In this document: positions 1 to 64,000 of the stretch, piece after piece | How the letters are laid out: every line of letters starts with the position of its first letter | How positions within the stretch are numbered: position 1 is the stretch's first letter | Virus record (IMG/VR): IMGVR_UViG_3300025597_000613 | Location: 23,495-87,494 of that record | Length of the DNA stretch: 64,000 nucleotides | DNA from: a virus | Lineage: Duplodnaviria; Heunggongvirae; Uroviricota; Caudoviricetes | Direction: 5' to 3' (one strand) | Position numbers and translations under genes: made by a program | Notes under the pieces: generated by a model | The model's database searches: none | The model's input: only the letters and a program-made list of their open reading frames with translations | Told to the model about the DNA's origin: nothing

Positions 1-168
1 TAGATATTGCCCTGGCCCTTGTTGAAGAACATTTAGAATGGTTTGATGAACAACACCACTTTTTATTCTTAAATTGAAATAAAGCATTATTTCCGCAACC
101 ATAATCACATAACATAGGAACCTCCTATGTTATTTATCGGTAAGCGCGGATTTTAACTTAAAATTATC

Positions 169-474
169 TTACGCACCAATAAATCCATTGTTTCTAAGAT
201 ATTGTTGATTGACATATTCTTGCCCAATCACCTCGAGGAAAGTGACCCAAGCTTCAGCTTCATGTTCGAAATCTCGTTCGAGTCCAAAATCATCATTGCC
301 CCAGACACAGACTCTCCAATTTAGCTCACTACCTTCTGTGTTCAATAGCTTGAGGAAAGAAACTTCAACAAGGTCAGAGACACGGGCATCACCGGTGATT
401 TTGTAATTACCGTACCAGTTATCTTGTGTACGCTTGAACGTATCTACTCTCATTATATCCCCCACGGTGCCCAC
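169..474 (-). CDS. hypothetical protein (101 aa)
   Basis: ORF on dominant minus strand; no recognisable motif. Confidence 0.4.
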   Translation of the reverse strand: MGTVGDIMRVDTFKRTQDNWYGNYKITGDARVSDLVEVSFLKLLNTEGSELNWRVCVWGNDDFGLERDFEHEAEAWVTFLEVIGQEYVNQQYLRNNGFIGA

Positions 475-734
475 GAGTCTGCAGGAATACTATCACTAAC
501 ATCCTTATCGGCCCATTTCAGGAATTGCTCCATAGTAACAGTCTTATATTTGCCATTCAGCGGCACAGCCGGACTGTCATATTGAAGTTTGGAACGATCA
601 ATACTAACCCAGAGGACATGCCGATCATTGTAGTATGATTGGAACAGGCTGCCTACAGCACGTGGTTTCTTGGCTCTGTAGACGTGACCAGCGGTAATGT
701 CTTTTTCAGTAATCATTTCACCACCCGGGCACAT
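453..734 (-). CDS. hypothetical protein (93 aa)
   Basis: minus-strand ORF, co-directional packing; no motif. Confidence 0.4.
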   Translation of the reverse strand: MCPGGEMITEKDITAGHVYRAKKPRAVGSLFQSYYNDRHVLWVSIDRSKLQYDSPAVPLNGKYKTVTMEQFLKWADKDVSDSIPADSWAPWGI

Positions 735-735
735 G

Positions 736-918
736 TTATCTAATAATTAGTGAATCTTGCGGAACATAGGGATCATCTTTTCGTGCCTGGTAATAAACAC
801 CTTCAACACCCTCTGGATAATCTCCGCCGCCGGCGTAGACTTCTTTATCTCCATATTTATCGACTGCTTCTTGCAGTTTCTTGATAAGTTCGGAGGCTTT
901 AATTCCACTTGCCCACAT
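736..918 (-). CDS. hypothetical small protein (start moved to internal Met to avoid overlap)
   Basis: ORF 736..966; internal ATG at 918 abuts upstream gene end (920); competing frame 747..1043 looks non-protein-like. Confidence 0.3.
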   Translation of the reverse strand: MWASGIKASELIKKLQEAVDKYGDKEVYAGGGDYPEGVEGVYYQARKDDPYVPQDSLIIR

Positions 919-919
919 A

Positions 920-1195
920 TTATTTCTCCAAAGGATGAGGAACGGGAAAAACCATATAGGTAGCAATGGTGATATCTCTTGATTTTTCCCCCGGGAAAAG
1001 TGGTTCTGTAGGTTGGCCGTAAAGGAATCGTTTCACGACACATTCAGCCAGGCGAACCTTTGCAGGCGTATATTGCCCGTCACCTTCTTTGACTTTTTTA
1101 GCACAACCGATAGTCGTATGAGAGAAACCGCCGTCGCTACGAGAGTAGCCGTACCAGCTACCGATGATAATTTCATTACCGAGGGCGTCAGTCAT
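920..1195 (-). CDS. hypothetical protein (91 aa)
   Basis: minus-strand ORF; 4-nt overlap with upstream gene. Confidence 0.4.
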   Translation of the reverse strand: MTDALGNEIIIGSWYGYSRSDGGFSHTTIGCAKKVKEGDGQYTPAKVRLAECVVKRFLYGQPTEPLFPGEKSRDITIATYMVFPVPHPLEK

Positions 1196-1401
1196 GATTT
1201 ATTCTTGGGTCGGTAGGTAATGAGCCAATTGAGGGCATAGTGAATGAAGTATCCAGCAAGTGCAATAGAAACTAAAGGTGCCAGGGTAGCCATGACTATG
1301 GCCAGAAACACAGGCCCTTCGTGTTCATCGATTTCAAGAAGATATCGAGCAACCAGCACGGCCTGCACAATCGCGTAGAGGATATAAATGGTTGGAATCA
1401 T
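1192..1401 (-). CDS. small hydrophobic membrane protein (69 aa)
   Basis: two hydrophobic stretches (AIVQAVLVARYLL / AIVMATLAPLVSIALAGYFI). Confidence 0.4.
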   Translation of the reverse strand: MIPTIYILYAIVQAVLVARYLLEIDEHEGPVFLAIVMATLAPLVSIALAGYFIHYALNWLITYRPKNKS

Positions 1402-1474
1402 TTGATTTGCTTTCTAAAAATGCGGGTCTTATTGACGCTGCCCGCACCGAGCGCATTCACACTGCCCAACAATT

Positions 1475-1699
1475 TTACGATGTTGCTGTCTTTTTGTCAA
1501 TGACAGCATTGGCATATTTTAGCTTGAATAGAATAGCCAGATCTTCCTCGATGTGCAAGGTAATATCCCTTCGTGGTCCCGACATGCTCATTCCAGACCA
1601 ATGCTGTGGGCCCAGGAGTGATACACGAAAGGCAACTTCCTCCTTGTAGGTATCACTATCGGCCCATCCATAGACGGTATATCTGACCCAAACCTTCAT
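1475..1699 (-). CDS. hypothetical protein (start at internal Met)
   Basis: ORF 1475..1777; internal ATG at 1699 gives ATGA-type overlap with SleB-like gene end (1696). Confidence 0.35.
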   Translation of the reverse strand: MKVWVRYTVYGWADSDTYKEEVAFRVSLLGPQHWSGMSMSGPRRDITLHIEEDLAILFKLKYANAVIDKKTATS

Positions 1700-2298
1700 G
1701 TTTTGCGCCCAGGATAGAATGGTTTGAAGAAACGGTGGTTCTCGATAATTGCCACTTGGGTATATTGTCGAGTCCATTGCGGATAAATGTATCCTTTTTC
1801 TTTCATGACTTTGTCCGCGACGTAATGCGTCGCACCCTGCGTAGGATCAGCAATTGTACGCTGGTATACAGCCCTTGCAACGCGCAGAGACTGCTGCCAG
1901 CCCGCTTGGTCAATGACATTTTTTTGTCGCGGCTCGACCTTCAGGCTCATTGCTGCCATCCGAAGAGTGGGATTATCATTGAAGACACTGTATTGTTTGG
2001 GTGCAAGCACTACGTCACAGATAGGCTTCTTCGTTGCACGATTCATAGCAGTCCACGCCACTGCAATCATTCCGTGTTCGGGTTCGCCACGAGCCTCACC
2101 GTAGACCATGGTGGCCAGACACTTAACTTCCTTGTCGGCCTTCTTTGCGTCATTGATAGAGATGAAGCCACGGCCAGCGCCGGCCTCGCCTTCTACAAAA
2201 TGGACGGCCGTTGATTTTGCTTTACCAATATGCGGCATATGCACGCCAGCATCACAGGCAACAAGGGCCAAAGGTAGGAATAGGAGTACAGCTCTCAT
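1696..2298 (-). CDS. SleB/CwlJ-family cell wall hydrolase, predicted lipoprotein
   Basis: MVYGEARGEPEHGMIAVAWTAMNRA matches SleB/Hydrolase_2 hallmark (EARGE...NR); N-terminal signal with lipobox LVAC; AGGAG 3 nt upstream of ATG. Confidence 0.6.
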   Translation of the reverse strand: MRAVLLFLPLALVACDAGVHMPHIGKAKSTAVHFVEGEAGAGRGFISINDAKKADKEVKCLATMVYGEARGEPEHGMIAVAWTAMNRATKKPICDVVLAPKQYSVFNDNPTLRMAAMSLKVEPRQKNVIDQAGWQQSLRVARAVYQRTIADPTQGATHYVADKVMKEKGYIYPQWTRQYTQVAIIENHRFFKPFYPGRKT

Positions 2299-2356
2299 AC
2301 TCCTATAATAAGACTAAACAGGATTTAGGTCAATAACCTAATCCTTATTTAAGAAT

Positions 2357-2815
2357 TTACCTGTCAACAATCCCGAGACCGAAGTGTTGAAAAAATTCCC
2401 TTGTTGCCGCAATAAATTCTTCTTCGGTGAGATGCTCAGGAATAGTGACTTCGTAGGATGTTCCCTTAAAGTGATTTTTACGAATACCGTCACTAAACAC
2501 CAGCCATCTGAGATTTCGAACATCGTCGTAGAAGACCCAGGCACCCGGATACGATTCATAGCCCTTCATATGGCAATTCGGCTTCCCGAATTTTTGAGCA
2601 ATGTCGCAACCGTGAATTCTAAAGTTCATTTCTAACTGTTGGCCGAGTGTAGAATCACCAGCCTTGACAGACCAGAAGCCACGAAAGTTAGGAAAGCGAT
2701 CGGAATAATACAGATTACTGAGTACCTCACCCTGACTGGAGATTTTTTCAATTTCCTTAATTGTGAGGTTGCCTTGGTGCTGAGTTATCATATCTACCTC
2801 AGAAATATTTTTCAA
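2357..2815 (-). CDS. hypothetical protein (152 aa)
   Basis: minus-strand ORF; no motif recognised. Confidence 0.4.
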   Translation of the reverse strand: MKNISEVDMITQHQGNLTIKEIEKISSQGEVLSNLYYSDRFPNFRGFWSVKAGDSTLGQQLEMNFRIHGCDIAQKFGKPNCHMKGYESYPGAWVFYDDVRNLRWLVFSDGIRKNHFKGTSYEVTIPEHLTEEEFIAATREFFQHFGLGIVDR

Positions 2816-3056
2816 GAACTTTCTTCACTCTGCGTTCGTGCCGCATCTCCCGAATCTCATGGGCATTATATTCTTCTTCAGTGGCCTGATTCCACCTTTG
2901 ATCATTATGCCAATATTGCCAATTCATGCATTGAAGATAAAAATTTACAGCAGAATCCAGAGAGGTGCAGATTTTAGTCTTCTTATACTTCTTACCAAAT
3001 TCTGTATAACGAACGGTGAGGGAAATTCCCTTTATTGGCTTAATATCTGTTTTCAT
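2799..3056 (-). CDS. hypothetical protein (85 aa)
   Basis: minus-strand ORF. Confidence 0.35.
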   Translation of the reverse strand: MKTDIKPIKGISLTVRYTEFGKKYKKTKICTSLDSAVNFYLQCMNWQYWHNDQRWNQATEEEYNAHEIREMRHERRVKKVLEKYF

Positions 3057-3244
3057 TTATTCAGCCATCTGAAGAAATACACTACCGCACTAATACAGAA
3101 GATGGTGTTAACAACGGGGACAAAGCATGAAGAGATATATCTACCCAGGGTCCAGCCCTTGTGATCCTCCTCAGTATTCCATTCGTAGATGGAAAGCAGA
3201 ATCATACAGATAGTGCTGATAAGATAGATGTAGAGAAGAATCAT
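3053..3244 (-). CDS. small membrane protein (63 aa)
   Basis: two hydrophobic helices; 4-nt overlap with downstream gene. Confidence 0.35.
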   Translation of the reverse strand: MILLYIYLISTICMILLSIYEWNTEEDHKGWTLGRYISSCFVPVVNTIFCISAVVYFFRWLNK

Positions 3245-3553
3245 TTGAAATTCCCGATATAGATGTGATTTCTTCCGAGTCGAACCTTAATAAACCAATC
3301 TTCGAATCCAGATACCTTAAAACCCTTATTCGTCAGGGAAATATTCCAGTTGGGGAGTCCCCTGACCGAGATATCCCATGCTTTAGAAAAAGCATACAAT
3401 CTTTTGATATGATACTTCATCTAAATCTTTCAATAATGATAGTCGCGCCAGAGTAACCAATCTTTCGCGGCCGCGCGCCGAGGTCCAACCCGTCGCTGCC
3501 AACGCCCGCTGATCAGTATCTGACCACTATCCGTATATGGACATACACCTTTC

Positions 3554-3629
3554 TGGTAGACCGCCAGGGGGTCGAACCCTGTCCTAACGATTATGAGTCG
3601 TTTGCTATTACCAACTTAGCTCGCAGTCC
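3554..3629 (-). tRNA. tRNA-Met (anticodon CAT), 76 nt, CCA encoded
   Basis: hand-folded cloverleaf: acceptor GGACTGC/GCGGTCT (two G-U), D arm GCTA-AGTTGGTAA-TAGC, anticodon arm AACGA-CTCATAA-TCGTT, T arm CAGGG-TTCGACC-CCCTG, discriminator A + CCA. Confidence 0.8.
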
Positions 3630-3777
3630 TATTTTCTTCCTTCGGGCGATATTCCTTATTTGTGACGCCCCACGGATCAGTACCGGAGAACCAGCACCAT
3701 TCTCCACGGTACAGACCCCAGCACTCAGCCCATTCGGGCGCCTCGTCCCAATTAGGTTCTTTGATTGGTGCTTCCAT
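3616..3777 (-). CDS. hypothetical Trp-rich small protein (54 aa)
   Basis: ORF from internal ATG; 3' end overlaps 5' end of tRNA-Met by ~14 nt, so doubtful. Confidence 0.25.
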   Translation of the reverse strand: MEAPIKEPNWDEAPEWAECWGLYRGEWCWFSGTDPWGVTNKEYRPKEENRTAS

Positions 3778-3778
3778 A

Positions 3779-4030
3779 TCAGTATGCAATGTCCAGCCAG
3801 TGCTTGGAAGCAAGTTCCCGCGCGGCCGGAATGTTATCAGCACGAATAGCTTCAAGGAAGAAGTTAGTCAGTTCGCAGAGGTCATCATAACCCCAGAAGC
3901 CATCTTCGGGTGCATGTTTTTCCATAAGTTGGAGGGCATCCGAGGTATCCTTGATTTTACCATCAAGGACAAGTTGAAGGAATTCCTGTGCAGGCTTAGC
4001 CAGGTGACGACTGATCATTATCTTCTCCAA
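3779..4030 (-). CDS. hypothetical protein (83 aa)
   Basis: minus-strand ORF. Confidence 0.4.
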   Translation of the reverse strand: MEKIMISRHLAKPAQEFLQLVLDGKIKDTSDALQLMEKHAPEDGFWGYDDLCELTNFFLEAIRADNIPAARELASKHWLDIAY

Positions 4031-4199
4031 TCTTATAGTTAAGGAGGTGGTTGTACTTAGGATCCCAATGTGCTTTGAATTTTACCTCAGACTCTTGGTA
4101 GAGGATTTCAGCTTTCTTAGCATCACCATTCTGTAAGGCTTCATACAAGGCAGAGCCTCGTTGTGCCAGTGTGTTTTTATACTTGATGAATTTATTCAT
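3996..4199 (-). CDS. hypothetical protein (67 aa)
   Basis: minus-strand ORF. Confidence 0.35.
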   Translation of the reverse strand: MNKFIKYKNTLAQRGSALYEALQNGDAKKAEILYQESEVKFKAHWDPKYNHLLNYKIGEDNDQSSPG

Positions 4200-4200
4200 G

Positions 4201-4497
4201 TCAATGAAGTTGCATCCGTGCTTCTTTAAACCAATCCTCGGCCACCTTCATTGCCACAGCCAAACGAGATGCGTAGTGAAGCATAATTCCGTCTCGTTGG
4301 CACACCTTCGTGACTTCTTGCAGAAGATAGAAGCGTGCCCAACTCTTGATTCCTGCTGCTCTTTCAAAGGAAAGGTGAATGTCCTGCCTGCTATTGAATT
4401 CCTGATCACAGGTTTCGTAGATCGTATCGATATCATCCGACTCCACAGCCAGATTAGTAATATCGATACGATTTCTCGTAGACAGGACCTTGTCCAT
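4201..4497 (-). CDS. hypothetical protein (98 aa)
   Basis: minus-strand ORF. Confidence 0.4.
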   Translation of the reverse strand: MDKVLSTRNRIDITNLAVESDDIDTIYETCDQEFNSRQDIHLSFERAAGIKSWARFYLLQEVTKVCQRDGIMLHYASRLAVAMKVAEDWFKEARMQLH

Positions 4498-4808
4498 TAG
4501 CCCGACACCTTTCGCAGGAAATTCGGCACGGGAATCACATCAACCGTCTTCGGGATCTTCTTTGCAGGTGCCGGTCGGTTACGTGCCGGTTTCGCAGCAT
4601 CTTTATCAAGATACCACATAAGCAATTTTTCTTGCACGAAGTGTGCCATGTTGTTGGTATGATCATGCGCAAACTTCGGCGCATCGGGACCCCAGGATTT
4701 GAACTTGAGGAAATGATGCACTGCCTCGCGGTGCTCGCGATTGGTGGGATCAAATTCGACTGCTTGTTTACGAGTAAGAATCATCTTCAACCTTTGAAAA
4801 TTGTCCAA
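4497..4808 (-). CDS. hypothetical protein (103 aa)
   Basis: minus-strand ORF. Confidence 0.4.
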   Translation of the reverse strand: MDNFQRLKMILTRKQAVEFDPTNREHREAVHHFLKFKSWGPDAPKFAHDHTNNMAHFVQEKLLMWYLDKDAAKPARNRPAPAKKIPKTVDVIPVPNFLRKVSG

Positions 4809-5008
4809 TTATTTTTTACACATATGGCCACCGCCTCGGTGTAATTATCTGCATCAAGCTTTATTTTATTACGAACCGGGACAGTACACCAACCGGTTGT
4901 ATGTGGTCTAAGATGCTGATCACAGTAGATCCAGGCATTGCGCCCAAAGGCAATTTGGTCCTCGGTGGGAGGCTTCTTTAATGCCTCAAATGTATCGTCT
5001 TCAGTCAT
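4787..5008 (-). CDS. small protein, DTF-motif paralog family member
   Basis: N-terminus MTEDDTFEALKK shares the E/D-E/D-D-T-F-x-x-L-K/R motif with 7 other small ORFs in the window. Confidence 0.4.
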   Translation of the reverse strand: MTEDDTFEALKKPPTEDQIAFGRNAWIYCDQHLRPHTTGWCTVPVRNKIKLDADNYTEAVAICVKNNWTIFKG

Positions 5009-5292
5009 GGTTTAACCTCAATCCATACGGCATTATCGATGTCTGGTCGCGCCCATGCTACTTCATTTATCTTATAGATGGTATGGCCACTGTTATTGTC
5101 ACCCAGGTATGGGCCCTGGCTATCATGCGGGAGTTTATGCAATTGTGTTGCCGGAATACAATAGATTCTTTGACCATAAGCATTGTCTGAATATCGAAAA
5201 TGAATACCACGACAAAACAACTCAATATTGAGATGGTCGAATTCATTTTGATTGCCAGAAGGCAAAAGGCAATATCTATCTTCGAATTGCAT
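5005..5292 (-). CDS. hypothetical protein (95 aa)
   Basis: minus-strand ORF; ATG start confirmed in sequence. Confidence 0.4.
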   Translation of the reverse strand: MQFEDRYCLLPSGNQNEFDHLNIELFCRGIHFRYSDNAYGQRIYCIPATQLHKLPHDSQGPYLGDNNSGHTIYKINEVAWARPDIDNAVWIEVKP

Positions 5293-5298
5293 AATGAT

Positions 5299-5373
5299 TG
5301 GTCCGGCGTAGAGGAATCGAACCTCTATCAGCGGATTAGAAGTCCGCGGTTCTGTCCGTTGAACTAACGCCAG
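5299..5373 (-). tRNA. tRNA-Arg (anticodon TCT), 75 nt, CCA encoded
   Basis: hand-folded: acceptor CTGGCGT/ACGCCGG, D arm GTTC-AACGGACA-GAAC, anticodon arm GCGGA-CTTCTAA-TCCGC, T arm AGAGG-TTCGATT-CCTCT, discriminator A + CCA. Confidence 0.8.
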
Positions 5374-5382
5374 ATTTATTCT

Positions 5383-5721
5383 TTATTTACTGAACAGTTT
5401 CAGATGATTTCGTTGAGCCATGTGAATGAAGTCGGCATAACCTGCAGGAACAGGATCGTCTCTTTCTGATACCAGGAATATCAAATCGGGATACAACCCC
5501 TTCAGCATATCGGCCGTGATATCGGTGACAAAATATTCAGCTGCGAAATTTTTATCGGTGCCCCATTCGTACCCGATTTCGGTGAGGAAATCACTTGAAC
5601 TGAAGCCTTCCGCAACGACCAAGAATTCTTGAATCTGTGGATTCAGCCACGAGAACACCGGTACGCCCGGCAGCCCTTTGATATAAATCTTCTTCATGTT
5701 AGCCGAAGAAGCTACTAGCAA
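5383..5721 (-). CDS. hypothetical protein
   Basis: track start is a TTG codon; first ATG is at 5697 (MKKIYIKG...), so the start is uncertain. Confidence 0.4.
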   Translation of the reverse strand: MLVASSANMKKIYIKGLPGVPVFSWLNPQIQEFLVVAEGFSSSDFLTEIGYEWGTDKNFAAEYFVTDITADMLKGLYPDLIFLVSERDDPVPAGYADFIHMAQRNHLKLFSK

Positions 5722-5862
5722 CCTGCACCATGATGATCATTCGTTCATGTTGGCAGAGGAAATTCAGTAGCATGAGGTCGAAAGCGTCTTTGATGATCTG
5801 GTCCATATCTGCTCCTTGTTGCCTATATTATAACAGGCTATGTGTCAGCGGTCAAATATTTA

Positions 5863-6084
5863 TTAAAGGAATAGAAGGGGAATCATAGCCAGGCTGATTA
5901 GGATAAATCCCAGCAGCTTGAGGATGGCCGGCATGGTAAATGCTGCAAGAATAAAACACATTACCTTAGGCCAAAATGTCATCTCGATAGATCCAAGATT
6001 TTCTTGAAAGACAGAGCAATAGAATTTGTAAAGGAAATAAGTTCCAATTACAAAAATTGCCAGAAAGAGAATAGTTTCTATCAT
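5863..6084 (-). CDS. small membrane protein (73 aa)
   Basis: three hydrophobic segments. Confidence 0.4.
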   Translation of the reverse strand: MIETILFLAIFVIGTYFLYKFYCSVFQENLGSIEMTFWPKVMCFILAAFTMPAILKLLGFILISLAMIPLLFL

Positions 6085-6275
6085 GACTTCTCTTGGTAGA
6101 AAGAGAGAAGTCCATCAAGAAGATCAGCAATCTCTATGGAACGAATAGGTACTGCACCGGTTCGCGGGATACCGTCGCCGAGATAGGCCCCTTTGCCGTC
6201 GTTAGGCCCTTTCATGGCGCGCAGCGTGCCAACGAGTTTACGAGCTTGATCGATGTCTATTTCGGGGTTAGGCAT
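6081..6275 (-). CDS. hypothetical protein (start uncertain; could extend to 6437)
   Basis: long ORF 6081..6437 overlaps the translationally coupled gene 6359..6571; internal ATG at 6275 chosen. Confidence 0.3.
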   Translation of the reverse strand: MPNPEIDIDQARKLVGTLRAMKGPNDGKGAYLGDGIPRTGAVPIRSIEIADLLDGLLSFYQEKS

Positions 6276-6358
6276 GATTTTTCTTAATAAAATCAAAGAG
6301 ATAAAAACCGGTTTTTCCGTTATTTCTATCTTATGCGTCTGAGTGCGTCGAATTCTTG

Positions 6359-6571
6359 TTATTGAGTCGAATTTTCGGTGTATTTGGCATGACCACTGTA
6401 ATGCCCAATCATTCCATCTTCCATTGGTTCGTTGCACTCGAATACATAGATTTTGGATTTATATTCAAGCACCTCTGGCCAATCAAGGCCCAGAGCCTGG
6501 AAAGTGGCAACAACATGCAGGAAACCGTTTCCGGTACCTACGATATGATATTGACCTGGAAGCATCTTCAT
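6359..6571 (-). CDS. hypothetical protein (70 aa)
   Basis: 4-nt overlap with upstream lipoprotein gene. Confidence 0.35.
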   Translation of the reverse strand: MKMLPGQYHIVGTGNGFLHVVATFQALGLDWPEVLEYKSKIYVFECNEPMEDGMIGHYSGHAKYTENSTQ

Positions 6572-6984
6572 GGCAGTTGCTTGATAACAAGCCTCTTACG
6601 CTCAAGGAGTTCTCTGGTCACCTTTAGTTCGGCTTCCAGAACTTTCGTGCGTGCAATCTCTACATCCACCTTTGCCAGCTCGGAATCTTTTTCGAGGATG
6701 CCCGAGGGTGCAGATGCAGGTGCCTCAACTGTGGAGGTGTAGTCTGGATATTTTCCAGACTTGGTCACCGAAGTCGAAGAATTCGGGCAACGCACAATGT
6801 GGTAGGGTGTACCACTAGAATTCCGGAAGGTAAAGAATTTACAATCCTTCAATTCTGCAGGAACCATGTCCTGAGGAATCATAGGACCCTGATCCACTCT
6901 GGGTTCACACGCCGTCAGAAGAACCGCAATGCCGACAGCAGAGAGCACAGTGGTGGCAGAAATAAACCGCAGAGGGAAGTTCAT
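6568..6984 (-). CDS. predicted lipoprotein (138 aa)
   Basis: signal peptide with lipobox LLTAC. Confidence 0.5.
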   Translation of the reverse strand: MNFPLRFISATTVLSAVGIAVLLTACEPRVDQGPMIPQDMVPAELKDCKFFTFRNSSGTPYHIVRCPNSSTSVTKSGKYPDYTSTVEAPASAPSGILEKDSELAKVDVEIARTKVLEAELKVTRELLERKRLVIKQLP

Positions 6985-6985
6985 T

Positions 6986-7180
6986 TTATTCCTTTCGGAA
7001 AGAACCGTAGGTAGAATTCAGTGCGTCAACGGCATCATGCCATTCTTCTTCGCCCCATTCGGCGAGCATAACGGCTTCATTCATGATGGCGAAGTCTTCG
7101 ATCATGTTTTCCGGAATGGAGTAAAGATTGCCGTCATAATCTTTACGAATGATTTTGCGAATGGCGAGGTCTGTTGTCAT
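6986..7180 (-). CDS. hypothetical acidic small protein (64 aa)
   Basis: minus-strand ORF. Confidence 0.35.
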   Translation of the reverse strand: MTTDLAIRKIIRKDYDGNLYSIPENMIEDFAIMNEAVMLAEWGEEEWHDAVDALNSTYGSFRKE

Positions 7181-7219
7181 GTGTGTATTTTATTGTAGAC
7201 GCCTTTATGCGTCTACTGG

Positions 7220-7705
7220 TTATTGAAGTTTGTCGGAACCTTGCACATAGAAGGAATCACCGCTGATGCTAAATCCTTCCATGGGGTCGGAATTACTGGT
7301 CACCGTCTTACCGGTTTCCACATCGGTTACGGTCGCTTCACCGATCTCATCGTCGGCAAACTCTTCTGTGGCGTATGCGTCATGGAAGGCATCTTGCAAT
7401 TGTGCCAGGAAATTTTCACGCATGATTCGATTCTCTCGCTCGGTACGAAGCATCATACGGAGAATATTCTTGGCATGGGCCTCGCTAAGATCCTGGATCT
7501 GGATGAGGTCACCCTCTTTAGTCATCCAGACTTCGTCGATGTATTCTTTACCATCCTGGGCGACATAGTTGCTTCGTTCAATCCAGGTAAGACGAATCGT
7601 GCCATCTTCGAGCTCATAGGCATCAATGGCATGCTTAGGATTCTTTTGCAATTCATTGAGTTTCTGTTGTGCTTCCGCAACGTCTTTGGTTTCAAATCGG
7701 TTCAT
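7220..7705 (-). CDS. hypothetical protein (start at internal ATG with GGAG 7 nt upstream)
   Basis: ORF 7220..7843; ATG at 7705 preceded by ACGGAG; N-terminal extension looks non-coding. Confidence 0.45.
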   Translation of the reverse strand: MNRFETKDVAEAQQKLNELQKNPKHAIDAYELEDGTIRLTWIERSNYVAQDGKEYIDEVWMTKEGDLIQIQDLSEAHAKNILRMMLRTERENRIMRENFLAQLQDAFHDAYATEEFADDEIGEATVTDVETGKTVTSNSDPMEGFSISGDSFYVQGSDKLQ

Positions 7706-7846
7706 CTTTTTCTCCGTTGTTTTGTTCAGCAAGGTCATTCTCCCTTTCAAGTTTCCTGGAGAGTTCTCTTTTATATTCAGCCTGTGCCTCAATAAGGTCA
7801 CCGAAGACCAGATGTGTAGCAACACCAAGGATGATAATTTCAAAGA

Positions 7847-8062
7847 TCATTCGTCATCTCCTACAAAACTGTCCATAGGCATTACATCAAAGATTGAATC
7901 TGTTTCGAAATAATCTTCGATTTCCCTATCTTGTTCAATGCAAAATTTAGCATATTCGGCGGGTGTAGGAATGATGTATCCTTCCCTTTCTGCTACCTTT
8001 AGCAATTCCGGATAGGTAAATTCGTTTTCCCATCCAAAAATCATTAGGTCGAATTTAGTCAT
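7847..8062 (-). CDS. hypothetical acidic protein
   Basis: ORF 7847..8128; internal Met chosen to limit overlap with the upstream Cys-rich ORF. Confidence 0.35.
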   Translation of the reverse strand: MTKFDLMIFGWENEFTYPELLKVAEREGYIIPTPAEYAKFCIEQDREIEDYFETDSIFDVMPMDSFVGDDE

Positions 8063-8249
8063 CTTTTCTTTTGCCTTCTGTGCAAAGTGTATGCCCGTAT
8101 TCACGAACGAATTCCGGATTATGCTCATTGATTAGTTGGGCACATTGACGGCAGTAATACCGTTGAGTGGAATGATTATACCAATTGGCACCCAATGCCC
8201 GGCACGAAGAGCGGTTGCATAGGCCAAGATAAGTTCCGACATTTTCCAT
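8055..8249 (-). CDS. small Cys-rich protein (64 aa), possible zinc ribbon
   Basis: CNRSSCRALGANWYNHSTQRYYCRQCAQ has paired Cys motifs. Confidence 0.35.
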   Translation of the reverse strand: MENVGTYLGLCNRSSCRALGANWYNHSTQRYYCRQCAQLINEHNPEFVREYGHTLCTEGKRKDD

Positions 8250-8384
8250 AAGTGTATTTTACTGACCTATAGGGGCAAAGTCAACATCCTGAGATGGGTG
8301 TAACTAAATGTAAATTTATATTCACCAAGGCCAACGCAAGATTCTGTTGCCATAACACCACAAAGATATTACAGGATGAAGAAC

Positions 8385-8879
8385 TTATTCACTCGGCGGT
8401 GCAGCGGGAGTCTTTCCGTTACGACGCACGCCTGTGACTTCGGGAGGATGGTGGTCCATGCAATAGGTCTTGACCCAGCCCTCTCCATCTGTGAAGCCTG
8501 GTTTTCCGCATGCTTCGCAGGTAACGCCCGACATGCCTTCTGCGAAAGATATAAGGGCATCAACCGTTTCGTTGCTATTATGCACGTATACGCGCAATGT
8601 ACCATATTTTTCTTTAATATCGGTAATCTCGGGTAATTCATCCACAACTATCTTTAGTTTTTCTCGACACTCTCTTTCGTAGTCACCATTATCATCTCTG
8701 GGATATTGTATAGATGCACGCAATCTTCCTTCGGCAGTATCTACCTTTTGATATATGGCTGCAAAAAGTTCGCGCAGGATAGACCACCAGCCTTTGTCGA
8801 CATGAATACCGGTTTGTGATTTCTCCATAAGATGTGGAAAATCTTTTGCTAATTCTTCGTAAAAATCATCATTGTTCAT
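8385..8879 (-). CDS. hypothetical protein (164 aa)
   Basis: minus-strand ORF preceded by 130-nt intergenic region with palindromes. Confidence 0.45.
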   Translation of the reverse strand: MNNDDFYEELAKDFPHLMEKSQTGIHVDKGWWSILRELFAAIYQKVDTAEGRLRASIQYPRDDNGDYERECREKLKIVVDELPEITDIKEKYGTLRVYVHNSNETVDALISFAEGMSGVTCEACGKPGFTDGEGWVKTYCMDHHPPEVTGVRRNGKTPAAPPSE

Positions 8880-8922
8880 TTGACAATTATAGCTTGATTA
8901 TGCACGTAAGTCTATAGGCACG

Positions 8923-8947
8923 TTTTTTGCGCACGATTCCTGCGCAA
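8923..8947. promoter_or_regulatory. perfect inverted repeat TTTTGCGCA-N7-TGCGCAAAA (candidate operator)
   Basis: 9-bp arms, 7-nt spacer in the intergenic region upstream of gene 8385..8879; read directly. Confidence 0.35.
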
Positions 8948-9008
8948 AATTCCAAATCTCAGATACAAATCTGAGGTGGAAAATCAGACACAGAGATTAG
9001 GCCGAGAT

Positions 9009-9449
9009 TCAAACCTCGGTTGGACACATTACGAGGAAGAGTGGTGAGGACCTTGATAAACTCTCAAAGTCACTAGATTTAGAATAATCTATTCCACCGA
9101 GGGGTACCGTACCCCTTGCTGGTAACTGGATAGTAAAGAATACATCGAAGAAATTTGTTGTTAATGCATTATCACAATCAACAATTAAATGCCTAGCCAT
9201 GCTTGTTGCTCGAACTTTACGACCATTCGGCAATGTAACTTCTGTCGGTGATTCTGGAACAATCAATATTGTACCAACTGTGTAATGAATATTATTTCTG
9301 GTGTATTTTTCTATACTATTCAAATCGAAATAATTTCTGGTTCCATTTTTTGATGCGTCAGGAACAAGCACCCACATCGTTTCTTTTGGTGTTGCTTGTG
9401 AAAAGATCGAAGTACAAATAAGAAGGAGTGCTATGAATAGTTTTCTCAT
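9009..9449 (-). CDS. secreted protein with signal peptide (146 aa)
   Basis: N-terminal MRKLFIALLLICTSIFSQA/TP signal-peptidase I-type signal. Confidence 0.45.
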   Translation of the reverse strand: MRKLFIALLLICTSIFSQATPKETMWVLVPDASKNGTRNYFDLNSIEKYTRNNIHYTVGTILIVPESPTEVTLPNGRKVRATSMARHLIVDCDNALTTNFFDVFFTIQLPARGTVPLGGIDYSKSSDFESLSRSSPLFLVMCPTEV

Positions 9450-9468
9450 ATTTGTACTTATCGTCTGC

Positions 9469-9798
9469 CTAGGAAAAGAAGATAGAAAAGTTTTTTCTAA
9501 TCCAGTTTCTTATCAGGAAATTAGACGACGGTTCTACCTGCTTTATGTCACCATAAATTAGGTTGAGTGCTGTTACATCGTCATCAGTCCCAAGGAATGT
9601 ATACTTGTAGATGAGGGGGTCTCGTGTGTCATAGTGAAATGCGCCCATCTCACGACTCCAATGATGGGCCGGATCAATTTCACTTTCGAGATCAGCCTCT
9701 AACGTGAATTTAATTCCTTGTTGCCGTAGATAAGTCTGGATGACTTCTTCTTGTTCGTCACTATTGTGGTGACGTATCAGTGTTATGTATTTCCTCAT
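9469..9798 (-). CDS. hypothetical protein (start at internal ATG with GGAG)
   Basis: ORF 9469..9897; ATG at 9798 preceded by GGAG. Confidence 0.35.
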   Translation of the reverse strand: MRKYITLIRHHNSDEQEEVIQTYLRQQGIKFTLEADLESEIDPAHHWSREMGAFHYDTRDPLIYKYTFLGTDDDVTALNLIYGDIKQVEPSSNFLIRNWIRKNFSIFFS

Positions 9799-10069
9799 AT
9801 GGTTTCTCCAAGAGAATATAAAAGGCTGTGCCGTCCGGCACGGTGTTCTTTCTAGGATGTAGCCTGGAAGTTTTTTCCGCATCAAAGAAGACGCCAAGAA
9901 ATGAGAGTAACATCATATCGGTGTCGGATATGTCGGCATCTGTAACAACATGCGTAGGATAACCATCAAGATGGTAAAATTCGATATATGATAATCCGGC
10001 AGCGACTTCTGTATTACGACGTTCCTGTGGCGTATATGTCCAGATCTGGGTATCAAAAACTCTTAGCAT
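9761..10069 (-). CDS. hypothetical protein (102 aa)
   Basis: minus-strand ORF. Confidence 0.35.
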   Translation of the reverse strand: MLRVFDTQIWTYTPQERRNTEVAAGLSYIEFYHLDGYPTHVVTDADISDTDMMLLSFLGVFFDAEKTSRLHPRKNTVPDGTAFYILLEKPYEEIHNTDTSPQ

Positions 10070-10367
10070 ATCCTAGACCCTCCGGTGTTGAATAATATTT
10101 CCTCTCAATCTCATTATAGGAAATAGGAAAATTGGCAATCTTAAATCCGCGCAATTTTAAAGCAAGAATATCCTCAGATAATTCTTTCTCAATCACTGCA
10201 TAATGAAAGAGTGGTTCCAGTTTGAAGCAGGCAGTTGAATGGTTCGACATCACCTCAAATTCTATATGAAATGGATGGATAATCCATGATGGATATAGTC
10301 TTTTTAATATCTGCTCACAATCGCCATCATCGGGATCTACAGGACGGTCGAGTTCCACAAGTATCAT
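10053..10367 (-). CDS. hypothetical protein (104 aa)
   Basis: minus-strand ORF. Confidence 0.4.
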   Translation of the reverse strand: MILVELDRPVDPDDGDCEQILKRLYPSWIIHPFHIEFEVMSNHSTACFKLEPLFHYAVIEKELSEDILALKLRGFKIANFPISYNEIERKYYSTPEGLGYAKSF

Positions 10368-10654
10368 ATGCCTGTGACCTTGATAAAATTGGTAACATTA
10401 ACTATCTTAACTGGAAATTTTAATGCAAGGAAATTAGCTTCTTCCTCACTCATATCGACGAAGAAATGAAAACATTCACCAAAACCACTTATGTTTATGG
10501 TGGTACCGATTTTTCGATCGATGATGCGAATATAGGCAATTACACCATCAGTATCTTCTCTATTTACGGACAGATGAAAATGAAAAATGTTGGATGATTG
10601 AGAAGAGGCTATCTGCATAGTACCAGGATTCGGGATGATATTCGTTCCCTTCAT
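10364..10654 (-). CDS. hypothetical protein (96 aa)
   Basis: minus-strand ORF, 4-nt overlap. Confidence 0.35.
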   Translation of the reverse strand: MKGTNIIPNPGTMQIASSQSSNIFHFHLSVNREDTDGVIAYIRIIDRKIGTTINISGFGECFHFFVDMSEEEANFLALKFPVKIVNVTNFIKVTGI

Positions 10655-10820
10655 AATGTATTTTTCTATAAACGACAGTCAACCATCGTAATTGTCTTTG
10701 ATCGTGAGAAAGCCTGACAGGATGCCAGGCAAACCACTTGGACCAATTTTCCCTCTTTTTCTCTTGCCTTAATTTACGTGAGGTGTTGAAATCTCTCAAC
10801 ACCTCAAATAATGACTTCAT
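10560..10820 (-). CDS. hypothetical protein (86 aa)
   Basis: minus-strand ORF overlapping the neighbour by ~95 nt, so doubtful. Confidence 0.3.
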   Translation of the reverse strand: MKSLFEVLRDFNTSRKLRQEKKRENWSKWFAWHPVRLSHDQRQLRWLTVVYRKIHYEGNEYHPESWYYADSLFSIIQHFSFSSVRK

Positions 10821-11161
10821 GGTGCCAGAGGGCTATTGTTGTTCGTTCCGGTGAAGACGCGAATCTTAACCTTGTGGCGATCTTCCATTGCCTTACGTTC
10901 AGCCTCTTCCTCTTCGCTGCGATAGCGTCGAATTCTCAATGCCTTCATGCCAAGTCGGAAAGTCAGGCAAGCCTCCGGATCCATTTCCATGATAGTCTCG
11001 AGGTCGCATTCCTTGGGCTTCTCTGGATTCGACGGACCAATTTCCTTCACGACGGTGAATTCGTCCGGATCAAGTCTTTCCATAATCTGGCGAAATTTAT
11101 ATTCGTCAGACGGATCAAAGGTAAACGTGTATTCGGTGCGTTGATTTTCAGTATCAGACAT
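10817..11161 (-). CDS. hypothetical acidic protein (114 aa)
   Basis: minus-strand ORF. Confidence 0.4.
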   Translation of the reverse strand: MSDTENQRTEYTFTFDPSDEYKFRQIMERLDPDEFTVVKEIGPSNPEKPKECDLETIMEMDPEACLTFRLGMKALRIRRYRSEEEEAERKAMEDRHKVKIRVFTGTNNNSPLAP

Positions 11162-11184
11162 ATAACCTCTCTCGTTAGTTCATT

Positions 11185-11412
11185 CTAGCACATCTCTGGT
11201 GTTTCCACCGACCGGATTGCATTGAGACTGAATGCTAATTTCAATAATATCATCTCACTGTCTTTGGCGTAGATGAAATAGACAAGTCCTAAATCACTTA
11301 CTGAGTGAAACCGATAATAGATCTTTTTATCTTGTAGATGTTTTATGAATCTCGATACATCTTCGGATCTGGCACATAGGAGATATCGTTTGATCATATT
11401 ATTCTTTTTCAT
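11185..11412 (-). CDS. hypothetical protein (75 aa)
   Basis: minus-strand ORF. Confidence 0.35.
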   Translation of the reverse strand: MKKNNMIKRYLLCARSEDVSRFIKHLQDKKIYYRFHSVSDLGLVYFIYAKDSEMILLKLAFSLNAIRSVETPEMC

Positions 11413-11638
11413 AAGGAAGACCCTGATTTACATCTTCCTCGGACCAGAATTTTACACCGGGAACAATTAATGAAAGATAGGTACATTCTTCCGATGAAAA
11501 ATCCTCAACTCGATAAATTTGAAAATCTACACCTCGGTAGACATATTGTGGAAAATAATTCATGTCGACAATGGCCTCAAGTAATATTGGGCATTGAGGA
11601 TCTGACACCTCCATGTAGACAAATGTTTGAGTGGTCAC
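11399..11638 (-). CDS. hypothetical protein (79 aa)
   Basis: minus-strand ORF. Confidence 0.35.
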   Translation of the reverse strand: MTTQTFVYMEVSDPQCPILLEAIVDMNYFPQYVYRGVDFQIYRVEDFSSEECTYLSLIVPGVKFWSEEDVNQGLPYEKE

Positions 11639-11865
11639 AATTCCTTCAATAGGTTACCATAGCGCAAATTTAGATAGATACGATCTTGTTCATCCATGAC
11701 GCAGAACATGATACCGTAATAATCCATCGCAGGAGGTCTCAAATTGTTGCTGTGAATATTATGCCCCTTCTTCATAATTTTCACACTCTTTAGATTTTCA
11801 ATATCCTGCATAATCTGCAGGAAATATACTGTCGGTACTTCGGTGGTAAATGAATATATCTTCAC
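11635..11865 (-). CDS. hypothetical protein (76 aa)
   Basis: minus-strand ORF, 4-nt overlap. Confidence 0.35.
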   Translation of the reverse strand: MKIYSFTTEVPTVYFLQIMQDIENLKSVKIMKKGHNIHSNNLRPPAMDYYGIMFCVMDEQDRIYLNLRYGNLLKEL

Positions 11866-12089
11866 CGTTGACGATATTCCGTGGTGCTCTTAAGCTTTGA
11901 ATGGCGAAGTTTGATGAAGAGAAGTTGTTCTTCGTTGATGATCATACCAAATGTCATCATACGCTTGAGTTGATTGTCCTTGTCCCAGACAAAGGTTTCT
12001 TCGGTAGCAGGAAAGATATTGGAATCTCGAAGCCATTCCATCTCTTCTGCAACCTGAGCCATTTCTACATCATACATAAGCCTAATCAT
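11862..12089 (-). CDS. hypothetical protein (75 aa)
   Basis: minus-strand ORF, 4-nt overlap. Confidence 0.35.
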   Translation of the reverse strand: MIRLMYDVEMAQVAEEMEWLRDSNIFPATEETFVWDKDNQLKRMMTFGMIINEEQLLFIKLRHSKLKSTTEYRQR

Positions 12090-12151
12090 ATGAGCATCCG
12101 TTAAGTTACTATTCCTTTATTTTACCTGAGTTAGTTCAGACAGTCAACAGG

Positions 12152-12577
12152 TTATTCCATCGTCTTTGATTTCAAATAAGAAAGTAGTTCCTGCCCCATC
12201 TCTTTAATTTGACTATTCATTTTATCAGAATAACTGTTATAGTATTCTTTCTTGTAAAGATCTTGTTTGTAATATAGTTTACTATCTTCCAGGTCGTAAT
12301 ACTTCTTATTGAGTTTACTGATATACTCTTTCTTTGTATTAGAATCTAAATTTTCTTCAATCTTTGGACGATCAACATATTCATTAATAAATCTTAATTT
12401 TATCAATACCGCAATATCCTCGGGAGCGGTAATGCTCACATAGTTAAAATCCTTGCTATAGGGATAATAGCTAGACACGTCCTTGATTTGGCCTGTGGGA
12501 TAAGCCCCATAGAATCCTGTAATGAATTCGCCTAATGCTAAAGACAATTTTCCTAATTTGAAATCTAACGTAACCAT
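12152..12577 (-). CDS. hypothetical Tyr/Lys-rich protein (141 aa)
   Basis: minus-strand ORF. Confidence 0.4.
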   Translation of the reverse strand: MVTLDFKLGKLSLALGEFITGFYGAYPTGQIKDVSSYYPYSKDFNYVSITAPEDIAVLIKLRFINEYVDRPKIEENLDSNTKKEYISKLNKKYYDLEDSKLYYKQDLYKKEYYNSYSDKMNSQIKEMGQELLSYLKSKTME

Positions 12578-12771
12578 ATATTGTCGCCAAATTTTAATGA
12601 TAATAGAGTGTATTCTTCTTCGGAAATTCTTAGATGGTAATACTTATAAAGCCTATTATCTGGATATCCCGAACCTACCGTCTGATCCCTTATAATTTGA
12701 AACTCGGCACTAACCAGACTTTCGATATATTTAGATTCAGATTTATCAACAGTGAGATTTGCTTCAATCAT
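12565..12771 (-). CDS. hypothetical protein (68 aa)
   Basis: minus-strand ORF. Confidence 0.35.
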   Translation of the reverse strand: MIEANLTVDKSESKYIESLVSAEFQIIRDQTVGSGYPDNRLYKYYHLRISEEEYTLLSLKFGDNIWLR

Positions 12772-13577
12772 AGATCTTTATACAGTTTTACCATGTCTGG
12801 AATGCGCGTCTTGGCATTGCGACTACCAAGCAGGATCATGAATCTTTGACCGGCCGGAGAATCGACCAACATAACAAGACAGCCACCGGCTGGATTTGTG
12901 TATCCTGTCTTCGATAAAAGAATATGCAAAGTGTTGGTCAGAGGATTAGTATTCTTGACCTTGATTGTTTTCTTCTCGGCAGCAATTTCTGCCTTCGGGA
13001 GACTAGAAAGTTGGGTAATTACTTCATTATTGGATGCAACAATCATCAGTTTTAGAAGATCAACCGCGGTGCTAGTATTTTCCCTGCTCAGGCCAGTAGG
13101 TTCAACAAAAGTGGTGTGTTCCATGCCGAGTTCTGCAGCCTTTGCGTTCATAGACTCAACGCAATTGGGCAGATTCTCACAAAGAATCTGTGCGGCAAAA
13201 TTGTCGGATTTAACAAGGGCAAGAGTCAGTAATTCACGACGAGATAGCTTATCAAGCTTTTTCGGAATGCTGCTTTGAACAGAGCGGGTAGAGGGAATAG
13301 GAAGTGACTCATCCAAATCTTGTTCTGCCGTAAGAAGAGCCACCATCAACTTACTAATTGATGCAATGGGGCGAACCTGGTCACTTTCTTTTTCCTTTAG
13401 CACCGTACCATCACGGTCAGCAATGAGGAAGCTCTGTGCAGAAAAAGGTACAGGTGCAACAGGTCTTGATTTCTTTCGTGCCTCGGCATGACCTGCAAAG
13501 GCCAGGGCCATACACGCAATGAGGAGTAGCTTCTTCATAGATTTATGTATTTTAGCACTGATGTAATAGATTTGCAA
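12768..13577 (-). CDS. secreted serine D-Ala-D-Ala carboxypeptidase / PBP-beta-lactamase-fold protein
   Basis: signal peptide MKKLLLIACMALAFAGHA; active-site triad SISK (SxxK), SDN, KTG in canonical order and spacing. Confidence 0.65.
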   Translation of the reverse strand: MQIYYISAKIHKSMKKLLLIACMALAFAGHAEARKKSRPVAPVPFSAQSFLIADRDGTVLKEKESDQVRPIASISKLMVALLTAEQDLDESLPIPSTRSVQSSIPKKLDKLSRRELLTLALVKSDNFAAQILCENLPNCVESMNAKAAELGMEHTTFVEPTGLSRENTSTAVDLLKLMIVASNNEVITQLSSLPKAEIAAEKKTIKVKNTNPLTNTLHILLSKTGYTNPAGGCLVMLVDSPAGQRFMILLGSRNAKTRIPDMVKLYKDL

Positions 13578-13580
13578 GGA

Positions 13581-13886
13581 TTATCTTACCGCCCTTATCC
13601 ATAAGGTGTCATGGATCTGGAATTCCTGATGTGGAAGGAGATGCCTTGTATTATCGGTGTACCATTGTGCAAGTATATTTTGTGAGATTAGCTTGAAAAC
13701 AAGAAGTGCCTCCGGTTCAAAAATATATTCGGAGGAAAGCTGTTTTCTTATTGTGTGATCCTGATTATATCCGGGCCGCTCAATTACAGTCCAGACTTTT
13801 CCGAAAGATGAATAACGTGCCAGTGCCTTAAATTCCTCTGGCGTTATTATACGCGAATCTTTCAGAAGAATACTAACTTCGTACAC
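13581..13886 (-). CDS. hypothetical protein (101 aa)
   Basis: minus-strand ORF. Confidence 0.4.
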   Translation of the reverse strand: MYEVSILLKDSRIITPEEFKALARYSSFGKVWTVIERPGYNQDHTIRKQLSSEYIFEPEALLVFKLISQNILAQWYTDNTRHLLPHQEFQIHDTLWIRAVR

Positions 13887-13889
13887 TTT

Positions 13890-14276
13890 CTAACCCGTAA
13901 TTAATCCCTGTGATGGGGCAGTCCATAATGGACCGGCTGATACAGGGCCATATGTCTTGACAGGAAATGCTAATGTTTCACCTGTGTCCAATCTAAAACC
14001 TAGCTTCCCGCCACGATCGGTGGTGCTTAGATAATTGTTGAGGACCTTTATCATGAATGTCCCCTGTGTAGAATCCACAAGGATGAGTTGGCGTGTATCA
14101 AAAAGTACCGAAGCAGGATTGGTGGGAAACCAGTTGATATTTACAATTCGATCAAGTTCGACGCCCGATAATCGGAAATAGCTGGGAACGCCGCTAGTGA
14201 TAACTATGCCGACTGTACCTGTTCCTTGAAAGGGACTACTAGGTAATCCGTAGATTTCGGTAATGATTGTTGCCAT
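13890..14276 (-). CDS. hypothetical beta-rich protein (128 aa)
   Basis: minus-strand ORF. Confidence 0.4.
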   Translation of the reverse strand: MATIITEIYGLPSSPFQGTGTVGIVITSGVPSYFRLSGVELDRIVNINWFPTNPASVLFDTRQLILVDSTQGTFMIKVLNNYLSTTDRGGKLGFRLDTGETLAFPVKTYGPVSAGPLWTAPSQGLITG

Positions 14277-14292
14277 CCAGTATTTATCTGGA

Positions 14293-14604
14293 TTAGAAAT
14301 TTAGTGTTTCGTTGGTTAAGTCAATAAAGGGACGCATCTGCGACTGAGAACACTTCAATTCACGATAGTTTATTAGGGCATTGAAATCATTCTCTGATAA
14401 TTCAACAGGTTTTAATGACTTTTGCAGAAAGATAAAACTAACGATAGATTCGTCTGCCTCAAATGCATGCCCGGAGGATGCAAATTCTTTATGTCCCAAT
14501 CTTAGCGTTCTATGAGACCAATCCCAATAACAGGCGGTTATTTTTGAAGCACCTGCGAATTCCAGTTCCTGTCTGGAGAAATCATCAAACCAATAGTATT
14601 TCAT
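14293..14604 (-). CDS. hypothetical protein, tandem paralog 1 (MKYYW...)
   Basis: MKYYWFDDFS...CYWDWSHRT...KEFASSGHAFEADES is homologous to the adjacent ORF. Confidence 0.45.
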   Translation of the reverse strand: MKYYWFDDFSRQELEFAGASKITACYWDWSHRTLRLGHKEFASSGHAFEADESIVSFIFLQKSLKPVELSENDFNALINYRELKCSQSQMRPFIDLTNETLNF

Positions 14605-14921
14605 GACATGGGTTGTGCGTAACGATAAATTCGTTCAGAGACTGCCATTATCAACTTCTCATTGAATTTTACATAATCGCCCCTAACGATGCGATTATAT
14701 TGTCTCTCAGAAATCTCTAAAGGCGAGTGCTTAGTCCTGAGCTCACAGAATAATTCAAATCCCTCGTCTGCCTTGAATATAAATCCCTTCTTGGCAAATT
14801 TATCAGTGTCGTGCCTGGACATACCGAGATGCCATTCCCAATAGGTTCGGTGAATGTGATTTGCGCCTATTGCTCTGATATTATCTTTGCCGGCATCCTC
14901 GTAGATCCAATAGTATTTCAT
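14601..14921 (-). CDS. hypothetical protein, tandem paralog 2 (MKYYW...)
   Basis: MKYYWIYEDAG...TYWEWHLGM...DKFAKKGFIFKADEG; 4-nt overlap with paralog 1. Confidence 0.45.
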   Translation of the reverse strand: MKYYWIYEDAGKDNIRAIGANHIHRTYWEWHLGMSRHDTDKFAKKGFIFKADEGFELFCELRTKHSPLEISERQYNRIVRGDYVKFNEKLIMAVSERIYRYAQPMS

Positions 14922-15196
14922 TTCCTATATTTGTTCTTTAGTTCATCACTAATATAGGATATAACCATACGATCTGCAAGATACGCATTTTGGAGTTTTA
15001 GAATAGATGCGATAGATGAATTTATCGAACCACCTATGCGATAGAATACGTCCATTGCATATCCCATATTATCGATATCATACTCGAGTTCGTGTTTTGT
15101 TCGTATAAAGTCGTCGCCGAACTGAAGAAGTATTTTTTCAACCTCTTCTCGTCTTGATGGTTCAATCAAGAATTCAACGTAGACAAATTCCTTCAT
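14918..15196 (-). CDS. hypothetical protein (92 aa)
   Basis: minus-strand ORF, 4-nt overlap. Confidence 0.4.
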   Translation of the reverse strand: MKEFVYVEFLIEPSRREEVEKILLQFGDDFIRTKHELEYDIDNMGYAMDVFYRIGGSINSSIASILKLQNAYLADRMVISYISDELKNKYRK

Positions 15197-15540
15197 ACAT
15201 CAATGACTTCGTGATAGATAATATCTACTCTTCGGATATCAATAATTTCACAGGAGGGTACAAACTTCTTGTGCTTTATAGGAATAGGTTGTATTCCTAA
15301 TTTTTCAAATACTTCACGACAGGTTAGTGGATTCTTTAACGTAACGTGTAGATGAATGGATCTATCTCTAAACTCAACATCTACATTTTCAATACTCGGA
15401 TTTTGGAATTCACGAATAGTTTGCGGTCGGAGGAAAGATACTAAAGGATCCTCATTCACTAACCAATTCATGGTTAGGACAGAAAAAATAGCTGCAAATA
15501 ATGCGGTATATAGGAGAGGCCGGGTGGCAAGTTTTTTCAT
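15193..15540 (-). CDS. membrane-anchored/secreted protein (115 aa)
   Basis: N-terminal hydrophobic segment LLYTALFAAIFSVLTMNWL. Confidence 0.4.
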   Translation of the reverse strand: MKKLATRPLLYTALFAAIFSVLTMNWLVNEDPLVSFLRPQTIREFQNPSIENVDVEFRDRSIHLHVTLKNPLTCREVFEKLGIQPIPIKHKKFVPSCEIIDIRRVDIIYHEVIDV

Positions 15541-15560
15541 GGAGTTTGTGATTATACCCC

Positions 15561-15568
15561 TATTTATA
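15561..15568 (-). promoter_or_regulatory. TATAAATA (T4-late-promoter-like) ~21 nt upstream of gene start at 15540
   Basis: exact octamer on minus strand; only two such octamers seen in the window. Confidence 0.2.
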
Positions 15569-16079
15569 TATTCATCTTACATTGGCTGTAGAAAGAGGCG
15601 AGTTCATCCTTGTATTTCGTAAGATCAAACGAAGTGATATATCTTTTTCCATCCGACCCCGTCCAGGCTACTGTGATAGTTTTACCCAAATGGAGTGCCT
15701 TCATAAGATTAGTGGATGAAGTAATGGTTCGGTAGACAAGATTCCCATCTTGTGACCAATTACCTTCGTTGCCTTGAAGCAATTTCCCGTCAATCTGAAT
15801 GTTAGGACGGATAGAAGATTCCGGATTTACTCCTTCCCAGAAAACCGCGATGACAGGATCATCTTTTCCTACCACAGTGCATACCAGGCGCAATCCTGTG
15901 ATAGCCTTTTCAACCTTATCACCGGTTACCTTCTTACCTACCGCATAGGTATGGTAGATATATCCGACTTTTGAGTTACTGTCGGGATCAGTGATTTCAA
16001 CAAGTTTCCAGCCATTATAGGATTGGGCCGATGCAAGACCGCATGAAAGAACCAACAGTGCTGAAACTAAAAACTTCAT
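15564..16079 (-). CDS. secreted protein with signal peptide (171 aa)
   Basis: MKFLVSALLVLSCGLASA/QS signal peptide. Confidence 0.5.
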   Translation of the reverse strand: MKFLVSALLVLSCGLASAQSYNGWKLVEITDPDSNSKVGYIYHTYAVGKKVTGDKVEKAITGLRLVCTVVGKDDPVIAVFWEGVNPESSIRPNIQIDGKLLQGNEGNWSQDGNLVYRTITSSTNLMKALHLGKTITVAWTGSDGKRYITSFDLTKYKDELASFYSQCKMNI

Positions 16080-16145
16080 GAGAAACCTCCGATAAATGCA
16101 TTATACACGCATTTTAACGGAGGTTCAACAGAAGTCTGTGCGGAA

Positions 16146-16481
16146 TTAGCAGTAATTACTCAATAGCTTTTCTACTAATTCATTGACATCTTTTTCTAAT
16201 CTATCGGTATTAATGAAGACTTTTACATCTCTCATCTTTTTAAAGGATTCTTCCATATCCTCCCATGATAGATTTTTATTTAGAGGGATGGGATGAGTAA
16301 GTTCATTACCACTGAGCTCCACTACGCTTCCATCATAATATTGTACCAAAACCTGCTCGATATATTTTGCAGGAATCTCCTTTGCTTCGACTTCCTTCAC
16401 AATCCTATCAAAGACTGAAGGTTTAGCAATTCGACTAATTGCTTTATCGAGATTAAAGCTAGTGGTTGACTTCTTCGACAT
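16146..16481 (-). CDS. hypothetical protein (111 aa)
   Basis: minus-strand ORF. Confidence 0.4.
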   Translation of the reverse strand: MSKKSTTSFNLDKAISRIAKPSVFDRIVKEVEAKEIPAKYIEQVLVQYYDGSVVELSGNELTHPIPLNKNLSWEDMEESFKKMRDVKVFINTDRLEKDVNELVEKLLSNYC

Positions 16482-16502
16482 ATATGCCTCCCAATTACCT
16501 AT

Positions 16503-16510
16503 TATTTATA
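16503..16510 (-). promoter_or_regulatory. TATAAATA (late-promoter-like) ~22 nt upstream of gene start at 16481
   Basis: exact octamer on minus strand immediately after a hairpin. Confidence 0.2.
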
Positions 16511-16512
16511 AG

Positions 16513-16540
16513 AAATAACCGGTATCAAAACCGGTTATTT
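16513..16540 (-). terminator. hairpin AAATAACCGGT-ATCAAA-ACCGGTTATTT (11-bp perfect stem)
   Basis: perfect inverted repeat between genes 16551..17312 and 16146..16481. Confidence 0.4.
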
Positions 16541-16550
16541 ATTGGATGGC

Positions 16551-17312
16551 TTAAGCCTGTTCGGCTGCCCTAGCAGCATCTCTTTCCAGTTTTGCTGCCA
16601 CCTTGGCATCAATAGCAGCATTTTTCTTCTCTACCTTAGCTTCGGCAGCCTTGCGTTGATCGCGCTCGCGACGCTTTTGCTTGCGTTCTTCGAGCTTGGC
16701 TTCCTTTTCTTCCTCTGGTGTAGGAGGACGACCGCGACCCGGACGAAGTTCGGGTGCCATTTCGTAGGCCTTTTCACGCTTTGCATTAGCATCAGCTTCC
16801 AGTACCTCAGCCTGGGCAATCAATGCCTTAGCCTGCGCTGCAGGATCCTGCATTTGTGCAGCCATTGCCTCGGCTGCTGCCTTCCTCTCCTCGGGGGTTC
16901 TTGTATCCTCCGGTGGAGTTGGGCGAGCCTGACTATTCTTGTATTCTTCAATCTTTCCGTCAATGGTTGCATTGATAAGAGCCAAAGGTACTGCCTGGCC
17001 GGGAAGTGGAAGCATAACGACATTGGTAACAGGTTCTTTACGCAAAAATCCGCGCTGGTGTAATGCAGTCAAGCAATTCAATCCATCGGGGAAAGTTCTA
17101 CGATTTAATACCTCATAGAATTCATTTGTTTCCATTGCTTCTTTAGAATTTAAGCATTGGATAAGATAGTCGTGATAGCTATCTGGAAGGCGCTCAGTCT
17201 CTACAATCAAACAAGACTTATCGTCATTTGGTAGTTTTCTGAACACAACCGCTACACGAACTCCGGTATTTGAAAGCTGACCGGCGTGCTTTTTCAATCC
17301 TTCGATTGCCAT
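16551..17312 (-). CDS. protein with globular N-terminal domain and Lys/Ala/Glu-rich low-complexity C-terminal tail (253 aa)
   Basis: C-terminal ~110 aa of KAAEAK / EEKEAK-type repeats; function unknown. Confidence 0.5.
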   Translation of the reverse strand: MAIEGLKKHAGQLSNTGVRVAVVFRKLPNDDKSCLIVETERLPDSYHDYLIQCLNSKEAMETNEFYEVLNRRTFPDGLNCLTALHQRGFLRKEPVTNVVMLPLPGQAVPLALINATIDGKIEEYKNSQARPTPPEDTRTPEERKAAAEAMAAQMQDPAAQAKALIAQAEVLEADANAKREKAYEMAPELRPGRGRPPTPEEEKEAKLEERKQKRRERDQRKAAEAKVEKKNAAIDAKVAAKLERDAARAAEQA

Positions 17313-17322
17313 AGTTACTCCT

Positions 17323-17340
17323 TTGAAGGGGCAAGCCCCC
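17323..17340 (-). terminator. short GC hairpin GGGGC-AAG-CCCC
   Basis: inverted repeat just downstream of gene 17345..17629. Confidence 0.3.
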
Positions 17341-17344
17341 TCAA

Positions 17345-17629
17345 TTATTGTGCTGCTTCAGCAGTGGTTTCGCCCTTCTCTTCAGCTTCCTTCTTTTGTA
17401 CGCTTTCTACGTATGTTAGGAAACTTGCAAGCTTATTGTAGGCATCACCCACTTGTGATAGCTCGCCTGCCTGGAATGCACCACGGCGTGAAGCCAAATC
17501 AACAATGCGACCTAGCAATTGAAGATCAGCGATAGTCAATTGTACTGGTTCCACTGAAGTTGTGGTTGGTGCCTCAGCGGCTGGTTGAGCTACTTGTTCT
17601 ACAGGTGGTGTAATTTTCTTTTTTGCCAT
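17345..17629 (-). CDS. hypothetical protein (94 aa)
   Basis: minus-strand ORF with GGAG upstream of ATG. Confidence 0.45.
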   Translation of the reverse strand: MAKKKITPPVEQVAQPAAEAPTTTSVEPVQLTIADLQLLGRIVDLASRRGAFQAGELSQVGDAYNKLASFLTYVESVQKKEAEEKGETTAEAAQ

Positions 17630-17743
17630 TTTATTTTCTCCGTTAAATGGTGTTATAATCTTCTAACACATTTACTTATCTCTCTGTTCACAAAAATGTT
17701 ATTTTCTTGGACAAAAAGAGCCATTTTATAGGAGTAGAAATAA

Positions 17744-17767
17744 GAAAGGGGCCCTAGGGCCCCTTTC
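17744..17767 (-). terminator. rho-independent terminator GAAAGGGGCCC-TA-GGGCCCCTTTC followed by T-rich run on minus strand
   Basis: perfect 11-bp palindrome arms downstream of HNH gene end. Confidence 0.5.
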
Positions 17768-17783
17768 TATGCGTAGTTATTCA

Positions 17784-18377
17784 CTACTGATCGTTAGCTA
17801 CCATATTACTTGGATGGCTTACTACTTTGACGAGCTCATCGGCCCAATCAAGGTAATATTTCCATTCCGGATCTCGAATATAGATAGGCAATTGCTTTCT
17901 CTTGTTCAAGACTTCGTAATAGGTCGGCTTATATGGCTTAACCTTAGGCAAGATGGAAGCATCGTTACCCTTTTCACTGTTACAGGTCTTGCACGAGGTG
18001 CAGACGTTGAGCCAATTGGTCTTGCCGCCGCGCGACCTTGGGACCACGTGATCGATGGTTAAATCCGCCATTTTTGTCTTGCCACCGCGCTCACGGCATA
18101 GCGACGTGCTTTGCAGCTGACACGTAAAATTGTCACGCAAATAGACGTTGGTTCTGCTGTACTTTAGGTGTTTATTCCACTTAACCTGCTCAGTCATGAT
18201 CACAATAGACGGAACAGGAATTTCCAGGTGTTGCGACCTTACAACCCAATCGTCATAGGATTTCAACACCTTGACCTTGTCGGTGTAGATAAGACGCATA
18301 GCATCTTGCCATGTAGCCACAGAAAGTGGCAACAAGGAAAGTGGCATACCATCGGCGTTGAGTACAAGTGTGTCCAT
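17784..18377 (-). CDS. HNH endonuclease (Cys4 zinc-binding HNH)
   Basis: CQLQSTSLC...DHVVPRSRGGKTNWLNVCTSCKTCNSEKG is an HNH motif with flanking Cys pairs. Confidence 0.6.
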   Translation of the reverse strand: MDTLVLNADGMPLSLLPLSVATWQDAMRLIYTDKVKVLKSYDDWVVRSQHLEIPVPSIVIMTEQVKWNKHLKYSRTNVYLRDNFTCQLQSTSLCRERGGKTKMADLTIDHVVPRSRGGKTNWLNVCTSCKTCNSEKGNDASILPKVKPYKPTYYEVLNKRKQLPIYIRDPEWKYYLDWADELVKVVSHPSNMVANDQ

Positions 18378-18449
18378 GATTTTTTGGATTTGAAATTGTT
18401 AGATTTCTAACTAACAGTGTACTGACTGAGGGTGTATAAGTCAATACAC

Positions 18450-18710
18450 CTAATTGATAATTTGAAGGTATTTTTGTAATTCTTCCGGTACACCTTTGAG
18501 TCGCATAACCAGTGCATCTTCATCATTCATGAAATCTACACGTATGGTTTCATTCCACCATAGTCGCCCGCCGCCATCCGAAGCAATAGTAGAATATGCA
18601 ACTTCATCATTGCAGATTCCATCGGCCCAATCTTTGAAGAAGAGGTCAAGAATCTTCTTCTTTTCCGGAGTAGCTCTTAGATGATAATACAGGGAAGTTC
18701 GATACATCAA
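18450..18710 (-). CDS. hypothetical protein (86 aa)
   Basis: minus-strand ORF. Confidence 0.4.
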   Translation of the reverse strand: MMYRTSLYYHLRATPEKKKILDLFFKDWADGICNDEVAYSTIASDGGGRLWWNETIRVDFMNDEDALVMRLKGVPEELQKYLQIIN

Positions 18711-18750
18711 AGTTGCCTTTGATGTATTTATCTTTCATTGTACTACAGTT

Positions 18751-19026
18751 TTACTTCTTGGGCGTATGGTCAATCAGCCATTGCTCGATAGCCGAGGGCT
18801 TGTTGTCTGCAACGGCCGGGGCAGATGCTGCGGGCTCAGTAGACGTCGCAGCATTAGGCGATTTTACAGCATTATCCATCAGGGCTGCAGGACCAAAAAA
18901 CAATGCAACAGCCATCAAGATGACAAAGAGCCAAATGAAATTTCTTGCCATAAGCTTAAACAACCAATCAAGGGAATAAATGCCAGCAATGAATAGAATA
19001 GCCAGCCCAGAGAATATTGATTTCAT
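18751..19026 (-). CDS. small membrane protein (91 aa)
   Basis: three hydrophobic segments. Confidence 0.4.
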   Translation of the reverse strand: MKSIFSGLAILFIAGIYSLDWLFKLMARNFIWLFVILMAVALFFGPAALMDNAVKSPNAATSTEPAASAPAVADNKPSAIEQWLIDHTPKK

Positions 19027-19040
19027 GATACTCCTAAAAA

Positions 19041-19062
19041 GAAAAGGGCCTAAGCCCTTTCC
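19041..19062 (-). terminator. hairpin AAAGGGC-CTAA-GCCCTTT followed by T-run on minus strand
   Basis: inverted repeat just downstream of VWA gene end. Confidence 0.4.
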
Positions 19063-20265
19063 TTATCGACGCTTCGGGGAATGACTATCCGGCTCGTACC
19101 AGGCAGTCATACCAAACGGTGCAACCAACCGATGAGACGGGTCACCGTGAATCAGGAACAGGGTGTCGCAATAATTCTCATCACCCCAGCTACCACAAGG
19201 ATAACCGTCCGTCATCATAATGAATCGTTCAGGTTGCAGGTCCTTAGACTTCATGAACTCCCAATTACACATGAAATCGGTGCCACCGCCACCGGCCAGC
19301 GGATACTCATTGATTTCTTCGAGATTTTCCGGAGTGTACTTGATATGGTTGTACACGCGAGTATCGAAGCACCAAACATCCAGCTCAAAGTCCATGAACT
19401 GTTCCATAATGCCCTTAGTTTCGCCGAGCAAATCGCGCAGCATATCTTCAGACATAGAACCCGACGCATCGATGGAGACAGCGGCCTTGACCTTGAAGTC
19501 ATTCTTGGTAGCAGGCAGATAGATGCCCGAGGCCTGCATCTTACGCGAGCAACGATCCCAGGTAAAATCGCTCTTCACCATCGATTGAATCTTCATGTTA
19601 AGAATCTCGCGCCAGTCCATCTGCGGCTCGGTGAGATCCTTCAGCATGCGGCGCACACCGGCAGGGGTATTACCGGCACCGGATGCCTTCGCAGCCTGCA
19701 TCACAGCATTGCGAATTTCGTCACGCAGCGCGGCAACTTCTTCGGCCGACATGGGTTCACCACGACCATCACCGGAGCCGGGCTCAAGGTGGATGTCGAA
19801 CTCGGGGAAGTTTTGGTTCGGATCCTTCATCAGCAGTTCGTAGACTTCTTCAGCGAACATGCCCTTGTACTTTTCATCGATACAACCTTGCACACCCGAA
19901 GTCTTCGGATTCGGCATCTTACCGATGCGGTGCTCACTCAGTTCCAGATTGATAACGAAGTCGGCTGCCGCGTTCCACATCTTCGGCTTACGCTCACCAC
20001 GACGGTTCATGTGATCGTAGACACAGTGTTCCACTTCGTGCGCAACAAGGAAGATGGTCTCTTGTTTATCGAGTTTGGAGATGAAATCACGGTTGTAGTA
20101 GAAATAGCGACCGTCCGTACCGGCGGTCTTACACCAGTCTTCATCAGTCGCATCCTTGAGGATCAGGCGCGTGGCCAGCGTACCCCAAAACGGTTGCTGA
20201 AGGAGAAGGGAAATACGAGCGCGGGTGAGTTGCTCAAGAACGGCTGCGGGACTGTTATCTGCCAT
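19063..20265 (-). CDS. VWA-domain protein with N-terminal HExxH metallopeptidase-like domain (DUF2201-like, MoxR partner)
   Basis: HEVEHCVYDH (HExxH); MIDAS motif DASGSMS; start set at ATG preceded by AGAGG. Confidence 0.7.
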   Translation of the reverse strand: MADNSPAAVLEQLTRARISLLLQQPFWGTLATRLILKDATDEDWCKTAGTDGRYFYYNRDFISKLDKQETIFLVAHEVEHCVYDHMNRRGERKPKMWNAAADFVINLELSEHRIGKMPNPKTSGVQGCIDEKYKGMFAEEVYELLMKDPNQNFPEFDIHLEPGSGDGRGEPMSAEEVAALRDEIRNAVMQAAKASGAGNTPAGVRRMLKDLTEPQMDWREILNMKIQSMVKSDFTWDRCSRKMQASGIYLPATKNDFKVKAAVSIDASGSMSEDMLRDLLGETKGIMEQFMDFELDVWCFDTRVYNHIKYTPENLEEINEYPLAGGGGTDFMCNWEFMKSKDLQPERFIMMTDGYPCGSWGDENYCDTLFLIHGDPSHRLVAPFGMTAWYEPDSHSPKRR

Positions 20266-20331
20266 TGTAGACCTCTTAGTTGATGTTTGTATTTTAGTAG
20301 GATGTTGCGTAATGGTCAACCAGTTGCACCA

Positions 20332-20514
20332 TTATATATCCATTGCGCATTCATGACTGCATCTTTCGCAGCAATTGCACATGGTTTCGTAATCTTCGTT
20401 TATTTCCTCAGTGTAGGGACAGGTATGAGGTTCGAGGCCTGTACGGTTGCATCTGTCGCATTTTCCGTACACTAGTCGCTCAAACGTCTCTTCCTCGGTG
20501 TGGGTCTTTTTCAT
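20332..20514 (-). CDS. small Cys-rich protein, DTF-family-like N-terminus
   Basis: MKKTHTEEETFERL... then CDRC/CPY/CNCCERCSHEC cluster; track's longer ORF reads through an upstream hairpin, so start moved to internal ATG. Confidence 0.4.
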   Translation of the reverse strand: MKKTHTEEETFERLVYGKCDRCNRTGLEPHTCPYTEEINEDYETMCNCCERCSHECAMDI

Positions 20515-20522
20515 ATTAGAAG

Positions 20523-20544
20523 GACAGGGGCCTGAGCCCCTGTC
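20523..20544 (-). terminator. hairpin GACAGGGGC-CTGA-GCCCCTGTC
   Basis: perfect 9-bp stem; near-identical to the hairpin at 20781..20800. Confidence 0.45.
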
Positions 20545-20578
20545 AAATGGTTCCCCAACCAAATCATTATTTTTGCTT

Positions 20579-20779
20579 TTATCCCCACGCACCAGGCATT
20601 TCCTCTTCTCTGGTCATAGCCTGGATAAATGTGGTCATATTGCCGATGTTATGAGAGGCCACGCCGCCCTGTAATACCCACCCTAATGCAAGGTAGGCAT
20701 TGACAGCATTCTCTAAAAGGGCGATAGTATCACCCCTTACAATCATGTACTCTTTCGACATCGGCATATTGTTCTCCAT
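20579..20779 (-). CDS. hypothetical protein (66 aa)
   Basis: minus-strand ORF bracketed by two similar hairpins. Confidence 0.35.
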   Translation of the reverse strand: MENNMPMSKEYMIVRGDTIALLENAVNAYLALGWVLQGGVASHNIGNMTTFIQAMTREEEMPGAWG

Positions 20780-20780
20780 A

Positions 20781-20800
20781 GATAGGGACTTGAGCCCCTA
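20781..20800 (-). terminator. hairpin ATAGGG-ACTTGAGC-CCCTAT (variant of the 20523 hairpin)
   Basis: inverted repeat just downstream of AAA ATPase gene. Confidence 0.35.
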
Positions 20801-20804
20801 TCCA

Positions 20805-21896
20805 TCAGTCTTCCAGGATGTACTTACCGTACTTCTCGTGGAACTGCTTGAACGCCTTCAGCTCGCGGTGGTTAATCAGTTCCACGTAGTCGCGCAGTGC
20901 GGTCTTAGCACCCAGGACGATCATCTCGGTCTGGAAGTTAGCCATCATGTACACGAAGAAGTTATCCACGCATTCATGCCACGCCTTCATATCGAAGCCG
21001 TCTTCCTTCGCCTTCGCCTTCGCGGTCCATTCCTGGAGCGTATAGCACATGGAGATGGTCAGCGAATACATGGCGCTCAGATCCTTGACGTTCAGATCCT
21101 TGACCTTACCCACCAGCACATCTTCCGGCTTCGGCATCTTGGCCGCAACACGACGGTGAGCAGCGAACTCGGTAGCCAGACCGTCACCAACGGTACCGGC
21201 GACCAGCGTCGTATTCAGCGATTCCGGCAGCTCGTCACCAATCAGCTGCGAAACGAATGCCCACGAACGCGGAGTAGCGAACGCCTTGTCCGGGCTCTTC
21301 GGATCGAAGTTGAAGAGCTTTTGCTTGTGGTGCGACAGGAAGCCCACGACGTCCGGATGGACCTTGGCACCAATCGCCCACTTCTGCCAGTCTTCGAAGT
21401 TAGCACCCATCTCGATGTGAACCAGACGGTTGGCCAGCGGGCTGGGCATACGGTAGGTAACACCCTTGTCGCTATCACGGTTGCCCGCGCACACCATCGA
21501 CACACCCTTCGGCAGCTTGTATTCGCCAACACGACGGTTCAGGATCAGCTGGTAGGCCGCAGCTTGCACGCTCGGCGGAGCAGCGTTGATTTCGTCCAGG
21601 AACAGGATTGCATTTTCCAGGAACGTGTCGGTCGGCAGGTCAGCCGGTTGCGCCCACTTCATCGTCTTCGATTCCGGATCAAAATACGGAATACCCTTGA
21701 TGTCGGTCGGTTCCAGCAGAAGCAGACGCATGTCGATAACGGGACGACCAGTCTCTTCGCCGATCTCGGCAATCAGTTCCGACTTGCCAATGCCCGGAGG
21801 GCCCCAGATCATCGCAGGGCGGCCAACCTTCATGCAACGGGTCAGCAGGGTTCGAACGTCGCGCGGACGGCTGGGATCACGGGTGGAATTGCTCAT
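20805..21896 (-). CDS. MoxR/CobS-like AAA+ ATPase
   Basis: Walker A GPPGIGKS; Walker B ILFLDEIN; ~360 aa single AAA module typical of MoxR/CobS family. Confidence 0.8.
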   Translation of the reverse strand: MSNSTRDPSRPRDVRTLLTRCMKVGRPAMIWGPPGIGKSELIAEIGEETGRPVIDMRLLLLEPTDIKGIPYFDPESKTMKWAQPADLPTDTFLENAILFLDEINAAPPSVQAAAYQLILNRRVGEYKLPKGVSMVCAGNRDSDKGVTYRMPSPLANRLVHIEMGANFEDWQKWAIGAKVHPDVVGFLSHHKQKLFNFDPKSPDKAFATPRSWAFVSQLIGDELPESLNTTLVAGTVGDGLATEFAAHRRVAAKMPKPEDVLVGKVKDLNVKDLSAMYSLTISMCYTLQEWTAKAKAKEDGFDMKAWHECVDNFFVYMMANFQTEMIVLGAKTALRDYVELINHRELKAFKQFHEKYGKYILED

Positions 21897-21956
21897 GTAA
21901 AGTTCTCCTTGGTTGGTTGGGTTGAGCTAAAAACGTATGTCACTATTATGTATGTG

Positions 21957-22355
21957 TTATGCAATGGCGTCAATTGGCTTAGACTGATTCTTGAATGTCA
22001 TGCCACCAAAGGTAAGCGTGAACAACAAACAATCTTCCTCGTTCACAAAGAAGAAATCAAAATAATCAAATAGTTGACTCCAAATCCAGTTATCTCCGAA
22101 TTTTTCATTGCACCATTTTGCCATGTTGTTGAACTCGTCGTCGCTTACTTGGTTTATATCGAATCTAATGCCGGGAAATTTATTTTGAAGTTTTACCTTA
22201 TTCACAGTTGTGAATTCTCCAAGCCCAAAGGATTGAAATTTTATTTTCAAATTCTCCAGAGTGGGACCGTTGAGTGCTACCATAATATTTGGTCGTATGA
22301 TTGCAATTCCAAGACTAACGTAAGATTCTTTGAGGAATAAACCACCATCGGTCAT
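21957..22355 (-). CDS. hypothetical protein (start at internal ATG, ATGA overlap with upstream gene)
   Basis: ORF 21957..22421; ATG at 22355 preceded by AAGG. Confidence 0.4.
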   Translation of the reverse strand: MTDGGLFLKESYVSLGIAIIRPNIMVALNGPTLENLKIKFQSFGLGEFTTVNKVKLQNKFPGIRFDINQVSDDEFNNMAKWCNEKFGDNWIWSQLFDYFDFFFVNEEDCLLFTLTFGGMTFKNQSKPIDAIA

Positions 22356-22678
22356 TTTACCTTCCCGGCCAGAATGTCCCACATAAGCTTCTCTTCGCAC
22401 TCTGTGGCAAAGTTGGGCCAAATCTCGGTGAGTTTGGTAAAGGTGATGCGATTGTATCCTTTTCTGATCTTTGATTGCACCAGTTTCTGCAATTCACCGC
22501 CAGTTACATCGGCCTTGAATTGCATAGCCTTGCCTCGCCGAGCCCAGAAGATAACACAATTCCAACCATAATCTTTGCTAGACCAGGTAGAAGTGCCCGT
22601 GTCACGAAGAAAATAACCCCACACCTTGTCGTGATTGTCTTCGTGACACCAGCCAATGAATGGGAATTCAGTCTTCAT
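22352..22678 (-). CDS. hypothetical protein (108 aa)
   Basis: minus-strand ORF. Confidence 0.4.
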   Translation of the reverse strand: MKTEFPFIGWCHEDNHDKVWGYFLRDTGTSTWSSKDYGWNCVIFWARRGKAMQFKADVTGGELQKLVQSKIRKGYNRITFTKLTEIWPNFATECEEKLMWDILAGKVK

Positions 22679-22944
22679 TTCTTTTCCAGAAGTTTATTCA
22701 GACGTCGAGTCGGATAGAGCACACTTGCCATATCATCGTGAGTAACGCGACTCCTAATCTGATCGTTCTCGCTGAGTATAACATCAAATTCCGGAAATTC
22801 AGTGTCATCCCAATTGATATATTCTTCTGATTGAAAAATCTTGAAATAGATTTCTTCACCTTCGATAATTCCGTCGTTCGTCCAGGTAACTGGAATCTCA
22901 TTGATATTATCGCCCTGTCTAATGATAAGCTTTGCGTTGGTCAT
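22675..22944 (-). CDS. hypothetical protein (89 aa)
   Basis: minus-strand ORF, 4-nt overlap. Confidence 0.4.
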   Translation of the reverse strand: MTNAKLIIRQGDNINEIPVTWTNDGIIEGEEIYFKIFQSEEYINWDDTEFPEFDVILSENDQIRSRVTHDDMASVLYPTRRLNKLLEKK

Positions 22945-23606
22945 ATACTTCCTTTAATAATACCGACCATGGTATCACTTTCTTCTTCGAAGCGTTGTTG
23001 CTCCAACCCGGGCCAATCGGCAAGGAAAATCTTCACATCATAACCCCAACTTTCATTTCCGCCACCACCAGAGCCGGTTTTTAATCCAACAAGATTAACT
23101 AGTGCGCTATATGGATAATCATTATTGTGTTTAGGGAGTCGCTTCAAGACCCCGTCGATACGACCATTCCACCCGGGATAACCCTTAGGTAATGTAGGAT
23201 CATTTACACACCAATTTGTGGTGCCATTATCGGGACATCTATGCGAATTAGATATCAATTTATTGAATCTACCAACCTTAAGCGTCAATTTGGTAAATTC
23301 ATCAGTATCTGGATAGCATTTTTCAGAGAAGGAATGATAGTCCTTGGCGTGAATTCCCGCTTTAAAAGCTTTCATGATTGTTTTCTGGTTTTCCAGGAAC
23401 CAGGGAACAATTTGATCCACATGAGTAATTTTTAGTTTTTCTTCATGGAGCCATTTCCAGAAATTTTTGGAAATTTGCCTATATTCGCGCTCGTCCCTCA
23501 TCTCCTTGCGTAACTCCTTGAGATGATTTATATATTTTCTTCGCTCATGTTTTTCGAAGATGAGCCCGGTAAACCGGCATTTATATACCTCGACACGCAT
23601 TAACAA
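22941..23606 (-). CDS. hypothetical protein (221 aa)
   Basis: minus-strand ORF; Gly-rich segment TGSGGGGNESWG. Confidence 0.45.
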   Translation of the reverse strand: MLMRVEVYKCRFTGLIFEKHERRKYINHLKELRKEMRDEREYRQISKNFWKWLHEEKLKITHVDQIVPWFLENQKTIMKAFKAGIHAKDYHSFSEKCYPDTDEFTKLTLKVGRFNKLISNSHRCPDNGTTNWCVNDPTLPKGYPGWNGRIDGVLKRLPKHNNDYPYSALVNLVGLKTGSGGGGNESWGYDVKIFLADWPGLEQQRFEEESDTMVGIIKGSI

Positions 23607-23953
23607 TCCTTAATAATTTCCATCACGGCTTTAGTGCTAATTCCGAGAGCAATAGCTTTGCTATGCAGACGATGGGCAACATCATAATGCCGCTTATGTG
23701 CATGGCCCGACCACATATGTTTACCCTTTTCCATCTCATATTCCCAACCACATGCATCGACATGACTGGCATGGCAGAATTTTTGATGATGGATAATAGC
23801 AAGTTTTTCGATATCACTAAGTGAATCAAAATATTCATCCTGTGATCGCAATCTTTGAATTTCTGCCTTGATTTGTTCGGCATGATCTTCTAATTTCTTA
23901 ATCTTGTCTTGGTTAGGAGTCATAATAGTTCCTAAAGAAAATAGGGGCAACAT
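23600..23953 (-). CDS. hypothetical His-rich protein (117 aa)
   Basis: HHQKFCHASHVDACGWEY...HMWSGHAHKRH, possible metal binding. Confidence 0.4.
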   Translation of the reverse strand: MLPLFSLGTIMTPNQDKIKKLEDHAEQIKAEIQRLRSQDEYFDSLSDIEKLAIIHHQKFCHASHVDACGWEYEMEKGKHMWSGHAHKRHYDVAHRLHSKAIALGISTKAVMEIIKDC

Positions 23954-23968
23954 TACTGTTACCCCTAT
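23938..23968 (-). terminator. hairpin AATAGGGG-N14-CCCCTATT
   Basis: 8-bp inverted repeat downstream of gene 24000..24629. Confidence 0.3.
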
Positions 23969-23999
23969 TATAAGCCCTTATGGGCGGCAGTCAATTGGT

Positions 24000-24629
24000 T
24001 TAGAAGAAAGCTCCACCAAGTGCCACAGTGAGGACAGTCAGGCCAATCATCACCCAGAATGCCAGCCATTCACCGTCGGTCTTTAGGTCCTGGATAGACT
24101 TAGGAACACGAACCAGCTTGGTACCGGAGATTGCACCCCAGAGATAGCTATACGGGACTTCCTTCATTTCCTTGGTGAAGAGTCGCTTGTAGACAACACG
24201 AACCATGGTAAGGCCTACCACCACAAACAGAGTGCCGTACATCATCTTCAGGATAGTCGTGCCCGCAACCTTCCAAATAATGACAATTGCGGTCAGGATA
24301 CCTGCCGGGCTCTTCAGGAAATCATTGATAGTCACATTCAGTTCTTTTGCAGCAATTCCGAGTGCCTTAGCGAAACCTTCGGCAGCCGCTGCAAGCTGAT
24401 TGCCCCAGGTTGCAGCAAGAGTCACACCGGCCGTAATCGATTCAGGCTTCACTTCCGCCTTAGGCGAAGCTACCTGAGCAGCGGTTTCAGCCACCTTCTT
24501 TGCAGCAATTGCCTTCAGTTCGGCAATTTGTGCCTCAGAGAGGCCCGAAGTATCGACGGTGGTTTGACCGGCAAATGAAGCCATAGCACAGAATGCCAGG
24601 GCAAAGGACGCAATTACTTTACGAAACAT
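24000..24629 (-). CDS. membrane/secreted protein (start at ATG with AGAGG SD)
   Basis: signal-like N-terminus MFRKVIASFALAFCAMASFA; C-terminal TM helices. Confidence 0.45.
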   Translation of the reverse strand: MFRKVIASFALAFCAMASFAGQTTVDTSGLSEAQIAELKAIAAKKVAETAAQVASPKAEVKPESITAGVTLAATWGNQLAAAAEGFAKALGIAAKELNVTINDFLKSPAGILTAIVIIWKVAGTTILKMMYGTLFVVVGLTMVRVVYKRLFTKEMKEVPYSYLWGAISGTKLVRVPKSIQDLKTDGEWLAFWVMIGLTVLTVALGGAFF

Positions 24630-24834
24630 GGTTACCTCTTTGGTTGAATGTTGAACTCTTATATACGTTGATATGCGGAAGACCGTACTTATCATTCAGC
24701 TTTTCGCAAAGCTGTAAAGCATCATCCATCGTACCACAACGAGTTCGGATACCGTCGAACATAGCGTAATGTGCGTCGGAACCAATCCATTGATAGTACG
24801 CAGATTTATATTTCTGATCAAGTGGTTTCAGCAT
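24619..24834 (-). CDS. hypothetical small protein
   Basis: ORF 24619..24984 trimmed to internal ATG; upstream part is Arg/Ser-rich and overlaps the AAA gene. Confidence 0.25.
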   Translation of the reverse strand: MLKPLDQKYKSAYYQWIGSDAHYAMFDGIRTRCGTMDDALQLCEKLNDKYGLPHINVYKSSTFNQRGNHVS

Positions 24835-24865
24835 ATCAACATTGTAAGGCAATATGCCCTCGGCG

Positions 24866-25960
24866 TCAATAGACGTAATCCTGCCAGTTCTTCTTTTCTG
24901 CCTTTTCCTTGCTGAAGACAACAACCGCGACATCCGGCGTGCCTTCGTTGAGGACGTAAGTGAAAGTACCCTTCTCAACGTCAATTGCCTTCAGGTAACG
25001 CTGATCCACATCCAGGGTGAAGGAAGTTTCCTCTTCGGTATCTTCTCCATTGCCATTGGGGTCGGTATCAATCCAAAGATTGATAGTATTGTGCATCATC
25101 GGATTACCACGGAAGGAATCAGGATTGACATGTTCAGGTCCGAATTCTTTGCCCTTTGCCATCACCTTGACATCATAGGTAGTATAACTACCTTGGACGA
25201 AGGGTTTGACGTTAAGCATTTCCAGTGCCTGTTGCGGGCTTTCGTTGTATCGATTCATTTCTTCGACAAGAGCCTTCAGCATGTCAAAGTTGATACTATC
25301 AAAGACCATGGTAAGGCGCACCACCGATTCGAGGTATTCCTTATTCAGAAGATTGTCTTCGCAGTAGCTACGAATGAAATCAGCCTCAAGTCCCTTATAT
25401 TCCAGGGCGTAGAAAATTCGACCCGGTCGATTAGTCATATTGCTGTTGATGCGACCACGATCGTTGGAAGTAAGCACAAACAGAGTCTTCGAAGGATAAA
25501 CACCATCAAGGAGAGTCAGCAGGGCTTCCTGGTCCTTCTCACTGTATACCTTCTCGAATTCATCAAAAACAACAACTTTCGGTTCAGTAATATCTTGGAT
25601 GAATTTATTGAAGGCGTCGCCATTGAAGGAATTATTGACGATAATGGTAGGAATACCACGCTCGGCCGCCTTACGGGTTACCAGTTTAGCAAGGAGGGTC
25701 TTGCCCGAGCCTTTTTCGCCATTCAGGAGCACACCAGTGCTTGCAGGACGAGAAAGGAAAGTATCAAGGATTCGATCGGCCTGACGCGGGGAATTACCGT
25801 AGATCTTACCGGTGATATCAAAGTCCTTGGTTTCAGTCAGAAAAAATCCCTCCAAGCTGACATTGACCATATAGGTGCCGACCGGAAGACCGTCACGAAT
25901 ATCGTATGCACCAGGTTGGGTAATAAAGAGATTTTCGCCTCGCTTAAGGAAGTGTGTCAT
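24866..25960 (-). CDS. AAA-family ATPase
   Basis: Walker A GEKGSGKT; Walker B VVVFDEFE; the antisense 421-aa plus-strand ORF was rejected. Confidence 0.65.
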   Translation of the reverse strand: MTHFLKRGENLFITQPGAYDIRDGLPVGTYMVNVSLEGFFLTETKDFDITGKIYGNSPRQADRILDTFLSRPASTGVLLNGEKGSGKTLLAKLVTRKAAERGIPTIIVNNSFNGDAFNKFIQDITEPKVVVFDEFEKVYSEKDQEALLTLLDGVYPSKTLFVLTSNDRGRINSNMTNRPGRIFYALEYKGLEADFIRSYCEDNLLNKEYLESVVRLTMVFDSINFDMLKALVEEMNRYNESPQQALEMLNVKPFVQGSYTTYDVKVMAKGKEFGPEHVNPDSFRGNPMMHNTINLWIDTDPNGNGEDTEEETSFTLDVDQRYLKAIDVEKGTFTYVLNEGTPDVAVVVFSKEKAEKKNWQDYVY

Positions 25961-25976
25961 AGTTTTCTTTCAAAAG

Positions 25977-26210
25977 TTATTTGTGTGCTTGAAGATAGGT
26001 GCGAACCCAGGTCGCAATATTGTCGCTGTCGGTATAGAATCGAAGTTCGTTTCCATTCATACCGACAGCTTCAAAAATGTATTCGTCTGTCGAATAATTG
26101 TTTTTCAGAGATTTTTTAAAGTCGGCAAGTTCCTCAACAACATAAAGGCTCAGACGACCGAGGTCCCAGCCATATTTTGCCTTACGTGATTTCAATTCTC
26201 TTGAGTACAT
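25977..26210 (-). CDS. hypothetical protein (77 aa)
   Basis: minus-strand ORF. Confidence 0.4.
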   Translation of the reverse strand: MYSRELKSRKAKYGWDLGRLSLYVVEELADFKKSLKNNYSTDEYIFEAVGMNGNELRFYTDSDNIATWVRTYLQAHK

Positions 26211-26211
26211 A

Positions 26212-26733
26212 TTACAGAGTGGTTACGGTTGAATCAGGGAGCCAGAGAGTGACAGGAAAATCCATTGTCTCCTCAATAATGGTAGAGATAATTTTCCAAT
26301 TGCCGCCGCCACGAGCGGCACCAATCATAGGAATATGAACTTCTGCTGGCGCAAAGACAACGTCCTTATTTCCCTCGAAAAGGGTGTTGGATGCCTTTGC
26401 TTCTTCAATTTCTGCGATGTATTCATTTACAGCCTCGAAGCAGGTCGCAATTGCTTCATAGGATGTATGGCGATTTCCTGCCCCGTAGGAATCTTGCGTA
26501 ATTGCATTCCAAACAATCAGCCCTTCGGCAGCCAGCACCGGGTATGCTCTACCAAGCACAAGTCCATCTTCGCCATAGATTTGACGATAATTTTGGTACA
26601 CATGTGGCCAGGTGTTTTTCACGCCCAGGGCCACGCCGGATCCCATTACACCTTGTGCATTGCATCCGTGAACAATGTGTCCTTGTTTCACATGCAACAG
26701 ATTACCGGTTTTGACAACAATGGTAGTAGTCAT
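26212..26733 (-). CDS. macro-domain protein (ADP-ribose binding/hydrolase-like)
   Basis: IVHGCNAQGVMGSGVALGVK matches macro-domain N-A-x-N ... G-G-G-V signature; AAGGA SD before ATG at 26733. Confidence 0.7.
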   Translation of the reverse strand: MTTTIVVKTGNLLHVKQGHIVHGCNAQGVMGSGVALGVKNTWPHVYQNYRQIYGEDGLVLGRAYPVLAAEGLIVWNAITQDSYGAGNRHTSYEAIATCFEAVNEYIAEIEEAKASNTLFEGNKDVVFAPAEVHIPMIGAARGGGNWKIISTIIEETMDFPVTLWLPDSTVTTL

Positions 26734-26734
26734 T

Positions 26735-26983
26735 TTATTCCTTAGTAGCCACAATTATATATTGCTTTATTAGTTCTTGCAACTCGGTAATTACCTTTTT
26801 ATTCGTTTCCCGTTCGGTGTCAATCATCTCGAGAATTTGGGATTCTGGGGACCTGGAACTAAAGTAATCAATCGGGTATCTTTTCTCTAATTCGTTTAGG
26901 AGAAAACAATATCTACCTAACGGTGTTCCTGGACCCGAATCTCTAGCTTTAGATAATCGCTGAAGGGCTGTTCTCCGCTTCAT
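26735..26983 (-). CDS. hypothetical protein (ATGA overlap with upstream gene)
   Basis: internal ATG at 26983. Confidence 0.35.
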   Translation of the reverse strand: MKRRTALQRLSKARDSGPGTPLGRYCFLLNELEKRYPIDYFSSRSPESQILEMIDTERETNKKVITELQELIKQYIIVATKE

Positions 26984-27252
26984 TTTCTTTCGTGTGGCTG
27001 GTGGCAAAACACACAATTATCGTAAGCCGGATCTTCAAAACGTTCATAGGCACAGAATCCAAAAGGGGAATCCTCACATTCCCATTCTCCTACCTGCATT
27101 CCAATAGGCAATAAGCCCATTTGTTCAAAGATTGGATCTGTCAAGCCATTAATTTTATCGTATGCCGTGGTAATTTTATTTTTCTCTTTCCTAACAGCAT
27201 TCATCAATGCAACCCTCGAACCAAGTTTGAGGGCGAGCTTATCTTCACTCAT
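26980..27252 (-). CDS. hypothetical protein (90 aa)
   Basis: minus-strand ORF. Confidence 0.4.
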   Translation of the reverse strand: MSEDKLALKLGSRVALMNAVRKEKNKITTAYDKINGLTDPIFEQMGLLPIGMQVGEWECEDSPFGFCAYERFEDPAYDNCVFCHQPHERK

Positions 27253-27673
27253 CTTTCATCTCGATTTTTACACAGTATTTTCCAAGGTGCGATTTCACAG
27301 CATGTTTGATAAATCCATCCGGTTGATCTCTTCGGTACATTTTTCGTTCTCGAAGATAGTCGGTGATAAAAACAATAGTTCCAATAATTGCAGCAACAAT
27401 GGAGACAACACCAAGTGTGATTAGAAAAACCATGCCGATGGGATTAATAAGCCAGAATCCGGTAAAAATCCAAAAGCCAATTGCCATCAATACATCAACC
27501 ACCATACAGGCCAACAAGGTATAGGTCGCGAGGCAAATTAATGCCACGAGTGATGCCTTCAGGAAAGACTTGGTATAGGTACAGATATCAGTAGTATCTG
27601 AGATAAAATCATCGGTGAAGAGAGATATCAACTGATAATGCCAACTTTTTCTACTAAACTCTAGTGTGTTCAT
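27245..27673 (-). CDS. multi-pass membrane protein
   Basis: ATG at 27673 preceded by GGAG; 3-4 TM helices. Confidence 0.4.
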   Translation of the reverse strand: MNTLEFSRKSWHYQLISLFTDDFISDTTDICTYTKSFLKASLVALICLATYTLLACMVVDVLMAIGFWIFTGFWLINPIGMVFLITLGVVSIVAAIIGTIVFITDYLRERKMYRRDQPDGFIKHAVKSHLGKYCVKIEMKDE

Positions 27674-28793
27674 CTTCTTCTCCAATTGTTTCGTCATCTT
27701 CTTCCTCGAACCCCCATTCGGCCTGTTCCTCATTTTCTTTCTTGAGCACAGCCGACATGGCATTGATAAGAACTTCGTATCCAAGGTGTTCACTATTTTG
27801 GGAGCCAGCACCTGTATTCTTTGTCCAATGCTTTCTGGTATGGGCCATATAGGAGTTAATCCAATACGTGGTCAAGCACTCCTTAACGAAACTTGCAAGG
27901 TTGTCCCAATCTTCCCTTTCCACATATCCACTGACGTGTTCGGATGCATCAAGAAGCCCCCAAGGACCCTGCGAGGTTCGCCTAAATCCATTCATAAATC
28001 TTCCGGCAAGACATTTATCATTATGTTCAAATTCGACATTATTCATTAATTTGAACAATCTACGGCTAGCAGGATGATTCATCCCTTGTCCGGAAAGTTG
28101 AATCTCAGTCTCCAGTGCTTTAAGTTCCTCTCGTTGCTCCTTAACTCGCTGAATATACTCGGGAATAGAATTAAGCAGGTCCTTGAAATAAATGTGGACA
28201 TACTTATTATCATATCCGGTATTTCCATCTTCGCCGACATACTGTTCAATATACCAATTATTTAGGATAGAACGGAAGATATCCCCGTGAACAATCACAT
28301 GAGTAACACGACGGAAAGCATCTACCTTCTTAATTTTATTTGCAAGTCGGTCCAGTTCAAAATTCTCTGCATCTGACAGACCTTTTTCGGTATGCTTCTG
28401 TGACAATTGCCGATGATCGTATTGGTCATGATTGAAGAGCGACGCATCTTCAATCCCGAGCCTATTTTCACTATCTGCTTCAAACATCAATTCAAGATCA
28501 AAGTTCTTTCTGTTCACAATGCAATCGTGTACAGAATTGGAGCCTTGACCGAATTCATACAATCTTGATTTAATGGCTTCAACGACAATGTTGAGACCGA
28601 AGCCGTGACATTCTTCTACACCACCGTAGTCGTTATATTCACCGTAGAAGGGAAGAGGACATACATCATAGAAGGAATTTGTGTAACAATTATTATCTTC
28701 CTCGCTATTCTTCAAGATCATGAAGACAGCGACATCCTGTCCGTGCGTAACGTGCAGGTTAGAAATCATACATGTACCATTCCAGCAACCCAT
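27654..28793 (-). CDS. hypothetical protein with strongly acidic C-terminal tail (379 aa)
   Basis: long minus-strand ORF; no motif recognised; C-terminus EEQAEWGFEEEDDETIGEEDE. Confidence 0.5.
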   Translation of the reverse strand: MGCWNGTCMISNLHVTHGQDVAVFMILKNSEEDNNCYTNSFYDVCPLPFYGEYNDYGGVEECHGFGLNIVVEAIKSRLYEFGQGSNSVHDCIVNRKNFDLELMFEADSENRLGIEDASLFNHDQYDHRQLSQKHTEKGLSDAENFELDRLANKIKKVDAFRRVTHVIVHGDIFRSILNNWYIEQYVGEDGNTGYDNKYVHIYFKDLLNSIPEYIQRVKEQREELKALETEIQLSGQGMNHPASRRLFKLMNNVEFEHNDKCLAGRFMNGFRRTSQGPWGLLDASEHVSGYVEREDWDNLASFVKECLTTYWINSYMAHTRKHWTKNTGAGSQNSEHLGYEVLINAMSAVLKKENEEQAEWGFEEEDDETIGEEDEHTRV

Positions 28794-28795
28794 AA

Positions 28796-29119
28796 TTATT
28801 TTCCTTCAAATTGTTTGCGCAGGCGCTCAAATTCGGCTCGTTCTCTAGCCAGCTTTGTCGATTCTGCAATTTCTTCTTCAACCACTCGTTTGGCGAATTC
28901 TTCGTCAGTCTCTTCTCGAGATTTGATCAGATGATACCCCGGGGTGTCACTATATTGACTATATCCGTAAGGGCACCAAGAAAGCTGGAGGTTACTTCCG
29001 TGTTCAGCAGTCCAATCGGCAATTTGTTGGCTTAGGCTTGCGAGACTACCGTCAAGTGAATATGCTGAAACCTCCTCAACGGTTTCTTGAATAATTTTTT
29101 TCTGTAATTTCTTTTTCAT
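28796..29119 (-). CDS. hypothetical protein (107 aa)
   Basis: minus-strand ORF. Confidence 0.4.
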   Translation of the reverse strand: MKKKLQKKIIQETVEEVSAYSLDGSLASLSQQIADWTAEHGSNLQLSWCPYGYSQYSDTPGYHLIKSREETDEEFAKRVVEEEIAESTKLARERAEFERLRKQFEGK

Positions 29120-29391
29120 TCAATATCCAGGCAATAGCGCATTTTTTCGAATTCTCGAAAATAGCAGTAGAGTCCAACTCGAATTTTTACGCCGATGACA
29201 GGGACACCTTCGATTTCGGAAATGATGTGTTCGATGGGATCTCTGTGGTAGGATGTGGTAAAAGAGCCCATTCGCTTACCATCAATCACCTCAGTGGGCT
29301 CTTGCATAAGCTTAACAGAAATCTTTTTGCCAAAGCGATCCTTCAGACGCTTTACATCAGATTCGGTGAAATATTCAACATCGTGTCTCAT
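29116..29391 (-). CDS. hypothetical protein
   Basis: start trimmed to internal ATG abutting upstream stop. Confidence 0.35.
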   Translation of the reverse strand: MRHDVEYFTESDVKRLKDRFGKKISVKLMQEPTEVIDGKRMGSFTTSYHRDPIEHIISEIEGVPVIGVKIRVGLYCYFREFEKMRYCLDIE

Positions 29392-29642
29392 TATTCGCCC
29401 TTCAATTGTCTTGCAATCTCTTCGCGCTCTGCCCGAGCCTTGCATTCAGTGAAGAATGCAATTAATCCATCTAGGTCGACAGAACTAAGCATCAACGTGG
29501 TATAAGAATAACCATGATGACCATTCTCGATATGGAGATTACCATATTTGTCATACGTGAGTTTATGACCGCCATTGTCGATGTGTTGATAGACAGTCAT
29601 CAACGAATCGCCATTTGTCGGCGTAACCTCATGAAATTTCAT
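29391..29642 (-). CDS. hypothetical protein
   Basis: start trimmed to ATG giving ATGA overlap with upstream gene. Confidence 0.35.
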   Translation of the reverse strand: MKFHEVTPTNGDSLMTVYQHIDNGGHKLTYDKYGNLHIENGHHGYSYTTLMLSSVDLDGLIAFFTECKARAEREEIARQLKGE

Positions 29643-30676
29643 TTCCTGATCTCCAGTTGCGAGGGCCACAGGAAGATAGTAATGTCGCCCCTGTCGGAAG
29701 GTTCGTATCCCAATTCCTTCTCCTTAAAGGAGACCGCAACCTTACCGAGATTTAAGAAATCATGCCATTTGGGATTGAACGCAACAACCTTACCTTTTGC
29801 GCCGATCTCTTCTTGGGAACAGCCACCATAGGACCAATTGGGATCTTGGTGAGCCACTACCACTTTCTGTTTAGGCTTGAATTTATTTCTCAGCAGTTCA
29901 CTGAGGTTCTCCGAGCATTCGCGCAACATGGAGAGATGCAATTCCGTCCACTTCTGGTCAGCATAATCGACTTCGGTTTCCTCGATAACAATCTTGCTAG
30001 GATCCTTGCCTTCCTCTACCAGAATTTCATCAATGATTTCATCTGCAAGTGCATTCTGATCCTTCTCTTCCTGCGTCAGGTGTCGCTTAGAAAGGGGAAC
30101 CCAGAAATTGCCGCGTACAACTTCTCTTTCGAGAAATCGAATCCATGCCTTGCAAAAATTCAGTGACAGTTGCAGGAACCATGCTGGCGTCTCATCAGTC
30201 AATTGAAAGATTTTGCTGTAATCCTTGGACAAAGGATAAGGCCTTGTGAAAGAATAGGACATTAAATCCTTGGCACGATCTCGATCAACAATTGAATCGT
30301 AGAGTGCCTCTTCACTAAGGTGTTTATTTAGAATTCGCAGTGGAAAATATTTCTTAAGTTCCTCCTTAAATTCCTCATCGGCCACACGATGGCCTTCCTC
30401 TTCACCGAGTGTCCTCACATATCGATCAAGGCGAGATGCATGCCATTTCGCTTCTTTGGCATGACACTCGGCAATGATACTTTTCCATTCGCTATCAGTG
30501 GGTTCTTCCAATTCGTCAATTCTGACGCCCTTTTCATCGACAATCATGCCGTCACGGAGACCATATCCGTTGCCGATGACAAATAGGATATGTTCGAGTA
30601 GGGAAGCAGGACTATCAAACAATGATGCATATCGGCACATCGTTGTGGACATGAAGGGGCTGATTTTATCAAACAT
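29639..30676 (-). CDS. hypothetical protein (345 aa)
   Basis: long minus-strand ORF; no motif recognised. Confidence 0.5.
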   Translation of the reverse strand: MFDKISPFMSTTMCRYASLFDSPASLLEHILFVIGNGYGLRDGMIVDEKGVRIDELEEPTDSEWKSIIAECHAKEAKWHASRLDRYVRTLGEEEGHRVADEEFKEELKKYFPLRILNKHLSEEALYDSIVDRDRAKDLMSYSFTRPYPLSKDYSKIFQLTDETPAWFLQLSLNFCKAWIRFLEREVVRGNFWVPLSKRHLTQEEKDQNALADEIIDEILVEEGKDPSKIVIEETEVDYADQKWTELHLSMLRECSENLSELLRNKFKPKQKVVVAHQDPNWSYGGCSQEEIGAKGKVVAFNPKWHDFLNLGKVAVSFKEKELGYEPSDRGDITIFLWPSQLEIRK

Positions 30677-30730
30677 GGGTTACCTCTTAATAACTGTACT
30701 TTATTTGGTTATATAGATAGCGTCAATTGG

Positions 30731-31063
30731 TTACTGACTAGTACACCAACCGAAAGAAAGTATATACATGTCGTTGCTAATTTCACACAGTCCGTGTTCA
30801 TAAAGGTCCGGACGGAAATAATCAATCCTCCACCATCTTTTTACTGGACCGAGGATAAACATGCGATCTTTATCACTGGTACGGCTAAGGATAATGTTGA
30901 TTCTATGGTGGTTTTGACCGGTCTTTACAGGATCTTTGTGCTTAGGTACGCCACAACCCTTAGGCACATACAGCAGATGCAAATCACACCTAAAAACCGT
31001 AGAGCTAAAGAACGTGTGTTTTTTGTACCCACTATTCTGTCTGCCAAGCACCCATTTGAACAT
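30731..31063 (-). CDS. hypothetical protein (110 aa)
   Basis: minus-strand ORF. Confidence 0.4.
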   Translation of the reverse strand: MFKWVLGRQNSGYKKHTFFSSTVFRCDLHLLYVPKGCGVPKHKDPVKTGQNHHRINIILSRTSDKDRMFILGPVKRWWRIDYFRPDLYEHGLCEISNDMYILSFGWCTSQ

Positions 31064-31065
31064 GA

Positions 31066-31326
31066 TTATTTCCTGTTATAGGGAGGTAAAAAGGATCTGA
31101 TAGTTCTTTCTCTTTCGTAATCTTCTTTTGTCCACCCATACATCTTAATTCGTTTTTCAATGCAATCTTCCGACACAAATGGGTCGTCCAGTTGCCTCAT
31201 TCTTAATTGCACCACTCCCGTGTGTACTTCAGTAAAGGATGAACGCCGAAGTGCCTTAAACGTATCCTCTTCGGTATGATATGTAGTCATAAAAGGAAAA
31301 AGGTTGTGTACCATTATAGCACACAA
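31066..31326 (-). CDS. small protein, DTF-motif family member
   Basis: TEEDTFKALRRSSFTEV...MYGWTKEDYE; start uncertain (track start is TTG). Confidence 0.4.
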   Translation of the reverse strand: MCAIMVHNLFPFMTTYHTEEDTFKALRRSSFTEVHTGVVQLRMRQLDDPFVSEDCIEKRIKMYGWTKEDYERERTIRSFLPPYNRK

Positions 31327-31364
31327 CCTGGGGAGTTACGACAGGAGTTTCCTCCTGCCTTCAC

Positions 31365-32615
31365 TTACTTTTTGGCACCAGCCGGAGCTTGACGCACACC
31401 CATATCGACCGCAACTTCCTTAGCAGTCTTGGCAGTCATCAGGTCGACCAGACCAGCAGCATTGTTACCACCGTTGCCTTGCCCACTCGAACCCATAACC
31501 ACCGAGGGAGCCCATGCACCAGGTTGGGCATTCTTGATAGCATCAGCGTACAGTTCGTTGATCTTCACGACAGCCTCAAGGCGCTTATCAAGTTGACCGT
31601 CGGCCTCCATAACCAGGCGCTTACGTTCAGCTTCACCCTGGCCTCGGAGGATTTCCGATTTCTTGAAAGCTTCAGCTTCCTTGACGTTAGCTTCAGCAAT
31701 CGTAACCTTAGCCTGTGCATCAGCAATTGCCTTCGCAGCAATGGTCTTTTGTTCCCATTCAGCCTTGGCAGCGTTAGCGCGACCTTGGGCTTCAGCAGTC
31801 AGTGCATCCTGGTCAGCCTTTTTAGCGTTAGCGATAGCCACAACCGCTGCATTGGTAGCCGCTTGCTGTTGCTGGATCTGCTCTTCAACTCGCTTCTCAT
31901 AGCTGAATGCACTGATAGTCATAGGCAGCATCTGGACATTGTATTTTTCCACATAGCTGGCCTGTGCGCGGATGGGTTGACCCTTATCATCCTTGACAAT
32001 TTCAACCACAGTCATATCCTTTTCCACGCCTGCAATATCCTTGGCACGGATGGTCTTGCTGACAGTCTTATAAACGCCGCGCAGAACCTGATCATTCATA
32101 ATCTGAAGCAGCTCGTTACGACGGCCCGCAGCAGAATCAAATGAGCTCATGGTAGGGCCCGAGAAGGTAGCAGCCGATTCCATAGAGCGTCGGATAGCCT
32201 GGACTTCAAAGGCTTCGGCCGAGCGGAATTCCTTATGGATCTCGATAACATCCTTCGGAGTCAGCGGCATCAACCAGGAAATAGAGCCACACAGGGTAGC
32301 ATTACCACCGTCGTAGAAACGAATGCCCAGACCGCCCGTGGAAACATGCTTCTTTTCCTCTGCGTTCTTCATGCATTCCGGATCCATGAACTTCAGTTCA
32401 TTGCGTCGCGGATATTTAGTGACGGTACCGAAACCTTGCCACTTGTAACCACCATTGTCCGCATACACAGTAAGTTCACCAGTAAGCGGGTGTTGGATGA
32501 CCATGATTTCACTTGCATCCATATCTTCAAAAAGCTTAGGCAGGCTAACAAGCACTGCGAAAGCAAACATCACCGCCAGAACGGCGCCGGCAATTCGACC
32601 AATAGTCCAGTTCAT
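31365..32615 (-). CDS. SPFH/band-7 (flotillin/stomatin-like) domain protein
   Basis: N-terminal TM, SPFH core, then Ala/Glu/Lys coiled-coil (AEAQGRANAAKAEWEQKTIAAKAIADAQAK...) typical of flotillin-like proteins. Confidence 0.7.
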   Translation of the reverse strand: MNWTIGRIAGAVLAVMFAFAVLVSLPKLFEDMDASEIMVIQHPLTGELTVYADNGGYKWQGFGTVTKYPRRNELKFMDPECMKNAEEKKHVSTGGLGIRFYDGGNATLCGSISWLMPLTPKDVIEIHKEFRSAEAFEVQAIRRSMESAATFSGPTMSSFDSAAGRRNELLQIMNDQVLRGVYKTVSKTIRAKDIAGVEKDMTVVEIVKDDKGQPIRAQASYVEKYNVQMLPMTISAFSYEKRVEEQIQQQQAATNAAVVAIANAKKADQDALTAEAQGRANAAKAEWEQKTIAAKAIADAQAKVTIAEANVKEAEAFKKSEILRGQGEAERKRLVMEADGQLDKRLEAVVKINELYADAIKNAQPGAWAPSVVMGSSGQGNGGNNAAGLVDLMTAKTAKEVAVDMGVRQAPAGAKK

Positions 32616-32878
32616 TTTTTCTCCAGTTCTGCCTTACGGCGGTTGATTTCATCAAGTTCTTCCTTGAGCGCAACATATTCGATTGTTTCACTCAATTGTT
32701 CAGCAGCCACATCCACTCTTGCCTTCATCGGGGTAATCCTCCTGAAGGTAGGAAAGAAAGGCGTACCTCGTGTAAACGGCAGGATAATCTGCGTCACCAG
32801 GAGCAGGATAACAATACCTGCACTAAGGAACAGAAATAGGTTCAGTAGCATTATTTTCTCCACACCCGTTATGGGCAA
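32612..32878 (-). CDS. small membrane protein, possible NfeD-like partner of SPFH
   Basis: 4-nt overlap with SPFH gene; one long hydrophobic segment. Confidence 0.45.
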   Translation of the reverse strand: MPITGVEKIMLLNLFLFLSAGIVILLLVTQIILPFTRGTPFFPTFRRITPMKARVDVAAEQLSETIEYVALKEELDEINRRKAELEKK

Positions 32879-32921
32879 ACATTATTATAATACAATGACA
32901 GCAAAGATCAACAGGTTGCTA

Positions 32922-33329
32922 TCATTCGCCGAGAATGTCCTTAACCCTCTGTCTATCTTGTGCCAATTCTGCTAGAATCTTTACATATTGGCTAAATTTT
33001 AGGTCGGAATCGTTACATCCGATAAGGTAGTTACTACCATCTTTCAGATATACGGTACCCAGCAAGGTTTCAACATCATCGGAGTCGTGGAACGTGTCAG
33101 TAAAGGCACGCTCGCTAAATGTTTGAGGCTGAATGGTCTTTTCCCAATCTACTCCGTATTTCTTTACATCCTCGCGGAGTTTCTTCATGGCAGCATCACT
33201 CTTGCGCCAATCATTATGCAAATATTCATAATGGCCGCCGTAGTAACTCCAATTACCATCGGTGAGTACTCCATTTTCAATCATGTAGGCCCACACAAAT
33301 TTTAGAGATTCGTCTTCTTTCTGTCCCAT
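32922..33329 (-). CDS. hypothetical protein (135 aa)
   Basis: minus-strand ORF. Confidence 0.4.
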   Translation of the reverse strand: MGQKEDESLKFVWAYMIENGVLTDGNWSYYGGHYEYLHNDWRKSDAAMKKLREDVKKYGVDWEKTIQPQTFSERAFTDTFHDSDDVETLLGTVYLKDGSNYLIGCNDSDLKFSQYVKILAELAQDRQRVKDILGE

Positions 33330-33562
33330 AATCTTCTCCCAAATTCCTTATAGTATTCTTCTGCTGCCCATCCATAAGGATGGAGTATCTTGTTTAGTTG
33401 TTCTTTATTTGTTGTCATGGTGTTGAGGTCACCATCGGTGTATGTTCCCGAATTAATAATTCCCTGGAGATGAAGACTAACTTCCTCGTAGGTACATCTA
33501 CGTAGTAATCTAAATGTTTCGTCCTCAGGTGCAGTCACAGTAATTTTTCCTGCAAGAAGCAC
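33302..33562 (-). CDS. small protein, DTF-motif family member
   Basis: EDETFRLLRRCTYEEV...YGWAAEEYY. Confidence 0.4.
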   Translation of the reverse strand: MLLAGKITVTAPEDETFRLLRRCTYEEVSLHLQGIINSGTYTDGDLNTMTTNKEQLNKILHPYGWAAEEYYKEFGRRLWDRKKTNL

Positions 33563-33719
33563 AGGGGCACCTACCGCCGGGCGGAATCGGTGGATAGTTG
33601 CCCCATCCGTTCTTCTTTATATCCTTGTATGATTTATAACCAAGCACAAGATAAATGACAAGCATTACTCCTATGAAGGAAAAGAAGACGGTTAGAAATA
33701 TAACATCAAGAATAGGCAT
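33525..33719 (-). CDS. small membrane protein with C-terminal Cys cluster
   Basis: TM helix then GGRCPCASCRKNYCDCT. Confidence 0.35.
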   Translation of the reverse strand: MPILDVIFLTVFFSFIGVMLVIYLVLGYKSYKDIKKNGWGNYPPIPPGGRCPCASCRKNYCDCT

Positions 33720-33738
33720 TTTATTTGTATTTTGAAAT

Positions 33739-33927
33739 TTAAAAATTGCCTGATTTATCGTATTCGTTATATTCTTCTATGGTGTAGCCGGCTTCTTTCA
33801 GATACCTTTCAAGGTCTCTGCGCTCTCTGATAAAACCGAGGGCTATTTTTTTGAATATATGTTCGTATACTTCCTCGATAGGGCGGCGTGAGAGTCTACG
33901 AAAAGTGTCTTCCTCGGAAAAATCCAT
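33739..33927 (-). CDS. small protein, DTF-motif family member
   Basis: MDFSEEDTFRRLSRRPIEEV. Confidence 0.4.
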   Translation of the reverse strand: MDFSEEDTFRRLSRRPIEEVYEHIFKKIALGFIRERRDLERYLKEAGYTIEEYNEYDKSGNF

Positions 33928-33928
33928 G

Positions 33929-35122
33929 TTAACCCTTCACGCAGAGTACCTGCTTCAGTGTATGCACGATTTCCACAAGATCAGATTGTGCTGCCATTAC
34001 TTCATCAATGTCTTTGTAAGCACCGGGAATTTCATCCAGCACAGCATCATCTTTTCTGCATTCAACACCAGCAGTCTGTTCTGCCAAATCGAGCGAAGTG
34101 AACAATTTCTTCGCTTGATTGCGGCTATGCTTTCTGCCAGCACCGTGAGAGCAAGAGCAATAGGATTCGGCATTTCCCTTACCACGAACGATAAAGGATT
34201 TTGCACCCATCGAGCCAGGAATAATACCCATTTCGCCATAGCGTGCAGATACAGCACCCTTTCGAGTTACCCAAATACCTTGCTCACCGTGTTCTTCCCA
34301 CGAGGTGAAATTATGATGACAGTTGACAACTTCCCCCACAATTTTCATGGAAGGGAAACGAGTCTTCATCGCTGCCAACACCAGATTCATCATGGTGTCT
34401 CTATTCATACGGGCATAATCTTGAGCCCAATGCATAGCTTCAATATAGGAATCGAATTCCGGGGTGCCTTCGTCGAGCCAAGCAAGATCTTGGTCAGCAA
34501 GGCCCCAGGCACGCTTAATTGCCTGTTCCTTGGCCATTTCAATAGCCACGGTACCAATTTGGTTGCCAATACCGCGGCTGCCCGAATGTAGCATAATCCA
34601 GACACGATTCTCAGTATCAAGACAGATTTCGATAAAGTGGTTACCGCCACCAAGTGTCCCAACCTGACGACCAATACGATGTTCATCGGCACGTCCAAGC
34701 TTTGCCTTAAGTGCCAGCGAATCCCAACGCTTCATCACCTTAACAAGGTTCTTACGAAGAACATCGGCGTAGGGTCCCGATACGGCAGGAATGCCAGCCT
34801 TATGCTCATTGAAGCCGACAGGTACATCACGCTCGATTTGGTTGCGGATCGCAAACAAGGATTCCGGAAGATCGTCAGCAGTCAGGCTGGTCATCACGGC
34901 GCACATTCCGCAACCAATATCGACACCGACGGCTGCAGGAATGATTGCATTGCGAGTAGGAATAACAGAACCAACAGTGGCTCCCTTACCCATGTGAACG
35001 TCCGGCATAATGGCAATATGCCCTGCCAGAATCGGTAGAGTGGAGATGTTGGTGATTTGTGTAACGGCAGCCTCTTCGACCTCCATTGCACCAACCCACA
35101 TCTTTACATTTTGAATTTCCAT
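33929..35122 (-). CDS. rtcB: RtcB-family RNA ligase (3'-phosphate/2',3'-cyclic phosphate to 5'-OH)
   Basis: MPDVHMGKGATVGSVI, GGGNHFIE, SGSRGIGNQ, NCHHNF, CSHGAGRK cover all conserved RtcB metal/GTP-binding blocks; GAGGT SD confirmed. Confidence 0.9.
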   Translation of the reverse strand: MEIQNVKMWVGAMEVEEAAVTQITNISTLPILAGHIAIMPDVHMGKGATVGSVIPTRNAIIPAAVGVDIGCGMCAVMTSLTADDLPESLFAIRNQIERDVPVGFNEHKAGIPAVSGPYADVLRKNLVKVMKRWDSLALKAKLGRADEHRIGRQVGTLGGGNHFIEICLDTENRVWIMLHSGSRGIGNQIGTVAIEMAKEQAIKRAWGLADQDLAWLDEGTPEFDSYIEAMHWAQDYARMNRDTMMNLVLAAMKTRFPSMKIVGEVVNCHHNFTSWEEHGEQGIWVTRKGAVSARYGEMGIIPGSMGAKSFIVRGKGNAESYCSCSHGAGRKHSRNQAKKLFTSLDLAEQTAGVECRKDDAVLDEIPGAYKDIDEVMAAQSDLVEIVHTLKQVLCVKG

Positions 35123-35641
35123 TTAAACCTCGACGCCGTGCCTCTTAATATCTTCACGTAGTATATACTCAACAAACTGATTTAGCGACATATCAGCTTC
35201 ATGTGCCATTTCCATTAGCATTATTCGCTCTTTGTCATCCAACTCCAGTGTGACCATAATGCGAGTGTCGTATTCTTCACCCAAGAAAATTGCGCGAGCC
35301 TTTTCAATGATGTCTTCGGGCACTTCCAAATTGATGAACTTGCGTTCGTCAAATGACTTCTTCCACTTGACATTACGGCCCTTGGCTTCTTTCTTGTGTG
35401 CATCAATATAGTCGGGATGAATCCAACGATATTCCCTTTGATTGGCATAATCCCACGCCTGCATTTCGTACACAGTTTGATCTACAGTATCAAACAGAAT
35501 GAAGATTGTATCGGCCTCGTGCCCTTCTTTACTTTGATATTCCAGATATCGCACATTCGGGCCGTAGCAATTCCACATATATTCGGTACCACCAGTGATG
35601 TGGTATTCAATGCATTCGAGGAAGTCTTTGATTGTAATCAT
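35123..35641 (-). CDS. two-domain protein, paralog A: unknown N-domain + C-terminal ribbon-helix-helix
   Basis: WNCYG / EMQAWDY / EYRWIHPDYI / EKARAIFLGEEYD shared with 36839..37351; C-terminal RIMVTLELDDKERIMLMEMAHEADMSLNQFVEYIL fits a beta-alpha-alpha RHH. Confidence 0.55.
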   Translation of the reverse strand: MITIKDFLECIEYHITGGTEYMWNCYGPNVRYLEYQSKEGHEADTIFILFDTVDQTVYEMQAWDYANQREYRWIHPDYIDAHKKEAKGRNVKWKKSFDERKFINLEVPEDIIEKARAIFLGEEYDTRIMVTLELDDKERIMLMEMAHEADMSLNQFVEYILREDIKRHGVEV

Positions 35642-35880
35642 TTTATTGCCTTTAATTTTCTAAGTGTCCTTTGTTGATCATATTGTTCCATAACTTCCTT
35701 AATCAGGAATTTAAAACAAGATGTCCAACCTGAACCATCGGGGTTACGCGGGATTTCTCCACTCAAAAATGAGTGAGCGATGGGTATTACTCTTTCATTT
35801 TCCCAGACAGCAATCCAAGAGAGTGCATCCAACAGGGTTGGTTCTTCGCACGCTCTATCGATTGCTTCTTGGAAGTTCAT
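35638..35880 (-). CDS. hypothetical protein (80 aa) within the RNA-repair cassette
   Basis: 4-nt overlaps on both sides. Confidence 0.4.
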   Translation of the reverse strand: MNFQEAIDRACEEPTLLDALSWIAVWENERVIPIAHSFLSGEIPRNPDGSGWTSCFKFLIKEVMEQYDQQRTLRKLKAIK

Positions 35881-36842
35881 GCTTGTACGATTTCAATAAC
35901 ACGCGGTGCATGTACCTTCGGAAGATCTGCGCCACAGGATTTACGAGTCAGTTCCGGATGGTTCTTGGCGTAGTCTTGCACATACCAAAGCTGACCACAA
36001 CCACCACCAATATCATCCTGACCTGCAGGATCAAAGCAACGAGTAGAAAAACCACGCTCCAACATTAAACCCATGAAATCGGTGGCCAAAGCACGTTGGC
36101 GCTCATTTGCAGCAGCAACAGATTCATCCTGTTCGCAAACAACTGACACAGTGGATTGCCAAATCCTTGGATCAAACAGGCCAAACAGGCGATCAGCATC
36201 GGCAGCCGATGAATTATCGGCATGGGCGCAATAGTTAAAGAAAGGTTGGCGGCCGGTGGCCATAAACCACAGCATACCTTCTTCTGCAATTCTTTGCAGA
36301 TTGAGCTTGGCTTTGAAAGGGATCAATCTATCGCGTGCTTCGTCAGTGCTTTCATGTACGCTAAATTGCAGACCGACAGTGGGAATTTCCACAGAGATAT
36401 CCCTGACCCACTGATAATCCACATCGGGTGCGGAAGTGCTGATAAGCAATGCAGCAGTCGGATACAATGCATGCAGTTTTCTCAGCGCATCGGTAAGACC
36501 CTGTTTATTCAGCAAGGGCTCACCCATGGACATGAACATGATCTGAGTACGCTTCACCTTGGATTGATCGATATTCTGATCAGCAAACAGATGTTGCACC
36601 TGTGCAACAATTTCATCTCCCGTCAAACTACGGATAAAGAATTCACCAGTGCCGCAGAATCTGCATCCAACCGGGCAACCCGATTGAGTGCTGCAACAGA
36701 TGACCGTACGATCTTCGTAGGTTGGATACTTATACAACACCGCTTCTGCAACCGCGGCGCGTTCTTTCTCGTTGGTAAACACATACTTACGGACGTTTTG
36801 ATCCGAGCTTGGAATACAGCGAACACTTTCCCATTGATTCAT
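35877..36842 (-). CDS. RlmN/Cfr-family radical SAM RNA methyltransferase
   Basis: CPVGCRFC (Cx3Cx2C); MGEPLLN, ISTSAP and C-terminal GGGCGQL align with RlmN blocks (MGEPLLN, LSTSG, ACGQL catalytic Cys). Confidence 0.75.
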   Translation of the reverse strand: MNQWESVRCIPSSDQNVRKYVFTNEKERAAVAEAVLYKYPTYEDRTVICCSTQSGCPVGCRFCGTGEFFIRSLTGDEIVAQVQHLFADQNIDQSKVKRTQIMFMSMGEPLLNKQGLTDALRKLHALYPTAALLISTSAPDVDYQWVRDISVEIPTVGLQFSVHESTDEARDRLIPFKAKLNLQRIAEEGMLWFMATGRQPFFNYCAHADNSSAADADRLFGLFDPRIWQSTVSVVCEQDESVAAANERQRALATDFMGLMLERGFSTRCFDPAGQDDIGGGCGQLWYVQDYAKNHPELTRKSCGADLPKVHAPRVIEIVQA

Positions 36843-37351
36843 TTTTTGTCCTTGATATAGTCTGTTAGAATTTGGTTAACAAATTCATTCAGTGTTAGAT
36901 CTTCTTCATGCGCCATACACATCAATTGGTATTTGTCCTCTTCGGAGAGGTCAACCCTTACCAGCAATCTGGAATCGTATTCAATTCCGAGATAGATTGC
37001 ACGAGCCTTTTCAAGCATGTCATCGAGTTCTTCAATATCAATGAATTGATTATCATCAATGGATTGATAAAAATCGACACGTCGACGTTTAGCTTCCGCA
37101 AATGCAGATTCGATATAACCAGGATGGATCCAGCGATATTCTCGGAAGGATTTTCTTTCCCACGCCTGAATTTCAAATACCTGCTGGGTGTTACGATCGA
37201 AGACACAACTTACAGTAACTTCGTTATCTTTGCTTACCATTCTGGAATGGGAAATTGCCTGTGCGTTTCCACCGTAGCAATTCCATTGGAATTCATAGCC
37301 ATCAACTACATTGTAATTGATAATTTTCAAAAAATCATCGAGATTTATCAT
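36839..37351 (-). CDS. two-domain protein, paralog B (homolog of 35123..35641) with C-terminal RHH
   Basis: same conserved blocks (WNCYG, EIQAWE, EYRWIHPGYI, EKARAIYLGIEYD) and RHH-like C-terminus. Confidence 0.55.
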   Translation of the reverse strand: MINLDDFLKIINYNVVDGYEFQWNCYGGNAQAISHSRMVSKDNEVTVSCVFDRNTQQVFEIQAWERKSFREYRWIHPGYIESAFAEAKRRRVDFYQSIDDNQFIDIEELDDMLEKARAIYLGIEYDSRLLVRVDLSEEDKYQLMCMAHEEDLTLNEFVNQILTDYIKDKK

Positions 37352-37620
37352 TTGGATCCAGTTAAACGTTGGACGATTAATTTCTGTTCATGCTCTGCCA
37401 TGAGAGCGGTCAATGTAATTTTAGCAGGATCCTGTGATTCGGCAAATGTTACCAGCTCACAATCTTGATAACAAGACAGTGATTTTGAATAAGTTGTAAT
37501 CAATGAAAAATGTGCCTTCAATGAAGGTAGAGTCCAAACCTTACCCGTCTTAAGCCATTTAGGCGGATGACCGCCACTGGAATATTTGCCATCCTTATTT
37601 CTAATTTTGTAAAGTATCAT
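37348..37620 (-). CDS. hypothetical protein (90 aa)
   Basis: minus-strand ORF, 4-nt overlap. Confidence 0.4.
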   Translation of the reverse strand: MILYKIRNKDGKYSSGGHPPKWLKTGKVWTLPSLKAHFSLITTYSKSLSCYQDCELVTFAESQDPAKITLTALMAEHEQKLIVQRLTGSK

Positions 37621-37829
37621 TTTACACCATATTTTAGGATTAGCATATTCATCTCAGTGTCATCTAATTTACATAGCCTGCAGACTTCCTTCAATGTGAT
37701 TTGGTCACCGGCTATGTACCATCTACCTAGGTAGATGTATGGATGAAAATCATCGCCGGTCTGTGCTTCGTGGGTATACTCCTCAAAGAGAAGAATTTTT
37801 CTTCCAACTACACTTTCTCGAGTAACCAT
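37617..37829 (-). CDS. hypothetical protein (70 aa)
   Basis: minus-strand ORF, 4-nt overlap. Confidence 0.4.
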   Translation of the reverse strand: MVTRESVVGRKILLFEEYTHEAQTGDDFHPYIYLGRWYIAGDQITLKEVCRLCKLDDTEMNMLILKYGVK

Positions 37830-38599
37830 TACAGTTCCAATATTAGATTCTTATCAAAATTTGGATTCAATTCATCAGGATAATATCCAAAGGGATTACA
37901 TACCACCCTGATATCATTAATCATGTAATCAAGGCTGCGATGTGTATGTCCATGCAGCCACAATTTTACATTTCCATGATAGGCAATTTGTTCTTCGATG
38001 CTTGCATGGTATAAATGATCACTATAGGTATCACGTCCGTTGAGCTTTAATCCATTGCCCGGACTGTGGTGCGTGATAACAACGGTGGGACCATCGAAGG
38101 GTTTTTCAATTTCCTTCAGATAAAAATCCATGAATTCATCGTGTTGCTTAAGGATGAAGGCAGGTGTAATTCTACGATAATTTTCATCGTAGATAACTTG
38201 ATAATCGGACATTTTTCGATGTGCGTATGCCATAATCAGTGGATCACCATCGTCGAAACTAGTCCACATGGTTCCACCGATAAATCTAACTCCATCGATC
38301 CACCTTACATCATTATGAAGAAAGTGAAAATTCTTAGGGCCCGATTCTTCGTAGATTTTCCATTCCTCAATGACTTTATCAAATCTGTGCTCATAGAATT
38401 CATGATTGCCACAGATACGAAGAACATATTTGAAATGTTCAGACAATTCTGTCATGAATGGTTGCGAATATGCACCAATATCAATATCGCCGGCAAGGAT
38501 AAGGATAGTCTCCTTATCCTGATCTGATTTTTCCCAGAGGTGTTCCCAGCGGCGACCGCTGAACTCGAGGTGAAGGTCGGAAAGTAATCTAATCTTCAT
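37829..38599 (-). CDS. calcineurin-like metallophosphoesterase (phage Ser/Thr-phosphatase-like)
   Basis: DLHLE, ILAGDIDIG (GDxxDxG), CGNHEFY (GNHE), HGHTH; start set at ATG 38599 (MKIRLLSD) to clear the HNH gene. Confidence 0.7.
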   Translation of the reverse strand: MKIRLLSDLHLEFSGRRWEHLWEKSDQDKETILILAGDIDIGAYSQPFMTELSEHFKYVLRICGNHEFYEHRFDKVIEEWKIYEESGPKNFHFLHNDVRWIDGVRFIGGTMWTSFDDGDPLIMAYAHRKMSDYQVIYDENYRRITPAFILKQHDEFMDFYLKEIEKPFDGPTVVITHHSPGNGLKLNGRDTYSDHLYHASIEEQIAYHGNVKLWLHGHTHRSLDYMINDIRVVCNPFGYYPDELNPNFDKNLILEL

Positions 38600-38608
38600 A
38601 AATATGCC

Positions 38609-39268
38609 ATGGATTATCAAAAACATTATACACGGCTTATCGAACGTGCGCAAGATAGAATCTTACCGGACTACTCTGAAAAACATCATATATTGCCAAG
38701 ATGCCTCGGTGGTTCAAATTCTAAATCAAATATTGTAAAATTAACACCCGAGGAACACTATGTTGCCCATCAGTTATTATCTAAGATACATCCAGAAAAT
38801 CATTCGCTGAAAAAAGCTGCATGGATGATGACAGTAAGATCAGCAAATCAGCAAAGAAATAATAAAGCCTACGGATGGATTAAAAGAAATGCTCGCCCGA
38901 TGGGCATCACCAATGGTATGTTTGGGAAGACACATTCGGATGAGATAAAAACCAAACTTGCAGAATTAGCCAAACACAGATTTTCAGGTAAGACCTATGA
39001 GGAATTATACGGAAAAGAAAAATCTGATAAATTAAAATTCCAGAGATCAATCAAAGCAAAAGAATTGAGGGCAAAACATCCGACTGTGGGAAAACTCAAC
39101 CCGAATGCTAAATCTTATAAATTTACCAATCCCGAAGGGAATGAATTTTATGTATCTGGAAATTTGAAAGAATTCTGTAAGACAAATAGTCTATGGATTG
39201 AGAAAATTATAGATGTTGCAAAAGGACGAATACCAGAATATAGAGGTTGGAAAATTATCTATGTGTAA
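38609..39268 (+). CDS. HNH homing endonuclease (freestanding, plus strand)
   Basis: N-terminal HHILPRCLGGSNSKSNIVKLTPEEHYVAH is an HNH_3-type motif; opposite strand to neighbours, inserted between two minus-strand genes. Confidence 0.75.
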   Translation: MDYQKHYTRLIERAQDRILPDYSEKHHILPRCLGGSNSKSNIVKLTPEEHYVAHQLLSKIHPENHSLKKAAWMMTVRSANQQRNNKAYGWIKRNARPMGITNGMFGKTHSDEIKTKLAELAKHRFSGKTYEELYGKEKSDKLKFQRSIKAKELRAKHPTVGKLNPNAKSYKFTNPEGNEFYVSGNLKEFCKTNSLWIEKIIDVAKGRIPEYRGWKIIYV

Positions 39269-39522
39269 TCTCCTTCAGTTCTGGCAAATCTCTCAATATC
39301 AAATTCACTTTCGGTCCAACCATATTTCCGGTATGCCTTATTCCATGCGTCCTTAATCATTTCTTTAATTACATCTAATTCGGCCTTACTGGCGGTCTTA
39401 TAACGCTTTGCATGCTTCCTCATTAACCGACGAGCCTCTTGCGCCTCCTCACTGGTATCCAAATCCTCGAATGTTTTCCTTCCTAATTTTCTAAAACATT
39501 CATCTTCGTCATTTTCACTCAT
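39259..39522 (-). CDS. small protein, DTF-motif family member (variant)
   Basis: DEDECFRKLGRKTFEDL...YRKYGWTESEFD. Confidence 0.4.
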   Translation of the reverse strand: MSENDEDECFRKLGRKTFEDLDTSEEAQEARRLMRKHAKRYKTASKAELDVIKEMIKDAWNKAYRKYGWTESEFDIERFARTEGDYT

Positions 39523-40378
39523 TGCTTTCTTCTGTTTCCAAAATTCTCTTCATGACCCCGGTGAATCTCTTCGAAGTCTTAGTCTTTCCAGTTAACATAT
39601 CAGCGGTAAGGTCAAGTTTGATTGCTTCCCTCACCTCATCACTGAAGTCCCAATCCTTTAATTCCTTGAAAGATTTCTTTAGTTGCTCTACCAAAAGAAC
39701 CCACTGCTTTGTCGTTAACTTTGAGTCAGCCATAATATTAGCATCAAGTTTTTTTACCAGCAATGGATATCTGTACATTACTCGGCGAACCTCGGTTTGA
39801 TTGACAAGTGTCTTTGTATTTGCGAGGAAGATGTCACCGAATTTTTCATCGTATCTGATCATGTTTATCCAAAATGTATCATTTGTACAATAATTAGAAA
39901 AATCTTTGATGTAGATATCAACAAATTTTGGATGTCTAGCCGAAAGCGTATATAGCTTATCAGAAGTCAATTGCGGAACTTCTTTAACATTTTCAACATA
40001 CCATTCCGGTGCTTCAACAAACCAAGTTGCTTGTTCTGTTTTAGATAATTTTAGGAATCTTTCTTTACGAACATATTTTTTGAAATCTATTTTTAATAGT
40101 CGTGAATAGATATCATTCTTCAATGATTCTATTTCATTCTCTTCTATTACCACTTTAGTGTGGATAGTTCTAAGCTTATTGGTAGCCAAAATTTCAACCT
40201 TCAATGCGGCATCGGCATTTTCTATATCTAATAGTTTAAAGAAAGTCTTTACATTTATTTTCAGTAATTCTACTTTTTCGTAATACGAAAGTTTTGTAAA
40301 ATCAAGTAGTTCTGGATGTTGATCTATAATTTTAGAAACATCTATAATTCTACTAAGAATGGTATGAGGTATATGCAT
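39515..40378 (-). CDS. hypothetical protein (287 aa)
   Basis: long minus-strand ORF; no motif. Confidence 0.45.
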   Translation of the reverse strand: MHIPHTILSRIIDVSKIIDQHPELLDFTKLSYYEKVELLKINVKTFFKLLDIENADAALKVEILATNKLRTIHTKVVIEENEIESLKNDIYSRLLKIDFKKYVRKERFLKLSKTEQATWFVEAPEWYVENVKEVPQLTSDKLYTLSARHPKFVDIYIKDFSNYCTNDTFWINMIRYDEKFGDIFLANTKTLVNQTEVRRVMYRYPLLVKKLDANIMADSKLTTKQWVLLVEQLKKSFKELKDWDFSDEVREAIKLDLTADMLTGKTKTSKRFTGVMKRILETEESNE

Positions 40379-40865
40379 TTTTATTTTCTACCTTTATGAT
40401 TCCACGTCTAATACGACGCGCAATTTCGCGTTTATATTCTTTGGGTTTATACTTTATTCCGTCGAGCCAATATTGCTTTGGTCCACCATATTCAATCACA
40501 GCAGGACCATCTTCTCGGTGCAGATTTCCGTGTCTGTACCAGAACATGCTATTTTTATGAATACGTGCAGGTCCAAATTCACAATGTAATTTTCCATTAA
40601 GGTACCATTCGGTAATATCATACTTGGGTATTCTAACAGCGGGGCCATATTTTCTATGATATTGCCCGAGATGATTTCTATAACAGAAACCTATATCACT
40701 AACAAGCCAGTCGTGTCCACGATATCTTATCCAGCTCTGATTACCACCATAACCCCCATAGGGAAAATTATAGAAGGCAGTTTTCTTGCTTTGATAATAG
40801 GTAGGAAGTTCCTCTCTAGTGAGGACTAGCTCTTCATACAGGATATCTTCGGCTGTAGGTTCCAT
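40353..40865 (-). CDS. MORN-like repeat protein
   Basis: three ~23-aa repeats (EWYLNGKLHCEFGPARI / FWYRHGNLHREDGPAVI / YWLDGIKY) of the W-Y-x-N-G-x-L-H-R-x-D-G-P-A type. Confidence 0.5.
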   Translation of the reverse strand: MEPTAEDILYEELVLTREELPTYYQSKKTAFYNFPYGGYGGNQSWIRYRGHDWLVSDIGFCYRNHLGQYHRKYGPAVRIPKYDITEWYLNGKLHCEFGPARIHKNSMFWYRHGNLHREDGPAVIEYGGPKQYWLDGIKYKPKEYKREIARRIRRGIIKVENKNAYTSYHS

Positions 40866-40888
40866 GCTACATTATAGCATGTTATGCC

Positions 40889-41254
40889 TCAATGTTCAAT
40901 ATTGTAACAGGTTTCTAGGAAACCTTCGATTCCACCATGCAATTTTATCATCATTGCATCCATTTCCGAAAATAAAATCAATCTTTTCTTTGTGAAGAAA
41001 TAGGGATAGGTCATTTGCGACATACCCATTTGGTGCCTTGTTTTTATTGTTTCCGGAATCTCAAAGCTGTATGCTGTGAAAATATTTTTCAGGATAAGAA
41101 AGCCGGAATATGATAAGCGAATTTTGTCAGGTAACTGGAACATTAGCTTATTCAAGTCTTCGTCACTCAACTTGCCGGCTTCGGCATGTTGGACTCTAAC
41201 CTCCGAAAATATAGCTTTCTTTAATGCGTCCATGTCATTATTTATAAGAGCCAT
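40889..41254 (-). CDS. hypothetical protein
   Basis: start trimmed to internal ATG. Confidence 0.35.
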   Translation of the reverse strand: MALINNDMDALKKAIFSEVRVQHAEAGKLSDEDLNKLMFQLPDKIRLSYSGFLILKNIFTAYSFEIPETIKTRHQMGMSQMTYPYFFTKKRLILFSEMDAMMIKLHGGIEGFLETCYNIEH

Positions 41255-41466
41255 CTTGCGATGCCCACGACATTGATAACGATAAAGAACAACATCTGCC
41301 ATTTTAGAACTTTCGAGGCATTGGATTGATTTAGAAGGTACACACCGGCTATATTAGAAAACAAAAATGGAATATACGCCCATCCACTAATGGCAACATT
41401 CATTGCTAATAATGATGCTCCGATGATAGCTCCCCAAAGTGAGACCTGCTCTAAGATAGTTTTCAT
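41242..41466 (-). CDS. small membrane protein (74 aa from internal ATG)
   Basis: two TM helices; longer version would overlap the plus-strand HExxH ORF. Confidence 0.35.
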   Translation of the reverse strand: MKTILEQVSLWGAIIGASLLAMNVAISGWAYIPFLFSNIAGVYLLNQSNASKVLKWQMLFFIVINVVGIARWLL

Positions 41467-41487
41467 TATTAGGCGATAAATAGTCGT

Positions 41488-41859
41488 ATGCGTGTAAAAG
41501 ATTTTCTTCTTGAGACAATGATAACACATCTTCTCGAATTGTGCAAGCAAGAGCTTGAATTAGAAGATGTACCGCCCATTGAAATTATCTCTGATAGGGA
41601 TACCATAGACGGGCAATCTTCCTTTGGCATTTTCGATGGTAGCATTAAGGTAATTTCTAAGAATAGACATCCAATGGATGTTATGAGAACACTTGCTCAC
41701 GAATTGGTTCATTGGAAACAAAGAATGCAGGGAGAACCCATGAGTGGTGAAGATGGAAGTCCCACTGAAAACGCTGCAAATGCAATAGCGGGAATTATTC
41801 TAAGACGCTTTGGTAAAATGTATCCAGAATATTTTATCAATTCCCTACCTGAACGTTAA
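41488..41859 (+). CDS. small HExxH zinc-metallopeptidase-like protein (plus strand)
   Basis: LAHELVHWKQ contains HExxH; protein-like composition; opposite strand to neighbours. Confidence 0.4.
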   Translation: MRVKDFLLETMITHLLELCKQELELEDVPPIEIISDRDTIDGQSSFGIFDGSIKVISKNRHPMDVMRTLAHELVHWKQRMQGEPMSGEDGSPTENAANAIAGIILRRFGKMYPEYFINSLPER

Positions 41860-42169
41860 AGCAAAGTCTAAAAGACATTTCTTCAATCGACTTAGGAACA
41901 AAAAGAATACTAAGTTGCCCCATTTCTTCATCTAGATATCCACCGAAGGGAATTTTTAATTCCTGCAGCCAGGCTGCCATTGTTGGATAACGTTTTCTTA
42001 TAAATTTTTCAGCAAGTCTATGATGAATATCAGAAGTACGAACCTCAAATAAAGAGTACTCTTGAATTTGCCTTCTGTATTCCTGAATTTCGTTGATGTG
42101 ACAATAACCGAGAATGTAGGTAGCTAACCATTCATTCTCGTATCTTTTGATTCCATCGTAAATAATCAT
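41837..42169 (-). CDS. hypothetical protein (110 aa)
   Basis: minus-strand ORF. Confidence 0.4.
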   Translation of the reverse strand: MIIYDGIKRYENEWLATYILGYCHINEIQEYRRQIQEYSLFEVRTSDIHHRLAEKFIRKRYPTMAAWLQELKIPFGGYLDEEMGQLSILFVPKSIEEMSFRLCFNVQVGN

Positions 42170-42200
42170 CTAACAAGTTTACGAGAAACTTGTTGAAATA

Positions 42201-42533
42201 TCAATCTTCTCCCTCGGCGCAAGGTGTACCGGTTGTGAGCTTGTAGACAGTAAATTCTGTTGTTTTGAAAAGTTTATTCAACCTTTCGGCCAAGTTGAAA
42301 GCATGACCTGAATTTGAAAAGCTTACCTTTTTGTACTTAGGGCCAGGATAAGAAACAAGGTGACTCAGAGTTCTAAGATTTATGGGTTTCCCTTGATAGA
42401 AAACTGCATAGATTGCATCAGCATCTAGAACCTGTTCGGCCTTATAATTCTTGGGATTGACATGTTCCAAAATGATGGTGGGTTTTGGGCGTGCCATTTC
42501 TTTTCCTCCAATAAATGCATACATATTTATCAA
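42201..42533 (-). CDS. hypothetical protein (110 aa)
   Basis: minus-strand ORF. Confidence 0.4.
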   Translation of the reverse strand: MINMYAFIGGKEMARPKPTIILEHVNPKNYKAEQVLDADAIYAVFYQGKPINLRTLSHLVSYPGPKYKKVSFSNSGHAFNLAERLNKLFKTTEFTVYKLTTGTPCAEGED

Positions 42534-42554
42534 AAACAGGTATTTTATTGGATG

Positions 42555-42578
42555 AAAAAAGGGGACCGAAGTCCCCTT
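42555..42578 (-). terminator. rho-independent terminator AAGGGGAC-CGAA-GTCCCCTT followed by T-run on minus strand
   Basis: perfect 8-bp stem, TTTTTTCATCC after the stem on the transcribed strand. Confidence 0.5.
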
Positions 42579-42777
42579 ATAAAGCGCCGCCGTCCATTAT
42601 TATTTGAGTTTTAGACGTGGTTTCATTGAGCACCGTTTCTTCCGGCTTTTCTAATGTTCTTTTTAGATTATCTATTTCAGATAATAGTTGCTTTGCTTCA
42701 ACAACGGTCATACGATATTCTGTAGCGTTCTTATGAATATTGCCGAGCCTCTTTCTTAGTTTTTCAATCTCATACAT
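42577..42777 (-). CDS. hypothetical coiled-coil small protein (66 aa)
   Basis: minus-strand ORF. Confidence 0.4.
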   Translation of the reverse strand: MYEIEKLRKRLGNIHKNATEYRMTVVEAKQLLSEIDNLKRTLEKPEETVLNETTSKTQIIMDGGAL

Positions 42778-43108
42778 ATTTCAATTTGACAATGACGAAA
42801 AGTTTTTCAATTTCTTCGTATACATTAGGATGCAATTCAATAAAAGCATCTTCGGTGATAAATTTCCAGCCCTCGCTTATCTTTATGGTTTTATAAGTTT
42901 TCAACCAATCGCTATTGAAATTTCCAATTCTGCCGAGAGCACTTATATTCAATTCGCCACCAATTTCTCCCGATATTTCAAAACATTGGAGATCAACATC
43001 TTCTAGGATTGTCCCGGTGGTTCCCGTAGGCCTAACCAAGATCTTAATTGCCGACCCCTCTGCGAGATTAGGATAGCAAGCGATGTATCGAATTTTAGTA
43101 TAGTTCAC
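42770..43108 (-). CDS. hypothetical protein (112 aa)
   Basis: minus-strand ORF. Confidence 0.4.
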   Translation of the reverse strand: MNYTKIRYIACYPNLAEGSAIKILVRPTGTTGTILEDVDLQCFEISGEIGGELNISALGRIGNFNSDWLKTYKTIKISEGWKFITEDAFIELHPNVYEEIEKLFVIVKLKYV

Positions 43109-43424
43109 CCTTCAATACCTTATCTAAAATAAACATCTCGATATCGTTCACAGCTTCTGGAAAATATTTTTCAATGGCACCCGGAGATATTGGCTTATAA
43201 CCATCGTCCATCTTTCTTCTTTTCTGCATATATAACTGAGAATCTAATCTTCCGGTTGTTGAAAGAAATTTTGTGGCAGAATTTTCCGATCCCCAGACAA
43301 TATACTTGGCATTATAGGCATATACCGGGCCTGCGACTGTATATTGAGTTTTGACAAATGCCCAGAAATGTCTGGTACCAGACATGTCCTTCTTCATTCC
43401 AAAAAAGTCAATACGCAGACTCAT
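43095..43424 (-). CDS. hypothetical protein (109 aa)
   Basis: minus-strand ORF. Confidence 0.4.
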   Translation of the reverse strand: MSLRIDFFGMKKDMSGTRHFWAFVKTQYTVAGPVYAYNAKYIVWGSENSATKFLSTTGRLDSQLYMQKRRKMDDGYKPISPGAIEKYFPEAVNDIEMFILDKVLKGELY

Positions 43425-43752
43425 TTTTCAATTTTAGAATTACGGCCTGTTGTTCGATGCATTCGAGAATTTTATTTTCCATTTCCGGCATAGGAATCGA
43501 GGGCTTATATTCATACACGCGAGCGCGTCTCTTATGAACAAATCGATTATTATACATTCCCTTTTTTATATTAAATGTTCCCGAATGAATATTTCCTGTT
43601 TTACCCCAAAAGATATAAATTTCGGGACCAGTGGTTTGATAGCAATAACCCAAACCATAATTTACGAATTCTTGAATTCCGGTGCAATTTTCTTCAGTGC
43701 AGGCATAGCCCCAAAAACGGTCGTGTTTTACACCCAGATAATGAATAATCAT
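43408..43752 (-). CDS. hypothetical protein (114 aa)
   Basis: minus-strand ORF. Confidence 0.4.
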   Translation of the reverse strand: MIIHYLGVKHDRFWGYACTEENCTGIQEFVNYGLGYCYQTTGPEIYIFWGKTGNIHSGTFNIKKGMYNNRFVHKRRARVYEYKPSIPMPEMENKILECIEQQAVILKLKNESAY

Positions 43753-44246
43753 TTATTAGAATTTTTTTCTTTTCGGAGATTTGTGAGCCGTGATCTCATT
43801 TCAAGTTCAGTCTTAAATGGCCCAGCAAATTCGTAGGTTTCGAGTGTGGATAATTTCGGGCAATATGCCGGCATCCAATTCTTGGGGAAATGCAAGCAAT
43901 AATATCCTGCACTGTAATAGACTTCGCTGGTTGCTTTCTTACTGAACAAAGGCAATCTATTTCCGGCAATAATTACTTCATGTGGATTATCAAAGTCTAC
44001 CGGATATCCGTTAATGAAATAGTCCCTCTTTACATCAACCGGTTCCTCAACTGTAACCACATTTTGAAATACATCTTCATTAAAATACGTGTTTACTTCT
44101 TTTCGGTTTAGGAATTGCTTCTTGGCACCCGATACCATAAGCACATATCTATTTTGAATTTCGGTTAACAGCCCGATTCGAATATCTTCGGTATCTCCAA
44201 GCACGAGCCAACTTTTTTCTGTAATAGGTTTTAATTTCACTGACAT
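43749..44246 (-). CDS. hypothetical protein
   Basis: start trimmed to internal ATG. Confidence 0.4.
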   Translation of the reverse strand: MSVKLKPITEKSWLVLGDTEDIRIGLLTEIQNRYVLMVSGAKKQFLNRKEVNTYFNEDVFQNVVTVEEPVDVKRDYFINGYPVDFDNPHEVIIAGNRLPLFSKKATSEVYYSAGYYCLHFPKNWMPAYCPKLSTLETYEFAGPFKTELEMRSRLTNLRKEKNSNK

Positions 44247-44248
44247 TA

Positions 44249-44440
44249 TTATATTTCTACCTTCATGAAACAAGCACGATCTCTAGAGCTATATACTCCA
44301 TTCAGAGATTCGCACTTAACTTGTTCTTCTTTCAACGTATCTGCATATGGGCCCACTACTTCAAAAACAAAGTAAAGGAAACCAGTAAATAGCAGTGGAA
44401 AGACAATAGGTGCAAACATTTCCTCGAAGAATTCGAGCAT
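44249..44440 (-). CDS. small membrane protein (63 aa)
   Basis: one TM helix. Confidence 0.35.
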   Translation of the reverse strand: MLEFFEEMFAPIVFPLLFTGFLYFVFEVVGPYADTLKEEQVKCESLNGVYSSRDRACFMKVEI

Positions 44441-44619
44441 TATTTCACCTCAATAACTGCATCTCGCTTTAGGCAGACAAACTCATGCTTCAATTGCAGC
44501 AATATTCCACCTGCTTGTTCACATTTTTCGCGATTAAATGTATATCGTTCGGCTGAAAAATAAAGAAGAATTCCCACAAAAACGAGAAAGACGAGCACGC
44601 CAGCAATAAAATATTTCAT
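44440..44619 (-). CDS. small membrane protein (59 aa, below ORF-track cutoff)
   Basis: hand-translated MKYFIAGVLVFLVFVGILLYFSAERYTFNREKCEQAGGILLQLKHEFVCLKRDAVIEVK; stop overlaps next start (TAATG). Confidence 0.25.
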   Translation of the reverse strand: MKYFIAGVLVFLVFVGILLYFSAERYTFNREKCEQAGGILLQLKHEFVCLKRDAVIEVK

Positions 44620-44620
44620 A

Positions 44621-45676
44621 TTATTCCTCGTATTTAGCTTTCAACATTGGCATAAAATTAGCATTATTATCACCAATTTTCTTTAATGCCCATTTACCAC
44701 AGAACTTCATAAAGCCCATTCCGATTTCTACCGCCGGGACATTCTTTCGTTGAGTCTCTTCGGCAATAATGGTAAGGCATTGGGCCTTAACCTCATCCGG
44801 AATTTGTGATAGGTCGATAAGCTTACGATTCATATCGTAGCATTCTTTTACTTTTTGCTCCACCTTGTTGTGGTCAACCCATTTCTGGAGCATAAAGTTA
44901 TTCCAAGAATACCCCTTACCATTGCGGTCTTCGTATGCTTCCCTGATACCAACTGTTTTCTTGGTGCCCTTCTCTCTTACACCGGGATAGGCACTAAAGA
45001 TATTGTCGGTGTCATCACCACGGATACACTTTAGGAAAAGTGCATACTCGTACCAATCTTCTGCGGGAGTAAAGTTAGGATCAACATCACCGACCTTAAT
45101 TTTTGCACCACTTGTCAATGTGAATGCAAGCTTCTTGCCATCATCATTATAGATGCCGTCGCGCTGGATACGAATATCCTTAACAGGATCGTAAATGATT
45201 ACATTGGGGAAACGTAGCAATTGGAAAAAATCAGAGTCGGAACTGATAAGGACGTGCCTATCATCCGGATGGGCCTCGATGAACATAGTAATCATGTCAT
45301 CGGCTTCGGCCTTAGGATTACGAAGAACAGTGATGTTTGTTTTCTGATCAAGGTAATTTACTAGATCATCAAAGGCTTCTTGGAGGAGTTGCTGTTCTTC
45401 CTGCTCTTTTTCAGTAAGGGCAGCGTAAGCCACCTTTCTGTTTGCTTTGTAAGCAGGATAGACGTCTTTGCGCCAAGAACGCCCCTCAAGGAAGAATACG
45501 CAATGTGTACCCTGCCATGTATTATATTCCTTCTTCATACTATTTAGAATCATATGAAGAGCCATACCGATCATGCTGTCAATCCCGTAGGCAGGATTCG
45601 TCATGCGGATCTGGCGATAGAATAAATTTTGTCCGTCGTTAAGAATAAATGTATGCATGTGGCAAGTATATGACAC
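44621..45676 (-). CDS. 5'-3' exonuclease / flap endonuclease (T4 RNase H / T5 D15-like)
   Basis: VFFLEGRSWRKDVYPAYKANRK and VLISSDSDFFQL match FEN/53EXO metal-binding blocks. Confidence 0.8.
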   Translation of the reverse strand: MSYTCHMHTFILNDGQNLFYRQIRMTNPAYGIDSMIGMALHMILNSMKKEYNTWQGTHCVFFLEGRSWRKDVYPAYKANRKVAYAALTEKEQEEQQLLQEAFDDLVNYLDQKTNITVLRNPKAEADDMITMFIEAHPDDRHVLISSDSDFFQLLRFPNVIIYDPVKDIRIQRDGIYNDDGKKLAFTLTSGAKIKVGDVDPNFTPAEDWYEYALFLKCIRGDDTDNIFSAYPGVREKGTKKTVGIREAYEDRNGKGYSWNNFMLQKWVDHNKVEQKVKECYDMNRKLIDLSQIPDEVKAQCLTIIAEETQRKNVPAVEIGMGFMKFCGKWALKKIGDNNANFMPMLKAKYEE

Positions 45677-45690
45677 ACAACACTAATTTG

Positions 45691-45990
45691 TCAAACAAAA
45701 TAATCATCCATTTCTTCTGGATGATCCCTATCCCAAAAATAGGATAGCGCAGAAGCAATTACCTTCTTAAAATCAGGATCCCTAAACACCTTGTGTTCAC
45801 GTGGAATAGTCAACATCCATTCCCCGGGCATGCGTGAATATCTTTGAGCATCTAGTTTGCGCAATACGTCACCATCTGAGAGGCCCTCTCGATGTAATTC
45901 CATAAATTCAATTCCATCGAGTGTCACAATAACTGTGCGGAACCGACGCGGCTGAACTTCCTGCAATTCTAGCGTATTTTCCCTGGTCAT
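45691..45990 (-). CDS. hypothetical protein (99 aa)
   Basis: minus-strand ORF. Confidence 0.4.
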   Translation of the reverse strand: MTRENTLELQEVQPRRFRTVIVTLDGIEFMELHREGLSDGDVLRKLDAQRYSRMPGEWMLTIPREHKVFRDPDFKKVIASALSYFWDRDHPEEMDDYFV

Positions 45991-46709
45991 TTATATTCCC
46001 TACGTCCCTCTGAGCTCCAACGTTTTACTGTCTCAAGATTTGCCGCCGAATCTGCTGTAAAATCGCCGGTGCCGTCAAATTCCTCCAGGGCAATGTTACG
46101 GCAAACTTCCATAAACCATTGATTCACAATGGAATCTGGTGTAGGACCCTGGTATCCCTCTTTCTTTAGATTTTCTACAAAATATTCATTCCAGTCTAAT
46201 TCAAAGCTTCCTTCAAGGGACTTGGTACCACCGAAGTTCATCTCAAGGACATTTACCCACGGCTCTTTATTCAGTGTGGCAAATTTCTTCTCATACTCAA
46301 TCTGTTTGATCTTACCGGCTTTGTAGTCAATATCAAGTAACATCAATTCACGACGGGTTTCGTCCTCAACGAGGGATGCCAATTTACGAAGATGGTCGAA
46401 CTCATCGATGATTCCGTATTTCTTCTCGAAATCTGCAAGCTTTACCTTATAGTCTTTTTCTGTAAGAGTTGTCTTTTCTAGTTCAAGACATTGCCTCTCA
46501 AATTCTTGTTCATTGATAAGACCATGCTTCTTTGACCATTCCGCCATTTTAAGTTGGAACTGCAATTCGGACATAGAATCGCGATTGATTTCAATCAATC
46601 TTCTTTCAAGTTCGGCACCTGTTAATTCATATTCTGCCTTTGCAATTTCAAAGGTCTTTCCCTTTAGTCCCCAACTACCGGGTAACCAATTAAAAGGAAT
46701 CTTAGCCAT
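45987..46709 (-). CDS. hypothetical protein (240 aa)
   Basis: minus-strand ORF. Confidence 0.45.
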   Translation of the reverse strand: MAKIPFNWLPGSWGLKGKTFEIAKAEYELTGAELERRLIEINRDSMSELQFQLKMAEWSKKHGLINEQEFERQCLELEKTTLTEKDYKVKLADFEKKYGIIDEFDHLRKLASLVEDETRRELMLLDIDYKAGKIKQIEYEKKFATLNKEPWVNVLEMNFGGTKSLEGSFELDWNEYFVENLKKEGYQGPTPDSIVNQWFMEVCRNIALEEFDGTGDFTADSAANLETVKRWSSEGRREYK

Positions 46710-46906
46710 ATATATCTCCGTATTTGAGTGTGAATGAAAGACAATCTTCTGCTGTCTCGAATACCAAAATAAGAAAAAAAGATACCTTCTTCGCAGATGG
46801 TATCAAATTCAAATTTTTCAATCATATCTTTCTTTGCAATTTCCAGATCCTTTATGCCCTGAAAATATGCGGTATATTTAGTTCGAAAAATTCTATCATC
46901 ATGCAT
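46664..46906 (-). CDS. doubtful ORF (80 aa)
   Basis: overlaps the start of 45987..46709; C-terminal half looks non-protein-like. Confidence 0.2.
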   Translation of the reverse strand: MHDDRIFRTKYTAYFQGIKDLEIAKKDMIEKFEFDTICEEGIFFSYFGIRDSRRLSFIHTQIRRYIWLRFLLIGYPVVGD

Positions 46907-47135
46907 AAACTTGGGACCAATCCCTATTCCCCCATCGCAATTTGAATGCTAGAGCATCTTCCGAATTTTCAAACCACCATGTCGAATTATCAACCTTGAC
47001 GAAAAATTTTCCATCACTGTTATTATTTCTGCACCACGACATCATCACCGTGGCATAAAAAGTTCCGCCCTTCGGGCCCTGAACTGTTTTCCACTGAGAT
47101 TCTCGGTAGCGTTTCTGCCGATTCCAATACTGCAT
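46899..47135 (-). CDS. small protein, EDA-FK C-terminal motif family (member A)
   Basis: C-terminus WWFENSEDALAFKLRWG matches 50533..50841 and 52600..52806; N-terminal 37 codons overlap the end of 47023..47370 in another frame. Confidence 0.35.
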   Translation of the reverse strand: MQYWNRQKRYRESQWKTVQGPKGGTFYATVMMSWCRNNNSDGKFFVKVDNSTWWFENSEDALAFKLRWGNRDWSQVYA

Positions 47136-47370
47136 CTACTTTTATATATTTTCTAAAATCGTATTTCCACATAGGATACGATAATACATATCCTGTCCAA
47201 CCCTCGTCTGTAAATATAAAATACAGATAATGTTCAATGCTTCCCTCTTCTGTCCAATCTATATAGATTTCTTCTGCCCAGGTTCTCACAGTTTCGTCAA
47301 TATACCTGAAAGATTTTTCGAGAGATTTTTGGTCTCTCGGGTTATAGGGACCGCATTTGTATATAATCAT
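47023..47370 (-). CDS. hypothetical protein (start trimmed to ATG abutting QueE stop)
   Basis: ORF 47023..47427 in a different frame from 46899..47135; frameshift or sequencing error possible. Confidence 0.3.
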   Translation of the reverse strand: MIIYKCGPYNPRDQKSLEKSFRYIDETVRTWAEEIYIDWTEEGSIEHYLYFIFTDEGWTGYVLSYPMWKYDFRKYIKVDAVLESAETLPRISVENSSGPEGRNFLCHGDDVVVQK

Positions 47371-48245
47371 GCAAGGCTTGCGTACAGATGCATTTGAAGA
47401 TTGAGTCTTAGTCCGTGCTGAATACAATACTTCGCAGTGTATTCGTGATTTTCTTGATTAGCCTTCAGATTAAGAAGACCTGGTTCCCAGAAACTAATTA
47501 CTTCATCTACAGTTGATCTTTCATCTAATGTGATATTACCTTGCTTTTCAGAACGCAATAGCTTGATCTTCTGAGGGAAAGTATTGTAGATGTTCATGGG
47601 GCTGACATAGATTTCTTTCTTAGGATTGCTGAGTCTCCATTCAAGTGCCCAATCAGGAATGGTGTTGTATGGATTGCCAGGTTCAGCAGTCATAACAAAT
47701 TTCAAACAGTCCGCACGTTCAAGAATAGTTTTTGATGGTGCAAGATACTTTACCGCTACACCATTCTTTTCTACACACTTTGGGCTGCATACAAGTGTAA
47801 CACCCGCCGGAACGGTAGTATCAAGAATACCATTGCTCTCAACCTGTACTGCACCAAAATGCTCCAACTGTCTCTGCATGAATGCACTAATATTATCCTG
47901 TAGCAATGGTTCGCCACCCGTCATAACAAGTACCACTCCTGGATAGTTATTGAAACCATTTACGGCCCAGGTAGGTGCAGATTCACCTTTGTCATTCCAG
48001 AAGTTGCAAATTGTTTCATACATTTTACTTTCTATCTGGGTGGTATTTAACCAGTCACCATCATCGAAGAATGTATCACAGAAACTGCAATCAAGATTAC
48101 ATTTTGCTAATCTAATAAACAATGCAACTTTTCCAGCGTGTGGGCCTTCGCCCTGCAATGTGAAAAACATACTTGTTACAAAAAGACTATCGGCGGGTGC
48201 ATCCTTAAAGAATTTCTTGCCTACAATTTCATTGGTACCAAACAT
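47367..48245 (-). CDS. queE: 7-carboxy-7-deazaguanine synthase QueE (radical SAM)
   Basis: FFTLQGEGPHAGKVALFIRLAKCNLDCSFCDT aligns with the QueE N-terminal signature (TLQGEG...FIRL.GC..C..CDT). Confidence 0.85.
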   Translation of the reverse strand: MFGTNEIVGKKFFKDAPADSLFVTSMFFTLQGEGPHAGKVALFIRLAKCNLDCSFCDTFFDDGDWLNTTQIESKMYETICNFWNDKGESAPTWAVNGFNNYPGVVLVMTGGEPLLQDNISAFMQRQLEHFGAVQVESNGILDTTVPAGVTLVCSPKCVEKNGVAVKYLAPSKTILERADCLKFVMTAEPGNPYNTIPDWALEWRLSNPKKEIYVSPMNIYNTFPQKIKLLRSEKQGNITLDERSTVDEVISFWEPGLLNLKANQENHEYTAKYCIQHGLRLNLQMHLYASLA

Positions 48246-48835
48246 TATTCTTTTGCTCCTTTTAGCTTATCCATAATTTTAGATGCTTCCCATAGATAAG
48301 TCAAGTCATCTGCTGAAAGCGGCCCCTTATCTTTAGATATAGCAATAATTTCCTCAAACACGGTATCCCTCATTCGGCGTTTTGTACTTGCTGTTATGCC
48401 GGCGGCCATTTCTCCACCGATAGAAACTGCCTTTCCGAAAGCTTCTGCAGCCTCGTCGACATTGATTTCCTTAGCCCATTTAACTGAACCATCTCTTTCA
48501 AGTCGCACAATTTCTTGATTATTGGTACCATGCAAGGCAAATATAGACAATGGCGGATTATATCCAACGGTTGTACCCATTCCTAGAGCACCTGTACCAT
48601 ACGCTGTCGTAAAAATGGGGGCGTTTACGCCGCCAGCCATTGCGACCCCGGTTGCATTTATTGTAGGGGCAGGTGCTGCATTTGTTACAACACTTGTGAT
48701 ACCGGTATTATAGGCATGTGTAGGATAATGTGTAGGATAATTCGTCATAGTAGGAACTGCCTTCTCTTTAATTGGTGTCTTCTTTACGGTTAAAGATGTA
48801 ATAAGTTTCTGAAAAATTTGTTTCGGATTAAGCAT
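48245..48835 (-). CDS. hypothetical protein with Thr/Ala/Gly-rich low-complexity segment (196 aa)
   Basis: minus-strand ORF. Confidence 0.4.
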   Translation of the reverse strand: MLNPKQIFQKLITSLTVKKTPIKEKAVPTMTNYPTHYPTHAYNTGITSVVTNAAPAPTINATGVAMAGGVNAPIFTTAYGTGALGMGTTVGYNPPLSIFALHGTNNQEIVRLERDGSVKWAKEINVDEAAEAFGKAVSIGGEMAAGITASTKRRMRDTVFEEIIAISKDKGPLSADDLTYLWEASKIMDKLKGAKE

Positions 48836-49112
48836 TTGTACGCATCCATTTTAGAACTCTTTCTTTCTTGGCAATCTTTGCCTTTTCGAGTCCTTCTTCG
48901 GTAATACCAATACCTGCTTCTCTGCACATATCAATCATTGCTAATACATCTCCCAATTCCATTTCTAGGTTTTGGAGATTATTTAGCCCATCACCGGATT
49001 TGCGGTTCAATAAACCGAAACGCTTTATCTTAGATGCTGCCTGAATAACTTCGGAGCATTCCTCTTGAAGGATTTCAAGGCATTCCTCTTGGTGGTCAGT
49101 TAAATGACGCAT
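48828..49112 (-). CDS. MazG-like nucleotide pyrophosphohydrolase (small all-alpha NTP-PPase)
   Basis: EECLEILQEECSEVIQAASKIKRFG matches the MazG EExxE...A...FG helix motif. Confidence 0.5.
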   Translation of the reverse strand: MRHLTDHQEECLEILQEECSEVIQAASKIKRFGLLNRKSGDGLNNLQNLEMELGDVLAMIDMCREAGIGITEEGLEKAKIAKKERVLKWMRTNA

Positions 49113-50061
49113 ATTTCTTCTCCCATCCGAGGGCATGTTCAAGCATGTCCTCGATATTGTAATTTGGAGCCCAATCTAATACAGATTTTGCCCTATGAAT
49201 ATCGGCGGTTAATACAGCTGGATCCCCCGGTCTTCTTTCCTTATAAGAAATGTTTAGTTTCTTACCGGTTAGTTTTTCAGCAAATTTTACAAGAGTATAT
49301 ACACTGATTCCCACTCCTGATCCGAGATTTAGAGTTTCGCTACCCTTATCTCCACATAGAAATTCTACGGCCAAAACATGAGCATTGGCAATATCGGCAA
49401 CATGGACATAATCCCTTACACAGGTCCCGTCAAATGTATCATAGTCATTGCCATAGATAGAAAATTCCTCTCCAGTTAGAATTTTCTTACAGAGAATGGG
49501 AATAACGTGAGTGGCGGGATTCTGTACATATCCAAATCTTAGGGACGGATCGGCACCAGCGGCATTAAAATATCTGAAATTTACATATTTCAATCCGTAT
49601 GCCTTAGAATAATCTCTGATCAACAATTCTCCCGCCGCCTTGGTTGAGGCATAGGGATTGATTGGTGAATATGGGAGAGTTTCGGGCAGTAAAGCACTTC
49701 CACCCTGCGAACCATAAATTCCGCCGCTAGAACTATAGATGATTTTATTCATGCCTAGCTCAACCATCTTGTCAAGCATAACCTTCATTTTTACCACATT
49801 ATTTTCGTAGAATTCAGAGGGAATTTCTGTGCTCTTATGCACAATGTGATCCGCTGCTAGATGTATAACCGTATCGAATTTTTCCTCTAGATTATTGAAG
49901 AATTCTGCATAGTCAATAACCTTATAGAGTCCTGCCGGCATATGTCTCGGATTTTCACGATCAACAATTGTTATATCGTATCCGCGGGCGGCCAGCGCCC
50001 AGGCAGTCTGATTTCCTATAAATCCACCGCCGCCTGTAATGAGTATCTTATTGTTCACCAA
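49096..50061 (-). CDS. NAD-dependent nucleotide-sugar epimerase/dehydratase (GalE-like extended SDR)
   Basis: ITGGGGFIG Rossmann motif; catalytic YASTKAAGE (YxxxK). Confidence 0.75.
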   Translation of the reverse strand: MVNNKILITGGGGFIGNQTAWALAARGYDITIVDRENPRHMPAGLYKVIDYAEFFNNLEEKFDTVIHLAADHIVHKSTEIPSEFYENNVVKMKVMLDKMVELGMNKIIYSSSGGIYGSQGGSALLPETLPYSPINPYASTKAAGELLIRDYSKAYGLKYVNFRYFNAAGADPSLRFGYVQNPATHVIPILCKKILTGEEFSIYGNDYDTFDGTCVRDYVHVADIANAHVLAVEFLCGDKGSETLNLGSGVGISVYTLVKFAEKLTGKKLNISYKERRPGDPAVLTADIHRAKSVLDWAPNYNIEDMLEHALGWEKKYASFN

Positions 50062-50278
50062 CCGTCATCCTTTCGATAATCTTGTAGGCCTCAAAAGCCT
50101 CTCTTAGTGCAGGGTACTTATCGAGATGCACGGCCGGCGGATCAATAATCAACAAACGACGTTCTACCTTTCGCAGGCGTTCTTCGATATCCATAACAGG
50201 ATACTTGTTATTTTGCCCACTGTATGATTTTGACCAAGCTATGGTTTCTGAATCAAAATCACTTTCCATGATTTTCAT
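50048..50278 (-). CDS. hypothetical protein, tandem paralog (KYPALREAFEAYKIIER)
   Basis: homologous to the adjacent ORF 50259..50543. Confidence 0.4.
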   Translation of the reverse strand: MKIMESDFDSETIAWSKSYSGQNNKYPVMDIEERLRKVERRLLIIDPPAVHLDKYPALREAFEAYKIIERMTVGEQ

Positions 50279-50543
50279 TTACCAACCTCTCAATAATTTT
50301 ATATTGTTCGTATGCTTCTTTTAGGGCAGGAAATTTATCATGCAATCCAAAGGACGGATGAAGAATTGCAAGTCGTTCTTCGATTTTTTCCATCCTTAGA
50401 TTTAGCTCATTGAATTCCCTATTATTTTTCAAATCCAATTCAATTGAACTCCAGCTTGCACCATTTCCGACGCCGTTAGATATAAGAACCCCGTTTCCTG
50501 CTGTAAGTGTAGGAACGCCGTGCCATGCTTGATTAGTCGCCAT
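50259..50543 (-). CDS. hypothetical protein, tandem paralog (KFPALKEAYEQYKIIER)
   Basis: shares IEERL...LHDKFPALKEAYEQYKIIERL block with 50048..50278. Confidence 0.4.
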   Translation of the reverse strand: MATNQAWHGVPTLTAGNGVLISNGVGNGASWSSIELDLKNNREFNELNLRMEKIEERLAILHPSFGLHDKFPALKEAYEQYKIIERLVNENHGK

Positions 50544-50841
50544 ATTTTATCCTAAACATTAATGCATCATCCGGATCTTCAAATCCTATATAGACGCAAT
50601 CGATATAATTTTGATTTATTGAAATTGATCCTTTGGAATTTTTATTCAACCACATTATCCATTCGTAGGAATCAATAGCATCAATAACTCTCTTCTTTAA
50701 AACAACCTTATACTTTTCGTCGAACCCCGGGGTTACTTCTTGAGGCTTGATATTTTCTTCTTGATGAGGTTCTTCTGCAATGGGCTTAGGTGGTCGTAGA
50801 AAGTCAAACCATTTAGGTGATCTAATTCGTGTTGGAAACAT
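50533..50841 (-). CDS. small protein, EDA-FK motif family (member B)
   Basis: C-terminus VYIGFEDPDDALMFRIKYGD; first 36 codons overlap the 3' end of the PDF gene, no alternative start before Met63. Confidence 0.35.
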   Translation of the reverse strand: MFPTRIRSPKWFDFLRPPKPIAEEPHQEENIKPQEVTPGFDEKYKVVLKKRVIDAIDSYEWIMWLNKNSKGSISINQNYIDCVYIGFEDPDDALMFRIKYGD

Positions 50842-51248
50842 ACTGAATCTAATCCTTGGAGGGTAAGCTCAAAGAATTCTCCATTTTCGTCCTGTGCCAT
50901 GATGTGTATCTTATTAGGTCTTTTCACATAGGCAAAGATATCGGGGAAACTTAGGCACCCTTCTCTCCATCTTTCTGTATCCTTAGCATCAATAATTTCC
51001 GGATTAATGAATACCCTGCGTTTTTGACCACTATTCGATGTATCGGTGACAAATATTCTTTTTGTTACTCCGACTTGATTTGCCGAAAGACCCACACCAT
51101 TCTTGTTGTACATTGTAATGAACATATTTTGAACAAGTTCTTTTAGTTCATTATCAAATACAGTCACGGGTTCGCAGATTTCCTTAAGAATAGGATCCGG
51201 AAAGATCCTAATCTCTAGAAGCTTCGGCTCAGGTAATTCTACTGTCAT
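50733..51248 (-). CDS. def: peptide deformylase
   Basis: all three PDF motifs: GVGLSANQVG, EGCLSFP, QHELDHLNG. Confidence 0.85.
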   Translation of the reverse strand: MTVELPEPKLLEIRIFPDPILKEICEPVTVFDNELKELVQNMFITMYNKNGVGLSANQVGVTKRIFVTDTSNSGQKRRVFINPEIIDAKDTERWREGCLSFPDIFAYVKRPNKIHIMAQDENGEFFELTLQGLDSVCFQHELDHLNGLTFYDHLSPLQKNLIKKKISSLKK

Positions 51249-51592
51249 ACTCTATATGATAGGACAGCACCGTTTTCCGCGTCTTCACTTACTTCGACAT
51301 CAATACCTCGACCTGTGTATTTCTTTGAAATATAATCAATCAGGTCTTCTGCAAGCATTTCGCAGCTCTTATAATCCATTTGCAGTGTGTTGGAACCATA
51401 GAGTGCCTCGAGTTCTCTCTTGAATAGGATGAACTCAATATCTCTATCGTTATGGAACACATCGATGGTTACCCTGAAATGAAAAATGTGCCTATGTGGA
51501 TAGGCCAAGAATTCAACACCCTCAGGGGCGGCCGGGTATTTGTGAATACCCTCTTTCTGAAATGTTACAAAGATTTTTCTTTTGCTAATCAT
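51245..51592 (-). CDS. queD: QueD-like 6-carboxytetrahydropterin synthase (PTPS fold)
   Basis: FVTFQKEGIHKYPAAPEG...YPHRHIFHFRVTI parallels QueD F.FEAAHRLP.VPEG...LHGHSF.V.LEI (HRH in place of HGH); ~115 aa. Confidence 0.6.
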   Translation of the reverse strand: MISKRKIFVTFQKEGIHKYPAAPEGVEFLAYPHRHIFHFRVTIDVFHNDRDIEFILFKRELEALYGSNTLQMDYKSCEMLAEDLIDYISKKYTGRGIDVEVSEDAENGAVLSYRV

Positions 51593-52410
51593 TATTGTGC
51601 CTTCTTCTTGCCCTTAGCCTTAGTCCCCGCTTCCGCGTATGCTTCTGCAGCTGATTGAGGTGACGATGGAACTGCCGTATCTTCATTTGCTTTTTGAACT
51701 TCATTTGGATCGGGCTTTAGTTGTGATTTCGAATTAGGATCAAGACCTAAAGAACCATCATTCTTCATTTCGTCTTTGATCTTATCGAGAACAGTTTCTG
51801 TAATTTCAGCATTACCTGTGTCAACAATAGTGGTGGTTTTCGGAACGGGAACTCTCAGTCCGCCCGCCCAACCTGTGGGGCCTGGATCAACTACTACTGT
51901 ATTTTCAATGACTACATCACTGCCATAATCCTGCCAATCAGTGAAACGATTGCTATCTGTTACTTCATGCCAGTGTAGACACCATACACCGGGATTCGTT
52001 GCCTTGAAATCAACATCATCAATTTTTACTGTAAGGTTGACACTTGATGTCTGTACCTTAGGAATACGAACTCCTAACAAAGGTACAAATTGACGGCATT
52101 GCCAGATACCCGGATTTAGCATCTTTAGAACATGTTCATGTTCATGTGCTTGATAATCAAGAGTTACCCAATATCCGAAGTCAAGCATTGCTGTAATAAC
52201 TTCGTTCCAATATGGATCTTCCGATGCCGAATTAAACGAATGATTGGCACCCATAAAGATGTGTGAAACTTTATGTTCCTGTGCAAGTTTTCTAATGTCA
52301 GCAATTGTTTGCTTACCTACCACAAATAGTGTCTTTCTAGAATATGCGGGAGTATGTTCAACTTCCGGTCCAATGAAAAACTTTGTATTGTTATGACCTT
52401 CTCTGTTCAT
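51592..52410 (-). CDS. hypothetical protein (272 aa) with Thr-rich/acidic C-terminal tail
   Basis: minus-strand ORF between QueD-like and GT genes; no motif recognised. Confidence 0.45.
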   Translation of the reverse strand: MNREGHNNTKFFIGPEVEHTPAYSRKTLFVVGKQTIADIRKLAQEHKVSHIFMGANHSFNSASEDPYWNEVITAMLDFGYWVTLDYQAHEHEHVLKMLNPGIWQCRQFVPLLGVRIPKVQTSSVNLTVKIDDVDFKATNPGVWCLHWHEVTDSNRFTDWQDYGSDVVIENTVVVDPGPTGWAGGLRVPVPKTTTIVDTGNAEITETVLDKIKDEMKNDGSLGLDPNSKSQLKPDPNEVQKANEDTAVPSSPQSAAEAYAEAGTKAKGKKKAQ

Positions 52411-52411
52411 G

Positions 52412-52600
52412 TTAGTTCCTATCTGAAAATTCTACCAATCGAATTTTAGTGTCATATTGATCACTAAAACCATCATTCCTTAATGCTTCCCTGAGATTTT
52501 CGAGAACGTCCTCGCATCCAGAATTTCCCGAATCTGCAAGGTTTTCCCAATATTCATCATTACCCTCAGTAATAACAATTTCAAAAACGTATCTCTTCAT
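52412..52600 (-). CDS. hypothetical acidic small protein
   Basis: start trimmed to ATG abutting stop of upstream ORF. Confidence 0.35.
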   Translation of the reverse strand: MKRYVFEIVITEGNDEYWENLADSGNSGCEDVLENLREALRNDGFSDQYDTKIRLVEFSDRN

Positions 52601-52806
52601 TATACACCCATCGCCATCTTGAAAACAATGGCATCCTCGCCTTTTGAAAAATAAAATTCGGAATAATTTGAGAAGGGACACCAGGCCCAGCAATTATCCT
52701 GCCTGTACCTGTTGAATTCACCGAATTTCTCTACGCAAAATCTTACCGCAGATACTACAGTATCGTTCGGAATCTTACATATTATTATGCGAGAATTTTC
52801 TCGCAT
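52600..52806 (-). CDS. small protein, EDA-FK motif family (member C)
   Basis: C-terminus FYFSKGEDAIVFKMAMGV; start trimmed to clear the GT gene. Confidence 0.3.
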   Translation of the reverse strand: MRENSRIIICKIPNDTVVSAVRFCVEKFGEFNRYRQDNCWAWCPFSNYSEFYFSKGEDAIVFKMAMGV

Positions 52807-52810
52807 GCCT

Positions 52811-53989
52811 TCAATACTTTGGACGAGCAACATGCTTTCTGTAATCGTTATTATTTCTTGCCCACTGCTGACCGCCACCTTCTAGAATATCAATGGTGCG
52901 ATCAATGGTTCCATTTTGCCAATCACTTACGGCACCGGTAGAATATGCCCATGGCGACAATATCATGCTTCTAAGTCTCATATTGGCATCCTGGATGCTC
53001 CATGGGATATACATATTATCGGCATTATTGGCGAACACCTCTGGAAAACTTCTATATGCAGGATAAAGAGTCAGTGTGCCAAAGGTATCGGCCTCGCTAA
53101 CGGTGTTGCTTACCCAATCCTGTAATGCACAATTGAACAGAACCATGCTATTGGATAGAAGTGTGTAATAATCATTCTTCTTCAATCCTGTGTAGATTTT
53201 GAAATTAGCCTTGTCACTTCCCTGCAATGCTAGGGCGCGTTCCACTAATTCGTGATTATTACTCTTTAGTTCGGGATGACCACAAAACACCGCAAACTCT
53301 ACATCGGGCGTATGTTTATAGAATTCTTCTGCAAGATCCATATAAAAATGCGGTTGCTTCTCATCGTCCCAGCGTGCTGCAAACCCGACGCGCCTAGTTC
53401 TCTGTGTGATGTCTTTAGGTGCAGGAATACGACTACGTACTTCATCTTTACCAAACGGCAAGCCAGTCACATAGATTGGGGCAGTCATGCCTGCAATGCG
53501 CAGATGAGCTACCATTTCTTCACTAGCCACAAGTATACCAGTAACAAATTCGTCAACCATCTGTTCATATTTTCTCATCCAATGAGCCATTCCCTCACGG
53601 TTCACGAAATCGTCTGGATCGATAGTTTGTGCAAGGCATCTAACATAAACCATGGGACGATATTCTGCAGGAACCTGTTCAAGAATATATGGTAGACTTT
53701 CAATACCCGGAGTATACATATCTTCATAGAAGATGACGTCTTCGCTTGTAACCTTACCTTCTTTCATCAACTTAATAAGATTTGCAGTTTGATGAAGACT
53801 GTAGAAGGTACGACCATGGGCATCAAGAACACTACCGGTAACAATTTTCTTATCTGTGGTTAATTCCATGCCGGTAATGCATTCATAATCAATTCCGCGT
53901 AGTTTGAACACACGCTCATTCCAATCTTGCAATTGAAGTGTGTAACGACTTTCATAAGATTCAAGGCCCATATACCAAATTTTTCGCAT
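52811..53989 (-). CDS. putative glycosyltransferase (GT-B-like)
   Basis: ~390 aa; weak GT-B features (RVGFAARWDDEKQPHF mid-protein, C-terminal E-x7-E-like SEADTFGTLTLYP); assignment tentative. Confidence 0.35.
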   Translation of the reverse strand: MRKIWYMGLESYESRYTLQLQDWNERVFKLRGIDYECITGMELTTDKKIVTGSVLDAHGRTFYSLHQTANLIKLMKEGKVTSEDVIFYEDMYTPGIESLPYILEQVPAEYRPMVYVRCLAQTIDPDDFVNREGMAHWMRKYEQMVDEFVTGILVASEEMVAHLRIAGMTAPIYVTGLPFGKDEVRSRIPAPKDITQRTRRVGFAARWDDEKQPHFYMDLAEEFYKHTPDVEFAVFCGHPELKSNNHELVERALALQGSDKANFKIYTGLKKNDYYTLLSNSMVLFNCALQDWVSNTVSEADTFGTLTLYPAYRSFPEVFANNADNMYIPWSIQDANMRLRSMILSPWAYSTGAVSDWQNGTIDRTIDILEGGGQQWARNNNDYRKHVARPKY

Positions 53990-54011
53990 TAGTAGTTCTC
54001 CAGTTCTATGT

Positions 54012-54959
54012 ATGATAAATATTTATAGATTGTTACAACTGTATAGGTATTATTTCGTTATGTCAACAAAGAAGCTCACACAAGATACTTTCATCTCTCG
54101 CTGTAAAGAAATACACGGAGATAAATTTGACTATTCCCCGGCAGTCTATAAAAACATGGCCACAAAGGTGCAGATTATATGCCATTCTTGTAATATAGAG
54201 TGGGAGGTAACGCCTGCAAATCATATACATCTGAAATCCGGATGCCCACAGTGTAAGACAAATAAACATCAAATTAGGATGAATTCTGCAGTCCTCTCTA
54301 CTGAGGAATTTATTTCTCGCTCTAAAGAAATGCACGGCAACAAATTTGACTACTCAATGTCCGAATACAGAGGATCTAATACCAAAATAAAAATTCTTTG
54401 TCCTATACACGGTGAGTTTGAACAATGGCCGCAGGATCATATGAACGGTCGCGGTTGTGAAAAATGCAGTGGTGTAAAAAAGAAAACTACTGAAGAATTT
54501 ATTTCTCAGGCTAAAAGTATTTTCCCGCAATTTGACTATTCACTTGTGGAATATGTAAATGCACATACTCCAGTAAAAATTATTTGTCCTGAACACAACG
54601 AATTCCTTCAAAAGCCTAATGCAATCTTGAATCATATAGGTTGCGAGAAGTGCGGCATTGAAAGAATGTTACAGACCAAAATAGAAAGAAAAATTATTGC
54701 CGATCCTGCAGATAAAACTGAATATGAAAACTATCGTAGAAAAGTTTGGAGAATTTCAAATCAACAATATAAACTACACAAAGATAAAATCAATCCAGAA
54801 AATTTGCCACGAAGTTTGAAATATCATCTAGACCACATCTATTCAATTCAACAGGGATGGGTAAACGGAAAACCAGCTGAAGAAATTGGGCACTGGACAA
54901 ATCTTCAAATATTGGAAGGTACTGAAAATAGGAAGAAGGGAAATAAACTTATTATTTAG
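54012..54959 (+). CDS. HNH homing endonuclease with three tandem zinc-ribbon DNA-binding repeats (plus strand)
   Basis: three repeats EEFISx...HGxKFDYS...CxxHGEF...GCxKC, then C-terminal HNH (HLDHIYSI...NLQIL...NRKKGNK); opposite strand to neighbours. Confidence 0.7.
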   Translation: MINIYRLLQLYRYYFVMSTKKLTQDTFISRCKEIHGDKFDYSPAVYKNMATKVQIICHSCNIEWEVTPANHIHLKSGCPQCKTNKHQIRMNSAVLSTEEFISRSKEMHGNKFDYSMSEYRGSNTKIKILCPIHGEFEQWPQDHMNGRGCEKCSGVKKKTTEEFISQAKSIFPQFDYSLVEYVNAHTPVKIICPEHNEFLQKPNAILNHIGCEKCGIERMLQTKIERKIIADPADKTEYENYRRKVWRISNQQYKLHKDKINPENLPRSLKYHLDHIYSIQQGWVNGKPAEEIGHWTNLQILEGTENRKKGNKLII

Positions 54960-55281
54960 GATATACATCGCAAACCCATAATTTTTTCTTATTATTGGCG
55001 TCGTAGATTATATATCTTCTACCATGATCGTTTTCTATCCAATAATGGGTGGCTGATTGCCCGTAGCATTCTTTGACCGCTATTTCAAATTGATTCATGT
55101 AATCTTTATTATTCCAGTCATCGGCGAGGTGATCAAAAACCATATGGCAGGTGAAGTCAAAAACAGGGTCATCTCCCTTTAGTGTTCTTGCTAATTTCTC
55201 GTGTTCAAAAAATTTCGGGTCCGATACCAAATTAAGAACTTCTTTAGGTAATTTGCGTGTCCATGTGCCCATATATGTCAT
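54952..55281 (-). CDS. hypothetical protein (109 aa)
   Basis: minus-strand ORF. Confidence 0.4.
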   Translation of the reverse strand: MTYMGTWTRKLPKEVLNLVSDPKFFEHEKLARTLKGDDPVFDFTCHMVFDHLADDWNNKDYMNQFEIAVKECYGQSATHYWIENDHGRRYIIYDANNKKKLWVCDVYPK

Positions 55282-55574
55282 AATCTAAAAATCATCCTAA
55301 CATCATTATCAATAAATGTTGAATTTGCTGATTCTGGGGTAAGAAATCCATAAGGAATATATATCTCTACAAATTCCTCATATGGATCTTCTATCACAGT
55401 TGTTTTTGTCTTCCAATAATCAATTTCTGTATCTAAAGATTTAGTCTCATTATCACGTATATAAACAATTGAATAATCCGTGCTAACAACTATTCTCTTA
55501 TAATTTTGATTTGCAGGATCATTCAACAATGCCCTTGCACCCTGAATCTTGTTTGCCGTTACCTGTGTATTCAT
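55278..55574 (-). CDS. hypothetical protein (98 aa)
   Basis: minus-strand ORF, 4-nt overlap. Confidence 0.4.
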   Translation of the reverse strand: MNTQVTANKIQGARALLNDPANQNYKRIVVSTDYSIVYIRDNETKSLDTEIDYWKTKTTVIEDPYEEFVEIYIPYGFLTPESANSTFIDNDVRMIFRL

Positions 55575-55915
55575 TGGTCTTCGTCCTTTTTATATTCTGG
55601 TCTTATTGTGAAAATTTTGCCCGTAGATTCCTGCATTGGTTGAACGCCCATAATTTCATGTGCAATAGTTCCGGGTATTATTCTTCTAATCATCGGCATT
55701 ACGATTTTTTCAAAATCAGAAATTACCGGCTTCGGTGGTGCAGCAAGACGACGAACAATTTCATCTGCTTCCTCCTCCTCGGTCATTGCGGCTTTCTTAA
55801 GATTGACTTCCTCGATAAGAAATTTTCGATGATTCTCTAGTATTTCTTTACTTAGATCATCAAGGCTGTCAATCAAGCTTTTCTTGGTCGGATCATATTT
55901 AGCAGTGTCAGTCAT
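55571..55915 (-). CDS. hypothetical protein (114 aa)
   Basis: minus-strand ORF, 4-nt overlap. Confidence 0.4.
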   Translation of the reverse strand: MTDTAKYDPTKKSLIDSLDDLSKEILENHRKFLIEEVNLKKAAMTEEEEADEIVRRLAAPPKPVISDFEKIVMPMIRRIIPGTIAHEIMGVQPMQESTGKIFTIRPEYKKDEDQ

Positions 55916-56159
55916 TGCTACCTGCGTATTTCAAAATATATGCTGTTGCCTCTTCTCCAGATAACAAGATTGTCTGGTTTGAATACACAAGATGCCCATC
56001 GCCACGGTAATAATAATCCTTCTTGATGGGTTTTACCCTCATCATTTTTGGATTGAGTCTAATTACCTTGCATACCTGCAATAAATTCTTATGGGAAACT
56101 GCTACATAGTTTCCTTCTTGTATAGTCTGCCCTAATATGTCGAGGTGCCTTTCCGCCAT
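55908..56159 (-). CDS. hypothetical protein (83 aa)
   Basis: minus-strand ORF. Confidence 0.4.
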   Translation of the reverse strand: MAERHLDILGQTIQEGNYVAVSHKNLLQVCKVIRLNPKMMRVKPIKKDYYYRGDGHLVYSNQTILLSGEEATAYILKYAGSND

Positions 56160-56404
56160 GTCTCTAAATCCTTCATTATTTCTGCATCAATTTCTGCCGA
56201 AATTTCCTGCGAAAGTATTTCACTTATTACCTTAGCAAGTTCTGCTGCCTTTTCAGCATCAAGTTCTTGTTTGGTTTTCGATAGTTTACTGACAATTTCG
56301 TCAGCTTGCGACTCATCCGCGGGATTTATGTCAGCTGAGCTCTTCGACGGTGTATCCGTTAAAGGTAATCTCGAAATCAGGGAGTTCCAATCTATCCCAG
56401 TCAT
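56132..56404 (-). CDS. doubtful small acidic helical protein
   Basis: N-terminal part is Ser/Thr-rich and overlaps the 2H phosphoesterase gene by >70 nt. Confidence 0.2.
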   Translation of the reverse strand: MTGIDWNSLISRLPLTDTPSKSSADINPADESQADEIVSKLSKTKQELDAEKAAELAKVISEILSQEISAEIDAEIMKDLETWRKGTSTY

Positions 56405-56789
56405 TTGGTGCGTCAGAGGCGACAGTGATGTGCGCGATGTATTCCGGGTAGTCATGTGTTGCTCCGTGTTTTTCCATAAACAGTTCATGCAATCTTGTTG
56501 CATTGGGACAATAAATTTCGAGAACCAAGACTTTCTTGTCTGTCCCTAAAACTTTCCAACCAATTGGTAATGCCTGACATGGTAGTCCAAAATCTTCTCT
56601 TGCGACATCGGAACACTCTGTCTTACTGTAGATTATTGTACAGTGATATTCATCGGAATCCACAAGATTTTCGATGCCTTGCTTCACACAAAAATTCAAT
56701 AATTCTTCGCGTGATTCGACTGATGGAATTAAGCTTGAATAGGTACCGCCAGGATGTGCAGATTCAAAAAGGTAATCAATTTTCTTCAT
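56331..56789 (-). CDS. 2H-superfamily phosphoesterase (Acb1-like / LigT-like cyclic phosphodiesterase)
   Basis: two H-x-T/S-x motifs (YHCTIIYS, AHITVASD) ~72 residues apart; 152 aa. Confidence 0.55.
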   Translation of the reverse strand: MKKIDYLFESAHPGGTYSSLIPSVESREELLNFCVKQGIENLVDSDEYHCTIIYSKTECSDVAREDFGLPCQALPIGWKVLGTDKKVLVLEIYCPNATRLHELFMEKHGATHDYPEYIAHITVASDAPNDWDRLELPDFEITFNGYTVEELS

Positions 56790-57003
56790 ATTTTAATATC
56801 TCAAATTCATTTTTTGCATAGAGAACCTTTGTATCACCATAGTAATTTTTATATGTTCTCTTGTATAGAATACCTATACTGCTATTTCCGTCGATTGTTT
56901 TTACCGGAATGACACGGAATGTCTTTGTCCAGGAGGTCACTGGATGAAGACGAAAAATATTGGCACCATCTGTTACGGGTGGTGGGACCGGTACCCAGGC
57001 CAT
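56776..57003 (-). CDS. hypothetical protein (75 aa)
   Basis: minus-strand ORF. Confidence 0.35.
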   Translation of the reverse strand: MAWVPVPPPVTDGANIFRLHPVTSWTKTFRVIPVKTIDGNSSIGILYKRTYKNYYGDTKVLYAKNEFEILKYEEN

Positions 57004-57473
57004 TAGAAAAATCTAGCCTTCTCGGGATCTTCGAAACCAGCAAGCTTATTTCTTGTCTTTTCTTGCTCTGCCCAATCGTATTCTTGATTAATGCGCTTAC
57101 GAAGATATTCTCTTATGGTACCTCTTTCATTCCAGATAAATTTCTCAAATCTTGTAAGACCGTTGCAAGGGCAATCAACTACAAAATTAATTCCGTTGAG
57201 CTGTTTTCCAGAGATTCCGTCAAGATCATAGTGTAGGATAACACCTTCGGGATTTTTTGCATGTTCCGTCCTGCAGTATTCTTTCCATCTTTCTCTATCA
57301 TCCTCTATGCTGTTTGTATCAGCATAATCCGGCGGGCCGTAACTGGTTTCTGGGCAAAGGTGTAATCTTCCACACCAACCACACTCCATGTCAGCAGAAC
57401 CCACCCCGAAATCAATGGAATATACAAACATATCCGATGGGGCTTCGTCGTCGGTTTTGTACTTCTTCGACAT
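57003..57473 (-). CDS. hypothetical Cys-containing protein (156 aa)
   Basis: ATG with AAGGA SD; CGWCGRLHLCPE ... DCPCNG motifs. Confidence 0.4.
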   Translation of the reverse strand: MSKKYKTDDEAPSDMFVYSIDFGVGSADMECGWCGRLHLCPETSYGPPDYADTNSIEDDRERWKEYCRTEHAKNPEGVILHYDLDGISGKQLNGINFVVDCPCNGLTRFEKFIWNERGTIREYLRKRINQEYDWAEQEKTRNKLAGFEDPEKARFF

Positions 57474-57729
57474 CGCTATTCCTTATAATATCAAAGATAG
57501 TTTCTTTGTACTCATATTCTGGTGTACCGAAAAGTCTATCTATCCAGTGATATTGTGTATACCCTATTTGGCGACGATAAACAAATTCCAACCAGACTTT
57601 CCCATCGCCGACTCGGACAGGATACCATGCAAACCATTTATACCAATTACAATATTTGTAATCTTTATTCTTGATTTTCCACTTCATGATTTGTATCTTT
57701 CTTATAATCTTTCCATATTTGATAGACAA
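57412..57729 (-). CDS. hypothetical protein (105 aa)
   Basis: minus-strand ORF. Confidence 0.35.
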   Translation of the reverse strand: MSIKYGKIIRKIQIMKWKIKNKDYKYCNWYKWFAWYPVRVGDGKVWLEFVYRRQIGYTQYHWIDRLFGTPEYEYKETIFDIIRNSDVEEVQNRRRSPIGYVCIFH

Positions 57730-57787
57730 TGAGCACCGTAATGAGTACCATGGAAATCATAGCGAATAATGTCAATAAAGCTGCCAT

Positions 57788-58630
57788 TTAGACCTCAAAC
57801 TTTCTTGCTTCTTCAAAAGTAACTTTGAATCCAGATGCTGTAGCATGTCCGCCACCACCAAATTGCTCTGCAATTTTGGCAACATCTATTCCGTCTGGCG
57901 TTGATCGCAAACCAAAAAACCTCGCATCGGGTTGATCGTAATAATATGCTGCAAAAGGCTCGTTTTTACACAGTGCAGAACAAATATCCGATCCGTATTG
58001 GTACGTAACATTTGCAGCAGGAATATTATATCCCGCTATATTCAAGCGCCGCACGACCACACCCATCAATTCCTTAACGTCTTTGGCCATTCTGCGTTCA
58101 ATCGCAGTACCTTCCTTGATTTGTTCGTCGAGAGATTGATTTACCAATCTATCCCAATTCTCGAAGGTATATTCATAACTGTAGACGTTGGCTTGGATTT
58201 CTCTGGTTCCGGGCAATAAGAATTTCCAGCGATCTCTATCGTCAATGTGTTTGATAAATTGTGGTACAGGATTTGTAGGGAAGAAATACTTCCAGGCAAG
58301 CATTGCACCGCTCTCAGTATTTTCCGGACTGTAAAATTTCTCCAGGTTTGGTGGATTAAAATCCTTCAAATCCTCGATAGCACTAATGTGATGGTCAATG
58401 TGAATTATTGCCCTTGCCTTTTTGGCTAGTTCTTCCATTACAGGCTTCTTATAACTGAAATCTACAATGTAGACTATCTTGTCAGTTACATCCGGTGGTG
58501 CATCTTTGTAGAAACCGGCGTGAAATTCTATTTCACCCTGTGATAATCTTACAACCCATGCAGCGGTAAACCCATCAGCACAATTACCATGATATATACA
58601 AATTTTCTTAGTCATTCTTTCTTTCTTCAA
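57788..58630 (-). CDS. DHH/DHHA1-family phosphoesterase (NrnA-like nanoRNase/pAp phosphatase fold)
   Basis: DGFTAAWVV, IHIDHH (DHH), C-terminal GGGGHATASGF (DHHA1 GGGH). Confidence 0.75.
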   Translation of the reverse strand: MKKERMTKKICIYHGNCADGFTAAWVVRLSQGEIEFHAGFYKDAPPDVTDKIVYIVDFSYKKPVMEELAKKARAIIHIDHHISAIEDLKDFNPPNLEKFYSPENTESGAMLAWKYFFPTNPVPQFIKHIDDRDRWKFLLPGTREIQANVYSYEYTFENWDRLVNQSLDEQIKEGTAIERRMAKDVKELMGVVVRRLNIAGYNIPAANVTYQYGSDICSALCKNEPFAAYYYDQPDARFFGLRSTPDGIDVAKIAEQFGGGGHATASGFKVTFEEARKFEV

Positions 58631-58829
58631 CTACCTGCATTGATACGGAAGAAAATGCATCAAATCTTTCCTTATTTGCCTCAATAAAGCGTGCTGCAAG
58701 AAGTAATGAAATTCCTTCTGTACCACCAATGCCGTAATTTTGAATATTACGTGTATACTCTTTCTGTGCCCAATCGAGAGCCTTTATTGTTTCATCGGCG
58801 GTTACCGGATATTGTAAAATATTTCTCAT
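58608..58829 (-). CDS. hypothetical protein (73 aa)
   Basis: minus-strand ORF. Confidence 0.4.
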   Translation of the reverse strand: MRNILQYPVTADETIKALDWAQKEYTRNIQNYGIGGTEGISLLLAARFIEANKERFDAFSSVSMQVVEERKND

Positions 58830-59026
58830 TTTCTTTTCCCTCGTATAGTTTTATGTCTTATACCGGAGGCTCTAAAATCTTTCCCACTTGCGAATTTTGG
58901 ATTGCAATTAGCAAAAACTGAATGGGCCATAATGAGCCCATTCAATAATCCGTGCATGTAATCATGTTGCGATTTGGGATATGGCGGGACGCAATTTCTC
59001 TGGATAGAGATTAGGTTCTCTACCAT
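58826..59026 (-). CDS. hypothetical small basic protein
   Basis: start trimmed to ATG with AAGGGA SD, clear of DpdA stop. Confidence 0.35.
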   Translation of the reverse strand: MVENLISIQRNCVPPYPKSQHDYMHGLLNGLIMAHSVFANCNPKFASGKDFRASGIRHKTIRGKRK

Positions 59027-59048
59027 CTTAATTCCCTTTTGTAACCTA

Positions 59049-60617
59049 TTACTCATCGAGATTGATAAGATCTTCCTTATCGAGACTTGCAAGTTCTTCG
59101 ACGGTAGGTACGTGTTCTTCGTTACCTTCCTCTTCACCACCGAATAATGATTCAAAAGTGGTTACTGCCTTCTTGTCGCCGAAGCTGACATAGTCAAGGA
59201 ATGCCTGATTCTCCTTCAACATAGTATACGGATCTTTATTTGAGGGGTCAAGAAGTTCTTCTACGAAATTATTAAAGAATAGAATTGAATTAGGGACAAA
59301 ATCACTAATGTTGGTTTGCTTCTTCTTATCTCTCATTTGATACCAGTCTTTGTAACTGATATTTTTACGAACTGCATATTCGATGTCAGCTAATCTATTG
59401 ATTTCCTGAACAGCCTGAATGTGGTTGTAGACATTATGCGCCATTACCAATGCATAGGTAGTGGTATCCCAGCTTGTCTTACCAATCTTGTCTTGCTTGT
59501 TCTTATCGGTGGGACCCATTACGCACATATCACCAGTTGTCAAACGTTCCATAATTGGGCCCTGGAATGGCATTGCATAATCTGTGCCTTTAAGTCCCTT
59601 GTCGTCGAGGCCGCGGCCCATTGCGTATGTTAGCTGATCTGGCTTGAAATAATTGTAGTTATAGGACAATGCATAGCCACCCGCTGCCACAAATGGGCTT
59701 GCAGCGTCAAAGCTGATGTTGACATTAGGATTATCGTGCTTCCTCAATAATCTCTCAATGGATGTCAAATAGCATGCCCAATCAAGTCTACCAATGCCCA
59801 AGAAGTGAATCCAGTCCTTGCCTTCGAGGAGACCGTCCCTGCGTAGATCAAGCATTCGTTCAAGAACAGTTTTCATGTTCTTCATGTTAATACCTGCAAA
59901 TGCATAACCTTCCAGAGTATGGTTACGTGGATAGCCCATTAATTCTACGGAATCTGGATTACTGAAATGCTTAACTTCCTCGTACCATTCTTTAGAATTT
60001 TCATTATCGCTACCAGATAGGACATTTAGGAATTTTGTCTTTCCCGGAATTCTATTCTTGATAAAATAATGCAGATTGTGGACAGAGATATCCAGCGTAT
60101 CTTCAAATTTAGTCAATCCTGTTTTGGCACTGAGTGGTGGCTTGGCCGCAAAGGCAGGAACATCCAGCGTCATTGACCAATCTGCTGTGTGTTCGAGATA
60201 ACGAAGAATTTCTTCCCTGAGCTTGTCACCTTCGGGGCCCTTCACTGTTGCCCAATCCAGTTTAATAACACCGGTAGCGATTTGGAATCCACCCGAGTCA
60301 CCGATGAGAATAGTTTTCTCCCGATCGCGCTCGTGGATCATAGGTTCCCTCTTGTCACATTTATCAAGATTTCTCTCTGCGTGACCTGCCGAATACAATC
60401 CAAATTTGTAATTGAAGTAACTACCTTCTTCCTTCAGAAAATTAAGGCCTTCGATTCCATATTCGAAATTCTTTGGAATACGCTCAGCCGGAATAAAATT
60501 CGGATCTGATTGTGCCTTTCCGAGATGTGTAGTATAGAAGCCACTAATTGCTGGGAGATATTTTGCCCATCCGCCAGCCAGATGTCTTTCTGTGAAATTT
60601 ACTCTGTTTTTTGTCAT
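59049..60617 (-). CDS. dpdA: TGT-family transglycosylase, DpdA-like (DNA 7-deazaguanine insertion)
   Basis: ILIGDSGGFQ matches TGT catalytic-Asp motif (LTDSGGFQ); FLGIGRLDW resembles TGT LMGVGKPEDL; co-located with QueE/QueD-like genes. Confidence 0.6.
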   Translation of the reverse strand: MTKNRVNFTERHLAGGWAKYLPAISGFYTTHLGKAQSDPNFIPAERIPKNFEYGIEGLNFLKEEGSYFNYKFGLYSAGHAERNLDKCDKREPMIHERDREKTILIGDSGGFQIATGVIKLDWATVKGPEGDKLREEILRYLEHTADWSMTLDVPAFAAKPPLSAKTGLTKFEDTLDISVHNLHYFIKNRIPGKTKFLNVLSGSDNENSKEWYEEVKHFSNPDSVELMGYPRNHTLEGYAFAGINMKNMKTVLERMLDLRRDGLLEGKDWIHFLGIGRLDWACYLTSIERLLRKHDNPNVNISFDAASPFVAAGGYALSYNYNYFKPDQLTYAMGRGLDDKGLKGTDYAMPFQGPIMERLTTGDMCVMGPTDKNKQDKIGKTSWDTTTYALVMAHNVYNHIQAVQEINRLADIEYAVRKNISYKDWYQMRDKKKQTNISDFVPNSILFFNNFVEELLDPSNKDPYTMLKENQAFLDYVSFGDKKAVTTFESLFGGEEEGNEEHVPTVEELASLDKEDLINLDE

Positions 60618-60814
60618 TTGAATCTGTAATCGTTTAGTTTGGTAATGAAATCGTCGACATTCCAGCCATGATCCACAATAATATGGTGGTAGAATTCGTG
60701 AAGCGTAAGTTGAAAAGTTTGTGGATTTACAGTAACTCTATCATTGATAATATTTCTTACCGTCCTAAAGTCTGTTCTCTTTAAGGCTTCGAAAGTCCTG
60801 TCGTAATCGTCCAT
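60614..60814 (-). CDS. small protein, DTF-motif family member
   Basis: MDDYDRTFEALKRTDFRTV...HGWNVDDF. Confidence 0.4.
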   Translation of the reverse strand: MDDYDRTFEALKRTDFRTVRNIINDRVTVNPQTFQLTLHEFYHHIIVDHGWNVDDFITKLNDYRFK

Positions 60815-60821
60815 ATTGTAT

Positions 60822-61073
60822 TTAGATTTTTGGCCGTGGAGGAAGCAATATTCCCTTTAGAAGTTTCTTTGCAAACTTCTTGTCATTCCTGATTCTTTCT
60901 TCTAACTCATCCATTCGAGGTTTCATTTCGGGATCAGATAAACGAACTGGTTCGCCATTTTCCCAAAATCCGCCACGGGCTTCGGCAGCCCGGAGATCAC
61001 GCCATGTGTGATAATCCGGATACTTTAGTGCCCATAGGGTTTCTAAGTAATCCGGTGTTTTCTTAGGCATCAT
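60822..61073 (-). CDS. hypothetical protein (83 aa)
   Basis: minus-strand ORF. Confidence 0.4.
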   Translation of the reverse strand: MMPKKTPDYLETLWALKYPDYHTWRDLRAAEARGGFWENGEPVRLSDPEMKPRMDELEERIRNDKKFAKKLLKGILLPPRPKI

Positions 61074-61398
61074 CTACTACAATTCCAGACTCAATAATAG
61101 ATCTAATCTCGAATTTTTCGCCCACATGTATTCCACGAACAATATATGTCTGGAATGAAGATGCCTTTTCATAATGTTTCTTAATCGGCATAAATGTCTG
61201 GGAATCTAAGACAACCACATCCATAGGAATATTCTGTTCGATTACCTTTCGAAATTTTAGTTTTTGTGACCTAACATTTTCGTCAATAACCCCGTAATTA
61301 TCGAGATTCAAAACAGAATAATATTCTTTTAATTCAGTAAAAATTTCCTCGGGAACATTATCCAAATCTAACCTATTATGTCTAAAAGTTTTGTCCAT
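61063..61398 (-). CDS. hypothetical protein (111 aa)
   Basis: minus-strand ORF. Confidence 0.4.
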   Translation of the reverse strand: MDKTFRHNRLDLDNVPEEIFTELKEYYSVLNLDNYGVIDENVRSQKLKFRKVIEQNIPMDVVVLDSQTFMPIKKHYEKASSFQTYIVRGIHVGEKFEIRSIIESGIVVDDA

Positions 61399-61401
61399 AA
61401 T

Positions 61402-61626
61402 TTAAGCCTTTCTTTCCCATCCTAATTTAATAAGAAGCTTTTCGTGCTCTGCACTAAAATCATCGTATGTCCAGCCATATGCTGCTAATTTTTCTACAAT
61501 ATATGGTCGAAACAATATTTCTGGCCGAAATGTATTGGGATTTATTATTACCCAACTATCCTTGTTTAGAACTGAAACAAAGGGCTCTCGTTGCAGTCTT
61601 CGAAAAGTATCACCCTCGTTCGTCAT
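61402..61626 (-). CDS. small protein, DTF-motif family member
   Basis: MTNEGDTFRRLQREPFVSV...YGWTYDDF. Confidence 0.4.
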   Translation of the reverse strand: MTNEGDTFRRLQREPFVSVLNKDSWVIINPNTFRPEILFRPYIVEKLAAYGWTYDDFSAEHEKLLIKLGWERKA

Positions 61627-62348
61627 GCCTTGCTTGCTGGGAGAATGTAGGAATACTTTCCGAGGCCGCTATCGACTTCAATCTTCAATGCACCCATATC
61701 TGAGAAATACATGGTTACATCTTCATTATCGTTGAGTTTCAAGATGCTCAAGACCTGTGTTAGAGGCCAAGACCACTGATGCTTCAATGCACCAGTGATT
61801 CCCTTAGCAAAGGTAATGGTGGTACGATCAGTCGGACCGGAACCGATAGCAAACTTCAATGCGTCCTTATCTGTGGATACAGTAAAACGCTTCTCAAATC
61901 CGCCAAGAATTCCTTGATAGCTATTCAGTGTAGCAATCTTCTGCTTCTCAGGCTTTAGGGTAATATTCCATGTTGCACCTTTGAATGGCGGAACCTTAAT
62001 TTGCTCATTCACCATCGCTTCACTCATGAAGCGATAGACCGCAACGTCTTCACCGTTATCAAAAGTCATTTCAGTAGGTACTGTTGCACCACCGCGAACT
62101 TCTGTAACGATAGATACATTGGAACCATTGTGCAGATCAATGAAGCCCTTCAGCTGAGCAAGACGCGACAAACCTACGGTTGAATCGATATCCTTAATAG
62201 GTTGATATAGATCACCATAAAGTACCACTGTTTTGTCTGCATCAATTGCTTCAATCTTTGCTTCATTTACTGAGCCTACCAATTTTACCATATCGATGAA
62301 GCCTAAGCTCGATGTATGCTTCACAATATCCTTAAATGCGTCAATCAT
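61623..62348 (-). CDS. putative sliding clamp (gp45-like processivity factor)
   Basis: ~240 aa, immediately downstream of DNA polymerase; only loose resemblance to T4 gp45 by eye; position-based call. Confidence 0.4.
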   Translation of the reverse strand: MIDAFKDIVKHTSSLGFIDMVKLVGSVNEAKIEAIDADKTVVLYGDLYQPIKDIDSTVGLSRLAQLKGFIDLHNGSNVSIVTEVRGGATVPTEMTFDNGEDVAVYRFMSEAMVNEQIKVPPFKGATWNITLKPEKQKIATLNSYQGILGGFEKRFTVSTDKDALKFAIGSGPTDRTTITFAKGITGALKHQWSWPLTQVLSILKLNDNEDVTMYFSDMGALKIEVDSGLGKYSYILPASKA

Positions 62349-62407
62349 GTTTTCCCTTTCTGAAAAGATTCTGTAGTGTAATGAATTTTGTTTTGAATGT
62401 CAACGTT

Positions 62408-64000
62408 TCACAGTGCGCTGAAGTCAAATAGTGTTTCCAGATGTGCATGTTCTTTATTGGTACGGCTTAAATCCCATTTCAGCACACCTAACAGGTTTTC
62501 TACCTTCTTATCAACAATACCTGCCATCATCTCATCGCTTGCAAATGGCAAGGATAAGAACCAGGATGGTAGATGAACTTCATCAACCGGATATGCAATG
62601 CTAGACATAAAGTTTTCGCTTGTTTCCTTTAGTTTGCAGACAATAATTTTCTGTCCGTCAACAATACGCATTGAGTGCTGATCCTTGTTAATTTCCTTCA
62701 ATCTATTCCACATCAGGCTTGCACGAACGTGACCGGGCATATTTACACCACCTGTCGCTTCGCCCCTTGCCTTCTTGGCAGCATGCAGTTCTTCCTTCTC
62801 TCTATAGAAAGAAAGCTTATTCACAGCACGAGGAGTTCCTTGTTGCCAAGGCTTCAAGTCTTCAAATTTCTCCTTGAACTTACGGATCTTATCAATAACA
62901 AAGTTTTCTCCCTTGTCACACAATGTATCCATAAGAATCTCTGATAAGAATTCCTGTACAAACTTAGGAGTATCAGATCTCTTCAAATCAAGACCCATAG
63001 CCTTAATCTTACCAGGCTTTCCACCAACGTCAAGGCGGATGTTGTCTTTATCATACATCAAACAAGCATAACGCTTCTTCACGATCCAGATTCCAGATTC
63101 AGAAACTGTTTCACGCGAACTTGCGATAACGCCGGTTGAACGCTTTACAGGCACATTAAGTTTCTTTTCCAAGAATTCCGGGAAAGTAGCCGACACTGCC
63201 TTCGCTAGGTCGTTATACAATTCAATTGTGCTTTCCTTAGTCCACACAATTTCACCACGGGCAATCTCTTCCTTAAGAATAGGATATGCTGAGAAATAAC
63301 AAGAGTCAGTATCTCCGTACACAATTGATTTACCGTAATGGTCATATTCTCCAGCAATCATCAGATTTGTCTGACTTGCCATGTGTTTGGTAATTGTTCT
63401 ACCTGAAAGAGTAGTTGATTGTCCTAGCCTTTGATCAAAGAAACGACTACCGACGTTCAAAAGAGCACCGTAGGCTGAGTTTAGATTAATTTTCTTTACC
63501 AGCTGTCTCTTATCCCAATAACCAATAATTCTTTTTAGGTCTTTTTGGTCACGGTGAATTGCCTTGCCGTCTTTTACCATCAACCTGTGTTGATTCATGT
63601 ATTGAACGACGCGCTTCTTATGACCTTCGGCAATAATTTCCTTTAACTTCTTGGGTTTGTAAGCTTCAGTTTCGGAATATGGATTTGCCTTTGTTTCGGC
63701 ATCGCTGATATCATCATTGGTAAACAATTCCTCAGGAACCTTTACACCATCAATTTTTGGATTATCTTCGATATCCTGATAATTTGTCATGATACCTTGA
63801 AGAGTCTTACGCTCGCTATACCAGCGAGTCAATAGTGCAGGAATTACGCCGTCAATATCAGTCCTGAAAATTGTGCCATTGGCGCTGATACACCATGGCT
63901 GTCCACTTTCAAAAATCAGATCGTGCAGTTCCTTGCCTGTGATTTCAAACGACTGCCCGTCTTCCATATCAAGAATTAGCTTTGTACCAATATCTTGATT
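62408..64000 (-). CDS. B-family DNA polymerase, C-terminal (polymerase) part; N-terminus lies beyond window edge
   Basis: motif B KKINLNSAYGALL (KxxxNSxYG), motif C IVYGDTDSCYF; reading frame stays open upstream of first Met to position 64000. Confidence 0.85.
   Translation of the reverse strand, partial: NQDIGTKLILDMEDGQSFEITGKELHDLIFESGQPWCISANGTIFRTDIDGVIPALLTRWYSERKTLQGIMTNYQDIEDNPKIDGVKVPEELFTNDDISDAETKANPYSETEAYKPKKLKEIIAEGHKKRVVQYMNQHRLMVKDGKAIHRDQKDLKRIIGYWDKRQLVKKINLNSAYGALLNVGSRFFDQRLGQSTTLSGRTITKHMASQTNLMIAGEYDHYGKSIVYGDTDSCYFSAYPILKEEIARGEIVWTKESTIELYNDLAKAVSATFPEFLEKKLNVPVKRSTGVIASSRETVSESGIWIVKKRYACLMYDKDNIRLDVGGKPGKIKAMGLDLKRSDTPKFVQEFLSEILMDTLCDKGENFVIDKIRKFKEKFEDLKPWQQGTPRAVNKLSFYREKEELHAAKKARGEATGGVNMPGHVRASLMWNRLKEINKDQHSMRIVDGQKIIVCKLKETSENFMSSIAYPVDEVHLPSWFLSLPFASDEMMAGIVDKKVENLLGVLKWDLSRTNKEHAHLETLFDFSAL

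Follow-up and report, generated by a model that had tools for sequence, protein, structure and literature searches.

The locus raises the question of which base would replace guanine in the DNA of this phage, and which enzymes would make and insert it. Modifying DNA with 7-deazaguanine is one of the main ways in which phages counter defences, and such systems are searched for by their signature gene, DpdA. The original prediction named three ORFs, encoding QueE, a PTPS/QueD-like protein and a TGT-like protein, in the window (the whole 64,000-nucleotide stretch of DNA analysed), and all three are present at the given coordinates, on the minus strand. Our reading is that this gene set would probably swap guanine in phage DNA for a 7-deazaguanine base, with the DpdA-like enzyme inserting it after replication; host-nuclease protection is the most likely role of the replacement. 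It is a known kind of system, but its DpdA clade is unrecognised and its conserved partners are undescribed.

QueE, DpdL and the predicted product

QueE, the 7-carboxy-7-deazaguanine synthase, is encoded at 47367..48245 on the minus strand (292 aa) and matched PHROG 2076 'QueE-like radical SAM' with an E-value of 2.9e-46. It carries FFTLQGEG...CNLDCSFCDT, containing the QGEG motif and the canonical CxxxCxxC radical-SAM cluster, and its only matches among PDB sequences were the three QueE proteins with solved structures (E. coli 6nhl, E 1.2e-11). The protein is 43-51% identical to annotated phage QueE (ACP17, Phosso, Dinoroseobacter phages), and its best NCBIfam score of 72.9 bits lies below the equivalog cut-offs of 200-300. 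It is a divergent phage subtype.

The gene first taken for a PTPS/QueD-like protein (51245..51592, minus strand, 115 aa; PHROG 17812) was identified as DpdL, a QueD paralogue and proposed CDG decarboxylase. It is 40% identical to gp040 (CGPG_00067) of Cellulophaga phage phiST (tblastn E 6e-13), 53% to ACP17 gp125 and 50% to PA5oct EST35_0318. In DpdL, LxxxHRHxF replaces the QueD signature CxxxHGH (PMC10516641), and alignment with phiST, ACP17 and Phosso shows the FLAYPHRHIF of the window protein to be the DpdL form. Of the predicted trio, QueE and the TGT-family protein with DSGGFQ stood, and the QueD-like member was replaced by DpdL. When a T-fold (PF01242) relationship was looked for, DpdL gave no Pfam match and no PDB match, and a small profile comparison with QueD was weak (probability 6%); HHpred gave 99.9% for phiST DpdL (PMC10516641).

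DpdL co-occurs with QueE and the DpdA-like gene, with QueC absent from Pfam calls over 7.8-64 kb of the window. BLASTP with phage references found neither FolE nor QueD in the whole window, and none of FolE, QueD, QueC and QueF was present in precomputed Pfam calls, which cover 7.8-64 kb of the window and beyond (1-7.8 kb uncovered) and are the sole basis for the absence of QueC and QueF. The original prediction had also found FolE and QueC missing from the window, and this was borne out, for FolE by BLASTP and Pfam and for QueC by the Pfam calls.

Because the third gene is DpdL and there is no QueC/Gat-QueC, the predicted product is a CDG-derived 7-deazaguanine (dDG-type), and the preQ0/dADG/dG+ product first proposed is not supported. 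In the proposed route, FolE and QueD, supplied by the host or encoded elsewhere in the ~240-390 kb genome, would turn GTP into CPH4. By homology, the phage QueE would make CDG (7-carboxy-7-deazaguanine). DpdL, whose putative activity is a literature proposal, would then decarboxylate CDG to 7-deazaguanine, diverting it from QueC.

The DpdA-like transglycosylase

The insertion step would be carried out by a 522-aa DpdA-like guanine transglycosylase (59049..60617, minus strand) from an unannotated clade of the TGT/DpdA superfamily. The AF2 model of the protein is of medium confidence (pLDDT 75) and has the (beta/alpha)8 TGT fold. The nearest structure is the DNA preQ0 insertase DpdA (PDB 7ui4), and the best 50 Foldseek matches were all TGT, with TM-scores of 0.42-0.46. 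The predicted catalytic residues are D107 (in DSGGFQ), D152 and D304. When the family profile was compared with E. coli TGT by hhalign, these residues aligned with all three catalytic Asp motifs, which we take to be D89 in DSGG, the substrate Asp D143 and the nucleophile D264. Across 61 diverse members D107 and D304 never vary, and D152 is conserved in at least 90%. The profile also matched ACP17 DpdA and a BUDD gene annotated as queuine tRNA-ribosyltransferase with 95-96.5% probability. At the sequence level the relationship to TGT is remote, seen solely via profiles and structure.

No match to PF01702 (TGT) was found for the window protein at E≤0.01, nor for its PA5oct, Vibrio and ACP17 homologues at E≤0.1, and PF20314 (DUF6610, DpdA4) gave no Pfam match in the window protein. 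No CxCxxC...H motif like the zinc site of TGT was seen in the sequence; the sole conserved Cys after D304 is C365, and the profile alignment ends before this region. An identity with DpdA3 was rejected: the family HMM gave E 4.6e2 against phiST gp042 and 5.9e2 against immuto gp206, hhalign gave 70.7% and 18.4%, respectively, over part of the protein only, and the window protein is twice as long as the ~260-aa DpdA3.

A search of 185,579 bacterial and archaeal genomes gave no close relative, and the clade is therefore phage-specific at close range. Its members fall into 908 clusters at 50% identity and over 6000 at 90%, and most come from jumbo-phage contigs. Pfam, PHROGs and NCBIfam did not detect it, so surveys built on those libraries would miss it and its true spread may be understated. 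In Vibrio phage 2.275.O the homologue (32% identity) lies beside QueF, a YhhQ-type transporter, QueC, FolE and QueD.

From the fold, the active-site conservation and the gene context (que/dpdL genes and PolB nearby, and PA5oct DNA that resists restriction), we infer that this enzyme inserts 7-deazaguanine into DNA. By a TGT-type mechanism in which D304 is the nucleophile and D107 the acid/base, it would exchange guanine for the deazapurine in double-stranded phage DNA after replication. It is very improbable that the TGT-like enzyme and QueE instead put a queuosine- or archaeosine-type base in phage or host tRNA, tuning translation as auxiliary metabolic genes. The window does encode tRNAs and RNA repair (tRNA-Met, tRNA-Arg, RtcB and an RlmN/Cfr-like methyltransferase), but the phage tRNAs have no GUN anticodon, QueA, QueG, QueC and QueF for queuosine are lacking, and DpdL leads away from preQ0/preQ1. 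Furthermore, the best structural match is the DNA-acting DpdA, the gene is linked to the DNA polymerase block, and it is the DNA of PA5oct itself that resists G-site restriction enzymes (PMC12191111).

The syntenic module and its partners

Genes within 10 kb of the DpdA-like gene were counted in 47 related viral contigs with enough flank (complete loci). DpdL, a GT-B glycosyltransferase and a 272-aa protein (w272) were present in 47/47, GalE in 39/47, QueE in 37/47 and FolE in 23/47, and the DpdA-like gene itself is the most conserved member (80/80 loci). This co-location is far beyond chance. The genes had been described as dispersed in a metabolic island; instead, they make up a fixed module, syntenic in all 47 contigs, that lies among the replication genes (PolB ... 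RNaseH). The predicted 7-deazaguanine DNA-modification system around a DpdA-like transglycosylase and QueE is supported.

The module is framed upstream (61623..63967, minus strand) by a 241-aa protein and the 3' part of a family-B DNA polymerase, and downstream (44621..46709, minus strand) by a 240-aa protein and a 5'-3' exonuclease/RNaseH (Pfam 5_3_exonuc_N); both frames are context, outside the chemistry. The 241-aa protein lies upstream of the module in 79/80 loci, and the Phosso gene at the equivalent position is annotated as sliding clamp. The downstream order is the same as PA5oct 0324-0325. In the window the module is interrupted by lineage-specific insertions, namely peptide deformylase, HNH endonuclease, Acb1 and DHH phosphoesterase.

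The GT-B (GT4-like) glycosyltransferase-like protein (52811..53989, minus strand, 392 aa) is the invariant partner of DpdL and the DpdA-like gene. It matched Pfam Glycos_transf_1 (PF00534) at E 4.4e-4 and 20.3 bits, below the 26.4 cut-off, and precomputed PF00534 calls are found on some of at least 8000 homologues. Its family profile matched GT4 structures in the PDB at E 8e-4 to 0.25, including GlgM 6tvp (E 7.7e-4), WlaC, RfaG and WbaZ. R206, K211, E299 and G304 were invariant when the donor-binding R/K...K and ExFG motif were sought. The gene adjoins DpdL or lies within ~3 kb of it in PA5oct, ACP17, BUCT-ZZ01, BUDD/X1, BCSR5 and Phosso, being directly adjacent in PA5oct, ACP17, BUCT-ZZ01 and Phosso, and this proximity holds in seven separate phage lineages with gene order otherwise shuffled.

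w272 (51592..52410, minus strand) lies directly upstream of DpdL and overlaps it, and consists of a conserved ~170-aa N-terminal alpha/beta domain followed by a low-complexity Lys-rich tail. GalE, a UDP-glucose 4-epimerase (49096..50061, minus strand, 321 aa), matched Pfam Epimerase at E 2e-47 and NCBIfam TIGR01179 galE with 299.4 bits, above the cut-off of 262.3. A small MazG-type nucleotide pyrophosphohydrolase (48828..49142, minus strand, 104 aa; PF03819, E 9e-6, 26.3 bits with the cut-off at 22) is found in 13/47 loci. The 196-aa protein immediately upstream of QueE (48245..48835, minus strand) has no family match and its module membership is uncertain; it is lineage-specific, occurring in 18/47 loci and each time just before QueE. 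Both w272 and the 196-aa protein had been flagged as candidates for missing or novel steps: the former proved to be a core component, while nothing was seen to link the latter to the chemistry. The glycosyltransferase and GalE, the partners with the tightest linkage, had gone unnoticed in the original prediction, as had MazG.

The small MazG may serve to cut back the canonical nucleotides that compete. In an alternative, pre-replicative route, MazG removes dGTP, and the free deazapurine is made into a nucleotide by a phosphoribosyltransferase (PRTase), phosphorylated, reduced and incorporated by the phage polymerase; the TGT-like protein would then act on the base or nucleotide, or in proofreading or salvage, and not on DNA. 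We consider this route unlikely. A PRTase (PF00156) lies inside the module in ~20/47 related loci, as well as in PA5oct (EST35_0321), BUCT-ZZ01 (XGPRT) and the DpdA3 cluster of Flavobacterium phage immuto. The window and phiST both have a MazG, nucleotide kinases occur in the phiST, immuto and Phosso clusters, and replacement is 100% in those DpdL or DpdA3 phages for which measurements exist (PMC10516641). However, the window and its closest lineage carry the module without PRTase, and the DpdA-like gene is the most conserved member and has a complete TGT catalytic set. The PA5oct restriction pattern has been read as motif-dependent (GA/GG), and PA5oct looks only partly modified (PMC12191111), which fits post-replicative insertion.

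In the favoured reading, insertion after replication, the glycosyltransferase, GalE and w272 are obligate partners of the set and are taken to act in the same pathway, where they might, for example, add a hexose from UDP-Gal to the base or the DNA, or make insertion possible. They hint at a further modification, possibly sugar-bearing. It is conceivable, if rather doubtful, that they are unrelated neighbours (e.g. for cell-envelope or virion glycosylation) and that QueE, DpdL and DpdA form the unit, with plain dDG as the product, like that of phiST. No glycosyltransferase was detected in phiST, a dDG maker, 8/47 loci lack GalE, and w272 was not detected in BUCT-ZZ01, BUDD and Phosso. Against this stand the glycosyltransferase in every locus counted, its closeness to DpdL across shuffled lineages, and the finding that dpdA and dpdL of ACP17 gave no dDG in E. 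coli (PMC10516641).

We propose only tentatively that the invariant quartet of DpdA-like protein, w272, GT-B and DpdL, with GalE support, makes an undescribed hexose-bearing 7-deazaguanine DNA base. The hexose may be galactose from UDP-Gal, and it could be attached before insertion, while the base is free, or once the base is in DNA. If so, w272 and the glycosyltransferase would be the 'missing enzymes' that explain the inactive ACP17 pair, and a sugar-bearing deazapurine would be the modified G in jumbo phages like PA5oct and in thousands of relatives from the environment. Plain 7-deazaguanine offers a glycosyltransferase no obvious acceptor, which counts against our main reading, as do the remote sequence link to TGT, the zinc motif not seen, the lack of FolE and QueD in the window, the inactive ACP17 pair and the motif-dependent pattern of PA5oct.

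Neither the glycosyltransferase nor w272 was previously tied to 7-deazaguanine chemistry. Their fixed association, together with GalE, provides candidate genes for the unexplained failure to reconstitute dDG synthesis and raises the prospect of a new, sugar-bearing modification of purines. Clade members include PA5oct, a candidate for phage therapy, and Paride, which kills dormant cells; in both, modified G is shown only indirectly. A new base would matter for restriction, for the specificity of glycosylase and END-nuclease defences, for nanopore sequencing and for enzyme tools.

Comparison with known systems

In phiST, a DpdL carrier whose dG is fully replaced by dDG, the system is FolE-QueD-QueE-MazG-DpdL-DpdA3 (Hutinet et al. 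2023, PMC10516641). phiST and the window share QueE, DpdL with LxxxHRHxF, a MazG in the cluster (beside DpdL in phiST), a remote TGT-fold protein, an adjacent DNA polymerase and the absence of QueC. In contrast, the window lacks FolE and QueD, and its 522-aa transglycosylase has DSGGFQ intact and belongs to a family whose HMM misses the ~260-aa DpdA3 of phiST and immuto. The window module also adds GT-B, GalE and w272. The 16-kb que/dpd locus of phiST showed none of the three, and tblastn across the whole phiST genome did not find GT or w272 either.

The cluster gp119-gp126 of Acidovorax phage ACP17 contains QueD, FolE, gp122, dpdA gp123, gp124, dpdL gp125 and QueE. It shares with the window a contiguous four-gene core of w272 homologue (gp122), DpdA (gp123), GT homologue (gp124) and DpdL (gp125), and a QueE of the same subtype (43% identity). 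ACP17 DpdA is a remote, 424-aa relative (hhalign 96.5% to the window family, HMM E 4.5e-6). Unlike the window, ACP17 encodes its own FolE and QueD, and GalE was not found in its 16-kb locus.

A 'deazaguanine synthesis/incorporation system' has been noted computationally in the Pseudomonas jumbo phage PA5oct (Wroclawvirus) (PMC7824862), in which the module genes are all annotated as hypothetical. Experiments indicate that PA5oct DNA is G-modified, and nucleases targeting G-modified phages restrict this phage (PMC12191111). In its locus EST35_0316-0322 the DpdA-like gene (EST35_0316, 52% identical to that of the window), GT (0317), DpdL (0318) and then QueE lie between PolB and RNaseH. The w272 homologue is 26 kb away from the other three core genes, which are clustered. 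PA5oct differs from the window in its PRTase, a truncated epimerase-like gene and another QueE subtype.

Compared with bacterial DpdA/Dpd (PDB 7ui4) and TGT, the window protein does not match PF01702, lacks DpdB/DpdC partners and shows no Zn motif, and it is extended by ~100 residues at its N-terminus and by a helical part at its C-terminus. preQ0, the substrate of bacterial DpdA, is not its predicted substrate. In huimycin/dapiramicin-type pathways, a GT4-type glycosyltransferase attaches a sugar to a free 7-deazapurine base by N-glycosylation (bioRxiv 10.64898/2026.04.15.718813). These are actinomycete secondary-metabolite clusters without DpdA, and their likeness to the phage module is in gene content: a GT-B glycosyltransferase is encoded with CDG/preQ0 biosynthesis genes in both. 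They set a precedent for a sugar on a 7-deazapurine.

A phage-restricted transglycosylase clade

The protein originally predicted to belong to the tRNA-guanine transglycosylase (TGT) family is a DpdA-like protein of 522 amino acid residues with a DSGGFQ motif, encoded at window positions 59049-60617 (-). Sequence searches of Pfam, PHROGs, NCBIfam and PDB gave no match for it, and PDB searches with the protein and its close-family profile returned noise only. The link to TGTs was therefore drawn from structure and profile-profile methods. An AF2 model was built with 26 homologues (pLDDT 75, pTM 0.79), and the best 50 Foldseek matches of this model in the PDB were all tRNA-guanine transglycosylases. 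A profile of 61 members (25-54% identity) was aligned with E. coli TGT by hhalign at 87.5% probability (E 3.6e-6). DSGGFQ was paired with DSGGFQ (D89), TLDVP with FDEC (D143) and SFDAASP with MFDCVMP (D264) of the TGT, aspartates which we take to be the acid/base, substrate-binding and nucleophile residues, respectively. S76, G78, D107, S108, G110, P154, H271, G274 and D304 are invariant in the 61-member alignment. No TGT-type zinc motif was seen in the 522-residue protein. The structural and profile matches bear out the predicted TGT membership.

An exhaustive HMM search returned 908 clusters of this family at 50% identity. The hhalign probabilities were 96.5% for the DpdA of phage ACP17, 96.1% for a gene of Xanthomonas phage BUDD annotated "queuine tRNA-ribosyltransferase" and 94.8% for a hypothetical protein of cyanophage BUCT-ZZ01. 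The defining DpdA3 proteins of phiST, a Cellulophaga phage, and of immuto, a Flavobacterium phage, were undetected by the HMM (E > 400) and gave 71% and 18% in hhalign, over a fragment only. Neither PF01702 nor PF20314 (DpdA4) matched the protein. On these grounds it is a member of the TGT/DpdA superfamily, in a large phage-restricted clade unannotated in current libraries. No close relatives were found in a prophage/bacterial scan of 185,579 bacterial and archaeal genomes. A statement by Iyer et al. credits PA5oct with a "deazaguanine synthesis/incorporation system" (PMC7824862). Others may therefore already have come across the DpdA-like gene of that phage computationally.

The window is phage-like, with nearly all genes on the minus strand and a GC content of about 40%. 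It carries two tRNA genes, tRNA-Met(CAT) at 3554-3629 (-) and tRNA-Arg(TCT) at 5299-5373 (-), neither with a queuosine-type GUN anticodon. The Rfam scan gave no preQ1 riboswitch and no family besides these tRNAs, and promoter-like sites occurred at chance level. Public metagenomic contigs, the longest of them 239 kb, encode copies 100% identical to the 522-residue protein, and its closest relatives lie on contigs of 360-390 kb, which identifies the source as a jumbo phage. No isolated phage with DNA near-identical to the window was found. Among cultured phages, the Pseudomonas jumbo phages of the PA5oct group (Wroclawvirus) come closest, with 52% protein identity; Vibrio phage 2.275.O and Sinorhizobium phage Phosso are farther off. 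GC rises locally to 0.48-0.53 at 18000-22000, against about 0.40 elsewhere, where AAA+ ATPases and a DUF2201 (VWA-like) protein are encoded. The stretch 33929-36842 (-) encodes an RtcB RNA ligase (E 8.5e-126) and, close by, a radical-SAM relative of the rRNA/tRNA methyltransferases RlmN/Cfr (97 bits, far under the equivalog cut-off); the two may act together in RNA repair or modification.

A module of recurring gene order

Window proteins were mapped onto 80 fetched viral contigs encoding relatives. The recurring order is PolB, a 241-residue protein, the DpdA-like protein, variable genes, a GT-B glycosyltransferase-like protein (GT), a 272-residue protein (w272), DpdL and small genes, followed by GalE, in some loci FolE and a phosphoribosyltransferase (PRTase), QueE, a 240-residue protein and RNaseH. 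Counts were taken over the 47 loci that extend for 9.5 kb or more downstream of the DpdA-like gene: DpdL, w272 and GT were each present in 47, GalE in 39, QueE of either of two subtypes in 37, FolE in 23 and PRTase in about 20. The modification genes had been described as dispersed in a metabolic island; they follow a fixed recurring order instead. An island of unrelated metabolic genes was rejected by the same synteny statistics.

QueE was predicted correctly at 47367-48245 (-). It has the QGEG and CxxxCxxC motifs, matches PHROG 2076 (E 2.9e-46), finds only the three solved QueE proteins in PDB sequence searches and shares 43-51% identity with phage proteins annotated as QueE. It scores far under the NCBIfam equivalog cut-offs and thus represents a divergent phage subtype. 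An unrelated QueE subtype, typified by PA5oct EST35_0322 (19427-20299 of the PA5oct locus), occupies the same module position in other lineages. Of the 47 loci, 20 have the window type and 17 the PA5oct type, and a BLASTP alignment of the two types covers only 30 residues. The pattern looks like non-orthologous replacement in place.

The ORF at 51245-51592 (-), taken at first for a PTPS/QueD-like protein, had no Pfam match. It is 40% identical to phiST gp040 and 53% to ACP17 gp125. Hutinet et al. named gp040 DpdL, a QueD paralogue with LxxxHRHxF in place of the catalytic CxxxHGH, and proposed that it decarboxylates 7-carboxy-7-deazaguanine (CDG) to 7-deazaguanine (PMC10516641). The window protein reads L-AYP-HRH-I-F, and by this motif and these homologies it is DpdL, not QueD. 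In local profile comparison, its match to QueD was too weak for confirmation of the T-fold.

The GT gene (52811-53989, -) adjoins or is near DpdL in PA5oct, BUCT-ZZ01, BUDD/X1, BCSR5 and Phosso. The PA5oct counterparts are EST35_0316 (DpdA-like), EST35_0317 (GT), EST35_0318 (DpdL) and EST35_0364 (w272). Its profile weakly matches GT4 structures, and PF00534 is carried by some of its at least 8000 homologues. The epimerase at 49096-50061 (-) scores 299 bits with the GalE equivalog model, whose cut-off is 262, and MazG at 48828-49142 passes the Pfam threshold. The gene at 51592-52410 (-), flagged beforehand as a candidate for a missing or novel step, is the invariant w272. In comparison with homologues in L056, L018 and L032, two features stand out in w272 of the window lineage (51592-51894, -): a linker rich in Pro, Ala and Thr, which is poorly conserved, and a Lys-rich C-terminal tail, which is conserved (...AEAYAxGxxxDPL...KKAKxKK). 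The tail may be a nucleic-acid-binding appendage; versions of about 170 residues in ACP17 and other lineages are without it. In some relatives GalE and FolE are separated by two added genes, one for a cytidylyl/adenylyltransferase (RfaE domain II/TagD-like, PF01467) and one for a PGDYG-domain protein (15337-15774 and 15671-16189 in locus L040), which suggests that this lineage makes another activated donor, a sugar or a polyol.

Lineage-specific insertions in the window module are a peptide deformylase, an HNH endonuclease on the opposite strand, an Acb1-like protein and a DHH phosphoesterase. The full-length deformylase (PF01327, E 3e-52; 50733-51248, -) lies directly 3' of DpdL with a 4-base overlap, a position it holds in only 3 of the 80 related loci. 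The HNH/DUF723 homing-endonuclease gene is at 54012-54959 (+); related endonucleases sit at other points of the module in L024, L046, L050 and L052, and one splits DpdL in L050. The Acb1-like protein (152 residues; 56331-56789, -) matches the anti-CBASS phosphodiesterase family PF23474 above cut-off (E 1.2e-16) and is labelled RNA ligase-like in PHROGs. In a 114-residue ORF (55571-55915, -), the C-terminal 48 residues match positions 1-48 of the profile for Gp23, the major capsid protein of T4 (PF07068, E 3e-13). It is a small stand-alone copy of a capsid N-terminal segment, and no capsid gene is near it in the window. Of the terminator-like hairpins in the region, the best (12-bp stem, then a T run; 58917-58946, -) lies about 100 nt past the DpdA-like stop, so the DpdA-like gene and the GT-w272-DpdL-GalE-QueE genes may have separate transcripts.

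Proposed pathway and precursor supply

QueE would make CDG, DpdL would convert it to 7-deazaguanine, and the DpdA-like enzyme would exchange this base for guanine in phage DNA, which could then withstand host nucleases. This pathway, of which we infer every catalytic step in the present lineage, is the best-supported model, backed by published experiments on relatives. Five G-containing restriction enzymes fail on PA5oct virion DNA, and PA5oct is restricted by nucleases specific for G-modified phages (PMC12191111); in phiST DNA, dG is wholly replaced by the 7-deazaguanine deoxynucleoside, dDG (PMC10516641). The formula of plain dDG is C11H14N4O4, with a calculated mass of 266.1 Da. Of the original prediction, 7-deazaguanine modification stands as the kind of system; insertion of preQ0, dADG or dG+ gives way with the replacement of QueD by DpdL, as does the dispersed architecture with the fixed synteny.

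The published pathway leaves the invariant GT and w272, and the frequent GalE, unexplained. ACP17 dpdA and dpdL expressed in E. coli were inactive, and the authors suggested that further enzymes are needed (PMC10516641); GT and w272 are obvious candidates. A GT-B enzyme fed by GalE suggests hexose transfer, and in huimycin-type pathways GT4-type enzymes glycosylate 7-deazapurine bases (bioRxiv 10.64898/2026.04.15.718813). From these two points, a sugar-bearing deazaguanine would be a possible, though rather unlikely, form of the modification.

For the wider family, a pre-replicative nucleotide route using PRTase, kinases and MazG is a real rival; these genes recur in 7-deazaguanine clusters. 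A purine-type PRTase, often near a nucleotide kinase or MazG, lies inside such clusters of very different phages, including PA5oct, many metagenomic relatives, immuto (DpdA3) and BUCT-ZZ01 (18922-19356 in the PA5oct locus, 10897-11451 in L073, 18850-19350 in L040, 8424-8819 in L090 and 4093-4554 in L092). Its recurrence hints at a nucleotide-level branch not used by the post-replicative model; the window itself, however, has no PRTase.

For the QueE-DpdL-DpdA-like pathway, FolE and QueD were not found by BLASTP over the whole window, and the precomputed Pfam calls covering 7.8-64 kb contained none of FolE, QueD, QueC and QueF, in agreement with the earlier report of no FolE or QueC. The loci with FolE inside the module belong to more distant clade members, and Vibrio phage 2.275.O, ACP17 and BUCT-ZZ01 encode QueD as well. 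When viral contigs were scanned for FolE, at least 80 closer matches came up, and the large contigs of this lineage were not among the matches listed. No que genes were found at 96-146 kb of PA5oct. In the window lineage, CPH4 must be supplied by the host or by genes that lie beyond the 64 kb.

Comparison with known systems

In Vibrio phage 2.275.O the DpdA-like gene adjoins QueF, a YhhQ-type transporter and QueC, so more than one deazapurine is used with this clade. The gene next after it, gene 469 (8035-9147 of locus L088), is amidoligase-like (PF12224, E 1.8e-4) and is followed by those three genes and an Ntn-hydrolase-like protein. Judged by gene content, these neighbours constitute a putative different decoration pathway on the same transglycosylase clade.

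The module merits experimental follow-up in PA5oct or ACP17. In ACP17 the core genes form a single block, gp122 (w272), gp123 (DpdA), gp124 (GT), gp125 (DpdL) and gp126 (QueE). The system is of a known type; its DpdA clade is unannotated, and its partners are conserved but uncharacterised.

What the first reader, a model, noticed from the sequence alone, without database searches (positions are those of the whole stretch)
56331..58630. Acb1-like 2H phosphoesterase close to a DHH/DHHA1 phosphoesterase: candidate anti-signalling (anti-CBASS / anti-cOA) pair
The 152-aa protein 56331..56789 carries the two H-x-T/S-x motifs of the 2H phosphoesterase superfamily (HCTII, HITVA) at LigT-like spacing. 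Its size matches what I recall for phage anti-CBASS Acb1 (~150 aa), which cleaves cyclic oligonucleotide messengers. Two genes upstream is a complete DHH-DHHA1 enzyme (IHIDHH, GGGGHATASGF). This is the fold used by NrnA/GdpP/Pde2 to degrade pAp, nanoRNAs, c-di-AMP and linear di- or oligonucleotides. A 2H ring-opening nuclease followed by a DHH exonuclease would fully destroy cyclic nucleotide immune signals. An alternative reading is 2',3'-cyclic phosphate end healing linked to the RtcB module.
Basis: partly seen in the sequence, partly recalled or inferred. Interest (0 to 1): 0.75.

Follow-up and report, generated by a model that had tools for sequence, protein, structure and literature searches.

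The report
Phage Acb1 nuclease beside DHH phosphoesterase
A large uncultured phage carries a clear member of the known Acb1 family, which destroys bacterial CBASS alarm nucleotides, about 1 kb from an intact viral DHH phosphoesterase; the two genes are not an obligate pair, but the same neighbourhood recurs in Pseudomonas phage EL and its relatives.

Summary
Both ORFs exist as described. The 152-aa protein (56331..56789, minus strand) belongs to the Acb1 family. It scores 61 bits against Pfam PF23474 (cut-off 27). Its closest solved structures are the two phage Acb1 enzymes. It keeps the HxT/HxT tetrad and the residues aligned to T4 Y12, F107 and E141. It lacks the C-terminal lid tryptophan.

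The 275/280-aa protein (57788..58615/58630) is an intact two-domain DHH-DHHA1 enzyme. It belongs to a DHH clade found in jumbo phages and giant viruses (phrog_4771, signature YHxxCxDG). It is not an NrnA orthologue.

The two genes lie in a variable island between conserved replication genes and are probably co-transcribed. They are not an obligate pair. Only 2 of 11 related DHH-bearing islands carry Acb1. In other phages the DHH sits in replication, recombination or nucleotide-metabolism modules. T4, XacN1, RsoM2USA and GD1 have Acb1 with no DHH nearby.

Against that, all seven Acb1-bearing relatives examined have the DHH upstream. A non-sister DHH clade (Pseudomonas phage EL and two relatives) also places DHH beside a very divergent Acb1. 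A loose functional coupling therefore remains plausible.

RtcB lies 21 kb away, so the end-healing reading is weak. Verdict: partly supported, and a new member of known kinds.

The parts
56331..56789 (-). Acb1-family 2H phosphodiesterase, 152 aa. Catalytic H49/T51 and H120/T122. Y17, Y114 and E149 align with T4 Y12, F107 and E141. The C-terminal lid is short and has no Trp.
   Evidence: Pfam PF23474, 61.1 bits. phrog_755. PDB 7t26 at E=9e-9 with a family profile. Foldseek top five hits are all Acb1 structures. Alignment to T4 57B.
57788..58615 (-). DHH-DHHA1 phosphoesterase, 275 aa from the ATG at 58615 (280 aa from the TTG at 58630). Motifs: YH9xxC12xD14G, D52, D74-H75-H76, D125-D126-x-D128, R189-R190, G254-G255-G256-H257. 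A long helix (162-184) links the two lobes.
   Evidence: phrog_4771 at E=2e-95. 5500 homologues. Invariant motifs. AF2 pLDDT 90. Foldseek against PDB and BFVD.
57003..57473 (-). p156, a Cys-rich 156-aa protein of unknown function. It follows the DHH in most relatives but also occurs without it.
   Evidence: tblastn synteny. Found in 13 of 18 non-redundant islands. No Pfam, PHROG or PDB match.
57412..57729 (-). p105, a small ORF between the DHH and p156. Gene callers disagree on its extent. It is conserved at 40-45% identity in some relatives.
56776..57003 (-). p75, a small ORF whose end overlaps the Acb1 start by 14 nt. Function unknown.
58608..58829 (-). p73, a small ORF whose end overlaps the DHH start. 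It is the first gene after the terminator-like hairpin.
58917..58946 (-). Terminator-like hairpin (12-bp stem followed by a T-run) between the TGT-like gene and p73. It may mark the upstream end of the p73-DHH-...-Acb1 transcription unit.
   Evidence: This is a consensus scan only.
54012..58829 (.). Variable island between the conserved TGT-like gene (59049..60617) and the conserved p392/p272 genes. Its content differs among close relatives. More distant relatives lack the window's island genes here; the TGT-like gene is followed by p272 after 0.2-2 kb.
   Evidence: TGT-anchored loci: the DHH is present in 13 of 57, which is 13 of 19 close relatives and 0 of 38 distant ones. Island gene clusters.

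Best explanation
The 152-aa gene encodes an Acb1-family 2H phosphodiesterase. By homology to T4 and FBB1 Acb1, it should bind CBASS cyclic di- and trinucleotides that contain adenosine. It should cleave the 3'-5' bond 3' of adenosine without metal, through a 2',3'-cyclic phosphate intermediate, leaving linear 3'-phosphorylated products. CBASS effectors would then not be activated. It is an accessory gene that sits sporadically in a variable island of a large phage.

The DHH-DHHA1 gene about 1 kb upstream is a separate, catalytically intact, metal-dependent phosphodiesterase of a pan-viral clade. Its own distribution is tied mainly to replication, recombination and nucleotide-metabolism modules. 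Its most likely chemistry is hydrolysis of very short linear oligo- or dinucleotides to mononucleotides, as in NrnA, PggH and DhhP.

The two are neighbours in one early transcription unit rather than an obligate two-step machine. A loose coupling is possible but not shown. The DHH might clear Acb1's linear products, or it might act on nucleotides that Acb1 cannot cut.

Shown here: family membership, motifs, folds, synteny and distribution. Inferred: substrates, co-transcription and biological role.
For: Acb1:
- Pfam PF23474 at 61.1 bits against a cut-off of 27.
- All 66 database homologues carry PF23474.
- A family profile hits FBB1 Acb1 at E=9e-9.
- The AF2 model (pLDDT 93) has Acb1 structures 7t27, 7t26, 9q2g and 9q2y as its top five Foldseek hits (E=8e-10 to 4e-8, TM about 0.7). 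LigT scores only about 1e-4.
- The residues aligned to T4 Y12, H44, T46, F107, H113, T115 and E141 are conserved. Their roles are taken from PMC9117128.
- The gene is sporadic: 2 of 18 non-redundant related islands.

DHH:
- All motifs are invariant across 38 homologues and conserved in distant ones.
- Foldseek finds NrnA, PggH, DhhP, Rv2837c and GdpP at E=1e-11 to 1e-9.
- BFVD top hits are jumbo-phage and giant-virus DHH proteins, with TM up to 0.91.
- Neighbourhoods in other phages: PolA-primase-DHH in Tiera and six IMG/VR loci; SbcC-x-DHH-HNH-SbcD in PaBG; helicase-DHH in RP12; Tmk-x-DHH in LucasX; ligase-x-RNaseH-DHH in EL.

Not obligate:
- Only 2 of 11 DHH-bearing related islands have Acb1.
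- No Acb1 is found near the DHH in about 20 other lineages.
- No DHH lies within the 2-6 kb read on either side of Acb1 in T4, XacN1, RsoM2USA, GD1 or L139-L141.
Against: DHH-Acb1 adjacency recurs more often than a purely accidental neighbourhood would suggest.
- All seven Acb1-bearing relatives examined have the DHH 0.6-1.9 kb upstream.
- EL, L137 and L138 form a DHH clade that is not sister to the window's clade. Their Acb1 is barely alignable to the window's (E=0.065). They still place DHH and Acb1 side by side.
- The DHH lies in a variable island, not in the conserved core. It is absent from 6 of 19 close relatives and from all 38 distant relatives at this locus. That fits an accessory or counter-defence gene.
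- Viral DHH enzymes have been shown to degrade 3'3'-cGAMP and other messengers (bioRxiv 10.64898/2026.07.21.739742).
- No biochemistry exists for this clade. The solved enzymes are only 12-20% identical to it, so substrate inference is weak.
Confidence: 0.55

Rival explanations
1. This is the first reader's reading: a true two-enzyme anti-signalling cassette. In one version Acb1 opens cyclic di- and trinucleotides and the DHH enzyme degrades the linear products. In the other version the DHH covers signals outside Acb1's range. Acb1 does not cut cGG or rings larger than three nucleotides, so candidates include cA4, cA6, c-di-GMP, c-di-AMP and SAM-AMP.
For: - The genes share a strand and no terminator-like site lies between them.
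- All seven Acb1-bearing relatives keep the DHH upstream.
- Adjacency arose in a second, non-sister DHH clade, EL/L137/L138, whose Acb1 is highly divergent.
- Both genes lie in a variable island.
- The closest solved folds act on di- or cyclic dinucleotides: PggH, DhhP, Rv2837c/CdnP and GdpP.
- The model has the ordered inter-lobe helix that the preprint describes for viral DHH groups 4 and 5, and mimivirus R106 degrades many messengers.
- Acb1's limits on cGG and on large rings leave a niche for a second enzyme.
- Iyer et al. 2021 predicted this role for jumbo-phage DHH enzymes.
Against: - Most DHH-bearing phages lack a nearby Acb1, and the Acb1-bearing phages checked outside these two clades lack a nearby DHH.
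- DHH neighbours elsewhere are replication and recombination genes.
- No other known anti-defence family was found in the island of relatives. The window's island genes have no PADLOC match.
- EL gp125 (Ph_DHH_7B) was in the tested set and was not reported as blocking cGAMP-STING signalling.
- Linear Acb1 products are already inactive, so a second step is not needed for evasion.
- Acb1 products carry 5'-OH and 3'-P, whereas NrnA-type enzymes prefer 5'-phosphorylated substrates (textbook knowledge, not tested here).
Confidence: 0.27
2. This concerns the DHH only. It would be a minimal RecJ- or GAN-like single-strand exonuclease working in phage replication or recombination. Acb1 would simply be an accessory gene inserted next to it.
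For: - PaBG places the DHH between the SbcC-like and SbcD-like genes. Tiera-like phages place it directly after PolA and primase.
- Neighbours are enriched in PolA, DUF3987 primase, AAA_24, Rep_O, sliding clamp and PolB.
- Motif I, 'CADGFT', resembles the RecJ pattern 'DADGxT' (from memory, not tested).
- A rigid helix joins the two lobes, as in RecJ.
- Archaeal RecJ2 and RecJ-Cdc45 are among the Foldseek hits, with the highest query TM scores of 0.59-0.64.
- Brevundimonas phage annotators call it an ssDNA-specific exonuclease.
Against: - It is only 275 aa, with two lobes and no OB fold or extra RecJ domains.
- The best Foldseek E-values go to NrnA-type enzymes.
- The only NCBIfam hit, weak as it is, is NrnA.
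- It is missing from a third of close relatives. That would be odd for a replisome part, although it could lie elsewhere in those genomes.
Confidence: 0.13
3. This is the RNA or tRNA end-healing reading. The 2H protein would open 2',3'-cyclic phosphate ends, the DHH would trim or dephosphorylate them, and RtcB or a ligase would reseal the strand.
For: - 2H enzymes of the LigT/CPDase type do this, and Iyer et al. propose it for jumbo-phage 2H proteins.
- The window encodes RtcB and two tRNAs.
- In EL the DHH and the 2H gene follow a DNA ligase and an RNase H.
- PHROG labels the family 'RNA ligase'.
Against: - RtcB is 21 kb away with unrelated neighbours.
- RtcB joins 2',3'-cyclic-P or 3'-P ends to 5'-OH ends directly and needs no healing enzyme (established biochemistry, from memory).
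- The protein is closer to Acb1 than to LigT in sequence and in fold.
- It keeps the residues aligned to T4 Acb1's base-stacking Tyr (Y12) and adenine-contacting Glu (E141).
Confidence: 0.05

Closest known systems
Acb1 (T4 gp57B; Erwinia phage FBB1 Acb1, PDB 7T26/7T27; Burkholderia phage BCSR5 phosphodiesterase, PDB 9Q2G); Pfam PF23474
   Same: - Compact 2H fold of about 150 aa, encoded by a phage.
- HxT/HxT tetrad.
- Residues aligned to T4 Y12, F107 and E141.
- Best sequence and best structural matches.
   Different: - Only 22-24% identical to FBB1 and T4 Acb1.
- The C-terminus ends 3 residues after the conserved Glu, so the lid tryptophan (T4 W147) is absent. An invariant F143 may or may not replace it.
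- Conserved Cys residues (HCT, C59, C71, C94) are particular to this subfamily.
- The genomic setting differs: T4 57B lies between 57A and ipI.
Viral DHH-DHHA1 phosphodiesterases: phrog_4771; Pseudomonas phage EL gp125; Caulobacter phiCbK-like, Marseillevirus and Klosneuvirus DHH proteins; the viral DHH groups of bioRxiv 10.64898/2026.07.21.739742
   Same: - Two-lobe DHH/DHHA1 fold with a rigid connecting helix.
- Motifs YHxxCxDG, DHH, DRDxW and GGGH.
- 34-46% identity to phage homologues, and TM up to 0.91 to giant-virus homologues.
   Different: - Nobody has assayed a member of this particular clade with a positive result.
- Mimivirus R106 and Ph-DHH-3B, which do degrade 3'3'-cGAMP, could not be compared directly here.
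- EL gp125 carries an extra 110-aa N-terminal extension.
Bacterial NrnA/Pde2, PggH, DhhP, Rv2837c (CdnP) and the GdpP catalytic domain
   Same: Same fold and same catalytic motif set. These are the best PDB Foldseek hits, at E=1e-11 to 1e-9.
   Different: - 12-20% identity.
- NCBIfam NrnA scores 21.8 bits against a cut-off of 350.
- The first Asp of motif I (DxD) is replaced by an invariant Cys.
- The protein is shorter (275 against about 320 aa), and the linker is an ordered helix rather than a flexible one.
LigT / 2',3'-cyclic phosphodiesterases of the 2H superfamily
   Same: 2H fold and HxT/S motifs.
   Different: The structural match is weaker (E about 1e-4 against 1e-9 for Acb1). The Pfam 2_5_RNA_ligase2 family was not matched.

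Membership tests
Acb1 (Pfam PF23474) | Score above the curated family threshold | tested here: met
   61.1 bits against a cut-off of 27, E=1.2e-16, covering profile positions 2-137 of 144.
Acb1 (Pfam PF23474) | HxT/HxT catalytic tetrad (T4 H44, T46, H113, T115) | tested here: met
   H49, T51, H120 and T122 are invariant in 33 homologues and align to the T4 residues.
Acb1 (Pfam PF23474) | Compact 2H fold closest to solved Acb1 structures | tested here: met
   AF2 pLDDT 93. The Foldseek top five hits are 7t27, 7t26, 9q2y and 9q2g, at E=8e-10 to 4e-8 and TM 0.65-0.74.
Acb1 (Pfam PF23474) | Base-stacking aromatic residues (Y12, W74, F107) and the adenine-contacting E141 | tested here: met
   Y17 (invariant), Y114 (Y or F) and E149 align to Y12, F107 and E141. 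The W74 equivalent is probably W78 (W, F or Y in the family), but the alignment there is approximate.
Acb1 (Pfam PF23474) | C-terminal lid with W147 closing over the ligand | tested here: not met
   The protein ends at S152, three residues after E149, and has no Trp in its C-terminus. T4 and XacN1 have ...LDWA... beyond this point.
Acb1 (Pfam PF23474) | [quoted passage not shown] | not testable with these tools
   Needs enzyme assays and plaque assays.
DHH/DHHA1 phosphoesterase superfamily | Motifs I-IV (DxD, D, DHH, D) and the DHHA1 GGGH motif | tested here: met
   H9, D14, D52, D74-H75-H76, D125/D126/D128 and G254-H257 are invariant. Motif I is CxD rather than DxD.
DHH/DHHA1 phosphoesterase superfamily | Pfam DHH (PF01368) and DHHA1 (PF02272) thresholds | tested here: not met
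   19.9 bits against 28.1, and 24.7 against 25.9. Membership rests instead on phrog_4771 at E=2e-95 and on the fold.
DHH/DHHA1 phosphoesterase superfamily | Two-lobe DHH plus DHHA1 fold | tested here: met
   AF2 pLDDT 90. 56 PDB hits at E<=1e-3; the 50 best are all DHH-family enzymes.
NrnA (NCBIfam NF053633 equivalog) | Score above the equivalog cut-off | tested here: not met
   21.8 bits against a cut-off of 350.
RecJ | DHH/DHHA1 core plus OB-fold and further domains, more than 420 aa | tested here: not met
   275 aa. The model shows only two lobes and a linker helix.
Dedicated Acb1-DHH gene pair (as proposed) | Conserved co-localisation across lineages that carry either gene | tested here: inconclusive
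   For: 7 of 7 Acb1-bearing relatives and 3 of 3 members of the EL clade show it. Against: 2 of 11 DHH-bearing related islands; none of about 20 other DHH lineages; none of 5 other Acb1 lineages.

The most novel reading that the evidence does not exclude
The pan-viral 'YHxxCxDG' DHH clade would be a second enzyme that degrades immune nucleotides and is functionally coupled to Acb1. It would either finish off Acb1's linear 3'-phosphorylated products or destroy signals Acb1 cannot cut (cA4, cA6, c-di-GMP, SAM-AMP). This two-enzyme cassette would have been assembled independently at least twice in jumbo phages: once in the window's clade and once in EL-like nucleus-forming phages.
Probability: 0.25. 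Interest if true: 0.62.

Novelty: new member of a known kind. Interest (0 to 1): 0.35.

Why it matters
Acb1 is already a characterised anti-CBASS enzyme, so this gene mainly extends the family into an uncultured clade of large phages. It also shows a natural variant without the lid tryptophan, which may shift substrate range.

The more useful lead is the DHH enzyme. It belongs to a large, unassayed viral clade shared by jumbo phages and giant viruses. Its repeated placement next to Acb1 in two unrelated phage groups gives a concrete, cheap test of whether viral DHH enzymes take part in nucleotide-signal evasion or in nucleotide salvage and replication. Phage EL can be cultured and is a ready model.

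Tried and rejected
- Megablast of the region against GenBank phages found nothing. The phage is known only from metagenomes (JGI 3300010348 and Logan contigs up to 239 kb).
- I first read the DHH as a core replication-module gene, because 12 DHH-anchored loci were all syntenic. I rejected this after anchoring on the TGT-like gene. The DHH is absent from 6 of 19 close relatives and from all 38 distant relatives at this locus.
- I looked for an 'anti-defence island'. The island genes of relatives contain Gp23 fragments, sugar oxidoreductases and homing endonucleases, and no other known counter-defence family. PADLOC found nothing for the window's island genes.
- A search with a diverse Acb1 alignment in IMG/VR failed because no stretch was conserved enough. 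The window's Acb1 used as a single query in IMG/VR found nothing.
- p156 and the TGT-like protein have no sequence match in the PDB.
- The identity of PDB 9r7o could not be traced in the paper library. Foldseek later named it Borrelia DhhP.
- The RtcB neighbourhood shows no link to the 2H or DHH genes.
- I did not use the search of protein representatives or the metagenome and genome scans. They would not have changed the verdict.
Full report
**Source and setting**

The window comes from an uncultured large phage. The same proteins occur on a 91-kb JGI contig (3300010348) and on Logan and ENA contigs up to 239 kb. No GenBank phage is close at the DNA level. Almost all genes are on the minus strand.

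Around the finding the gene order, in the direction of transcription, is:
- family-B DNA polymerase (its C-terminal 519 codons lie at 62408..63967; the gene runs past the end of the window)
- a 241-aa protein at 61623..62348, in the position of a sliding clamp; a relative's counterpart (L017) matches gp45-slide_C
- small ORFs
- a 522-aa protein with a DSGGFQ motif (59049..60617)
- p73
- DHH
- p105
- p156
- p75
- Acb1-like gene
- p83b
- a Gp23-fragment protein, then p98 and p109
- a plus-strand DUF723 gene
- p392, p272 and p115
- peptide deformylase

**Observation**

Both ORFs and all four quoted motifs are present at the stated coordinates. Neither is a chance ORF. The 152-aa protein hits Pfam Acb1 at E=1.2e-16. 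The DHH protein hits phrog_4771 at E=2e-95 and has 5500 database homologues.

There are three small corrections. Three short ORFs, not two, separate the genes. The DHH most likely starts at the ATG at 58615, giving 275 aa. RtcB lies 21 kb away, at 33929..35122.

**The 2H protein is an Acb1**

- All 66 homologues found carry PF23474.
- H49-x-T51 and H120-x-T122 are invariant, as are Y17 and F143.
- A profile of the family hits FBB1 Acb1 (7t26) at E=9e-9.
- The AF2 model (pLDDT 93) has as its five best PDB matches the FBB1 Acb1 structures and the Burkholderia phage BCSR5 phosphodiesterase. These score E=8e-10 to 4e-8 with TM about 0.7. LigT-type enzymes follow at about 1e-4.
- tblastn finds gp57B of KVP40, Aeh1 and PX29.

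I aligned the protein with T4 57B and read it against the residue roles in Hobbs et al. 2022 (PMC9117128). Y17 corresponds to Y12, H49/T51 to H44/T46, Y114 to F107, H120/T122 to H113/T115, and E149 to E141. The last of these is the contact with adenine N6.

One defining feature is missing. The protein stops three residues after E149, so it has no counterpart of the lid tryptophan W147. I therefore file it as a member of the Acb1 family with a shortened lid. Its activity is inferred, not shown.

**The DHH protein**

The invariant residues give the full catalytic set: H9, C12, D14, D52, D74-H75-H76, D125/D126/D128, R189-R190 and GGGH at 254-257. The first Asp of motif I is replaced by Cys. The signature YHxxCxDG ... 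DHH ... DRDxW ... GGGH holds in distant homologues from Tiera, Vibrio phage Her, CcrColossus, EL, LucasX, PCH45 and others.

The model (pLDDT 90) has two lobes joined by a long helix. Against the PDB, the DHH nano-RNases and dinucleotide phosphodiesterases and the archaeal RecJ proteins all match at E=1e-11 to 1e-9, with only 12-20% identity. It is not an NrnA orthologue: 21.8 bits against a cut-off of 350. Against BFVD the best hits are jumbo-phage and giant-virus DHH proteins from Marseillevirus, Lausannevirus, Klosneuvirus and Pithovirus. These reach TM 0.91 and E=1e-26. So it belongs to a pan-viral clade.

A July 2026 preprint (10.64898/2026.07.21.739742) describes viral DHH groups that have just such an ordered linker helix. 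It shows that mimivirus R106 and one phage DHH degrade 3'3'-cGAMP. Iyer et al. 2021 (PMC7824862) had predicted counter-signalling roles for jumbo-phage DHH enzymes. I could not place the window's protein in the preprint's tree.

**Are they a pair? Evidence against an obligate pair**

- I anchored on the TGT-like gene and examined 57 IMG/VR loci with enough downstream sequence. The conserved frame is polymerase, clamp, TGT-like gene, then p392/p272/p115. The DHH is present in 13 of 19 close relatives and in none of 38 distant ones. The segment from about 54.0 to 58.8 kb is therefore a variable island.
- In 18 non-redundant related islands, the DHH occurs in 11 and Acb1 in 2.
- I built a local Acb1 HMM. 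It finds no Acb1 within 5-6 kb of the DHH in the Tiera-like loci, Vibrio phage Her, CcrColossus, Gurke, LucasX, ME3, PaBG, RP12, PCH45, Nodularia phage, GR7B or the other IMG/VR loci.
- Conversely, no DHH lies within the 2-6 kb read on either side of Acb1 in XacN1, RsoM2USA, Paraglaciecola GD1, T4 or L139-L141.
- In those other phages the DHH sits in DNA-metabolism modules. Examples are PolA-primase-DHH, SbcC-x-DHH-HNH-SbcD in PaBG, helicase-DHH in RP12 and thymidylate kinase-x-DHH in LucasX. A Pfam census of 88 neighbouring proteins is led by DNA_pol_A, DUF3987, Phage_integrase, AAA_24, Rep_O and ParB.

**Are they a pair? Evidence for some coupling**

- Every Acb1-bearing relative I examined has the order DHH, (p105), p156..., Acb1. 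These are the window, L008, L037, L142, L143, L144 and the P0153 locus.
- In Pseudomonas phage EL the order is NAD-ligase, gp123, RNase H, DHH gp125, gp126. The DHH gp125 is 34% identical to the window's (E=3e-52). gp126 is an Acb1-family protein (PF23474, 43.5 bits).
- Two EL relatives (L137 and L138, with Acb1 at 68% and 50% identity to EL's) keep the adjacency.
- In a neighbour-joining tree of DHH sequences, the window's clade and the EL clade are not sisters. Lineages without Acb1 lie between them. The two Acb1 proteins are barely alignable (E=0.065). The association therefore looks as if it arose twice, or is very old and was mostly lost.
- Within the window, a terminator-like hairpin precedes p73 and none lies between the DHH and Acb1 on the coding strand. 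The ORFs overlap or abut. Co-transcription is likely but is inferred.

**Weighing the evidence**

Acb1's function does not require a partner: T4 Acb1 alone degrades the signals and rescues the phage (PMC9117128). Its products are already inactive.

EL gp125 is 'Ph_DHH_7B' in the preprint's tested set and is not among the enzymes reported to block cGAMP-STING signalling. That is weak negative evidence, because the assay used human cells and only cGAMP.

Acb1 does not cut cGG or rings larger than trinucleotides. A complementary enzyme would therefore have a niche.

I conclude that the Acb1 call is solid. The DHH is a real enzyme of unresolved role, most probably a hydrolase of short oligo- or dinucleotides. 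The 'pair' is a recurrent neighbourhood, not a demonstrated system. No paper in the searchable library links Acb1 and DHH.

**The end-healing alternative**

RtcB is 21 kb away, among a radical-SAM protein, a metallophosphatase and unknowns. By its known mechanism RtcB needs no 2H healing step. The protein is Acb1-like rather than LigT-like. I give this reading about 5%.

**Novelty and score**

This is a new, divergent member of the known Acb1 family, next to a member of a recently recognised viral DHH clade. The recurrent DHH-Acb1 neighbourhood in two jumbo-phage groups is, as far as I could find, unreported. It is testable in phage EL. Interest: 0.35.

Noticed in passing
window 59049..60617 (-): This 522-aa protein carries the motif GDSGGFQ, which I recall as the catalytic motif of tRNA-guanine transglycosylase and DpdA enzymes. 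It has no Pfam, NCBIfam or PDB sequence match. It is a strongly conserved core gene next to the clamp-like gene, with 134 IMG/VR relatives at 43-83% identity. It may be a divergent DNA base-exchange enzyme.
   Followed up: partly
window 55571..55915 (-), and the overlapping ORF 56132..56503 (-): A 114-aa protein has a C-terminal part that matches the first 48 positions of the Gp23 major capsid profile (PF07068, E=3e-13). Relatives carry other small Gp23-fragment proteins in the same island. These may be capsid-targeting or decoy peptides, or remnants left by homing-endonuclease activity.
   Followed up: partly
window 54012..54959 (+): This is the only plus-strand gene in the region. It is a 315-aa DUF723 protein with repeated Cys/His modules. 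Relatives have a DUF7487 or homing-endonuclease gene at the same spot. A mobile endonuclease may drive the variability of the island.
   Followed up: partly
window 57003..57473 (-): p156 is a Cys-rich protein (CGWCGRLHLC ... CPCNG). It follows the DHH in most relatives but also occurs where the DHH is absent (L046, L050, L066, L068). It matches nothing in Pfam, PHROGs, PADLOC or the PDB.
   Followed up: partly
L123 (Pseudomonas phage EL, NC_007623) 837..6623: EL has a cluster of NAD-dependent DNA ligase, gp123, RNase H, DHH gp125 and gp126. RefSeq labels gp126 'RNA ligase', but it scores as Pfam Acb1 at 43.5 bits. EL may therefore encode an unrecognised anti-CBASS nuclease.
   Followed up: partly
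PDB 8hds (cyanophage Pam3 portal protein), residues about 478-582: The C-terminal part of this portal protein aligns with the window's Acb1 family, including both HxT motifs (ELHVTIAYS and YQSHISLS; E=1.4e-4 with the profile). This would be an Acb1-like 2H domain fused to a portal protein.
   Followed up: no
window 33929..35122 (-) and its neighbours at 35877..36842 and 37829..38653: RtcB RNA ligase lies near a radical-SAM protein and a calcineurin-like metallophosphatase. The window also has tRNA-Met and tRNA-Arg at 3554..3629 and 5299..5373.
   Followed up: partly
window 49096..51248 (-): Auxiliary genes lie downstream of the island: a peptide deformylase (50733..51248), an NAD-dependent epimerase/dehydratase (49096..50061) and, next to it, a weak MazG-like ORF. 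p392 shows weak glycosyltransferase signals. Relatives insert GFO/IDH/MocA and ADH-type oxidoreductases here. Together these suggest a sugar-modification module.
   Followed up: no
L130 (Pseudomonas phage PaBG) 2960..8917: A DHH homologue and an HNH endonuclease sit between the SbcC-like and SbcD-like recombination nuclease genes. This is the strongest contextual hint that the clade has a DNA-end-processing role.
   Followed up: no
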